This document shows, piece by piece, positions 1 to 34,331 of a stretch of 34,331 nucleotides of DNA. The notes under the pieces are model-generated. The model worked only from the letters and a program-made list of their open reading frames with translations. It was not told the origin of the DNA and did not search any database. This DNA comes from Fibrobacteria bacterium. Its GTDB lineage: Bacteria > Fibrobacterota > Fibrobacteria > UBA11236. The position numbers were made by a program, and so were the translations under genes. The stretch's first letter is position 1, and the number at the start of each line of letters is the position of its first letter. The stretch covers positions 1-34,331 of the forward strand of contig JBGTHM010000105.1 of assembly GCA_041746255.1 (NCBI GenBank), written 5' to 3'.

Positions 1-1064
1 TCCGCGGTCAGGCTGATAACCTTCCAACCCCTTTTGACGAAGGTATGGTTGAACTCCCTCAGTTTAGTCAGCTCTTCGAGAGACTGGGGATCCTTGAAGC
101 TCCAGAAATTGAGCAACACCTTATGGCCCCGGAAATTTGAAAGGCGGGTGCTATCGTCTTCCATAGGTAGGAATTCGAAATCAGGCGCCGCCCGGCCCTC
201 AATGGGTTTACGGATTTCGTAGGCGGGATTATAAGTGGATAAAGGTTGCAGCCGCAAGGCCCGCCCTCCCTTGGCGACGCTTTGAAAAAGAAATGTGTGG
301 CCACCCACCGAAAAGTGAAAATCCCGCCCGACCGCCAATTCGAAACCATCGTAACCCAAAGACTTTCCCAACACCCCGTCACCGTCCCAATCAATGAGCA
401 ACCTGTCCGGCCCGGGAATCTCGATACTTCCATCTCCATTTGCGTCGGCGACACCGATTTTGACTTTGCCTTGGGCCGTGGGTAACTCGCCATAGGCGAT
501 ATTTTCAATTTGGGCGGAAAAAAATTCACCCGAGCATACGGCCCAGGTCAATTCCCTTTTGTTATCCTCGCAAAGGGTGCGCAATCCGGGTTCGCCGGAA
601 TGTCGACATAATTTCAGGGTCGAGGGAATTCCGGGCTTGCCGGGAGGTTGCAGTTCGATACACGTGCGGGAAGGGGGCCAGGAAAGAGCCGGACCCTCGT
701 CCAGCTTCCGATTATTATTGAAGTCCGCATGGACACGGGTCTCATCGCCGCGCTTTTCCAACCCGATAATGGTCTTTACACCTGGTCTACCCTGGTAAAA
801 CCCAGGTACTTGCAGGAAAAGGAAATCGTCGCGCGAACTTCCATCGGGAATATCCACATTTTCGTCGGGCTCTACCAAAGGAACCAGAACGGATAGGCAT
901 TTCCCGCCCGCATCGCAAGATTTGAAATCGCCTATCGGAGCGGCGAGGGCATCGTGGGTTTGCCCTTCAAGCCGCACTTCCAGGGCATACCCCGAGGGCG
1001 ACAGGAGGAAAAATGCAAAGGCGATTATTAAGGAAAATTCCAGGCTGCGATAACGAAAAAACAT
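1..1064 (-). CDS. Exported protein with C-terminal TlpA/redoxin-like (thioredoxin-fold) domain lacking CxxC; 3' end runs off the window
   Basis: Not in the ORF track because there is no stop in the window. Manual translation from ATG at 1064 gives MFFRYRSLEFSLIIAFAFFLLSPSGYA-LEVR (signal-peptide-like), open for 354 codons and ending ...GRAAPDFEFLPMEDDSTRLSNFRGHKVLLNFWSFKDPQSLEELTKL...GWKVISLT, which follows the TlpA pattern APDF...L.DF.GK.VLLNFW. Confidence 0.8.
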   Translation of the reverse strand, partial: MFFRYRSLEFSLIIAFAFFLLSPSGYALEVRLEGQTHDALAAPIGDFKSCDAGGKCLSVLVPLVEPDENVDIPDGSSRDDFLFLQVPGFYQGRPGVKTIIGLEKRGDETRVHADFNNNRKLDEGPALSWPPSRTCIELQPPGKPGIPSTLKLCRHSGEPGLRTLCEDNKRELTWAVCSGEFFSAQIENIAYGELPTAQGKVKIGVADANGDGSIEIPGPDRLLIDWDGDGVLGKSLGYDGFELAVGRDFHFSVGGHTFLFQSVAKGGRALRLQPLSTYNPAYEIRKPIEGRAAPDFEFLPMEDDSTRLSNFRGHKVLLNFWSFKDPQSLEELTKLREFNHTFVKRGWKVISLTA

Positions 1065-1073
1065 GCCTAAACC

Positions 1074-1469
1074 TTAAGGTTGTACGGTCTGAACGCCGAG
1101 GATACGGTGCACAGCCTGTAATAAATCGGCCGGTGTAAAGGGCTTGGCCAAAAAATCGATTTCCGTTTTTCCATCCAGAGAAAATTCCGAAAAACCGGAA
1201 ATGTAAAGGACCCGGGTTTGCGGGCGCGATTGGCAAATTTTTTCGGCGACTTCTTCGCCGTTCATTCCAGGCATTTTCATATCGGTAATCAGCAAGTCTA
1301 AATTGCCGGAGTGGTTTTCCATAAGGGAGAGAGCATCCTCTCCGGAAGGCGCTTCCAAAATGGTATAATCGTCGCTTGCCAGAATACGCACGGCCAATTT
1401 TCGCAATATGGCTTCGTCGTCGACAACGAGTAGGGTATATTTCGTGGGTTGATCGGGGAAATGCGGCAT
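1074..1469 (-). CDS. Single-domain response regulator (receiver domain)
   Basis: LLVVDDE, DLLITDMKMPGMNG, YISG, FLAKPFT motifs; start moved to ATG 1469 because AGGAG lies just upstream. Confidence 0.9.
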   Translation of the reverse strand: MPHFPDQPTKYTLLVVDDEAILRKLAVRILASDDYTILEAPSGEDALSLMENHSGNLDLLITDMKMPGMNGEEVAEKICQSRPQTRVLYISGFSEFSLDGKTEIDFLAKPFTPADLLQAVHRILGVQTVQP

Positions 1470-1576
1470 GTTTGCTCCTATTGCCGGACGCATTCCAGCA
1501 AAATACAAAGCGATTTGAATTTAAGGGAGTGTCCTCAAAAGCATGGGAGGAGAATACGCTGCGGGATGTATTCGAA

Positions 1577-1972
1577 TCAAATCTTGGGATGCAAGGCGTA
1601 GATAATTTTTTGAGCGGTCTCCAGACACAGGATGCAATTGGGCGGACGCTTGAGGTCGAGGGCTTCGATCCCCTCAAACTCCTCAAGCTTGCGGCACAGC
1701 GTGTCACCCTGATTACGGTGGAATGAACCGACAACCAAGTCCTCTTCCACCAGAATATGCTCGGTATCCGCGTTTTCCGATTCTCGATCCCGTTGGTAGC
1801 CATAAACGGTACTGTTTTTGAACTCAAGTCGGGCCACAATTTTTTCGGACTCTTGTAAGTACGCATCCCATTCCCGCTTCATTTCTTCGTATGTCATCAA
1901 ACCGGATTGGTTTAGCTTGGATGCCTCCAAAGCCTTTTCATGGAATCGCCGTATATTTTCCACCCACTTCAC
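1577..1972 (-). CDS. Hypothetical protein with C-terminal Cys/His cluster
   Basis: 131-aa ORF co-oriented with neighbours, AAGGAG near the GTG starts (1972 or 1963); H...C...CxxC near the C-terminus; no family recognised. Confidence 0.6.
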   Translation of the reverse strand: MKWVENIRRFHEKALEASKLNQSGLMTYEEMKREWDAYLQESEKIVARLEFKNSTVYGYQRDRESENADTEHILVEEDLVVGSFHRNQGDTLCRKLEEFEGIEALDLKRPPNCILCLETAQKIIYALHPKI

Positions 1973-2119
1973 TCCTTGCTACATAAATACCCATTCGGCG
2001 CTGGAGGTGCAAAGGAATTACCCCCGATGCGCGATTTAATGCGTAAGCGGGGCCCTGCTTGGATTTTCATTGTGTCCGCAACGGTTTAAAGCCATTTTCC
2101 GGGTGTCGGGCCGGGTTGG

Positions 2120-3175
2120 ATGACAGAGCAGAACACCTTTTTCGCGCAACGGGTTTTCACTTCGGTGGCCATCGTACTGGGTGTAACCGGCATTGCGGCA
2201 TTTCTGATAACCGCTCGTCAAATCGTACTGCTGGTTTTCGCCTCCGTGCTTGCGGCCGTGGTGATGAGCGGAATCATCGACGGGGTCCGAAAAGTTTTGC
2301 CCTTAGGCCGGGGGATAACGCTCGTAGCCTTAATTTTTGTTTTCGTTTTCGGTTTTTCTTTTTTGGCCTGGATGTTGGCCCCCAACGTCATCGATCAAGT
2401 CCTGGAACTGGGACGAAGGCTTCCCTCGGCTTGGGTGGGTTTTACCGAATGGCTGCGTGGCTTTAATTGGATAGACAGCTTGTTTGAAGAGGCTCCGGCG
2501 GCCCGAGGGTTGCTACCGGACAACGGCGAAATATTCTTCAACCGGATGCTGGGAATATTCTCAACGGTTTTCGGTATTCTCGCCAGCCTGCTGATCGTTT
2601 TTTTCATTGCCATTTTCCTGGCCTGGGAACCGGAAGCCTACTCCGAAAATCTGCTGCGACTGATTGGGAAATCCAAACGGGATAGGCTCCGGGAAGTTTT
2701 CGCGTTTACCGCCCATATGTTGCGATTGTGGATGCTCGGAAAAATCATCGCCATGGTGGTCATCGGAACCTTTACCGGAGTGGCCTTACGGATTTTGGAT
2801 GTACCGCTGGCCCTGACTCTGGGATTAATCGCCGGCCTTTGCAATTTCATCCCCTATTTCGGACCCTTTTTCGGATTCATCCCCATATTCCTGATCACTT
2901 TGGTGGAAGGTCCGCGCGTGTTGCTTTATGTGGCTATTCTTTACACTCTGGTGCAATCCTTCGAAAGTTACCTGATGATGCCTCTGTTGGAGCGTAAAAT
3001 CATCCGCCTGCCTCCGGCCTTTGTCTTGAGCGCACAAGTCTTCTTGGTGTTGTATTTAGGCGCTCTAGGGCTTTTTCTGGCCACTCCCTTAATCGTAGCC
3101 GGGGTGATACTGGTAAAAATGTTGTATATCGACGATGTGCTGGGCGACCGCCGCGAAGGGGATCGAATTCCCTGA
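2120..3175 (+). CDS. AI-2E family transporter (UPF0118 permease)
   Basis: 351 aa, multiple hydrophobic helices, family motifs AGLCNFIPYFGP and QSFESYLMMP...I.LPP. Confidence 0.85.
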   Translation: MTEQNTFFAQRVFTSVAIVLGVTGIAAFLITARQIVLLVFASVLAAVVMSGIIDGVRKVLPLGRGITLVALIFVFVFGFSFLAWMLAPNVIDQVLELGRRLPSAWVGFTEWLRGFNWIDSLFEEAPAARGLLPDNGEIFFNRMLGIFSTVFGILASLLIVFFIAIFLAWEPEAYSENLLRLIGKSKRDRLREVFAFTAHMLRLWMLGKIIAMVVIGTFTGVALRILDVPLALTLGLIAGLCNFIPYFGPFFGFIPIFLITLVEGPRVLLYVAILYTLVQSFESYLMMPLLERKIIRLPPAFVLSAQVFLVLYLGALGLFLATPLIVAGVILVKMLYIDDVLGDRREGDRIP

Positions 3176-3271
3176 ATGGGCTTCCGTGGGGTGGACATTA
3201 CCCGGGAAGGGCGGGGATCGCGGCATTTTCTCCCCATCGCGCTTTTTTTGACCCGGATTGCCGCCTTCCCC

Positions 3272-3301
3272 TTGGAAGCCAGCCGCCCTAAATATTATAC
3301 T
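3272..3301 (+). promoter_or_regulatory. Putative sigma70 promoter for tRNA-Asn
   Basis: TTGGAA (3272-3277), 18-nt spacer, TATACT (3296-3301), ending 11 nt before the tRNA. Confidence 0.5.
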
Positions 3302-3312
3302 TTACCCTCCAT

Positions 3313-3387
3313 TGGTCAGTAGCTCAGTGGTAGAGCCCTCGGCTGTTAACCGAGTTGTCGTAGGTTCGACCCCTACCTGACCAGCCA
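3313..3387 (+). tRNA. tRNA-Asn (GTT)
   Basis: Acceptor stem TGGTCAG/CTGACCA, D-arm AGCTCAGTGGTAGAGC, anticodon arm CTCGG-CTGTTAA-CCGAG, T-arm GTAGG-TTCGACC-CCTAC, discriminator G, encoded CCA. Confidence 0.97.
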
Positions 3388-3420
3388 TAAGGCCCTCCTC
3401 CCGGAGGGCCTTATTTTTTT
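3387..3420 (+). terminator. Rho-independent terminator after tRNA-Asn
   Basis: ATAAGGCCCTCC / GGAGGGCCTTAT inverted repeat followed by a T-run. Confidence 0.9.
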
Positions 3421-3590
3421 GCGAATTTTTTCCGATTCGCCTTGTCGAATTGACAAAAAAAATAATCGAAACCTGCGACTAATTGCTGTTGACTATTTCG
3501 GAACCCCACCCCTACCATGCAAACGTTCATTTCAAGGACTTAATCCATTTCCCTTTAAAATTTTTTCGCTTTGAAGGTCGCCATAGTCAC

Positions 3591-6179
3591 ATGAAATCGA
3601 CACTTCTCATAAAGTTGGAAAAAATTTCTTCGGACTGGGTGCTTGCCGATTCGGGTGACCTCCAGGTTTTGGCGGCATTGCATGCCGAGCTGACAGGTAT
3701 CGTCGGTGAGTGCGAGGAAAATGTACGTGAAGCCGTTTCCCGCCATTGCAATGTGGCCATAGGGAGCCTGGAAAAATTGATTATGGGGGAATCGCAAGAC
3801 CCCACGCAGGAATTGCATTCCATCTCCTCGTCGATATCGGGTTTATACTCGGTAGTCAGTGACGGCCTGCCTCAGAGAAAAGGTTCGGCTCCTCCAAGGA
3901 GTAAAAAGGCGGTCCCCAAAAACGAAAAATCCGCGAACATGGCGGTTGACGAAAATATCCTACGCGATTTTCTCGGACGCCAGCCCGGCGTATTGGAAAA
4001 CCTGGAAGAACGCATTCTGGCGATGGAAAAGCTCCCTGACACGAAAACTTTAGAGGACATTCAACGCATTCTGCATACACTCAAAGGTGAATCCGCCTTG
4101 TTGGGCATGTCGGAAGTGGAAAAACTTTGCCATAAGGCGGAGGATTTTCTCGAAGCGGCGTTTACTTCCGGACGGGCCGAAGGCCTTTTGCAAATCAAGG
4201 ATTGGCTGGAGCGCCGTTTCCTCTCATTAGAGGGAAAGGGAGAAGCCCCGCCATCCGTGGACGGTTTGATGGCCACGCTCAGCCTACCTCAAAACCTTGA
4301 AGCGAGCAAAGCGGAATTTCAGGAAACTCCCGAACTGGATGAGGGCTGCTCCCAAAACGATCCTGCACTTTTAACCGAGTTTTTCCACGAAAGCCAGGAT
4401 CACCTCGAGGCGGCGGACATCTGTTTGATGCGCCTGGAAACCGAGCCCGGGGATGGAGAGTCATTAAACGCGGTTTTCCGTGCCTTCCACACCATAAAGG
4501 GAGTGGCGGGATTTTTAGGCTTTCGGAATATTCAAAGCTTTGCCCATGAAACTGAAAACCTGCTTGATAAAGTCCGTATGGGTAAGGTGGCCCTAAACGG
4601 CAATATCCTGGATTTGGTTTTTGAGGCGGTTGACAGCCTGAAAAAACGCCTGAAATGGCTGGCCGAGCAGCCCGGAAAGGCCTATCCCAAGGCCAATTGC
4701 GAGGCGATGAACAACTTGCTTCGCAAAATTAAGGGTGTGACCAAGTCGGAATTTGCGGGTATGCCGTCCGCTACCTTGCCTTCAGCCAAAGCGGGCATGA
4801 AGCTAGGAGAAATATTGGTCGCGTCAGGTGCATTGCCGCAAGCTTCGCTGGGAGAGGCTTTGGAACATCAACATGCGGATGGCACAAATGCCCCGCTGGG
4901 AGAATTGTTGGTCAAAGATGCCGGGGTACCGGCTCATGAAGTCGCCTTGGCGTTACGCAGTCAAAAAGCGGCTAATGAACAAACGGCTTCGCTGGTCAAA
5001 GAAACCGTAAAAGTGGAGGCCGAACGACTGGATCGGCTGCTCGACGCCATTGGCGAATTGGTGATAGCGGAAAGCATGATATTTCAATCTCCGGAATTGA
5101 AGGGCCGCAAATCGCCGGTATTGACGCAACAAATGGTGCTGTTGGATAAAATTACGCGTGAACTGCAAAAAATGGGGACTTCACTTCGCATGGTTCCCGT
5201 TCGTCCCGTATTCCAGAAAATGGCTCGCCTGGTACGCGACGTCTCCCGTAAAAATGGAAAGCAAGTGGAGTTTGTTTGTTCGGGAGATGAAACGGAGTTG
5301 GACAAAACAGTAGTGGATAAAATCGGGGATCCCTTGGTACATATGGTGCGAAACTCGGTGGACCATGGAATTGAAACCCAAATCGAAGATCGGATAAAAG
5401 CGGGTAAACCCGCGATGGCCAAGGTGGGATTGCGAGCCTTCCAAAAAGGCGGTAATGTCTGCATTGAGGTTTATGATGACGGACGCGGTCTTAACCGGGC
5501 CGCCATTGTGAAAAAGGCGCGTGAACGGGGACTGATAGAGAACGAAGGCGAAACGCTTACCGACGGTGAGGTGTGGAATTTCATTTTCGACGCCGGATTT
5601 TCCACGGCAGCCGAGGTCACCGAAATTTCGGGCCGCGGCGTGGGCATGGACGTGGTGAAACGCAGTATCGAAGAATTACATGGCCGCATCGAAATTGAAA
5701 GCCAACCGGGCGTAGGCACAACCTTCAGTATATGGTTGCCGCTTTCGCTGGCCATCACCGACGGCATGATTATGCGGTTGGGCCGGGAAAAATTCGTATT
5801 CCCGACCCTTTCCATTCTTCGCATCGTGCCCTTGGTCGAAGCGGAGATTTTTACCGTGGAGGGACGCGCCCAAATGCTCAACCTGCAAGGGGAAATCATT
5901 CCCCTGTTGAGTATGGAAGGTCTCTTTCCCCGCTTCCCTACCGACGATAATAATTCTCCGCGATTAGCGGTGATTGTCGAGTCGAAAGGCCGCAAAGCCG
6001 GATTACCGGTGGATGAATTGCTGGGACAGCAACAGGTGGTTATCAAAGGTTTGGGCGAATCGTTCAAGCATATTCCCGGCTTGACCGGAGGAGCGATTCT
6101 ATCGGACGGCACAGTAGGTGTGATATTGGAAGTCGACGAACTTTTACAGTCTTTACGAACGGAAAAACTGGCGGCTTGA
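3591..6179 (+). CDS. cheA: Chemotaxis histidine kinase CheA with two HPt domains and an MshEN-like segment
   Basis: HPt motifs ILHTLKGES and AFHTIKGVAG; VKVEAERLDRL dimerisation domain; HMVRNSVDHG, DDGRGL, GFSTA..V...SGRGVGMDVV ATPase motifs; C-terminal CheW-like domain. ATG 3591 preferred over TTG 3483, start uncertain. Confidence 0.95.
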   Translation: MKSTLLIKLEKISSDWVLADSGDLQVLAALHAELTGIVGECEENVREAVSRHCNVAIGSLEKLIMGESQDPTQELHSISSSISGLYSVVSDGLPQRKGSAPPRSKKAVPKNEKSANMAVDENILRDFLGRQPGVLENLEERILAMEKLPDTKTLEDIQRILHTLKGESALLGMSEVEKLCHKAEDFLEAAFTSGRAEGLLQIKDWLERRFLSLEGKGEAPPSVDGLMATLSLPQNLEASKAEFQETPELDEGCSQNDPALLTEFFHESQDHLEAADICLMRLETEPGDGESLNAVFRAFHTIKGVAGFLGFRNIQSFAHETENLLDKVRMGKVALNGNILDLVFEAVDSLKKRLKWLAEQPGKAYPKANCEAMNNLLRKIKGVTKSEFAGMPSATLPSAKAGMKLGEILVASGALPQASLGEALEHQHADGTNAPLGELLVKDAGVPAHEVALALRSQKAANEQTASLVKETVKVEAERLDRLLDAIGELVIAESMIFQSPELKGRKSPVLTQQMVLLDKITRELQKMGTSLRMVPVRPVFQKMARLVRDVSRKNGKQVEFVCSGDETELDKTVVDKIGDPLVHMVRNSVDHGIETQIEDRIKAGKPAMAKVGLRAFQKGGNVCIEVYDDGRGLNRAAIVKKARERGLIENEGETLTDGEVWNFIFDAGFSTAAEVTEISGRGVGMDVVKRSIEELHGRIEIESQPGVGTTFSIWLPLSLAITDGMIMRLGREKFVFPTLSILRIVPLVEAEIFTVEGRAQMLNLQGEIIPLLSMEGLFPRFPTDDNNSPRLAVIVESKGRKAGLPVDELLGQQQVVIKGLGESFKHIPGLTGGAILSDGTVGVILEVDELLQSLRTEKLAA

Positions 6180-6206
6180 ACACTTAAAAAGGAAAGGCAG
6201 GAAAGT

Positions 6207-6716
6207 ATGGCGGAAATTAAAGAAGAAGTGGTGGCGGGGGCATCCATGGCGCAAGCGGGTAAATACCTGACCTTTCAACTAGGCAAAGAGGTTTACGGAA
6301 TCGAAATCCTCAAAGTGCAGGAAATCATTGGAATGATGAATATAACGCATATTCCGAAAACACCCGACTTTGTACGTGGGGTTATCAACCTGAGGGGAAA
6401 AGTCATTCCTGTCATCGAGTTGCGCCGGAAATTCGGAATGGAGTCGATGACGGATACCGAACGCACCTGCATCGTTGTCGTTCAGGTGAAGTGGGCGGAC
6501 AATACCATCACCATGGGCCTTTTGGTGGACGAAGTTTCCGAAGTCCTCAACGTTACTCCGGATCAAATCGAAGCTCCTCCGTCTTTCGGGGCGGGAGTCG
6601 ACACGGATTTTATTCTCGGCATGGGTAAGGTGGGACAAAAAGTGGTGATGATGCTCGACGTAGACCGCGTATTGGCCGCGGAAGAGTTGGCGGAGGTGAA
6701 GATGGTCAAGGCATAA
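6207..6716 (+). CDS. cheW: Chemotaxis coupling protein CheW
   Basis: KYLTFQLGKEVYGI, GVINLRGKVIPVI, GLLVDEVSEV. Confidence 0.95.
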   Translation: MAEIKEEVVAGASMAQAGKYLTFQLGKEVYGIEILKVQEIIGMMNITHIPKTPDFVRGVINLRGKVIPVIELRRKFGMESMTDTERTCIVVVQVKWADNTITMGLLVDEVSEVLNVTPDQIEAPPSFGAGVDTDFILGMGKVGQKVVMMLDVDRVLAAEELAEVKMVKA

Positions 6717-6793
6717 ACCTCGGTATCAGTCAATGAATCCAGCAATAATTCCAAATATTTAAAAGTTAATTAGACTAGAAGGAGTAATCGAAC

Positions 6794-8485
6794 ATGTTTA
6801 AAGGTGCAAGTTTAACATTCAAGCTATATAGCGGCTTCGCTGCCGTTTTGATAATCGCAGGTTGTCTCGGAGGGTACGCCTATAATCAACTTGTTAAAAT
6901 CGATTCCGTTTCCACTATTATTGTAGAAGACAACCTTCCGGGGTTGTACCTAGCTGAGGAAATCCAGAAATTGGCTATAGGAACTCTTTTGACCACCTGG
7001 AGGCATATAAATGCGCAGAGTAAAGAAGAAATGTCCGCACTCGAGCAAAATATGGCCAAAGACAGAGAGTCCATTGATCAAATGCTAAAAGCTTATGAAG
7101 GCACCATGACCGATCCTAAAGATAAAGAGCTATTCGCGAAAATAGCGCCCGCTCGGGCTCGGTTTTTGGAAGCGCTTACCCAATCCGTGCTGCCATTAAG
7201 CCAGGCTGGAAAGGGGGATGAGGCTACCGTAGTAGTACAGGCCAAGCTAATGCCTCTTTATGATATTTATCTTGGGGCTACTCAAGATATCGTGATATTT
7301 AATAAAGAATTCGGTGAAGCTTCAGGTAAAAAAATAACGGATTTAGTGAATGCCGCCGAATTGGGAATCCTGGTGGGCCTCGCCCTGGCTTTGGCCGTGG
7401 GAGCATCCATCGGGTTTTTCCTAAGTCGCTCCATATCCGCTGCATTGAACCGGGTCATCGATTCACTGACATCGGGAAGCGAACAGGTATCCGCAGCCTC
7501 CAGCCAGGTCAGCGAGTCAAGCCAACAAATGGCGGAGGGTGCCAGCGAACAAGCTTCTTCCTTGGAGGAGACTTCGGCCTCGCTGGAAGAAATGTCTTCC
7601 ATGACCAAGCAGAACAGCGAAAACGCACGTCAGGCAAATATCATGGCCACGGATACGCGTGGGGCGGTGGAGAAGAGCAGGGAAGCCATGACCCGTATGA
7701 GCGACGCCATTGGGCGTATCAAGAGTTCTTCGGATCAAACTGCTAAGATCATTAAAACCATCGATGAAATCGCTTTCCAAACCAATTTACTAGCCTTGAA
7801 CGCCGCCGTGGAAGCCGCCCGCGCAGGGGATGCCGGCAAAGGCTTTGCAGTAGTCGCGGAAGAAGTGCGCAACTTGGCCCAACGCAGCGCCGAAGCCGCT
7901 AAATCCACGGCTTCGCTTATCGAAGAATCGCAACAAAATGCCAATGACGGGGTTTCCGTCTCCTCCGAGGTGGCGGGAATCCTGTCACAAATCGTGGAAA
8001 GCGTGCATAAGCTCTCCCAGTTAATAGGAGAAGTCTCGGCCGCCAGCGACGAACAGTCAAAGGGCATAGAGCAAATCGGAACTGCGGTTACGGAAATGGA
8101 CAAGCTCACGCAATCCAACGCTTCTAACGCCGAAGAGTCGGCTTCGGCCAGCGAGGAGTTGTTTGCCCAGGCCAAGGAGCTCGGGGAAATGGTGAATACC
8201 CTGGTGGGTATTGTTAAAGGAGAAGGAGCCGTAAACCGGTCCCATTCCTTTTCAGGAGCAGGTGCCGGGCATGGAGCTCCCAGACGGAAAGTCTCCCTGA
8301 ATACCCCTGCGAAAACGGGGAATAAGCAGGTCTCCCGTTCCAACTCAAAAAATAGTTCCCAACCCGTTCACGACTGGAAGCCCTCGGGAAACGGCCACTC
8401 CAAAAATCTCGTGGCAACTTCAGTGCGCTCAGCTTCCCCCAACGACGTGATTCCTCTCGACGATGACGATTTGAAAAATTTCTGA
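6794..8485 (+). CDS. Methyl-accepting chemotaxis protein (2 TM, four-helix-bundle-type periplasmic sensor)
   Basis: Two TM segments; signalling hairpin [51 protein letters not shown]. Confidence 0.95.
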
Positions 8486-8527
8486 TTCGTCTAACGCAAC
8501 CGAAAAGGAAGCAATCGAGGAGTAGTC

Positions 8528-9331
8528 ATGGAAATGGGTTCCCGAGTCTTCCAAGACTTCCGTTCCCTGGTGTATGCCAGGAGCGGAATCGCCTTGGGTG
8601 AAGGCAAAGAGGCTCTGGTCAGCGCGCGCATCGGCAAACGGCTCCGCCATTTGGGACTGGTCGATTTCGACGCGTATTTGGACTGGGTCAAGGGACGTGA
8701 CGGCGAAGAGGAGATGGTGCATTTGCTCGACGCCATTTCCACCAATGTCACCAGCTTTTTCAGGGAGCCTGCGCATTTCGAATTTGTTGCGGAATGTATG
8801 CGAAAGTGGATGGCGACCGGCCAACAACGCTTTCGCTTCTGGTCAGCCGCGTCTTCCACCGGCGAGGAGCCCTATACGCTCGCCATGACCTTGCGCGAGT
8901 CCAAGGAAAACGGCGAGGATATTCGCATATTGGCTACCGACATTTCGACACGGGTGCTGGAGGCCGCCAAACAAGGACGCTACGCGGCGGCAAAATTGCA
9001 ATCGCTTCCGGACGGCTTTGCCAAACGGTATTTCACCAACTTGCACCCGAAAGAGGGGTCAGAGTTCGAAATCAAGGAAGAATTGAAACGCATGGTTCTC
9101 TTCAAGCGGCTCAACCTCGCTTTCCCTCCTTTCCCTATGGCGGGGTCGATGGACATGATCCTCTGCCGCAATGTCATGATTTATTTCGACAATCCCGTGC
9201 GTAAGCGATTATTGGAAGAATTCTACCGCCTATTGAAGCCGGGTGGATACCTCCTGGTCGGGCATTCAGAAAGTCTGACGGGTCTAGCCGGTAAGTTCAA
9301 AACTATTCGGCCCTCCATTTATCTCAAGTAG
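8528..9331 (+). CDS. cheR: Chemoreceptor methyltransferase CheR
   Basis: STNVTSFFRE, WSAASSTGEEPY, ILATDIS, ILCRNVMIYFD, GHSESL. Confidence 0.95.
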   Translation: MEMGSRVFQDFRSLVYARSGIALGEGKEALVSARIGKRLRHLGLVDFDAYLDWVKGRDGEEEMVHLLDAISTNVTSFFREPAHFEFVAECMRKWMATGQQRFRFWSAASSTGEEPYTLAMTLRESKENGEDIRILATDISTRVLEAAKQGRYAAAKLQSLPDGFAKRYFTNLHPKEGSEFEIKEELKRMVLFKRLNLAFPPFPMAGSMDMILCRNVMIYFDNPVRKRLLEEFYRLLKPGGYLLVGHSESLTGLAGKFKTIRPSIYLK

Positions 9332-9336
9332 GGTGC

Positions 9337-9813
9337 ATGAATATCGTAATCGGAATTTCTGAAATGAGGGTTTCGCGCAATCCCGAAGAGGTGTTGGTCA
9401 CTTTCGCATTGGGATCGTGCGTGGGCCTGACGCTTTTCGATCCTTCTACAGGAATTGGGGGGCTCATCCACGCCATGCTCCCGCTTAGTAAAATCGATCC
9501 GGTCAAGGCGGCCAATAACCCTTACATGTTCGTAGATACCGGAGTACCTGCTCTTATGCAGACGCTGTTTGATCTTGGGGCCCAGAAAAAGCACTTGATA
9601 GCCAAGGTCGCGGGAGCATCCACTATCATGGATGACAAAGGAATATTCAACATCGGCGAAAGGAACCATACGGTATTGCGTAAGGTTTTATGGAAAAATA
9701 ATATTCTCATCGCCGGAGAAGACGTAGGGGGCAACTCGCCACGCACGGTTTACCTGCACATGAATACGGGGAAAACCATTTTGAAAATGGCGGGACAGGA
9801 AAGGGAGCTTTAA
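9337..9813 (+). CDS. cheD: Chemoreceptor glutamine deamidase CheD
   Basis: LGSCVG catalytic Cys, GGLIHAMLP, IGERN, EDVGG...R. Confidence 0.92.
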   Translation: MNIVIGISEMRVSRNPEEVLVTFALGSCVGLTLFDPSTGIGGLIHAMLPLSKIDPVKAANNPYMFVDTGVPALMQTLFDLGAQKKHLIAKVAGASTIMDDKGIFNIGERNHTVLRKVLWKNNILIAGEDVGGNSPRTVYLHMNTGKTILKMAGQEREL

Positions 9814-10198
9814 ATGGCCTTTAACATTCTGGTTGTGGACGATTCGGAAACCGTGCGCGCGGTGGTGAAGAAAACCCTGGACATTGCCGGTGTTCCGGTT
9901 AAAACCCTGTTCCAAGCCGAAAATGGCTTGAAGGGATTGGAAATACTACGAACCGAATGGGTGGATTTGGTTTTGGCCGATATCAATATGCCGGTGATGG
10001 GCGGAGTGGCCATGGTCGAAGAAATCAAGTCCGATACCGATTTGGCGGGAATTCCCGTGGTGATTATTTCTACGGAAGGCAGCGCCACGCGCATTCAACA
10101 ATTACGGGATAAAGGCATCAGCGGATTTTTACGTAAACCCTTCACTCCTGAGGATTTGAAAAAATTGGTGGAAGAGCTTTTGGGAAAGGCGGATACGC

Positions 10199-10206
<8 letters not shown>
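9814..10206 (+). CDS. cheY: CheY-like response regulator
   Basis: ILVVDDS, LADINMPVMGG, ISTEG, LRKPFT; position inside the che cluster. Confidence 0.85.
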
Positions 10207-11727
<1,521 letters not shown>

Positions 11728-11797
11728 TTTGTCCACCCAAAGTTGGTGCGGGCGAAAAATCCGGATCATCTAGGTACTAAAGGTTTAACCTTCCTAT

Positions 11798-12310
11798 TCA
11801 CTTCTCTTCCGCAGCTTTTCTCCCCCGGCTGACGCCTTTTTCCAAAGCGGATTTTCGGGCTCTGCGAGCCGCAGCCGGAGGCATGGGCAGCATTTCCGTT
11901 GTTCCTTCGCGAATTTGCGCCAAGGTAGTTTTCTCGGCCCATTCCTGGAATTCCTGATTGATGGCGCTCCAACTGTCGTGCATGGGACAGGGATTGGCCG
12001 AATTGCACTTACCCCACCCGAATACGCATTGATTCGGATGGGCGTCATAACCCACCACCGCCAGGATATTCATATAACTGATACGTTTGGCAGGCTTAGC
12101 CAATGCGAATCCACCACCATGTCCCTTGGCGGAGGTAACCAGACCAGCTGAAACCATTTGCCGCATGATTTTCAGCAGGTAATGTACAGGAACGAAGGTT
12201 GCGTCCGAGAGTTCATGTGCGGTAACCGCCTTGCCGGCAGGGAGCAATGCAAGCCAACTCATGGCTCGCAGGGCATATTCGGCGGTATGAGACAAATTGA
12301 TGGAAATCAT
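11798..12310 (-). CDS. Rrf2-family transcriptional regulator with putative Fe-S ligands
   Basis: AEYALRA, winged-helix SAKGHGGGFAL, C-x6-C-x5-C-x2-H (CVFGWGKCNSANPCPMH); divergent from the heme-copper operon. Confidence 0.9.
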   Translation of the reverse strand: MISINLSHTAEYALRAMSWLALLPAGKAVTAHELSDATFVPVHYLLKIMRQMVSAGLVTSAKGHGGGFALAKPAKRISYMNILAVVGYDAHPNQCVFGWGKCNSANPCPMHDSWSAINQEFQEWAEKTTLAQIREGTTEMLPMPPAAARRARKSALEKGVSRGRKAAEEK

Positions 12311-12402
12311 GGTTCCTCCCCTGAGTTGAATAATAGACGCAAATGGACGCTACCGGAAGACGATTTTCGCCCGAAAATTGTCAATTTGGCCGAAGGTAGC
12401 AT

Positions 12403-12431
12403 TTGAATTAATTCGTATGAGCAGTTAAAAT
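12403..12431 (+). promoter_or_regulatory. Putative sigma70 promoter of the eNOR operon
   Basis: TTGAAT (12403-12408), 17-nt spacer, TAAAAT (12426-12431). Confidence 0.65.
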
Positions 12432-12462
12432 AGATATTATTATCTATGGATATTTTTATCTA
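12431..12462. promoter_or_regulatory. Two abutting 16-bp palindromic operator boxes (putative Rrf2 sites)
   Basis: TAGATA-ttat-TATCTA (12431-12446) and TGGATA-tttt-TATCTA (12447-12462), directly following the -10 element. Confidence 0.7.
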
Positions 12463-12522
12463 CTGTATCCCATCTCGGATGGCGTCGGTGGAAAGAAGAA
12501 ACGATATGGCCAGGATAGCAAT

Positions 12523-14025
12523 ATGAAAACCGCAGGCACCGCCCTAGGGCCCATAATCGTTCCCGGACCAACCCGCTCGGAAACGCCTTATCGGCATTCC
12601 CGAACCCAGGTTCAACCGCTGGATAAAAGTTGGATTCAAGGGGTGGCATTGTCCAAAAATTGGTGGGCGCTCTCGATTCTTTCCATGGCTATCGCGGGTT
12701 TTTATGCCCTGGCCCTGGTGCTGGCCCGCATGCCGGGATTGAGTACCCTTATTACCGACCCCCTCTTCTTTAAGCGCTGCCTAGTCGTGCATGTTAACCT
12801 GGCGCTGGGACTTTGGCTGCTCGCATTCCTGGCCGGAATGTCGGAATGGACACATAGGGGAAGCAAAGGCCAATCCAGCAGACGGCTGGGACTGTTTTCC
12901 GCCTCGCTGGGATTAGCCTGCATCATGGCGGCGGCTTTCATTCCGGGAGTCAATCCCGTCCTTTCCAATTATATCCCGGTATTGGATCACCCCCTGTTTT
13001 TCGGCGGATTGTTCCTGGTGGCTGTAGGTCTATTCGGCGCACTTTCCAGAAAATCCTGGAGTCGGGAAACCTGGAAAGCCAATCCCCTCTCCCCGTTCGC
13101 GCCCCTTGCCGCTGCGCGCCCGCTATTGGCAGTGGCCGGAATCGCCTTTGGTTTCTCCCTAATTACTTTGGCCATCGCCTTCTTGGTTGTGAACCGTTCG
13201 CTGGCATCCCAGCCTTATTATGAATTTCTTTTCTGGGGTCCCGGACATTTGCTGCAAGTCACCCACTCGGCTGGAATGATCGCAGCCTGGATTCTGATTA
13301 CGGGCGAGCTGCTGAAAAAATCACCCGTCTCCTTCAAGGTATCCCGAGCCCTGGCGATAATTCTAATCGCTCCCTGGTTGATATCCCCATTTTTCTCCTG
13401 GCAAGGCCCCGCTTCGATTTGGTTTTTATCGGGGTTTACTCAATTGATGCGGTATGCCATTTTCCCCGTTACTCTCGTTTTCATGGTCATGTGTTTGCGC
13501 AGTCTGCTCGTCTTGCGAAGTGACTCGCAGCCGCCGATGACATTCGCTCGCAAGGCGTTATTGAGCGGTTTGCTCTCCAGCTTCGCCCTTACCGCCACCG
13601 GATTCATACTGGGCGCCATGATACGCGGATCCAACACCATGGTTCCCGCACACTACCATGCCGCAGTAGGAGGGGTTACCGTCGCCTATATGACGGCCGC
13701 CTTTTTACTCGCGCAAAAATTCGATTTCCGCAAAGTATCGAGACGCGCGGGAAAATTGTTATCCCGGCAACCTCTCATCTATGGCGTGGGCCAATTGGCG
13801 TTCGCCTTGGGATTCGCCTTCGCCGGTTACCATGGCGCCGCCCGGAAAAGTTACGGACAGGAACAACAAATCAATTCCTTCTCGGAATCCTTCGGATTGG
13901 CCGTCATGGGAGGCGGGGGCCTGCTGGCCATTGTAGGAGGACTCGCCTTCATGGTGCTTTGTTACCGCCTTTATAAAAACCGTACCGACGCGAACCCGAA
14001 CCTGGAGGATATATGGAAAGTGTGA
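12523..14025 (+). CDS. Degenerate heme-copper oxidase subunit I-like membrane protein (function unknown)
   Basis: About 12 hydrophobic helices; VVHVNL (helix II His), LFWGPGHLLQ (helix VI), VPAHYH (helix X HxH), GAARK (cf. GMPRR); no helix-VII HH pair found. Confidence 0.75.
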   Translation: MKTAGTALGPIIVPGPTRSETPYRHSRTQVQPLDKSWIQGVALSKNWWALSILSMAIAGFYALALVLARMPGLSTLITDPLFFKRCLVVHVNLALGLWLLAFLAGMSEWTHRGSKGQSSRRLGLFSASLGLACIMAAAFIPGVNPVLSNYIPVLDHPLFFGGLFLVAVGLFGALSRKSWSRETWKANPLSPFAPLAAARPLLAVAGIAFGFSLITLAIAFLVVNRSLASQPYYEFLFWGPGHLLQVTHSAGMIAAWILITGELLKKSPVSFKVSRALAIILIAPWLISPFFSWQGPASIWFLSGFTQLMRYAIFPVTLVFMVMCLRSLLVLRSDSQPPMTFARKALLSGLLSSFALTATGFILGAMIRGSNTMVPAHYHAAVGGVTVAYMTAAFLLAQKFDFRKVSRRAGKLLSRQPLIYGVGQLAFALGFAFAGYHGAARKSYGQEQQINSFSESFGLAVMGGGGLLAIVGGLAFMVLCYRLYKNRTDANPNLEDIWKV

Positions 14026-14183
14026 AGGAGCCTACGTTGGAGACAACGGATAAACGCATGTTGCAAAGGTTGATGGACAACCCTTGGATCCTGTTGATTC
14101 TAGGATTTCTTATCCCTACCATTTCTTACACCATTTGGGGCTGGGTCGAGTTGTTGCGGGTTCCCGTAGCACCGCTTCCCTAG
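14013..14183 (+). CDS. Small single-TM protein, probable accessory subunit of the heme-copper enzyme
   Basis: Below the ORF-track cutoff. GGAGG RBS (14004-14008), ATG 14013, MESVKEPTLETTDKRMLQRLMDNPWILLILGFLIPTISYTIWGWVELLRVPVAPLP*; the stop overlaps the RBS of subunit II. Confidence 0.8.
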   Translation: MESVKEPTLETTDKRMLQRLMDNPWILLILGFLIPTISYTIWGWVELLRVPVAPLP

Positions 14184-14195
14184 GAGGAAAAAATC

Positions 14196-14720
14196 ATGAG
14201 CATTCAAAGTCCCGCCGCAGGCTGGTTCAAAGCGCCGACAGGTTCGGAAAGGTTATGGATAGGCATCGCCCTGGCCTGGTGCCTGGTCATGTTTTTCATG
14301 ATGCCGTTCTGGCATTTCAAGGGAAAGCAGAACAGCACGGGCGAAGCCTATAAGGTGGCGCCGGCGAAATTCGCGGAGCGGACCTTCGCCTTCGCGGAAT
14401 CCAACAAAGTAGGCGAAGAAAACGGCATACCCATCGTCGAGCCCTTTCCCGGCGGCGACGCCTATTTGCTGGGAAGGATGTGGAGCTGGTATCCCATTCT
14501 CAAGCTGAAAAAGGATCAAACCTATCGAGTGCATATCTCCTCGACGGATTTGCAGCACGGTTTCTCCTTATTGCCCATGAACATGAATTTTCAAATCCTG
14601 CCGGGATACGATCACGTTCTCACCTTGACACCCACCCAAACCGGAACCTTTTCCATCGTCTGCAATGAGTTTTGCGGCATCGGACATCATTTGATGACCG
14701 GTAAAATCATTGTTGAATAG
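14196..14720 (+). CDS. Heme-copper oxidoreductase subunit II (CuA), B-family/eNOR type
   Basis: Single TM; CuA ligands DLQHGF...CNEFCGIGHHLM. Confidence 0.93.
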   Translation: MSIQSPAAGWFKAPTGSERLWIGIALAWCLVMFFMMPFWHFKGKQNSTGEAYKVAPAKFAERTFAFAESNKVGEENGIPIVEPFPGGDAYLLGRMWSWYPILKLKKDQTYRVHISSTDLQHGFSLLPMNMNFQILPGYDHVLTLTPTQTGTFSIVCNEFCGIGHHLMTGKIIVE

Positions 14721-14731
14721 GAGACATAGCC

Positions 14732-16447
14732 ATGGTAGTCCCAAGCCCCGAAAAACAAAGAATCTGCAGCACCTATTCCCTGCCCATCTGCCTCAACGCG
14801 CAATTCTTCATCAAGTTGAATGCGGTTCTGGCGGTGGTCTCCATCCTGATCGGCGCCGTAGGAGGTCTGCTCGTGGGCCTGACGCGCTGGTCGGCTGTCC
14901 ACCTGCTCGACCCGACCTGGTATTACCGCCTGCTTACCCTGCACGGCCTCAATATGCTCATCTACTGGATCATATTCATGGAGATAGCCATTCTCTATTT
15001 CGCCGGCACCACCCTGCTTAAGACTAAATTGTTCTCCACCAAACTGGCCTGGACGTCCTTCGTCCTCATGGTCGCCGGAGCGGTGCTGACCAATTACGTA
15101 ATCCTGCAAGGCAAGGCCGACGTTTTATTGACTTCCTACGTTCCGCTCAAGGCCACGCCCAACTTCTACCTGGGTATCATACTTTTCGCGGTCGGGGCGC
15201 TGGTGGGAGTCATCAATTTTTTCGGATGCGTCTACCAGGCGCGTAAGGCCAAAAGTTACGGGGAAACCATGCCCCTGGTGGCTTTCGGAGCCGTAGCCGC
15301 CGCCATCATCGCGGTGCTGGCCCTGGTACACGGCGCGGTTACCCTGGTTCCCACCTGGCTCTGGTCGCTGGGGCTCATCGACTACATCGATCCCATGTGG
15401 TATCGCGTCACCTGGTGGGCGCTCGGCCACACTTCACAACAAATCAACGTTTGCGCCATGGTTTCCGTCTGGTATCTCATGGCCACGCTCACCACGGGCG
15501 CCCGTCCGCTCAACGAAGCCGTCAGCCGCGGAGCCTTCGTTCTCTACATCCTCTTCATCAATCTCGCCTCGGCGCATCACCTGTTGGTCGATCCCGGCGT
15601 GGGCGCGGGATGGAAGATCTGGAACACCTCCTACGCCATGTATCTGGCCGTGCTGGCCTCCCTGATCCACGGGTTCACCATTCCCGCCTCGGTGGAATCC
15701 GCCATGCGGGCGCGCGGTTTAGGCAAGGGCCTCTTCAGCTGGCTCACAGCGGCCCCTTGGCGCGATCCCGGGTTTTCCGCCTTCTTCCTATCGCTGGTGA
15801 TTTTCGGATTCATAGGAGGAATCACAGGCGTTACCCTGGGAACCCAGCAAATCAATATTCTCGCCCACAACACCCTGCGCATACCTGGGCATTTCCACGC
15901 CACGGTTGCGGGAGGGACATCGCTGGCCTTCATGGGGCTTACCTATTACGTGGTACCCTTAATCTTCCAACGGGATTTCCGTTTCCGACTATTGGCGCGT
16001 ATCCAACCCTATATATTCGCCACCGGCATCGTCGTCATGTCGATGGGCATGTCTTTCGCAGGGTCATACGGCGTACCTCGCCGCCATTGGGACGCTGAAT
16101 TCACCGGCGCCGCGATCAAGGCCGGATTCGACTCCGGTGCGCATTTAATGCTCACGGTCTTGGGCCTGGGCGCGACGCTCACGTTCATCGGCGTCATCAC
16201 CTATGTGTTCTTGACGGTGACTGCGGTATTTTTCGGCCCTTCCAATAAGGGACGTCCCATGCTGAGCTGGCAAGGGAAAACCGAAGATGCGGAATTGAAG
16301 TCCATACTGTCCGGCACATTCGATTCCAAGCGTTTCAAACACCGGGTACCCGGCACCGTCACCTTGGTAGTGGTGCTGCTGATATCCTTCATCGTCTATT
16401 ACTTCGCGAATTGGCTGGCGCTTACCGACGTCTGGCCCGTCCGCTAA
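14732..16447 (+). CDS. Heme-copper superfamily subunit I, eNOR-type nitric oxide reductase
   Basis: All six His ligands present (LTLHG; WALGH; SAHH; GHFH), but helix VI reads GHTSQQIN rather than GHPxVY, i.e. Gln at the cross-linked Tyr position, the eNOR signature. Confidence 0.85.
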   Translation: MVVPSPEKQRICSTYSLPICLNAQFFIKLNAVLAVVSILIGAVGGLLVGLTRWSAVHLLDPTWYYRLLTLHGLNMLIYWIIFMEIAILYFAGTTLLKTKLFSTKLAWTSFVLMVAGAVLTNYVILQGKADVLLTSYVPLKATPNFYLGIILFAVGALVGVINFFGCVYQARKAKSYGETMPLVAFGAVAAAIIAVLALVHGAVTLVPTWLWSLGLIDYIDPMWYRVTWWALGHTSQQINVCAMVSVWYLMATLTTGARPLNEAVSRGAFVLYILFINLASAHHLLVDPGVGAGWKIWNTSYAMYLAVLASLIHGFTIPASVESAMRARGLGKGLFSWLTAAPWRDPGFSAFFLSLVIFGFIGGITGVTLGTQQINILAHNTLRIPGHFHATVAGGTSLAFMGLTYYVVPLIFQRDFRFRLLARIQPYIFATGIVVMSMGMSFAGSYGVPRRHWDAEFTGAAIKAGFDSGAHLMLTVLGLGATLTFIGVITYVFLTVTAVFFGPSNKGRPMLSWQGKTEDAELKSILSGTFDSKRFKHRVPGTVTLVVVLLISFIVYYFANWLALTDVWPVR

Positions 16448-16457
16448 GGAGGTTGTC

Positions 16458-17435
16458 GTGAAAATCGTTTATCCAAAGCCTATTCCGCTCCGCATACCCG
16501 TTGGGTTTCAGTCCCACATGGCGGCGTTTATCTTGAGTCTGCTGGTGGTATTCGATGGCTTCCTCGTGCTGACAATGGTAATGGAGCCGGCGGAACCCGC
16601 TTTGTCGGGGTTCCTCCGCGACTTCCGCGTCTGGTGCCTGAGAGCCGACCCGGCAACGGGACGGTTCGACTGGTTCTATCCGGCCATCATCCTGGGAGAA
16701 TCGCTGCTATTAGGCGGTATTATCCTGGCTATCTGGGGTAACAGCCTGAAGTTCAGCTTCGGCGGAAGAATGCGTTCCTTACTACCCCATGTGGTACTAT
16801 CCTTCATGGTGGTTTCGGGAAGCGCTTACGCTTCGCTTTTCGTCTTCGCTGAAGACATGCAAACGGGCTCTTTGGATTTCCCAGCCCAGGAACTCCGCAC
16901 TTCGATTCCGGCGCCGGAATTTTCCTTGATAGACCAGAACGGCGAAGCGGTTACGGATAAGGATCTAGCCGGAGGCGTAACCGTACTGACCTCCTTCTAT
17001 GCCCATTGCGTACATACCTGCCCCCTCATCTTCACGCAAATACGCAAAGTAATGGATAAGCTGGATCCCGCCTCAACCGACAAACTTCGCATCGTGGCGG
17101 TGAGCATGGATCCGGTCCGGGATACCCCTGAGATATTACGAATGGCCGCCGATTTGCATAAAATGGACGCGCCGTTGTATCGACTCGCCACCGGAGATCC
17201 CGAAGCCGTGGAAATTTTGCTCGACCGCATGGGCATTCAACGGGAAAGAAATTTGGAAACCGACGATATCGCGCATAACAATCTCTTTCTGCTGGTGGAT
17301 GGAAACGGGCGCATCGCCTACCGTTTTTCTCTGGGAGAATTGCAAGAAGACTGGATGGTAAGCGGGTTGCAAACCCTCCTGAAGGAACTGCCCCAGGGCG
17401 ATCGGCGCGCGGAGGTGGTGGTTGCAGTGCCATGA
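16458..17435 (+). CDS. Sco/SenC-family copper chaperone with N-terminal multi-TM extension
   Basis: APEFSLIDQNG, FYAHCVHTCP (CxxxC), SMDPVRDT, IAHNN. Confidence 0.88.
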   Translation: MKIVYPKPIPLRIPVGFQSHMAAFILSLLVVFDGFLVLTMVMEPAEPALSGFLRDFRVWCLRADPATGRFDWFYPAIILGESLLLGGIILAIWGNSLKFSFGGRMRSLLPHVVLSFMVVSGSAYASLFVFAEDMQTGSLDFPAQELRTSIPAPEFSLIDQNGEAVTDKDLAGGVTVLTSFYAHCVHTCPLIFTQIRKVMDKLDPASTDKLRIVAVSMDPVRDTPEILRMAADLHKMDAPLYRLATGDPEAVEILLDRMGIQRERNLETDDIAHNNLFLLVDGNGRIAYRFSLGELQEDWMVSGLQTLLKELPQGDRRAEVVVAVP

Positions 17436-19453
17436 ACCGCTCGACTCCGCATGCCCTCTACCTCCGGCTTAGTGGGATCGCCGATAAACGGCTGGGAGTC
17501 CAAAACAATTTCTTATCCCAAACCGGCGCATTAGCCAATTTTTTCTTTCTCATCGCTCTGGTAACCGGAATCCTCCTGCTGTTCTGGTATCGCCCCAGCC
17601 TGCACGCCGCCCATGCTTCCATGCTGGCTATGGAAGCCAATCGGTATCTTGCCGGATTCCTGCGTACGCTCCATCGCTACAGTTCGGACGCATGCATGCT
17701 TTTCGTTATGCTACACGCGCTGGAAGCTTTGATAGCCGGACATTTCGACAAGCCCCGCTGGTTGGCATGGGGAACCGGATTCCTGCTCACCATCGCCCTC
17801 TGGTTCGAAGGTTGGCTCGGCTATTGGCTGGTATGGGACGAACCGGCGCGCCTGGTCGCCGTGGTGTCGGCCCAAGTGTTGGACTATCTCCCCATTTTCG
17901 CCGATCCCATCTCCCGCGCCTTTCTGGTACCCGACACCCTTAATTCGTTGTTTTTTTTCGTGGTGTTCTTCATACACATGCTTATTCCGCTGGCCTTCGC
18001 CATCGGCCTATGGTTACATATCTCCAAATTCAACCGCGCGGCTTTTCTTCCCGGAAAATCGCTCTCGCTGGCCTCGCTGGCGGCAGTGTCGGCGCTGTCC
18101 TTGATATTACCCGCAAGGGCCGGAGCGGCTGCGGATTTACTGAACATGGCGCCGGTTCTCTCCTTGGATTTGTTTTACCTGCTGCCGTTACGGTTTTCCC
18201 AAATCATGAATCCGTGGGTCTGGGCGGTTTTTGCGACTGTCCTTATCCTGCTCATGGCTTTACCGTTCATGCGACGTCAAGCCGGCAAACGTCCACACGT
18301 GACCCCCGAGCGTTGCAACTCCTGCACCCAATGTTATGAAGACTGTCCGTATAACGCCATCACCATGACCACGGACGAGCAGGGCCGGGTCAAGGCCCTC
18401 ATCAGCGAGCCCGACTGCGTGAGTTGCGGGGCGTGCGTGGGATCGTGCAATTCCAAGGCCATTGATTTTCCGGGTTACTCGGCTGACCTGGCCCAAAAGC
18501 GCATCCGGGAATGGTATGCCGCAAGTTCTCCGGCGTTACCTTTGGCTTTCCTATGCGACAAAGCTTTCGCAGGCAACCTGGAGGTGGACGCCGCGACGGG
18601 AATTTCGCCGCAACTGCGCGGTTATAAGGTGGTAACCATGCCTTGCACGAGTTGGCTCAATCCCCTCATGTTGGAATTCGCGGGCAAGTCGGGCGCCCCG
18701 GGAATTTTGGTGGGTGGCTGCGGTACGCTTAATGCCGGCAATAGGCTGGGAACTTTTTTAACCGGGGAAAGAATCGCCGGAAACCGTGAACCCAAACTAC
18801 GCCGGGAGAAGCTGGGGTCAGCGCCATTGCGCTATTTGCATTTTTCTCCGCTGGAAGGGCAGGATTTTATCAACCAGGCGAACCGCTTCCATTCCGATCT
18901 CGGCGCCTCACCCGTATCGGCGGTTACGCGGGAAGTGAAGTCCGGATATCGTCAATACGCAGGTACCGTTTTTACGGGGTTGCTGATATTCCTTTTTCTG
19001 TTGGCGGGGATTTATCTGGGCGAGAGCCGGGAATTCATGGCAGGGGATCCGCAAGCAACGGAGTTGGTCATCTCCCTGAAACACGGGGGCCTCTTCGTCG
19101 ATTCCAAGGTAACGCCCGAGGAAAAATCCCAACAGGAGGAGCTCTTGCCGCATATGCGCGGCGCGGCCTCCGGTGGCAAGCGGGAGCGCATGCCAGTGCG
19201 CATGCAAGTGTTGGTGGATGGAGAAACGAAGCTGGAGAAATCTTACCGCGCAGGCGGATTGTTCCGGGATGGCGAGAGCGTGGCCATGGAAAGGCTGGCT
19301 TTGTTGCCTGGAAAATATCGGGTGGAAGTGCGCATCGCGGATGGAACCAATGCGAATACCTGGCGATTCACCCAAGACCGTACGGTCGAATTCACAGGTG
19401 GCCGTCGCAAGGTGGTGTTTTTCGAGAGCGAGGGAGGTTTCCGATGGTATTGA
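17432..19453 (+). CDS. Fusion of cytochrome b (b6-like), 2x[4Fe-4S] ferredoxin, MvhD/FlpD-like domain and C-terminal TM plus soluble domain
   Basis: Four heme-b His (RTLHRY, MLHAL, FIHML, WLHIS), GWLGYWLVWD; CNSCTQCYEDCP and CVSCGACVGSC; LAFLC, MPCTSW, LVGGC. Confidence 0.8.
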   Translation: MNRSTPHALYLRLSGIADKRLGVQNNFLSQTGALANFFFLIALVTGILLLFWYRPSLHAAHASMLAMEANRYLAGFLRTLHRYSSDACMLFVMLHALEALIAGHFDKPRWLAWGTGFLLTIALWFEGWLGYWLVWDEPARLVAVVSAQVLDYLPIFADPISRAFLVPDTLNSLFFFVVFFIHMLIPLAFAIGLWLHISKFNRAAFLPGKSLSLASLAAVSALSLILPARAGAAADLLNMAPVLSLDLFYLLPLRFSQIMNPWVWAVFATVLILLMALPFMRRQAGKRPHVTPERCNSCTQCYEDCPYNAITMTTDEQGRVKALISEPDCVSCGACVGSCNSKAIDFPGYSADLAQKRIREWYAASSPALPLAFLCDKAFAGNLEVDAATGISPQLRGYKVVTMPCTSWLNPLMLEFAGKSGAPGILVGGCGTLNAGNRLGTFLTGERIAGNREPKLRREKLGSAPLRYLHFSPLEGQDFINQANRFHSDLGASPVSAVTREVKSGYRQYAGTVFTGLLIFLFLLAGIYLGESREFMAGDPQATELVISLKHGGLFVDSKVTPEEKSQQEELLPHMRGAASGGKRERMPVRMQVLVDGETKLEKSYRAGGLFRDGESVAMERLALLPGKYRVEVRIADGTNANTWRFTQDRTVEFTGGRRKVVFFESEGGFRWY

Positions 19454-20301
19454 AGGATTGCATCCTATTGACCAAGCCGATAATTTCCCTATTATCGGGA
19501 ATCTGCGCCGTAACGGGATACCTGCTTGCCGATACCCAGGCGTCTTGGCTGTCTTTAGCTTTAGCCTTTGCGGGCGCGGCGCTGGCGGTGGCCGCCGCTT
19601 CCATACTCAATATGGTGATGGAACGCGACACGGATGCGCGCATGTTACGGACCCACAAGCGGCCTTTGGCCGACGGTCGGTTGCAACCTTTTCAGGCGCT
19701 CGCCTTGGGCATTGCCGCCGCCCTCTCGGGTCTGGCCCTATTGGCGAGTTTATCCTGGACAGCGTTTTGGCTGACGGCCGTCAGCCTCTTTCTATATGAT
19801 TTCGTCTATACTCCTCTCAAGCGCAGAACCCCGTATGCTTTTTTGGTGGGCATCATTCCCGGCGCCGCTCCCCCCCTGATCGGCTGGTCGGCCGCCACGG
19901 GTACCCTGACCGGCGGAGGCTTAGGGTTTTTCATACTGTTTCTGATTTGGCAAATACCGCATATCCTTGCGATATACATCTATCTGGGCGCGGACTATCA
20001 TCGCGCCGGTATTCCGGTACTCCCCGATAGAATGGGATTGGGGAAAGTATTATGGATTTCCCTGGCCTTCTCAACGGCATTGCTGGGTTTGAGCGTGGTA
20101 TTCGCCTGGAGATATATTCCCCATGCGGGCGCGTTGGTCGTGGCGGTAATGGCCGGCGCTTGGCTGCTTTACAGGAACGCGCAATGCCTATGGTCTCTTG
20201 ACTTGGAGGGATGGGCCAAATCCTTTATGCGCTCCACCCTCATCTATTTGTCATTGCTGGTGGCGTCGCTTACGCTATTTCTGGGAACGAGCCGCTGGTA
20301 G
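19444..20301 (+). CDS. ctaB: Protoheme IX farnesyltransferase (heme o synthase)
   Basis: LTKP, NMVMERDTDARMLRTHKRPLADG, YTPLKRRT, GAAPPLIGW, WQIPH, DYHRAGIPVLP. Confidence 0.95.
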   Translation: MVLKDCILLTKPIISLLSGICAVTGYLLADTQASWLSLALAFAGAALAVAAASILNMVMERDTDARMLRTHKRPLADGRLQPFQALALGIAAALSGLALLASLSWTAFWLTAVSLFLYDFVYTPLKRRTPYAFLVGIIPGAAPPLIGWSAATGTLTGGGLGFFILFLIWQIPHILAIYIYLGADYHRAGIPVLPDRMGLGKVLWISLAFSTALLGLSVVFAWRYIPHAGALVVAVMAGAWLLYRNAQCLWSLDLEGWAKSFMRSTLIYLSLLVASLTLFLGTSRW

Positions 20302-21592
20302 CCTTGCTCCGTGTCGGTAACCAGATTTCAAAAACTGTTCCTTCACCCTTAATACTGCTGATTTGCAGGAACCCACCGGATTGTTGGACGATGCCATTGA
20401 CAATGGGAAGTCCCAGTCCATTATTATTCCCGAAAGCCTTGGTGGTGTAATAAGGGTCTAAAATTTGTTCCAACTCCGCTTTCTCCATCCCCCTGCCCGT
20501 ATCCCTGACAGAAATAACGACAAACGCACCCTGGTTCGCGTTGCGGGTTTCCACCACTACCTTGCCTCCCGGGGAGAGCGATTCAAAGGCGTTCGAAACC
20601 AGGTTATGCACCGCATGATCCAATTGCTCAGGGTCGATGGAGACCCATGGATTCCGTGAGTTCGTGGAAACTTCAAGCTCGGTGTCCAATCTTGCCATTT
20701 GTCGCAGCGCTGATTCGGACCGTTTTAATCGTTCATTGACATCCACGTCGCTGATGTTAAACATTTGCTGGCCGGTATACGCCAATAGCTGCCGCGTACG
20801 TACGGACATTTTCTCGCCAGCCGACTTCACCTCTTCCAGAATGGCCCGTTCCGAATCGCTTTTCGGGATTGGGTTTGCCAATAACATTTCCATATAACCG
20901 ATAACAACGGTGAGTTGGTTGTTGAACTCATGGGCGACTCCTCCGGCGATTCTTTCAATGGCCCTGGATTTCTGAAATTGAAGATTACGCCTTACTTGCG
21001 TCTGCAGCGCCCTTTCCATTTTTTTCTTGATGAGGAGCTGAGTAAGTTGCAGTGACAAGGCCTGGAAAAGATCCAAGAATTCCGGATCATGCTCCCAGGG
21101 TACTTGCGAGTAGAATTCAAAAACACCATAAACTTCGCCTTCAAGCGCTACGGAAAAGGCCACCCCCGAAACCAAACCGCCGGCCTCGGCTTCCCGACCG
21201 CGAAAAAATCCGGGGTATTCGCGCACATCCTCAATCCATTCCGGTAATTGCGTCTTAGCCACCCGGCCCAACATCCCTTCACCGGGACGCAGTCGGAGTT
21301 CCCGCGTCTTAACGATGAATTCCTCCATTCCCGCATCGCTTTCGGAATGGATAATGCGACAGCGGAAATAGTCATGGGATGGGTCGGGCTCCCAATAACC
21401 GCCGATTACCCAAGGCCTGTTCCGACATACGATTCTTAAAATACCCTCGAAAACATCGTCCAAATCCGTTGATGCCGCAAGCAGGCCCGCCACTTCTTGC
21501 TGCATGAAAATACGATCCCTTAAATGAACCTCCCGTAAATCTTCGGGCAACAGCATAAAGGAATTGGAATACTTGACGAGAGTCTCGCTCAT
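20270..21592 (-). CDS. GAF-domain sensor histidine kinase (no receiver domain)
   Basis: GAF segment (PGEGMLGRVAKT...GVFEFYS), H-box AGGVAHEFNNQL, NLVSNA, DTGRGM, YYTTK, GLGL; 3' end overlaps ctaB by 32 nt. Confidence 0.9.
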   Translation of the reverse strand: MSETLVKYSNSFMLLPEDLREVHLRDRIFMQQEVAGLLAASTDLDDVFEGILRIVCRNRPWVIGGYWEPDPSHDYFRCRIIHSESDAGMEEFIVKTRELRLRPGEGMLGRVAKTQLPEWIEDVREYPGFFRGREAEAGGLVSGVAFSVALEGEVYGVFEFYSQVPWEHDPEFLDLFQALSLQLTQLLIKKKMERALQTQVRRNLQFQKSRAIERIAGGVAHEFNNQLTVVIGYMEMLLANPIPKSDSERAILEEVKSAGEKMSVRTRQLLAYTGQQMFNISDVDVNERLKRSESALRQMARLDTELEVSTNSRNPWVSIDPEQLDHAVHNLVSNAFESLSPGGKVVVETRNANQGAFVVISVRDTGRGMEKAELEQILDPYYTTKAFGNNNGLGLPIVNGIVQQSGGFLQISSIKGEGTVFEIWLPTRSKATSGSFPEIA

Positions 21593-21742
21593 TTAATCAA
21601 ACTACACAATCCCCTTATCCTTTGGTGCCCTATCGCTTGTCATTTAGGCATGCGACCGATTTGGGCTATTTTAACGACCATTCGCCCCTTGCCATAATGA
21701 CGTGGTAAACCCCCTGACAAGCACACTCCGAATTTGCCACAC

Positions 21743-21790
21743 TTCCCATATCTTGACGAAAAACAAACGTCCACCCACAACATCTTGGGA
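21743..21790. promoter_or_regulatory. Tandem NrdR boxes
   Basis: TTCCCATATCTTGACG (21743-21758) and CCACAACATCTTGGGA (21775-21790) fit the core of the NrdR consensus acaCwAtATaTwGtgt, are 32 nt apart, and lie directly upstream of nrdJ. Confidence 0.75.
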
Positions 21791-21796
21791 GTTTCC

Positions 21797-24700
21797 ATGA
21801 AAATCACCAGACACTTCACCAAACCCGAAGCCGATGTTTTCAGCACGGTCGCATACGAAACCCGGCAATCCGTCGCCCCCACGGGAACAGTAACCGTAGA
21901 GGTACCTAAAACCTGGTCGCAAACCGCATCCGACATCCTCGCGCAAAAATACCTGCGACGTCGGGAGGTGCCGAAACGAGATGCAAAAGGCAAGGCCATA
22001 TTGGATGCCGAGGGACGTCCTGAAATGGGAGGCGAAGAAAGCGTAAAGGAAGTAATCGATCGCTTGGTGGGATGTTGGAAACATTGGGGCGAGAAGTTGC
22101 ATTACTTCGACACGCCCAAAGATGCACAAGCATTTTATGATGAGTTGGTCCATATGCTGCTGAACCAAATGGCCGCTCCCAATTCGCCGCAATGGTTCAA
22201 TACGGGATTGCATCACAAATACGCGGTGACGGGGCCGGCCCAAGGTCATTATTACGTGGACGAAGCGGACGACCAGGTGAAACCGTCGGTGGACGCCTAT
22301 TCACGGCCGCAACCGCATGCCTGTTTCATTCAATCGGTGGACGACAACCTGCTGGGTGATTCGGGAATTTACAGCCTGTTGGAGCGCGAAGGGCGCGTCT
22401 TCAAATACGGATCGGGTTCCGGAACCAACTTCAGTTCCATCCGCGCCGCCGGTGAATCTCTGGGAGGCGGAGGCGCTTCCTCCGGTTTGATGTCTTTTCT
22501 TAAGGTATTCGATCGGGCCGCGGCCGCCATCAAATCCGGAGGCACGACCCGTCGCGCCGCCAAAATGGTTTGCCTGGATTTGGACCATCCCGAAATCGAG
22601 GCCTTCATCGGCTGGAAACGACGGGAGGAATTCAAGGTGGCGGCCCTGGCCGCGGGTAGCGCCATGCAAGCGGAAATTCTACAGGGTATTCTCGACCTCG
22701 GTGACTCGCGTAAACACGGCGAGGGAGAACGGACCCGCTTACTCGACCTCTTGGCGCGCGGGTTGCAGCTGCATCTGCCGGAAGGTGTGTTACTCAAGGC
22801 CGTAACTTTGGCGGAACAGGGAGTTAAAAACTTTCCCCTGGAAGAAATGGGCGCTTATTTCGAAGGCGAAGCCTATGAAACGGTAAGCGGGCAGAACGGC
22901 AACAATACCGTGCGCATACCCAACGCCTTCATGCGGGCGCTACGGGAAGACGACGACTGGCATTTATTGGCTCGCGGAGACGGCTCCATACGCAAAACCG
23001 TGAAGGCACGAAAACTTTGGGAGGATATCGGCACCGCCGCCTGGGATTGCGCGGATCCGGGTCTGCAATTTTCCGATACCATCAACGAATGGCATACCTG
23101 CCCCGCGGACGGCCCAATCCGGGCTTCCAATCCCTGTTCGGAATACCTGTTTCTAGACGATACCGCCTGCAATCTGGCCAGCCTCAATCTCGTCCGCTTT
23201 CAAAACCAAGACGGGAGCCTGGAGGTTGATGCATTCGGACATGCCGTTCGCCTTTGGACCTTGGTATTGGATATTTCCGTATCCATGGCGCAATTTCCTT
23301 CGCCGCTCATGGCGAGAAAGTCGGCGGATTTCCGCACGCTGGGTTTGGGCTATTCCAATCTGGGCGCGTTTCTCATGCGCGCGGGCATACCTTACGACAG
23401 CGAAAAGGCGGAGGCCTGGACCAGCGCCATATCGGCGTTGCTGGGAGGGGCGGCGTATACCGCTTCCGCGGAGTTGGCTCACGCATTGTATCCGTTTCCG
23501 CGCTTCGAGGCCAACCGGGAATCCATGCTGAAGGTAATACGCAACCACCGCCGGGCGGCTTGGAATGCCGCCCCCGAAACCTATGAAGGGCTTTCAGTAC
23601 TTCCGGCTGGGCTGGATGGTACGCTCTGTCCGCCGGAAATGGTCGATGCCGCCCGGGAAATCTGGAACGAAGCCGTTTCCCTGGGAGAAGCGCATGGCTA
23701 TCGTAACGCTCAGGTTTCCGCTCTTGCGCCTACCGGCACCATCGGTTTATTGATGGACTGCGATACCACCGGTATCGAACCGGATTTCGCCCTGGTCAAG
23801 CATAAAAAACTTTCGGGAGGGGGTTGGCTTAAAATCGTAAACCGCTCCGTTCCTTTCGCGCTACGTAACCTCGGTTATACCCCCGTGCAAATCCGCGACA
23901 TCGAAAACTATTGCCTGGGTTCCGGCACTCTGGAAGCGGAGCCGAAACTGAATCCCGAAACGCTTCGCCGCGCCGGTTTCACTTACGAGGACATCATCGC
24001 CGTCGAAAAACGCCTGGCTTCGGTACTGAGCCTGGAACAGGCCTTCTCCCCCTCCCTGCTGGAAGCGTCCACCCTTGAAAACCTCGGTTTTACACCTGGC
24101 GACAACACCACGGGTATGGACGTTCTATTGAGCCTGGCAATGTCGCCGAAACAAATCAACCTGGCCGAACTGCGGGTATGCGGCGCGCAATCCGTGGAAG
24201 GCGCTCCCCATTTGCTCTTGGAACACTACCCCATTTTCGACTGCGCCACTGCCTGCGGACGTGGAATCCGCAGTATAGCCCCCAAAGGCCACCTGCGAAT
24301 CATGGCGGCGGCCCAGCCTTTTATCAGCGGAGGAATTTCCAAAACGGTCAACCTTCCATGGGAAAGCGGTATCGACGAAGTGAAAGAAGTTTTCGCCGCC
24401 GCCTGGGGAAGAATGGTCAAAGCCATTACGGTTTATCGCGATGGTTCCAAGCTGTCTCAACCCCTAGGCAGTCTACCCAAGGCGGCCCAATGGATGGAGG
24501 ATGCGCGCGCCCACGCCTTACGCGAAGCCCCCATCCCGAAGGAAAAAAATGAAATCACCGAACCGGTACGGGCTCATCGTCGTCGGCTTCCCGCCCGCCG
24601 CGGCGGTTTCGTGCAAGAGGTCAGCATTTCCGGCCACAAACTTTTCCTGCGCACGGGAGAATATCCCGACGGATCCCTGGGTGAGATTTTCATCGACATG

Positions 24701-25180
24701 TACAAAGAAGGCGCCGCCTATCGCAGTTTATTGAATTGCTTCGCGGTACTGGCTTCCAAGGCTTTGCAATACGGCATGCCTTTGGAAAAAATGGTGGAAA
24801 CCTTCACCTTCACTCGCTTCGAACCCGCAGGCCCCGTAAGCGGCCATGAAAACGTCAAGCAATGCACCTCCATCCTCGACCTTATTTTCCGAGTGATAGG
24901 ACTGCAATATTTGGGCAGAACCGATTTTGTTCACGTGAAACCCAAAGCGATGGAGGATGACCTAAAGCGGAATAACCCAAACGAACCGGAACTCGTGTAC
25001 AGCTCGGTGAAAGTGACGACCCTTACGACCGATTCGGAAGGAAGCCGCTTCTCCCAAGTCCAAGCGGTCAAGGCCGGATATACGGGAGAAAGTTGCGGAA
25101 GCTGCGGATCGGTACGCGTACGCCGGAACGGCACGTGCACGGTCTGCGAAGATTGCGGTGGAACCAGCGGCTGCTCCTAA
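21797..25180 (+). CDS. nrdJ: Class II (adenosylcobalamin-dependent) ribonucleotide reductase
   Basis: PNSPQWFN, HACFI, GGTTRRAAKM, ASNPCSEY, TACNLASLN, APTGTIG, SKTVN, C-terminal CxxC...CxxCxxC...C; ATG 21797 has a GGGAG RBS. Confidence 0.95.
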   Translation: MKITRHFTKPEADVFSTVAYETRQSVAPTGTVTVEVPKTWSQTASDILAQKYLRRREVPKRDAKGKAILDAEGRPEMGGEESVKEVIDRLVGCWKHWGEKLHYFDTPKDAQAFYDELVHMLLNQMAAPNSPQWFNTGLHHKYAVTGPAQGHYYVDEADDQVKPSVDAYSRPQPHACFIQSVDDNLLGDSGIYSLLEREGRVFKYGSGSGTNFSSIRAAGESLGGGGASSGLMSFLKVFDRAAAAIKSGGTTRRAAKMVCLDLDHPEIEAFIGWKRREEFKVAALAAGSAMQAEILQGILDLGDSRKHGEGERTRLLDLLARGLQLHLPEGVLLKAVTLAEQGVKNFPLEEMGAYFEGEAYETVSGQNGNNTVRIPNAFMRALREDDDWHLLARGDGSIRKTVKARKLWEDIGTAAWDCADPGLQFSDTINEWHTCPADGPIRASNPCSEYLFLDDTACNLASLNLVRFQNQDGSLEVDAFGHAVRLWTLVLDISVSMAQFPSPLMARKSADFRTLGLGYSNLGAFLMRAGIPYDSEKAEAWTSAISALLGGAAYTASAELAHALYPFPRFEANRESMLKVIRNHRRAAWNAAPETYEGLSVLPAGLDGTLCPPEMVDAAREIWNEAVSLGEAHGYRNAQVSALAPTGTIGLLMDCDTTGIEPDFALVKHKKLSGGGWLKIVNRSVPFALRNLGYTPVQIRDIENYCLGSGTLEAEPKLNPETLRRAGFTYEDIIAVEKRLASVLSLEQAFSPSLLEASTLENLGFTPGDNTTGMDVLLSLAMSPKQINLAELRVCGAQSVEGAPHLLLEHYPIFDCATACGRGIRSIAPKGHLRIMAAAQPFISGGISKTVNLPWESGIDEVKEVFAAAWGRMVKAITVYRDGSKLSQPLGSLPKAAQWMEDARAHALREAPIPKEKNEITEPVRAHRRRLPARRGGFVQEVSISGHKLFLRTGEYPDGSLGEIFIDMYKEGAAYRSLLNCFAVLASKALQYGMPLEKMVETFTFTRFEPAGPVSGHENVKQCTSILDLIFRVIGLQYLGRTDFVHVKPKAMEDDLKRNNPNEPELVYSSVKVTTLTTDSEGSRFSQVQAVKAGYTGESCGSCGSVRVRRNGTCTVCEDCGGTSGCS

Positions 25181-25188
25181 CGGTCTCC

Positions 25189-25218
25189 GGTATTCGAATA
25201 GATAGGCCTCCGAATACC
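25189..25218. terminator. Possible hairpin between convergent genes
   Basis: GGTATTCG...CGAATACC 8-bp inverted repeat with a long loop and no clear U-tract. Confidence 0.3.
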
Positions 25219-25233
25219 CGTGGAATTAAAGTC

Positions 25234-25653
25234 TCAATCCGTAGGCGTCAAGCATCGATTGAGAAAGCATCCGAAGGCGCGTATGGAAATAATGGTTGCG
25301 GCGCCCCAAAACAGCGTCCGCAGCGTCATCGCAGCCACGGTGCGGCTTTCATATCCACCGCCGCCCATCACATGAATACCAAAAGCGGCGAATACCGTCA
25401 CCGTGGAAGCCAAAAGAAATACCGATACCGGAACGCTCCACCTTTGTTTCATAAGCAATCCTATCCCCGCCAATACATACAGGAAACCGGCCAGGAAATT
25501 GAAGCCAAGCACAAAGGGAACCGCCTCTCCGACGCTTTCCCGCGCCTCCTGACCACCGAATAAGGCCTGCCCGCCGGAGAAAACAGTAGCAACTCCGAAA
25601 ATTATCGCCGCAAATCCCATGGGTTTGACAATTTTATTGATATCCACTTCCAC
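25234..25653 (-). CDS. Small 4-TM hypothetical membrane protein
   Basis: Hydrophobic 139-aa ORF (VPFVLGFNFLAGFLY, YESRTVAAMTLR); GTG start with purine-rich upstream sequence. Confidence 0.75.
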   Translation of the reverse strand: MEVDINKIVKPMGFAAIIFGVATVFSGGQALFGGQEARESVGEAVPFVLGFNFLAGFLYVLAGIGLLMKQRWSVPVSVFLLASTVTVFAAFGIHVMGGGGYESRTVAAMTLRTLFWGAATIISIRAFGCFLNRCLTPTD

Positions 25654-25923
25654 CCCCTTTATTCATTTTTTCTTAAAGGCTCGCCATATATTCGCTAAGT
25701 GAATATGTGATCACTTACTTTACTCTACTAACTTTTTTTAGGATTCCACCGCTCAACCTCTCCAAATAATGGCCTGGGAATTGCTCTCCCTATTACCAGC
25801 CGGAGGTAAAACCCGATTCGCATGTTTCCGGACTACCCACCCGAAAGAAATGTGACAAAAAGGGATACACCCCTGCCGATTAGACAAAACATCCGCAATT
25901 CACCTGCGGAAAAGGAGACTTTT

Positions 25924-26355
25924 GTGATTTCCCGAAATGCCAACCTCACCAGGCTAATCTTCATTGCAGCGATGTTGACCTGGACAATTGGATGTATGGG
26001 CTCGGATCCGGATCCAAAACCGGGAGCTTCCGCCATTCTTTCCGAGCATGGCAAATATCGAGTGGAAGTACTGTTTGAACCGAATCCTCCCCGGGCGGGA
26101 TGGAATGCCGTGGAGCTGCATCTTTTCAACGCGGACGGCGACCCCGTAAGCAACGTCGATATCGTAGTTAAGCCCTGGATGACTTCCATGAACCACGGAA
26201 CTAATCCCGCCACAGTTTCTCTCACTCCGGGCAGCGGAAACCTTTTTACGGCGGATTCGGTTCGATTCAGCATGCCCGGCCCATGGGATGTTTTCGTATT
26301 CCTATCCAAAGGGAACAGTTCCGATACGGCAAAAGTATCGGTGGAAGTGAAGTAA
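25924..26355 (+). CDS. YtkA/FixH-like lipoprotein (putative copper-handling)
   Basis: AAGGAG RBS before GTG 25924; lipobox-like TWTIGC; MTSMNHG and FSMPGPW motifs. Confidence 0.75.
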   Translation: MISRNANLTRLIFIAAMLTWTIGCMGSDPDPKPGASAILSEHGKYRVEVLFEPNPPRAGWNAVELHLFNADGDPVSNVDIVVKPWMTSMNHGTNPATVSLTPGSGNLFTADSVRFSMPGPWDVFVFLSKGNSSDTAKVSVEVK

Positions 26356-26358
26356 TCC

Positions 26359-27330
26359 ATGACTTCCGCACCCTCCTTTTCCCGGTCAGCCTTGGTTATC
26401 GGGATTGCCATGGCCGCTATCGGGTTTATGCCCGACTCGGCCATAGCCCAAGCCTGTTGTACGGCCACGGCCTTCGGCGAAAACGGAGTGGTGGGACGTT
26501 GCCACCGAGCAGCGCTTTCTTCGGAATGGAGCCTGCGTGAATACGCCTGGGGTTTCGACGGAGGTGGCCGTTTACTGGGCCACCGGGACCGCGAATTACG
26601 CGATCTTGTCTGGACCTTGGGCGGGGGCATCCGCTTTCCCTATCGCCACTTGCAAATCCACGGACAAATTCCGGTACTTTTTCAGGTTCGTCGTTTCGAT
26701 GGGGACGGCTCATCGGAAATGGGAATAGGCGACGGGCTGGTGGGGCTCCGATGGACTCTCCTGGAAGATCCCATGATGGGAATCCGCTCCCATTGGGGCA
26801 ATTCGTTAAAGCCTTTTCTAGACGTTGCTGTTTCCATTAAAGCTCCCACCGGAAAACCGCCTTGGGAGTCGCGCGATCTTTCCGGCGCAGATGTAACCGG
26901 AAGCGGCGCATGGGAATTGATGGGAGGAATCAAAGTTTCAAAATTCGTGATACCGCACTGGGCAGTGGTTCTGGGAGCGTTTCATGGCCGCTCTTTCGCA
27001 GTATCCGATGCCGGAGAAGCCATGGAATTCACTCCCGGTGACGAAACACAAGTATTGGCCTCACTATTGCATATCCGTAATTTCCTCTGGTCGGGCGGAG
27101 GGAGCGTCGGTTTTCGACATACGGGCCCCAGCCGAATCGATGAGGAAGACGTGGCCGGTTCAGATACCCGGAGACTTGTATTCGGACTTCAAGTCACGCG
27201 GGTGATCAAGGCTCCCTTTTGGGAGGTCAGCTTGGGGCTGGGATCGGACGCCCGATGGGACGGAGGAGGACTTGGCATCCCCTTGGCGGGACCATCCATG
27301 ACTTTGGGAATACGCAGGGCTTTCATTTAA
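26359..27330 (+). CDS. Exported protein, probable outer-membrane beta-barrel (COG4313/MetA-pathway-like)
   Basis: Signal peptide ending AIAQA-CC; GIGDGLVG and IKAPTG...TGSGAWE motifs; amphipathic strands; ends RRAFI. Confidence 0.6.
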   Translation: MTSAPSFSRSALVIGIAMAAIGFMPDSAIAQACCTATAFGENGVVGRCHRAALSSEWSLREYAWGFDGGGRLLGHRDRELRDLVWTLGGGIRFPYRHLQIHGQIPVLFQVRRFDGDGSSEMGIGDGLVGLRWTLLEDPMMGIRSHWGNSLKPFLDVAVSIKAPTGKPPWESRDLSGADVTGSGAWELMGGIKVSKFVIPHWAVVLGAFHGRSFAVSDAGEAMEFTPGDETQVLASLLHIRNFLWSGGGSVGFRHTGPSRIDEEDVAGSDTRRLVFGLQVTRVIKAPFWEVSLGLGSDARWDGGGLGIPLAGPSMTLGIRRAFI

Positions 27331-28246
27331 GGTGATACAAACTTCCCTGCCGGGTTCCGCGCCTGGCAAACTCCGCTTTTACCGCGCGTAAAACATCCAT
27401 TTTGTCTCGACACCAGTCCGGGGCTATTAGAATTTCCTTAGGCGCGTCTCCGGTAAACCTTTGTAATGCCACCGAGGGACTCACCCTTTCCAGGAAATCC
27501 ACCACGGCAGAAACATAACCTTCGCGTGTTAAAGGAATATACGCGCCCTTTGCATGCAAACGGGCCAAGGCCGTCCCCTTCACGATGTGTAGTGGATGCA
27601 GTTTGAGCGAATGGTAAGCGCACCCAGCCAAGGTCTCGGCGGTAATTTTGAAATCCTCGCACGTTTCACCGGGAAGGCCCAGAATCACATGCACGCAGAT
27701 TTCAAATCCACGCCCGGAACCTAATTCCATTGCCCGGATGAAATCTCCGACGGAATGGCCACGATTGATCCGTTCCAGCGTAGCGTCGTTGGCGGTCTGA
27801 AGGCCAAGTTCCAGAGTGAGATAGGTGCGACGACTCAGCTCTTCCAGTAAATCGACCACATCCGCATCGATGCAATCCGGGCGCGTACCAATGGCCAAGC
27901 CTATTACGTCGGGATGATCCAAAGCCTGTTCATACAAGACGCGTAATTCCGCCACGGGCGCATAAGTATTGGAAAACGGCTGAAAGTAGGCTATGAATTT
28001 CTCCGCACGGGTAATCGTCCGCAACTTTGCCATCCCGGTTTCCAGCTGGCTTCGCAGGGAGACCGCCCGATTGGCGGCCGAGGGCGAAAAGGAACGGTTG
28101 TCGCAATAGATACACCCACCACGTCCCTTGGTTCCGTCCAGATTGGGACAGGTGAAGCCGCCGTGCAGGGAAACCTTGCGTACGCGAATTCCGGGGAAAA
28201 TTCGCTCGTGCAAGTGGCGTGAATAAGAGTAAAAATAGGGTTCCAT
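27323..28246 (-). CDS. TIGR01212/YhcC-family radical SAM protein
   Basis: GGFTCPNLDGTKGRGGCIYC, YFQPFSNTY, GTRPDC, ELGLQT, INRGH, HVILGLPGE, KLHPLHIVKGT; start placed at ATG 28246 from typical family length. Confidence 0.9.
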   Translation of the reverse strand: MEPYFYSYSRHLHERIFPGIRVRKVSLHGGFTCPNLDGTKGRGGCIYCDNRSFSPSAANRAVSLRSQLETGMAKLRTITRAEKFIAYFQPFSNTYAPVAELRVLYEQALDHPDVIGLAIGTRPDCIDADVVDLLEELSRRTYLTLELGLQTANDATLERINRGHSVGDFIRAMELGSGRGFEICVHVILGLPGETCEDFKITAETLAGCAYHSLKLHPLHIVKGTALARLHAKGAYIPLTREGYVSAVVDFLERVSPSVALQRFTGDAPKEILIAPDWCRDKMDVLRAVKAEFARRGTRQGSLYHLK

Positions 28247-28444
28247 TCCGTATCCGTTTCCGCAACCGCCCGCCCGAGGCGACATCCGAAACCGATTATC
28301 TACCCGTACAAAATTTTCTTTCAAAAATGCCGTTATGGCACTCTATGTGTCATTTTGACGATTACGATTGCGTAATTCTGCAGACACCGGGTTCCTGGAC
28401 GCATTAGAGGCGCCCAGAGGTCTTTTACTTTGGCATGGTCATTG

Positions 28445-28460
28445 CGGATATTAATATCCA
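28445..28460. promoter_or_regulatory. Third copy of the palindromic box (putative Rrf2 site)
   Basis: CGGATA-ttaa-TATCCA, ending 1 nt before ATG 28462. Confidence 0.6.
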
Positions 28461-28461
28461 T

Positions 28462-29856
28462 ATGCAAGACCCGAACTTAGTAAAACCGGACTGGAATATC
28501 GATACCGAAATCGAAGTGCTGGAGCGATACGATCGCCAGGTTCCCAGATACACCTCTTATCCACCCATCAATTTTTTCACCTCCGAATTTTCGGACGAAA
28601 CCTACCGGGATAACCTCATCGCTTCGAATCAAAACGGTCCCCGAAACCTCTCCTTTTATTTTCATGTGCCTTTCTGTCCCAAGCGCTGCCTGTTCTGCGG
28701 TTGCACAACCTATATCGCCCAGCCGGGATCGGTGATTTCCGATTACCTCACCTCCTTGAACGTCGAAATGGACATGGTCCTTCCCCTCATCGACTCCGAC
28801 CGTAAAGTCACGCAAATCCATTTCGGAGGCGGAACGCCCAATGCAGCCCCCTTGCACCGCATTACCGCCTTGGTGGATCGACTACGAAAATCCTTCGTCT
28901 TTGCACCGGAAGCCGAAATCGCGATGGAATGCGACCCCAACCTCATCCTACCCGCGCATTTGACGAAATTACGAGAAGCGGGTTTTACTCGGCTTTCTTT
29001 CGGCATCCAGGATGTGCGCGCAGACGTGCTGGAAAGCGTCAACCGTAAGCCGTCGCGTATGCCTCCGCAGGAATTGATTTCCCGTTGCCGCGACTTGGGA
29101 TTCCGGGGGCTCAATCTCGACCTTATCTGCGGACTTCCCTACCAGACGCCCACGACCTTTCTGGAAACGGTGGAAACCATTATCGGCGCCGATCCCGATC
29201 GGATATCCGTCTTCAGCTACGCGCATGTGCCCTGGATGATGGAGCATCAACGTAAACTGGAAAACCACCCCATGCCCACCGCGAAAGAACGCGCGCGCAT
29301 GACCCTGGAAAGCCGACGGTTATTGGAATCCGCGGGATTCGTTCCCATCGGGCTCGACCATTTCGTCAAAGCCGACGACGAATTGGCCACGGCGCAAAAG
29401 CTGGGAAAACTGCATCGCAACTTTCAAGGTTATTGCTCGAAACGCAACACCGGACAGGTTTATTCCTTCGGCGCCAGCGCGATATCGCAATTCGAGCATG
29501 GCTACGGACAGAATTTCAAGGAACTCGCACCCTATCAAGCCGCCATCGCAAAGGGGCGTCTTCCCGTCGAACGCGTGTATGCCATGACACCGAGGGACAG
29601 GGCGGTTCGCGACATCATCAATGCCTTGATGTGCTATGGAGAATTGGACACCTCCGCCCTGGGCGATGAACAAGAGGCAGCCGATGCGGCCAAAAGCCCC
29701 GATTGGATTGCCTTCCAGCAGGACGGATTGATTGAATGCACCCCCGAAAAGGTAAAAGTTACCGCAAGGGGCCGCCTGGCCTTGCGTCTTATCGCTTCGA
29801 CCTTCGATCCCCTGTTGCAAAAGGAGGCTGCCAACCGATATTCACGTTCCCTTTGA
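28462..29856 (+). CDS. hemN: Oxygen-independent coproporphyrinogen III oxidase
   Basis: PRYTSYP, YFHVPFCPKRCLFCGC, HFGGGTP, GLDHF, LHRNFQGY; start either 28462 or 28435. Confidence 0.93.
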   Translation: MQDPNLVKPDWNIDTEIEVLERYDRQVPRYTSYPPINFFTSEFSDETYRDNLIASNQNGPRNLSFYFHVPFCPKRCLFCGCTTYIAQPGSVISDYLTSLNVEMDMVLPLIDSDRKVTQIHFGGGTPNAAPLHRITALVDRLRKSFVFAPEAEIAMECDPNLILPAHLTKLREAGFTRLSFGIQDVRADVLESVNRKPSRMPPQELISRCRDLGFRGLNLDLICGLPYQTPTTFLETVETIIGADPDRISVFSYAHVPWMMEHQRKLENHPMPTAKERARMTLESRRLLESAGFVPIGLDHFVKADDELATAQKLGKLHRNFQGYCSKRNTGQVYSFGASAISQFEHGYGQNFKELAPYQAAIAKGRLPVERVYAMTPRDRAVRDIINALMCYGELDTSALGDEQEAADAAKSPDWIAFQQDGLIECTPEKVKVTARGRLALRLIASTFDPLLQKEAANRYSRSL

Positions 29857-29882
29857 ATCACAAAACCACCCTGGAGCAGAAA

Positions 29883-30602
29883 ATGGAAACCTTGACCCTG
29901 AAAACCACAGTCGGCGAAATCGTGACGAGGAGACCCTCGTTATCACGAGTCTTCGAAAAATTGCATATCGATTATTGCTGCGGGGGAAAAATTTCTCTGG
30001 AAGAAAGCTGCCGCAAAAAGAAACTGGACCCCCAAACGGTGTTGGCCATGCTGGAAGCGGTGGAATCCGAAATCGAAGCAGGCATTCCCGAAATCGACGC
30101 GGCGTCCCTCACCCTGACCGATCTGGTCGACCACATCGAATCGACCCACCATCGTTATTTGTGGGAGGAGATGCCGAGATTGGGCGCCCTGGTCGAAAAG
30201 GTCGCGCGCGTACATGGAGCTCACGATTCCCGTCTCCTCCAAGTCTTGGAAACCTATTCAGACCTGGTCGAAGAACTGGATCTCCACATGCAAAAAGAGG
30301 AAAGGGTGCTATTCCCGTTGATACGGAGTCTGCAAAACGGTGGATCGGCCGCCTCATCCCACTGCGGTTCCGCGGCGAATCCCATTCGCCAGATGCGGAT
30401 GGAACATGAACAGGCGGGCGAAGCGCTCGAAAAGCTCAGGGAGCTTACCGACGATTATACGCCTCCCGACTGGGCTTGCAATTCCTATCGGGCCATGCTC
30501 GACGCCCTGGCCTATTTCGAACAGGATTTGCATAAACATGTGCATAAGGAAAATAACATTCTCTTTCCCCGCGCCTTGGAGCAGGAAACTTCCTGCTGTT
30601 AG
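29883..30602 (+). CDS. ric: Iron-sulfur cluster repair di-iron protein (Ric/YtfE/ScdA)
   Basis: IDYCCGG, STHHRYL, HMQKEE..LFP, MRMEH, HVHKENNILFP; GGAG RBS before ATG 29883. Confidence 0.95.
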   Translation: METLTLKTTVGEIVTRRPSLSRVFEKLHIDYCCGGKISLEESCRKKKLDPQTVLAMLEAVESEIEAGIPEIDAASLTLTDLVDHIESTHHRYLWEEMPRLGALVEKVARVHGAHDSRLLQVLETYSDLVEELDLHMQKEERVLFPLIRSLQNGGSAASSHCGSAANPIRQMRMEHEQAGEALEKLRELTDDYTPPDWACNSYRAMLDALAYFEQDLHKHVHKENNILFPRALEQETSCC

Positions 30603-30635
30603 TCCGGGCAACTGGACCGCGTCGACGGAGAAAAC

Positions 30636-31145
30636 ATGCAAGGTCTCTACCATATCGCGGTTTGGATACACGTGCTTTCCGCCATGCTCTGGGTGGGAGG
30701 TACGGGTTTTCTGGTTCTCGTAGTTGTGCCGGTTCTGCGTAGGCCGGAGTTCACATCCCTGTCCGCTTCGCTGATGCGTTATACCGGTTTGCGCTTCCGC
30801 ATCGTCGGCTGGATTTGCCTGGGATTGCTGGTCGCGACAGGAATCCTTATCCTGGGATTCCGGGGCTATGCTTGGGCCGATTTTTTCAACGGCTCGATGT
30901 TTACCGGCGCTTTCGGGAATATCCTGGCCGTAAAGCTGATTATGGTGGGAGCCATTCTCTCCATCAGCGCCATGCACGACTTCTTCCTCGGACCACGGGC
31001 CATGCGTCTGATCCTGGAAAATCCGGATTCACCTGCGACAGCCCGGAACCGCAAAATAGCCTCCTGGCTCGCGCGCATCACCTTGCTGCTGGGACTGGGT
31101 ACGGTTTTCGCGGCGATTTCCCTGCTGCGCGGATGGCCTTGGTAA
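30636..31145 (+). CDS. DUF4149/CopD-like membrane protein
   Basis: WIHVLSAMLWVGG, four hydrophobic helices, AMHDFFLGPRA. Confidence 0.7.
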   Translation: MQGLYHIAVWIHVLSAMLWVGGTGFLVLVVVPVLRRPEFTSLSASLMRYTGLRFRIVGWICLGLLVATGILILGFRGYAWADFFNGSMFTGAFGNILAVKLIMVGAILSISAMHDFFLGPRAMRLILENPDSPATARNRKIASWLARITLLLGLGTVFAAISLLRGWPW

Positions 31146-31157
31146 CCTTAGGGTTAC

Positions 31158-32369
31158 CTAGGATCGGGGAAGCGGGCGACGTAAGACCAAAGGCAGGAAT
31201 ATCGCCGACCAAACCCAGAGGGCGGCCAGGACAAAAAAAGAGGCGCAGGCCAAGTGAAGTAAATACGCGCCGGGCCATATTTCCGTGGATACCCGGGATG
31301 ACGCACCCATGACCATAAGGATTGCAAGTGTCAAGGACCAGCGTCGATGGGCGGAAAGGATGCCGACATTGCCACCATGCGCGGCTATCACGCGCGAGGC
31401 CACGGCGATGGTTATCAACAAAAATCCGGGAATGAAAATAATATGCTGCCAAGCCATGACGTATTGCGGAAATACTATCGGCAAAGCCAGACCCGCGAGA
31501 ATGGAAACCAAAGCTATACGGATGAAGTTGAGGTAGTATTCCAGTCCCGAAGCCTTCCAAATCGGAAGTTGCGCAAGCAACAAAACCCCGATCGCCAGGC
31601 GCATTCCATATCCCAAGCGGATTCCCAGTTCGCTATTTACCTCTTTCGCAACGCACGCCTCCACGAAATAACTGAGAAAGATTCCCAAACCTGCGAGCAG
31701 GATGGGCCATTGGGTGGAAAATCCGGATTTCAGACCGGCTAAACTTTGGGGTGATACTTCCAGTTTCGCGAAAAGCTTGGGAAAAAGAAATCCCCCGACT
31801 CCCAGAATCAGCAATAGCAAAAAACCTTGATGCAACAGTCCTCGACCCAAAAGCACCAGATGTGGAGGTGTCTTACCCAACAGGCCCTCTAATTCCAGGC
31901 TGCCGCCGACCAATCCCGCAAGCAAGGCGAAAGCGATAAAAATGAATTGAGGTGGCGGGTTCCGGTTTCGCCGCGGGAGCCTGGGCAATGCGAAAATCAG
32001 AAAATTGACGAGCAGCACCAGGTATACGGCCATTCCCGCCACGAGCTGCCCCATGGCGCCAAGTATCGACAAGGCGGACAAACCCAGGGTGAACAGCGCC
32101 AGTTGAAATTTCCCGATGGAAGGAAGCCCCAGGGCATTCGGGAGCATCGTCAACAGGAATCCGAATACGAAGCATAACATCGCGCTTTGCATCTGTATCA
32201 TGGCATGCGCTCGACCCGGATAAGCAAACTCGGGCCAGAAATAAAAAAGGATCCAGATTCCCAACCCTACATGGGTGATAAGAATTCCTAGTGGGAAAAG
32301 GAGCCGATAAGGCTCTTTGCAAAGTTGCGTCATATTTGGATTCCAGATTGGCTGTATCAGGACATTCAC
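31158..32369 (-). CDS. nnrS: NnrS-family membrane protein (NO stress)
   Basis: EPYRLLFPLG, HA...FGFLLTMLP, QHIIFIPG, RVIAAHGG; about 12 TM; last gene of the nirK operon, GTGA overlap with the upstream stop. Confidence 0.75.
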   Translation of the reverse strand: MNVLIQPIWNPNMTQLCKEPYRLLFPLGILITHVGLGIWILFYFWPEFAYPGRAHAMIQMQSAMLCFVFGFLLTMLPNALGLPSIGKFQLALFTLGLSALSILGAMGQLVAGMAVYLVLLVNFLIFALPRLPRRNRNPPPQFIFIAFALLAGLVGGSLELEGLLGKTPPHLVLLGRGLLHQGFLLLLILGVGGFLFPKLFAKLEVSPQSLAGLKSGFSTQWPILLAGLGIFLSYFVEACVAKEVNSELGIRLGYGMRLAIGVLLLAQLPIWKASGLEYYLNFIRIALVSILAGLALPIVFPQYVMAWQHIIFIPGFLLITIAVASRVIAAHGGNVGILSAHRRWSLTLAILMVMGASSRVSTEIWPGAYLLHLACASFFVLAALWVWSAIFLPLVLRRPLPRS

Positions 32370-32986
32370 TTGCCGAGAAGCTTGACAATTCGCTCGATCA
32401 TCGGCTTCGGCTCGTTATTCATGCCGGTTTGCTGATGCCTGACGGTTCCCTCACGATCAAGCAATGTAATGAGATTACTGTGGGCGTACTGCTCCCTTTC
32501 ATCCTCCCGGTAATTGAATCCCAAAACGGCCGCGAGTTCACGCACATTGTCCGCACCGCCGGTCAACAAGGTCCAACCGGATCCCTTCAGCTGCATTTTA
32601 TCCCGATAGGCGCGCAAGGCCTCGACCGAATCGCGTTCCGGATCCATGGTGATCAAAACAAAGCGGGTCGATTTCCGATGCTTTTTCGGCAACCCGCTCT
32701 CAATTTTACGCATATCGTTGACGATCATGGGGCAGGCGAATTCACAATGGGTGAACATAAGCGCCAATACCACCGGACTCCCCTGCAAAGTGCCCAGTTT
32801 GAAGGTTTTGCCCTCGTCCGTGGTCCATTCCGAGGAAAGATGGAACAAAGAATTTCCGGGTACCTCCACCTGTAGAGATTTAACCTCGTCGGCATAGGCT
32901 CTCAATTGCAAATACCCGATGCATAAAACGCCGATGGTAATGACTAAAGCCATACTCAGGCATTCGAGGAACAGATTCTTTTTCAT
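32366..32986 (-). CDS. Sco/SenC-family copper chaperone
   Basis: FTHCEFACP (CxxxC), TMDPERDS, YAHSNLITLLD; ATG 32986 overlaps the upstream stop (ATGA) and has a GGAGG RBS. Confidence 0.9.
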   Translation of the reverse strand: MKKNLFLECLSMALVITIGVLCIGYLQLRAYADEVKSLQVEVPGNSLFHLSSEWTTDEGKTFKLGTLQGSPVVLALMFTHCEFACPMIVNDMRKIESGLPKKHRKSTRFVLITMDPERDSVEALRAYRDKMQLKGSGWTLLTGGADNVRELAAVLGFNYREDEREQYAHSNLITLLDREGTVRHQQTGMNNEPKPMIERIVKLLGK

Positions 32987-33780
32987 GGCATATCCTCCGC
33001 ACAGCGAAAACCAAGATTCTTGACGCAATAGGCGGCCTTCAAACTGCTGCGAATGGCGAATCGCATGAACCCGGCATAATCGGCCGGGTCGGACGCTTTG
33101 AAAGCTCCACTGCCGCAAAACATTCCTTGATCCAACGCGGCATCACCGCGCGATTCCCCGGAAACCAGGGCTGAATTGAAATCCAAGGTCCATTCCCACA
33201 CCAGGCCGAGCATGTCGTGAATTTCCAACGCATTGGGCTTACCCTTTCCCACATCCCCCAATGCGGAACCACCCGGACGCGCATACCAATCCAGAATACC
33301 TTTAACGGCTGCCGCCGAATCGCCGGGATTAAGTTCCGCGGCAGCCCGCTCCCACTCGTTAAGACGGGGAAGTCTTTTTCCCTGGGCTTCGCAATAGGCT
33401 CTGGCTGCGAACCAGGATACGCTGGTAACCGGACTTTGCAAACCCAATGTTCCCGGATCGTTATCACCGGCCCAATCCCGAAGGTAGGCGGTGTCGGCAA
33501 ACAGAGTTTTAACTCGGGATCGGCTCCATTCGGAATGCCGTTTCACAAAACCCAGGTACTCCCCGACGGTTACCGGATACTTATCCAGGAAAAAAGCCGG
33601 CACTTTATCGGGCTTGTCCCCTTTGGATTTGGGATAAAGGGCAAGATATTCGCCCTCAGGAACAAAAACCATTCCGGATGGTGGTGAACCCGCCTGGGCC
33701 CGAACCAGCAAACTGCCCAGAATGAGGCCGGCCAGTGCCGCCCTCATTCCCAATCGCCGTGTGATTTTTCCCTTGAGCAT
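32983..33780 (-). CDS. nirV: FGE-sulfatase-fold exported protein, NirV-like
   Basis: Signal peptide; PVTSVSWFAARAYC...GKRLP...EWE, DMLGLVWEW, LGFRC; directly downstream of nirK. Confidence 0.75.
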   Translation of the reverse strand: MLKGKITRRLGMRAALAGLILGSLLVRAQAGSPPSGMVFVPEGEYLALYPKSKGDKPDKVPAFFLDKYPVTVGEYLGFVKRHSEWSRSRVKTLFADTAYLRDWAGDNDPGTLGLQSPVTSVSWFAARAYCEAQGKRLPRLNEWERAAAELNPGDSAAAVKGILDWYARPGGSALGDVGKGKPNALEIHDMLGLVWEWTLDFNSALVSGESRGDAALDQGMFCGSGAFKASDPADYAGFMRFAIRSSLKAAYCVKNLGFRCAEDMP

Positions 33781-33806
33781 AACAGTGCCATTTCCAGATT
33801 TGAGGA

Positions 33807-34331
33807 TTAATCCCGAAGTTTTTTGACCTCGTCCGCGATAACCGCATCGCCCTTATTGCCCCAGCTGTTGCGCACATAGGTGAGAACGCTGGCCACGTCC
33901 AGATCATTCAGTTTTATCACCGGCATGACGCTATTGTAGTGTTCGCCGTTGACGATGATGGGACCTTCCAATCCATGCAGAATGGTTTTGATGGAGCGCG
34001 CTTTATCTTCCATCAGATAATCGGCTTTGGCCAGGGGCGGAAAAGCGCCCTTAATACCTTCTCCGTTGGGTTGGTGGCAAGCGGCGCAGTTTTGCGTATA
34101 AACATCTTTTCCGCGCTCCATCATTTGGGCGGTGTTCATAGTGGTAGGAAGGCTCACCGTCTCTGCTTTGGGCATGGATTGGGTGCCTCCGCCTTCCGCC
34201 AAATAGACCATATCATGTTGTTTTCCTGAATAAACCACCTTATCCTCAGGTCCTTCCACTTTTATCATTCCCAACGCTCCCTTGTTGAAAGCGCGGAAAA
34301 TGGAATGATCCACCAGGATAAGCGTGCCGGG
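33807..34331 (-). CDS. nirK: Copper-containing nitrite reductase with fused C-terminal cytochrome c (5' part outside the window)
   Basis: Frame open to the window edge; PGTLILVDHSIFRAFNKGALG is the AniA/NirK-type C-terminal Cu-ligand motif, followed by a linker and CAACH...FPPLA...MP class I cytochrome c. Confidence 0.88.
   Translation of the reverse strand, partial: PGTLILVDHSIFRAFNKGALGMIKVEGPEDKVVYSGKQHDMVYLAEGGGTQSMPKAETVSLPTTMNTAQMMERGKDVYTQNCAACHQPNGEGIKGAFPPLAKADYLMEDKARSIKTILHGLEGPIIVNGEHYNSVMPVIKLNDLDVASVLTYVRNSWGNKGDAVIADEVKKLRD

Follow-up and report, generated by a model that had tools for sequence, protein, structure and literature searches.

The protein encoded at the head of an eNOR gene cluster in a Fibrobacteria bacterium, here called X, has the fold of a heme-copper oxidase (HCO) subunit I and, by alignment, both heme ligand sets, and is unable to build a normal binuclear center. 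X belongs to a large family that is under purifying selection and monophyletic beside eNOR subunit I, and this family is not tied to eNOR. Tentatively, and with slightly less than even confidence, we favor the reading that X is a two-heme paralog of eNOR subunit I that does not catalyze NO or O2 reduction, and that it serves as an accessory factor handling heme O/A-type cofactors for HCOs, here for the adjacent eNOR. The window, i.e., the whole 34,331-nucleotide stretch of DNA that was analyzed, contains the following features:

11798 to 12310, minus strand: Rrf2-family regulator, divergent from X, with a C95-x6-C102-x5-C108 cluster motif
12403 to 12467, no strand assigned: promoter-like site (12403-12431) overlapping AT-rich inverted repeats (12426-12444 and 12449-12467), between the Rrf2 gene and X
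12523 to 14025, plus strand: X, HCO subunit I paralog; open reading frame of 500 aa that heads the eNOR cluster
14013 to 14183, plus strand: small ORF with a single transmembrane segment, 56 aa from the ATG at 14013 or 41 aa from the ATG at 14058
14196 to 14720, plus strand: eNOR subunit II, a cupredoxin with a complete CuA motif (H121, C156, E158, C160, H164, M167)
14732 to 16447, plus strand: eNOR catalytic subunit I, with H233-T-S-Q-Q237, H282-H283, and H387/H389
16458 to 17435, plus strand: SCO1/SenC copper chaperone with an N-terminal extension of ~150 aa
17432 to 19453, plus strand: fusion of an N-terminal cytochrome b, a 2x[4Fe-4S] ferredoxin, and an MvhD/FlpD-like domain
19444 to 20301, plus strand: CtaB, heme O synthase of the UbiA family

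The cluster is ordered X, small transmembrane ORF, CuA subunit II, subunit I, SCO1, cytochrome b/FeS, and CtaB, with the divergent Rrf2 gene upstream. A glutamine at the position of the cross-link tyrosine (His+4) identifies eNOR subunit I (PMC8756737), and the catalytic subunit encoded here carries it as Q237; by the same residue an sNOR-like identity of the cassette was rejected in favor of eNOR, in a comparison that included no sNOR reference. The small ORF, whose possible start overlaps the stop of X and which ends 12 nt before the subunit II gene, had no Pfam match. Its motif recurs in 67 of 76 intergenic regions between X and subunit II, in all nine X-less eNOR loci examined, and in none of five orphan X loci. 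This ORF goes with eNOR and not with X, and is predicted to encode a small eNOR subunit, positioned like subunit IIa of the B-type oxidases. The cytochrome b/FeS fusion gene is conserved in 52 of the 55 loci with enough downstream DNA. Scanning between X and subunit II for sigma-70 promoters and terminators returned nothing above shuffled sequences. Upstream of X, the inverted repeats may constitute an operator; the Rrf2 protein was not assignable to NsrR, its score against that model lying under the cut-off. The stretch is present in the DNA runs of one hot-spring metagenome study only, with no RNA run listed.

Residues 47-450 of X match the Pfam COX1 model (PF00115) with 39.9 bits against a cut-off of 34.8. 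COX1 was the only family returned by the Pfam scan, with no Surf1 or NnrS membership and no match to PF02628 (CtaA/Cox15), and no NCBIfam model was matched. BLASTP aligned X over its whole length to the neighboring subunit I (P0002) at 24% identity (E = 7e-11), and hhalign related the X family to eNOR subunit I with a probability of 100% (E = 7e-43). The AlphaFold2 model (pLDDT 87.4, pTM 0.89) has 12 transmembrane helices in an HCO subunit I fold. In a Foldseek search, this model yielded 87 matches at E ≤ 0.001, of which those listed are HCO subunit I chains, and the best structural match was ba3 (E = 1e-7, TM 0.66-0.72). The ba3 subunit I of Thermus thermophilus (PDB 3s8f, 1xme, 1ehk) was also the best PDB match by profile (E = 3e-7); this match needed the family profile, X alone having retrieved only chance matches to ribosomal L18 in a phmmer search of PDB sequences.

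Ligands were mapped with two profile alignments, one of the X family profile with T. thermophilus ba3 subunit I and one, by hhalign, with eNOR subunit I; the positions given are those of the alignments rather than of model coordinates. The heme histidine of helix II corresponds to H90 of X, the W...H of helix VI, which provides the first CuB/FeB ligand, to W238xxGH242, the high-spin heme histidine of helix X to H377, the low-spin heme histidine to H379, and the heme propionate-binding RR to R441-K442 (in the motif GAARK). H90, H377, and H379, i.e., the bis-His low-spin ligands and the proximal high-spin heme His typical of HCOs, are found in 59-60 of 60 distant representatives. In both alignments the HH pair of helix VII falls on a gap and the invariant P289, and one of the three CuB/FeB histidines (H242) is kept. 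At His+4, X has V, F, or L instead of the Gln of eNOR subunit I, while the His+3 glutamine (Q245), the first of the eNOR QQ pair, is retained. The invariant R225 of eNOR subunit I is replaced by an invariant glutamate, E234, which together with M309, Q424, and Q448 makes up the invariant residues specific to X. The equivalents of the K-channel residues Y248, K295, T299, S300, Y301, and E322 of eNOR subunit I are not conserved, and the positions of ba3 S309/T312/T315 (numbering from the X-ba3 alignment), which we take to be K-path residues, are deleted or hydrophobic; no proton pathway was identifiable in X from the alignment with eNOR subunit I. The family has no invariant Cys and no Met/His-rich motif, and the two residues of its periplasmic D155/H156 pair are present in just 23 and 28, respectively, of the 60 distant representatives. 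A preliminary description of this DNA had reported the kept heme ligands, the absent HH pair, and GAARK, all of which the two alignments confirm; its proposal of a repurposed oxidase fold lacking a normal binuclear center is likewise borne out, and the comparison with COX1 models and structures that it recommended gave the PF00115 match, the 12 helices, and the alignment of HH with P289 described above.

Among known proteins, eNOR subunit I, a B-family-derived NO reductase subunit (Murali et al. 2024, PMC11214002), is the nearest family. It shares with X the fold, the heme ligands, the helix-VI His, the first Gln of QQ, and the R-R/K loop, and the X profile scores ~120-134 bits against it versus ~30 for ba3. 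X differs from it in the loss of the HH pair and of the K-channel-like residues, in the hydrophobic residue replacing the second Gln, and in the change of R225 to E234; further, X is ~70 aa shorter, evolves faster, and is found without eNOR. With ba3, X has in common the His after the YxPL loop (H156), but the two are 16-17% identical, and X has no CuB His pair, cross-link Tyr, or K-path Ser/Thr.

Matches to the X family were found in 404 stretches of the species-genome collection and in more than 571 metagenome stretches, with 349 representatives at E ≤ 1e-30 and ~60 positions that are invariant across phyla at ~40% identity. Its carriers include Fodinibius halophilus and a Pelagicoccus sp. 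A core signature (H90, E234, W238, H242, Q245, M309, H377-Y-H379, and R441-K442) is intact in 77 operon copies; among 60 distant representatives, each of its positions is conserved in 54-60, and seven copies outside eNOR clusters and three fusion proteins have it with no more than one conservative substitution. When the same loci are compared, identity to the window copy is ~36-43% for X, ~59-71% for subunit I, 59-78% for subunit II, and ~28-47% for SCO1, cytochrome b/FeS, and CtaB; by this measure X evolves at the pace of the accessory genes. In a quick tree, X branches are longer than those of eNOR subunit I, and X groups with both eNOR tiers (SH-aLRT 98). Natural fusions, which are rare (one or two contigs apiece), join X to CtaB (P0233, 748 aa) and cytochrome b to X (P0251, on two contigs); no homologs of 876-2500 aa were found. 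Our literature searches found no paper describing the family, and its matches in the ESM Atlas fall only in clusters automatically named COX1/cbb3. The mislabeling by annotation pipelines that had been foreseen does occur, such genes being labeled oxidase subunit I.

Within one sampled class, X is present in 7 of 24 eNOR-bearing genomes, and 6 of 13 X-bearing genomes are without eNOR. Five eNOR clusters (subunit I 63-67% identical), each checked at the locus, are without X, as are the tier-2 eNOR loci, and X is thus dispensable for closely related eNOR clusters. Conversely, no subunit II gene was found near stand-alone X at the five loci probed, and pairing with a CuA subunit II is not obligate. 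The co-occurrence of X with eNOR, which the preliminary description had suggested as a check, does not hold throughout, and its alternative proposal of X as a partner subunit of eNOR is weakened, at least for an obligate partner, by the five X-less clusters and by the occurrence of X without eNOR.

The genes surrounding X were compared in two sets, the best-scoring 80 of the 404 genome loci (eNOR-type) and the best-scoring 80 of the more than 571 metagenome loci (distant). Because both are best-scoring parts of larger lists, the proportions given describe those subsets only, and as genes were identified by tblastn with the window proteins, divergent ones may be missed. In the 80 closest genome loci, subunit II follows X in 71 of the 73 with enough DNA, and subunit I does so in 65 of 68; 58 of 61 have SCO1, 25 of 52 have ctaB, and 32 of 75 have a divergent Rrf2 gene upstream of X, and no ctaA was found inside the 80 loci. 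In the distant metagenome loci, X is directly followed by a codirectional ctaB in 32 of 65 and directly preceded by DUF420/CtaM in 45 of 80; in several, the genes directly upstream are those of cytochrome b/FeS. Thirty distant loci have at least 4 kb on each side; 23 of these carry ctaB, 23 A-type COX1, and 4 eNOR genes, and 28 carry at least one of ctaB, A-type COX1, eNOR genes, and ctaA. Two of the strings are CtaA-DUF420-X-orf-CtaB-COX3-SCO1-COX2-COX1 (locus L118) and DUF420-X-CtaB (L123). Outside eNOR clusters, X heads a caa3 cluster with SCO1 and CtaB (L006), is divergent from Rrf2, a HemN-like gene, and CtaA (L099), or directly follows a P450 (L101). At L017, X faces genes for a P-type ATPase and an Nramp transporter in convergent orientation. 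Several long loci (L178, L196, and L100) have none of the partner genes searched. The steadiest family-wide partners of X are ctaB, DUF420/CtaM, and HCO structural or assembly genes, and the maturation or heme-handling role first proposed for X fits this family context, which also includes ctaA and SCO1.

From the presence of ctaB and the absence of ctaA, the preliminary description had argued that X is a candidate for converting heme O to heme A. The absence of ctaA holds within the window but not genome-wide: a canonical CtaA is encoded on another contig (G000:C49:12001-12849, 102.9 bits), beside DUF420. CtaA was found in 47 of the 50 X-bearing genomes searched, contrary to the expected co-occurrence of X with CtaA absence; the remaining three (G005, G013, and G045) are MAGs of unstated completeness, and were rejected as evidence that X replaces CtaA. 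X stands in the same gene string as CtaA in L118 and L099, and therefore accompanies CtaA rather than substituting for it; the argument from a missing ctaA fails. Of 51 X-bearing genomes, 4 had Surf1, which scored over the cut-off in none of the 301 genomes of the sampled class, with or without X, a distribution that is uninformative about an anticorrelation with X.

In the reading that we favor, X would bind two hemes through its conserved ligands, receive heme from CtaB (and CtaA), and either hold it or pass it to nascent subunit I, and the Rrf2 regulator would switch on X together with eNOR. The logic would be that of a catalytic-subunit duplicate turned cofactor scaffold. NifEN, a paralog of nitrogenase NifDK, is a cofactor scaffold of this kind; by analogy with what we suggest for X, it is a duplicate of a catalytic subunit that has cofactor pockets without catalysis and acts in cofactor assembly, although the proteins and cofactors of the two systems are unrelated. 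A more specific version, in which X takes heme O from CtaB into its two pockets, holds it or even oxidizes it to an A-type heme (the electrons leaving via cytochrome b/FeS), and hands it to nascent subunit I of eNOR or of an aa3-type oxidase, is possible though rather doubtful. Co-folding of X with CtaB scored 0.53 (0.53, 0.55, and 0.48 in three runs; best of three controls, 0.00), with a partner pLDDT of at least 77 and at least 87% of contacts agreeing among runs. Of 157 solved complexes, 116 reach the mark applied, as do 2 of 215 mismatched pairs; these counts are rough here as custom alignments were used. At scores of 0.60 or below, the mark is reached by only 18 of the 157 complexes and by both passing mismatches. 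Unless the pair was likely beforehand, most passes in this range are false, and the co-folding lends weak support to an X-CtaB pairing. Against a heme chaperone, the complete low-/high-spin pair, the distal His-Gln, and the invariant Glu and Met would be unneeded, and their conservation is no less compatible with an enzyme or electron carrier; the cytochrome b-X fusion and the upstream cytochrome b/FeS genes point to electron transfer into X. Further, passages of two papers report that DUF420/CtaM is dispensable for heme A synthesis and insertion and suggest a role in copper handling (PMC9145763, PMC13344008); the neighborhood of X therefore backs “oxidase biogenesis” more firmly than “heme”.

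Other explanations account for parts of these data. It is unlikely that X is an autonomous two-heme membrane protein for redox reactions or ligand binding, with a heme-only site (proximal H377; distal H242, Q245, and E234), that is fed by quinol via cytochrome b-type partners or by CuA and binds or transforms NO or O2, e.g., in scavenging, sensing, or a reduction protonated from the periplasm. The heme sites, the distal His-Gln, E234, M309, Q424, and Q448 are strictly conserved, the cytochrome b-X fusion and adjoining cytochrome b/FeS genes suit such a protein, six stand-alone copies persist in genomes where no eNOR was found, Rrf2 genes stand beside X in 32 of 75 loci, and among the five stand-alone loci scanned L099 has the divergent Rrf2 gene and L101 the upstream P450. 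However, the commonest partners of X are ctaB, DUF420, SCO1, ctaA, and A-type oxidase genes rather than genes of NO metabolism, the K-channel residues are lost with no proton pathway identified, the evolutionary rate of X is several times that of the catalytic subunit, and the Rrf2 protein scored under the NsrR cut-off. The order X-small ORF-II-I, fixed in 71 of 73 loci, the overlap of the X stop with the possible small-ORF start, and the kept R-K loop, which faces the CuA subunit in HCOs, would suit a permanent, non-catalytic pseudo-subunit of eNOR that docks to II or I to stabilize the complex or to form supercomplexes; this is improbable given that just 7 of 24 eNOR genomes of the sampled class have X, that five clusters and the tier-2 loci do without it, that 6 of 13 X genomes of that class have no eNOR, and that the distant clade adjoins A-type oxidases.

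Two further explanations concern the cofactors themselves. That X, with DUF420/CtaM and SCO1, delivers or templates the non-heme metal (CuB/FeB) or otherwise handles copper is quite improbable: the invariant features of X are heme ligands, no invariant Cys or Met/His-rich motif exists, and D155/H156 occur in only 23 and 28 of 60 representatives. It would nonetheless agree with DUF420 being directly upstream in 45 of 80 distant loci and SCO1 in the same clusters, with the retention of one metal ligand (H242) and the X-specific M309, with the P-type ATPase and Nramp transporter at L017, and with the role in CuB assembly or copper export proposed for CtaM in parts of the same two papers (PMC9145763, PMC13344008). 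We consider it very improbable that X itself converts heme O to heme A (or As), possibly without O2 and with electrons passing to the cytochrome b/FeS protein, as the genome from which the window comes encodes CtaA, like 47 of 50 X genomes, X adjoins CtaA in L118 and L099 and, in 23 of the 30 distant loci with long flanks, genes of A-type, aerobic oxidases, X-less eNOR clusters exist, and X has no sequence relation to CtaA. CtaA comprises a cofactor heme site plus a substrate heme site, a layout that X, with an electron-transfer heme site and a second His-ligated pocket containing an invariant Glu, formally resembles; the adjacency of ctaB, the X-CtaB fusion, and the lack of ctaA inside the 80 eNOR-type loci also speak for conversion, as do the use of heme As by eNOR and the O2 requirement of CtaA (PMC11214002), and a 2026 preprint asks how heme A arises under anoxia. 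Finally, the lost catalytic ligands and fast evolution of X might suggest a decaying duplicate without function, an explanation that is refuted in practice by the open frame, the ~60 positions invariant across phyla at ~40% identity, the 349 representatives, and the conserved synteny.

As a heme-handling accessory factor, the role we prefer for it, X would join CtaM (DUF420), Surf1, CtaA, and CtaB, with which it shares a gene neighborhood (DUF420-X-CtaB and CtaA-DUF420-X-...-CtaB) and, as we propose, a function in HCO maturation; unlike them, it duplicates the client itself, and it has no sequence or fold relation to any of them. The loading of heme A/O and of the second metal into bacterial HCO subunit I is only partly understood, many lineages lack Surf1, and the role of CtaM is not settled. 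X represents a widespread, unnamed family that has the heme pockets of the client and is encoded between CtaM and CtaB or ahead of eNOR, which makes X a specific and testable candidate for a biogenesis step that is still missing. As long as X genes are labeled oxidase subunit I, they would inflate the counts of terminal oxidases and NO reductases in genomes and metagenomes. If the more specific version of our reading is true, a NifEN-like scaffold would be a principle so far undescribed for oxidase biogenesis.

The haem-copper oxidase (HCO) subunit-I paralogue X leads the eNOR cluster, eNOR being an NO reductase with Gln in place of the cross-link Tyr. The cluster and its flank read as follows:

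11798-12310, minus strand: Rrf2 regulator, divergent from X, with a CX6CX5C motif (C95-x6-C102-x5-C108)
12403-12467, Rrf2-X spacer: putative operator (AT-rich inverted repeats plus a promoter-like site)
12523-14025, plus strand: X, an open 500-codon frame
14013 or 14058 to 14183, plus strand: small single-TM ORF, motif MDNPWLLL...SYTxWGW
14196-14720, plus strand: CuA cupredoxin subunit II, from domain matches
14732-16447, plus strand: predicted eNOR subunit I, 571 aa, with a strong COX1 match (224 bits)
16458-17435, plus strand: SCO1/SenC, 325 aa, SCO domain at residues 153-285
17432-19453, plus strand: fusion of cytochrome b (N-terminal), 2x[4Fe-4S] and an MvhD/FlpD-like region, 673 aa, from domain matches
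downstream of X, plus strand: CtaB, from a domain match

The 571-aa subunit I carries H233-T-S-Q-Q237, A-H282-H283 and H387-F-H389 and, judged by these residues, is an eNOR under the Gln-for-Tyr criterion (PMC8756737). Murali et al. (2024, PMC11214002) report haem As at both haem sites of the purified eNOR and a CtaA homologue in many eNOR operons. Two AT-rich inverted repeats in the 212-nt Rrf2-X spacer, ATAGATA-TTAT-TATCTAT and GATA...TATC, overlap the promoter-like site and may constitute an operator. An N-terminal extension of about 150 aa precedes the SCO domain of the SCO1/SenC protein. Public sequencing runs containing the window are DNA runs only, from one hot-spring metagenome study.

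The conserved, unannotated small ORF (41-56 aa, about 48 aa, one TM helix) ends 12 nt before subunit II and, if begun at ATG 14013, shares its first 13 nt with the end of X; it was unmatched in Pfam. Of 76 X-II intergenic regions, 67 contain its motif; so do all nine eNOR loci without X that were examined, whereas the five orphan X loci do not. The position is that of subunit IIa in B-type oxidases (PMC3128077), and we predict a third eNOR subunit placed in the same way. Neither “subunit IIa” nor “small subunit” occurs in either version of the eNOR paper.

The preliminary description held that X keeps the haem ligands of an HCO subunit I and has a broken CuB site, and this is confirmed, with the ligand mapping drawn from alignments. 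Pfam COX1 barely matches X (39.9 bits against a cut-off of 34.8, residues 47-450) and none of the NCBIfam models does. X aligns over its full length with the window eNOR subunit I (24% identity, E 7e-11), and hhalign of 79 X against 64 eNOR subunit I sequences gave a probability of 100% (E 7e-43, 460 columns). Among PDB sequences, a 59-member X-family profile matched T. thermophilus ba3 subunit I only (18 matches, best E 3.1e-7). The AlphaFold2 model of X (pLDDT 87.4, pTM 0.89, 12 TM helices) resembles HCO subunit I chains, again ba3 first (E 1e-7, TM 0.66-0.72, rmsd about 5.5 A). The ba3-profile and eNOR alignments agree in mapping H90 to the helix-II haem His, W238/H242 to the helix-VI Trp and first CuB/FeB His, H377 and H379 to the two haem His of helix X, and R441-K442 to the propionate-binding Arg-Arg; a gap and the invariant P289 occupy the place of the helix-VII His-His pair. 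Unlike eNOR subunit I, X lacks both this pair and the His+4 Gln, which in the hhalign alignment becomes V, F or L. In the same alignment the eNOR residues at K-channel-like positions are not kept, the invariant Arg R225 becomes an invariant Glu (E234), and I312 becomes an invariant Met (M309).

X belongs to a large, conserved family without a name, and our literature search found no description of it. Of 7,998 candidates scored in a word-indexed protein search, 728 reached E<=0.001, and apart from X itself the best of them share only 42-45% identity with it; when representatives clustered at 50% identity were searched exhaustively, 1,101 matched at E<=0.001 (812 at 1e-10, 349 at 1e-30). Of 412 pattern matches in a collection of species genomes, 404 encoded a relative, in taxa including Balneolaceae, Myxococcota, Verrucomicrobiota/Opitutaceae, Planctomycetota, Calditrichota, Spirochaetia and Methylomirabilota. 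Across 79 X sequences about 60 positions do not vary. Counted position by position, 54-60 of 60 distant representatives keep the core signature, as do, with at most one conservative change, seven copies outside eNOR clusters and three fusion proteins; D155/H156 are not universal. Because only two of 296 genomes of the window's phylum carry X, both from the window's genus, and the closest relatives belong to other phyla, horizontal acquisition of the X-eNOR cluster in this genus is suggested. A quick ML tree, which contains long branches, recovered X as monophyletic on a long stem (SH-aLRT 100) and united it with both identity tiers of eNOR subunit I (98), without settling the order of the three, apart from Tyr-bearing B-like and A-type subunits.

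Near relatives were examined by tblastn with the window proteins over the best 80 of 404 genome loci, counting loci with enough flanking DNA. X was followed by subunit II in 71/73 loci and accompanied by subunit I in 65/68, SCO1 in 58/61, cytochrome b/FeS in 52/55, divergent Rrf2 in 32/75 and ctaB in 25/52; ctaA was absent from all 80. Identity to the window copies was about 59-71% for subunit I, 59-78% for subunit II, about 28-47% for SCO1, cytochrome b/FeS and CtaB, and about 36-43% for X, which therefore diverges like the accessory genes and unlike the catalytic core. The cytochrome b/FeS fusion is also kept in X-less eNOR clusters and lies directly upstream of X in some metagenome loci.

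Among 301 sampled genomes of the class containing Fodinibius, X occurred in 13 and eNOR subunit I in 24 (15 at 63-68% identity, nine at 43-44%, with the QQ motif in the checked loci of both tiers), and the two occurred together in only seven. The other six X-bearing genomes gave no eNOR-like match at E<=1e-60, and in the quick ML tree their X copies group as a single clade next to the operon copies of Balneolaceae. In the five X-less eNOR clusters examined at the locus the order is Rrf2, small ORF, II, I, SCO1, cytochrome b/FeS, and nothing separates Rrf2 from the small ORF. Each of X and eNOR can occur without the other, and we consider it quite unlikely that X is a permanent pseudo-subunit of eNOR. 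Stand-alone copies neighbour a divergent Rrf2, a HemN-like gene and CtaA (L099), a CMD-family gene and DUF2249 (L102), Rrf2 and a CopD-like gene 3 kb away (L103), a convergent P-type ATPase and Nramp transporter (L017), or nothing telling (L100). In L101, from a Bacteroidota-class genome, a cytochrome P450 (6997-8148) lies directly upstream of X (8162-9559), 14 nt from end to start. In a Calditrichota genome X is first in X-SCO1-COX1(A-type)-COX3-COX2/cyt c-CtaB. That X is an autonomous protein with two haems, active in redox chemistry or ligand binding, is an unlikely reading, albeit the foremost of the alternatives.

Scanning metagenome contigs with 19 distant members yielded at least 571 relatives, and context was taken from the best 80 loci (28-34% identity to X). 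Where 1 kb or more of downstream DNA was available (65 loci), ctaB came directly after X in the same orientation 32 times, and DUF420 (CtaM) was directly upstream in 45 of all 80. Thirty loci had 4 kb or more on each side; 28 held at least one of ctaB (23), A-type COX1 (23), ctaA (2) or eNOR genes (4). Pfam-confirmed examples are CtaA-DUF420-X-orf149-CtaB-COX3-SCO1-COX2-COX1 (L118:5549-13815) and DUF420-X-CtaB divergent from COX2-COX1 (L123:6469-9408). The 149-aa ORF of L118 has no Pfam match and weakly resembles the cupredoxin that serves as subunit II of eNOR (35% identity, tblastn). Active aa3/caa3 oxidases require CtaM, haem A synthesis or insertion does not, and copper export is a recently proposed role (PMC9145763, PMC8239418 and PMC13344008). 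Given this neighbour and its reported roles, the family-wide neighbourhood says oxidase biogenesis. Metal delivery by X with CtaM and SCO1 is improbable.

The proposal that X replaces a missing ctaA did not survive. The window's own genome encodes a canonical CtaA (102.9 bits) directly after a DUF420 gene (C49:11443-12849 spans both), with an A-type COX1 (C49:23993-25324) nearby; of 50 X-bearing genomes searched, 47 have CtaA (the other three being MAGs of completeness not given), and L118 and L099 each carry X and CtaA in one gene string. X is therefore not a CtaA stand-in. Oxygen-independent conversion of haem O to A by X is conceivable by analogy, its one support, but is hard to square with the A-type oxidase genes around X, and we consider it improbable, slightly more so than metal delivery.

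Rare fusions join X to CtaB (P0233, 748 aa, one contig), cytochrome b (P0251, 761 aa, two contigs) and TPR (P0229, two contigs). Co-folding X residues 30-492 with the window CtaB, with a separate alignment for each, scored 0.53 (runs 0.53, 0.55 and 0.48; best of three controls 0.00), with partner pLDDT at least 77 and at least 87% agreement of contacts between runs. Of 157 solved complexes 116 reach the mark, as do two of 215 mismatches; at scores of 0.60 or below just 18 of the 157 do so, along with both passing mismatches. We know of no solved HCO-CtaB complex. The modelled pairing lends weak support, as a small addition to adjacency and fusion.

A role with haem is what the link to ctaB and the retained haem pockets point to. 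We infer haem binding, partner contact and activity of X, and our leading, still tentative, reading is a factor that handles haem cofactors for HCOs or serves in HCO maturation: X would be a duplicate of its client protein that keeps the client's haem pockets.

Follow-up and report, generated by a model that had tools for sequence, protein, structure and literature searches.

Do the two haem-copper genes at positions 14196–16447 of this stretch of DNA (34,331 nucleotides, hereafter the window) encode an oxidase of the B family or a nitric oxide reductase derived from one? The initial annotation favored the latter, and our analysis leads to the same view: the pair very probably specifies both core subunits of a nitric oxide reductase of the eNOR family, for which we infer substrate, metal, proton path and regulation from sequence. 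The eNOR family is already known, having been predicted in 2008 and assayed in 2024, and the pair in the window is a further member of it, not a new kind. The features that carry the assignment are:

14196–14720 (+): probable eNOR subunit II, 174 aa (Pfam COX2, E 2.9e-06)
14732–16447 (+): probable eNOR subunit I, the catalytic subunit, 571 aa (Pfam COX1, E 4.7e-66)
15425–15448 (+): active-site motif GHTSQQIN, with His233 as metal ligand and Gln237 in place of the cross-linked Tyr

Active site and family placement of the two subunits

Subunit I aligns in HMMER with subunit I of the T. thermophilus ba3 oxidase over residues 24-489 with an E-value of about 1e-46. His233 corresponds to the first CuB histidine of ba3, His282/283 to the HH pair and His387/389 to the two haem histidines, and the sixth ligand is His71. 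Gln237 is aligned with the cross-linked Tyr237 of the Thermus enzyme; the GHPxVY motif with its helix VI cross-link Tyr is absent and GHTSQQ stands in its place. The six ligands and the GHTSQQIN motif are thus present as initially described, and the ligands and Gln237 are invariant in an alignment of 26 sequences. GHxxQQ with a Tyr at +15 is found in 120/120 proteins examined, i.e. the window's own and the 119 other matches listed (64-74% identical), which argues that the motif is not a chance occurrence. Subunit II has a single N-terminal hydrophobic helix followed by a CuA cupredoxin domain with the motif CNEFCGIGHHLM, and among 72 aligned sequences of subunit II the CuA ligands His121, Cys156, Cys160, His164 and Met167 are conserved in 97% or more. 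The proposed pairing of subunit I with a one-helix CuA subunit carrying the full motif therefore also stands. With a CuA protein as partner, the pair does not belong to the norB-type cNOR/qNOR group, whose NorB-like subunit I is related to the C family and is paired with a cytochrome c or a fused quinol-binding partner.

The residues of a K-channel analogue are retained as well. Relative to ba3, Tyr248 of subunit I aligns with Tyr248, Ser310 with Ser309 and His313 with Thr312. The residues given for R. marinus eNOR are Q245, Y256, S318, H321 and E-(II)21 (Murali 2024 Dataset S1, PMC11214002), and Q237, Y248, S310 and H313 of the window protein match the first four at a constant offset of 8. 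Tyr248, Ser310 and His313 are invariant in the 26-sequence alignment, and Glu18 of subunit II, at the K-channel entrance position, is the counterpart of R. marinus E-II-21 and invariant in the aligned subunit IIs.

Replacement of Tyr by Gln is the published eNOR diagnostic (Schwartz 2022 Table A4 and Murali 2024 Dataset S1, PMC11214002, in the portions of these sources available to us). The initial claim that this exchange marks a B-family-derived eNOR agrees with that diagnostic, with the recurrence of the K-channel residues and with a Gln-only clade in two trees. All 12 Gln-Gln rows of a 46-row tree form a single clade apart from the Tyr-bearing oxidases (support 100/99), and the same is true for 15/15 Gln-Gln rows of a 35-row tree (100/100). 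In the latter, the Gln clade takes in proteins from Thermomicrobium roseum, a Thermus thermophilus plasmid, a Defluviimonas plasmid and a haloarchaeon. Opposite to it stands a clade (100/100) made up of the 16 Val-Tyr rows, one of which is a Natrialba protein with the annotation b(o/a)3-type oxidase. The comparison with B-family O2 reductases, which had been named beforehand as a check, accordingly places the window protein outside the Tyr-bearing B-family clade (100/100). The trees are anchored indirectly, by genome rows scored ENOR-positive in Dataset S8, and not by the R. marinus sequence. In that dataset T. roseum and the two species of the placeholder genus SKRC01 have a score of ENOR=1 and MES10 has ENOR=2; its SKRC01 and MES10 rows contain nirK and nosZ and no other NOR (Murali 2024, PMC11214002). 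Two of our loci could be matched to these rows, L028 by its SKRC01 accession prefix and L024 by its isolate name, MES10, and the proteins of both fall in the Gln clade. Ten cluster look-ups and the Schwartz 2022 accessions gave no overlap with the eNOR references of Dataset S4. Sequence features, family placement and synteny of the locus come directly from the analysis.

R. marinus eNOR reduced NO and did not reduce O2 with several donors tried, and its authors found no Tyr that had migrated when they modelled these NOR families, according to the accessible text of Murali 2024 (PMC11214002). Extrapolating from this enzyme, the one family member assayed, which stands at the distance of 62-72%-class relatives, the window enzyme is predicted to be an NO reductase. 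Both published observations speak against the idea that it is still a B-family O2 reductase in which the helix VI Tyr has been replaced by Tyr301 (helix VIII) or Tyr272 (helix VII), which we consider highly improbable. Support for this idea comes from the retention of all six metal ligands and of the K-channel analogue, and from the nearest solved structures, which are ba3 oxidases: all 22 structure matches of subunit I at E-values of 0.001 or lower carry the name cytochrome c oxidase subunit 1 or COX1, and no NOR is among them. In cbb3 oxidases a helix VII Tyr serves as substitute for the helix VI Tyr. Tyr301 is a candidate for such a part in the window protein, being specific to the Gln clade and invariant in it (14/14 rows, compared to 0/4 Gln-Tyr and 0/15 Val-Tyr rows). 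Tyr272, however, also occurs in the Tyr237-bearing sister proteins (4/4) and is therefore no replacement. The Gln-clade-specific positions 277, 280, 281 and 298 contact a small subunit in the complex model described below, which suggests that they face outwards and not into the active site, and the neighboring genes are NO-related rather than aerobic.

The conserved gene cluster

The two subunit genes are flanked by:

11798–12310 (–): Rrf2-family regulator, NsrR/IscR-like, with three Cys, divergent from the cluster (Pfam Rrf2, E 9.2e-29)
12429–12448 (unstranded): candidate Rrf2 operator, palindrome AATAGAT-ATTATT-ATCTATG, a variant of AATRGAC-N6-GTCYATT
12523–14025 (+): divergent haem-copper subunit-I paralogue, 500 aa (Pfam COX1, E 3.1e-10; no NCBIfam match)
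14013–14183 (+): 56-aa single-helix ORF, candidate small third eNOR subunit, in a position like that of ba3 subunit IIa
16458–17435 (+): membrane-anchored SCO1/SenC copper chaperone (Pfam SCO1-SenC, E 5e-23)
17432–19453 (+): cytochrome b/FeS/FlpD fusion (Pfam Cytochrome_B, Fer4 families, FlpD)
19444–20301 (+): haem O synthase, CtaB/CyoE-like (Pfam UbiA, E 1.6e-49)

The gene order in 80 related loci is Rrf2 regulator, haem-copper paralogue, 56-aa ORF, subunit II, subunit I, SCO and cytochrome b/FeS/FlpD fusion, with a haem O synthase often following. Conservation of the putative small subunit, of the His-poor paralogue and of the cytochrome b/FeS fusion extends over at least eight phylum-level labels in these loci.

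In 68 of 72 loci, fewer than 120 nt separate the end of a 56-aa ORF homologue from the subunit II gene downstream, and the motif of this ORF is also found in small annotated ORFs of the Defluviimonas, Thermus and Thermomicrobium clusters. A complex model that includes the 56-aa protein scores 0.94, compared to 0.36 for the best control. Members of the small ORF family gave no meaningful Pfam match, to CoxIIa or otherwise (best DsbD_TM, 5/25 members, E 0.0074), and a literature search for eNOR with a subunit IIa returned nothing relevant.

The haem-copper paralogue is present in 61 of 67 assessable loci. It retains both haem His sets and one metal His and has lost the HH pair. Comparison with eNOR subunit I in hhalign gives 99.8% probability (E 6.5e-30, 430 columns), and its AF2 model (pLDDT 86.6) finds the haem-copper subunit I fold in Foldseek with TM 0.57-0.72. 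One speculative reading is that the paralogue forms a separate, fast-evolving haem-copper branch in which the haem sites and the propionate-binding Arg-Lys are kept and two of the three metal His are lost; instead of being a dead copy, the protein might bind NO through haem alone or take part in haem delivery. The literature found on haem-copper subunit I homologues without His ligands contained nothing on this paralogue family. We also considered whether the paralogue was taken for a second eNOR in the ENOR=2 entries of Dataset S8 (Fodinibius, MES10). This is not supported, since both SKRC01 rows have ENOR=1 although L028 contains both genes.

The SCO gene is found in 77/77 assessable loci, with a conserved Cys184-x3-Cys188 and His273 motif, and presumably serves CuA assembly. 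It is followed by the cytochrome b fusion in all 72 loci where this could be assessed. In the fusion a di-haem cytochrome b is combined with two [4Fe-4S] motifs and an FlpD/MvhD-like domain, and the protein also has a TM helix and a C-terminal domain; His81/95/182/196 and eight plus three Cys are conserved. Atlas look-ups of the fusion and of the paralogue returned just same-domain clusters with generic names.

The haem O synthase scores 196 bits against TIGR01473, below the cut-off of 210, and is found near the cluster in 27/80 loci. Among the 30 ORFs of the window, and among 55 flank ORFs scanned from 5 loci, there is no COX15 match that would indicate CtaA; the 55 are part of 91 flank ORFs listed from 8 loci, L014, L034 and L053 being left out and L024, L040 and L016 being partly covered. 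One candidate in the window, ORF 26359-27330, was rejected as CtaA and is a beta-barrel-like protein with a signal peptide. Haem A synthesis, as known, requires O2. This requirement and the absence of a haem A synthase from the clusters lead to a bold reading of the cytochrome b fusion, namely that it supports eNOR cofactor maturation or an alternative quinol-linked electron supply when oxygen is scarce.

More broadly, we tentatively raise the possibility, which we think doubtful at present, that eNOR in most lineages is the core of a seven-gene module, with three parts that the accessible literature does not describe, and not a two-subunit enzyme. In such a module, a one-helix protein of 40-56 aa would occur across the whole Gln clade, docked in the model on helices V-VIII of subunit I, and may co-vary with the clade-specific residues Asn277, Ser280, Ala281 and Asn298. 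The cytochrome b fusion would join the quinone pool to a cytoplasmic redox step.

NO-related neighbors and the regulator

The initial annotation combined the NO reductase with a nirK in the same window. This holds in part: the 3' end of the gene is present, and of the copper domain the window contains the last 37 residues rather than the full gene. The relevant features are:

29736–30602 (+): ScdA/RIC-type di-iron protein, iron-center repair (Pfam Hemerythrin, ScdA_N)
31158–32369 (–): NnrS haem-copper membrane protein, NO-stress associated (Pfam NnrS, E 2.1e-18)
32366–33118 (–): second SCO1/SenC copper chaperone
32983–33780 (–): FGE-sulfatase family protein, NirV-like, downstream of nirK (Pfam FGE-sulfatase, E 6.7e-31)
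33807–34331 (–): 3' end of a nirK-cytochrome c fusion gene, cut at the window end (TIGR02376, cytochrome c)

The 37 residues of ORF 33807-34331 cover TIGR02376 positions 286-322 of 326 (E 7.8e-07) and are followed by a C-terminal cytochrome c domain. NirK homologues lie beside eNOR clusters in 5/80 loci; they are 46-54% identical and contain both Cu-oxidase domains and the cytochrome c. An FGE-sulfatase protein, which in the window we take to be NirV, follows the NirK homologue in all five. The order from the nirK 3' end onwards is nirV, sco and nnrS. Elsewhere in the window, ORF 967-1866(–) is apparently a spurious frame, Arg/Ser-rich and of no family.

The divergent regulator passes the NCBIfam rrf2_super model and matches the NsrR model with E 1.4e-12, under the cut-off of that model. 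A homologue is found in 35 of the 80 related loci, mostly divergent and directly upstream. The consensus AATRGAC-N6-GTCYATT occurs with at most 2 mismatches in 22/31 Rrf2-cluster intergenic regions, compared to 1/620 shuffles. The palindrome in the window abuts a promoter-like site at 12403-12431 that matches the promoter consensus weakly; it has 3 mismatches to the operator consensus, exactly the number also reached by 10/620 shuffles, and the window contains 6 further sites that fit the consensus just as well. A version of the consensus with a 7-nt spacer performed no better than shuffles, and the 6-nt spacer is the real register.

The divergent Rrf2 regulator and the palindrome conserved at the cluster would also suit an enzyme that reduces NO for protection against stress, under an NO-sensing repressor, rather than for energy-conserving denitrification, in which case the organism need not denitrify. 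Both nnrS and scdA/RIC, typical members of nitrosative-stress regulons, are present in the window. The flanks of the module vary between phyla, as expected if it is a mobile accessory trait, and detoxification is also raised in the part of the Ferrigenium preprint available to us (bioRxiv 10.64898/2026.01.22.701106). However, a nirK-cytochrome c gene lies 14 kb from the cluster in the window and adjoins it in the five loci mentioned above, conservation of the whole K-channel analogue is difficult to account for if the enzyme has no bioenergetic role, and the Dataset S8 genomes with the cluster have nirK and nosZ and no other NOR. On balance we regard a purely protective function as unlikely.

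Proposed mechanism and comparison with described systems

The enzyme would belong to eNOR, which within the haem-copper superfamily branched off from the B-type (ba3-like) oxidases. A periplasmic cytochrome c would reduce CuA of subunit II; the cytochrome c domain of the neighboring NirK fusion is a possible candidate. Electrons would pass via the low-spin haem (His71/His389) to the high-spin haem (His387) and the non-haem metal (His233/His282/His283), where two NO would be converted to N2O, with Gln237 taking the place of the redox-active Tyr required for O2 reduction. Protons probably enter from the cytoplasm through the K-channel analogue formed by Glu18 of subunit II and Tyr248, His313 and Ser310 of subunit I, and cytoplasmic uptake would make NO reduction electrogenic. 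The 56-aa one-helix protein is probably a third subunit, SCO would load CuA, and CtaB would supply haem O or derivatives. The cytochrome b/FeS/FlpD membrane protein and the putatively haem-binding paralogue would complete the conserved module, and the divergent Rrf2 regulator probably governs its expression.

The eNOR of R. marinus DSM 4252 resembles the window pair in the Gln for Tyr, the identically spaced K-channel residues and the CuA subunit II, and subunit I of Rhodothermales relatives is 63-67% identical to the window protein. The assessable Rhodothermales and Bacteroidota loci (L007, L012, L022, L029 and L062), which make up five of the six loci without the haem-copper paralogue, lack it, whereas the window has it. 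R. marinus eNOR contains haem As, and CtaA is found in many eNOR operons, according to the available text of Murali 2024 (PMC11214002); the window cluster has CtaB only and no CtaA. Fe at the non-haem site and a modified haem a are likewise known for the R. marinus enzyme only (Murali 2024, PMC11214002). The best solved match is the Thermus ba3 oxidase (1EHK, 3S8F), which shares the twelve-helix core, the six His ligands and a CuA subunit II with one helix; its operon, too, has a small additional subunit of one helix. From ba3 to the window protein, Tyr237 is changed to Gln, Val236 to Gln, Thr312 to His and Tyr244 to Val. The window protein differs from ba3-type oxidases in belonging to a separate clade (100/100), and its small ORF has no Pfam family.

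Genes for eNOR are routinely annotated as subunits of cytochrome c or cbb3 oxidases, which bears out the initial remark that norB-based surveys would miss this NO reductase. Genomes with such mislabelled genes are counted as aerobic respirers without an NO reductase, and their capacity to produce N2O is thereby underestimated. The mis-annotation is already in print (Murali 2024, PMC11214002; Schwartz 2022; the Ferrigenium preprint, bioRxiv 10.64898/2026.01.22.701106, each as far as its text was available), so that the window provides a further example and no discovery. The surrounding module is less well known and its accessory proteins are poorly described; the small subunit, the haem-copper paralogue and the cytochrome b/FeS fusion are candidates for roles in eNOR assembly, electron supply and low-oxygen maturation.

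Apart from Schwartz 2022, the Ferrigenium preprint was the only relevant match in a literature search for eNOR operons with sco1. Its accessible part describes in Ferrigenium straubiae an operon with genes for both eNOR subunits (II and I), for haem O synthase and for a ‘scaffold protein’, together with sco1 and a cytochrome b/[Fe-S] gene, with transcripts peaking under denitrifying Fe(II) oxidation (bioRxiv 10.64898/2026.01.22.701106). The cytochrome b/FeS genes are called ‘rather unusual’ there, in contrast to their constant position after SCO in the clade of the window. Like the window enzyme, the bNOR (qCuANOR) and sNOR families descend from the B family, have a cupredoxin protein as subunit II and have lost the Tyr of the active site, according to the available text of Murali 2024 (PMC11214002). 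At the Tyr position, bNOR and sNOR have Asn (Dataset S1 of the same study), whereas the window protein has Gln.

The eNOR core subunits and their relatives

Two adjoining ORFs on the same strand encode the core pair.

14196–14720, forward strand: eNOR subunit II, 174 aa; Pfam COX2, E 2.9e-06
14732–16447, forward strand: eNOR subunit I, 571 aa; Pfam COX1, E 4.7e-66
15425–15448: active-site string GHTSQQIN, encoded within subunit I

Among solved structures, subunit I is closest to the subunit I chains of Thermus thermophilus ba3 oxidase (E about 1e-46, residues 24–489); the 22 solved-structure matches are without exception oxidase subunit I chains, with no NorB among them. Aligned to the ba3 subunit, His233 corresponds to the first CuB histidine, Tyr248 to Tyr248, His282/283 to the HH pair, Ser310 and His313 to Ser309 and Thr312, and His387/389 to the two haem histidines. 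The sixth histidine ligand is His71, and in the alignment to ba3 Gln237 takes the place of the cross-linked Tyr237. All of these residues, together with Gln236, are invariant among 26 aligned subunit I sequences (mean column identity 75%). Of 8000 candidates scored by a word-indexed search, each with E up to 0.001, the best 120 were listed; every one of these, window protein included, has GHxxQQ with a Tyr at +15, and the 119 non-self matches are 64–74% identical. Subunit II has a single hydrophobic helix, at its N terminus, and a complete CuA motif; among 72 aligned sequences, at least 97% keep His121, Cys156, Cys160, His164 and Met167. The ORFs and these alignments confirm the features described in the initial annotation: the six His ligands, GHTSQQIN and a one-helix CuA subunit II. 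The best NCBIfam model for subunit I, CtaD_CoxA, scores 76.6 bits where 670 are required, and none comes near its cut-off, so eNOR proteins are hidden from routine annotation; a Ferrigenium preprint likewise argues that eNOR is "hiding in plain sight".

The Tyr-to-Gln exchange taken as the hallmark agrees with the published definition, in which eNOR is diagnosed by Gln at the Tyr site, sNOR by Asn, and cNOR and qNOR by Glu (Schwartz et al. 2022, PMC8756737, Table A4). Purified R. marinus eNOR reduces NO and not O2, and its K-channel residues are given as Q245, Y256, S318, H321 and E-(II)21 (Murali et al. 2024, PMC11214002). The first four recur in the window at a constant offset of 8 (Q237, Y248, S310, H313), and the window family has an invariant Glu18 in subunit II where R. 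marinus has E-(II)21. The annotation is thus right in substance, for a family already known and assayed in 2024: eNOR was predicted in 2008, as cited by Schwartz et al. 2022 (PMC8756737), and 547 GTDB genomes and 2,709 IMG metagenome hits are counted in Table 1 of Murali et al. 2024 (PMC11214002).

For phylogeny, 50%-identity representatives were searched exhaustively, which gave 1256 proteins with E up to 0.001, 162 of them with E up to 1e-30, and the best 150 were listed. From the 149 new identifiers we kept 34 of at least 440 aa and removed 115 fragments; P0122, P0127, P0230 and P0245 were also removed as truncated, garbled or ligand-poor. Active-site residues define five classes: Gln-Gln, Gln-Tyr, Val-Tyr (canonical GHPxVY), Tyr at two ligand positions, and HH pair missing. 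In an IQ-TREE analysis of 46 rows, the 12 Gln-Gln rows, including the window, form a single clade (100/99) and the Val-Tyr rows another (100/100). A second tree of 35 rows, with named proteins from plasmid records added, places 15/15 Gln-Gln rows in one clade (100/100), with Thermomicrobium roseum, a Thermus thermophilus plasmid, a Defluviimonas plasmid and the haloarchaeal P0123 as members; the other clade holds 16 Val-Tyr rows, among them a Natrialba magadii protein annotated as a b(o/a)3-type oxidase. Both trees therefore set the window subunit I apart from the Val-Tyr oxidases. The clade is anchored as eNOR indirectly, through genome scores in Dataset S8 of Murali et al. 2024 (PMC11214002), not through reference eNOR sequences. 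There, ENOR=1 is scored for T. roseum and for both species of placeholder genus SKRC01, whose accession prefix is that of locus L028, and ENOR=2 for MES10 (the isolate name of locus L024), Fodinibius halophilus and F. saliphilus; the SKRC01 and MES10 rows list nirK and nosZ, with no NOR besides eNOR.

Among relatives that carry the Tyr, four Gln-Tyr proteins are nearest (P0125, P0126, P0128, P0142; GHxxQY), two of them from Hodarchaeales and Thermoproteota MAGs. They have Gln236, Asn239, Tyr272, His313 and Glu84 in common with eNOR and may resemble the oxidase ancestral to it. Six further proteins (P0165, P0171, P0178, P0212, P0257, P0269) form a well-supported haem-copper oxidase-like group with the motif FHxxHY, in which Tyr replaces one HH histidine and the high-spin haem histidine.

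A replacement Tyr on another helix, which the initial annotation held would refute its reading, was looked for in 14 Gln-Gln, 4 Gln-Tyr and 15 Val-Tyr rows. Tyr272 is present in 14/14 Gln-Gln and 4/4 Gln-Tyr rows and is therefore older than the loss of Tyr237. Tyr301, on helix VIII, is found in 14/14 Gln-Gln rows and 0/19 others; Ile276, Asn277, Ser280, Ala281, Asn298 and Ala306 are likewise specific to the Gln-Gln clade. A cofactor role for Tyr301 is argued against by the published R. marinus assay and by its authors, who report no migrated Tyr (Murali et al. 2024, PMC11214002).

A conserved gene module with a His-poor paralogue and a putative small subunit

Across species-representative genomes, 566 stretches were found to encode a relative; we kept the best 80 (62–72% identity), all of them MAG or metagenome records, with labels including Leptospiraceae, Myxococcota, Rhodothermales, Balneolaceae, Planctomycetota, Verrucomicrobiota and Calditrichota. 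Searching these 80 loci with the window proteins (tblastn) gives a common order: Rrf2 regulator, 500-aa COX1-like protein, subunit II, subunit I, SCO, cytochrome b/FeS/FlpD fusion and haem O synthase.

12523–14025, forward strand: haem-copper superfamily paralogue, 500 aa
14013–14183, forward strand: 56-aa ORF with one hydrophobic helix, between the paralogue and subunit II
17432–19453, forward strand: cytochrome b/FeS/FlpD fusion, 673 aa

A membrane-anchored SCO is present in 77/77 assessable loci and the fusion follows it in 72/72. The Rrf2 gene occurs in 35/80 loci, usually divergent, and haem O synthase lies nearby in 27/80. The fusion combines a di-haem cytochrome b, two [4Fe-4S] motifs, an FlpD/MvhD-like domain, an extra TM helix and a C-terminal domain with a conserved His574-Met575. 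In five loci scanned, the flanks beyond the module carry unrelated housekeeping genes, and no COX15/CtaA was found in 55 of the 91 listed flank ORFs. The Ferrigenium preprint lists a similar set: eNOR II and eNOR I, haem O synthase and sco1, along with a scaffold protein and genes for cytochrome b/FeS. Three points add modestly to this: the almost constant linkage of SCO and the cytochrome b fusion across the clade, the His-poor paralogue and the conserved putative small subunit; we found no description of them in the main-text literature examined, and supplements or figures of Murali et al. 2024 and the Ferrigenium preprint may cover some. Internal stop codons interrupt otherwise aligned homologues on MAG contigs, in the paralogue (L008, L024) and in the SCO gene (L018, L023, L038, L047, L055), and could reflect decay, assembly error or recoding. 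On a Thermomicrobium roseum plasmid, eNOR subunit I is followed by a "haem o synthase" gene (L083, 9817–11619) of 1803 nt. This is roughly double the normal size, and the gene may include another haem-modifying domain as a fusion.

Of 67 assessable loci, 61 have the paralogue directly ahead of eNOR and six with enough upstream DNA lack it; 13 more are not assessable. Since R. marinus-type loci are without it, it is not needed for eNOR catalysis. Its relatives are 31–41% identical to the window paralogue, compared to 62–72% for eNOR subunits from the same loci, and its rate of evolution is roughly double that of eNOR subunit I. Profile–profile comparison matches it to subunit I with 99.8% probability (E 6.5e-30, 430 aligned columns). 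It retains His90 (low-spin haem ligand), His242 (first metal His), His377 and His379, with Arg441-Lys442 at the propionate-binding Arg-Arg position, and the region of the HH metal ligands is either deleted or replaced. In its AF2 model (pLDDT 86.6, pTM 0.88) the protein adopts the twelve-helix fold of oxidases, and Foldseek gives TM values of 0.57–0.72 against cbb3, bo3 and ba3. A homologue search returned 728 proteins with E up to 0.001, and in the 46-row tree the paralogue and four other HH-less proteins occupy a long, fully supported branch. Fodinibius halophilus also encodes a His-poor paralogue (P0298). The second ENOR count in this and the other such genomes might be the paralogue or a true second eNOR; the SKRC01 rows (ENOR=1) argue against systematic double counting.

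Of 72 loci covering the subunit II start, 68 have a homologue of the 56-aa ORF that ends fewer than 120 nt ahead of subunit II; the consensus is KHPLQRLMDNPWLLLxLGxxIPxLSYTxWGWIEL...LP. The motif recurs in Defluviimonas, Thermus and Thermomicrobium, where a small protein annotated as hypothetical is encoded upstream of subunit II, and is absent from the small protein adjoining the Natrialba ba3-type genes; no Pfam family was found for it. A three-chain model from the subunit I, subunit II and small-ORF alignments scores 0.94, compared to 0.36 for the best of three controls, a mark reached by 116/157 solved complexes and 2/215 mismatched pairs. Runs share at least 94% of contacts, with partner pLDDT of at least 78, and subunit I positions 277, 280, 281 and 298 are predicted to contact the small subunit rather than face inward. 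The model supports predicted binding of the small protein to subunits I and II. The pass may reflect likeness to ba3, because the structure of ba3 oxidase with subunit IIa is solved.

Putative operator and the nitrite reductase region

A palindrome, AATRGAC-N6-GTCYATT, occurs with at most two mismatches in the intergenic region of 22/31 loci with a divergent Rrf2 gene, compared to 1/620 shuffles. It lies between the Rrf2 gene and the eNOR cluster across phyla (e.g. L007, L026, L062), sometimes in two copies 33 bp apart, and is probably an operator. We infer that the Rrf2 regulator may exert NO-responsive control.

12429–12448: symmetric variant AATAGAT-ATTATT-ATCTATG
25822–27330, forward strand: YtkA-like protein, then a 323-aa beta-barrel-like protein with a signal peptide
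33807–34331, reverse strand: 3' end of a nirK-cytochrome c ORF, extending past the window end

The window variant differs from the consensus at three positions and has no separate control; exactly three mismatches also occur in 10/620 shuffles, and six other window sites match just as well. A promoter-like site (12403–12431) directly precedes it and carries little weight, because the scan gave 9 sites compared to 5.0 ± 2.6 in shuffles.

The initial annotation also placed nirK in the window. Its C-terminal end is indeed there: the first 37 residues match positions 286–322 of 326 in TIGR02376 copper nitrite reductase (E 7.8e-07) and the remainder is a cytochrome c domain. The whole gene is not, as it runs off the window end. 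Homologues occur in 5/80 related loci, all five full two-domain Cu-oxidases with a C-terminal cytochrome c and followed by an FGE-sulfatase (NirV-like) gene. After the nirK end the window continues with FGE-sulfatase (NirV-like), SCO and NnrS, and farther on come CopD, ScdA/RIC, two radical SAM proteins and the YtkA-like/beta-barrel-like pair. No norB, nosZ or nitrate reductase lies within the 34 kb. The YtkA-like pair also directly follows CtaB of the eNOR cluster in L005 (6024–7290), which suggests a tie to copper supply. A complete chemotaxis operon (3483–11727, forward strand), encoding CheA, CheW, MCP, CheR, CheD, a CheY-like protein, CheX and CheB, lies immediately upstream of the Rrf2 gene.
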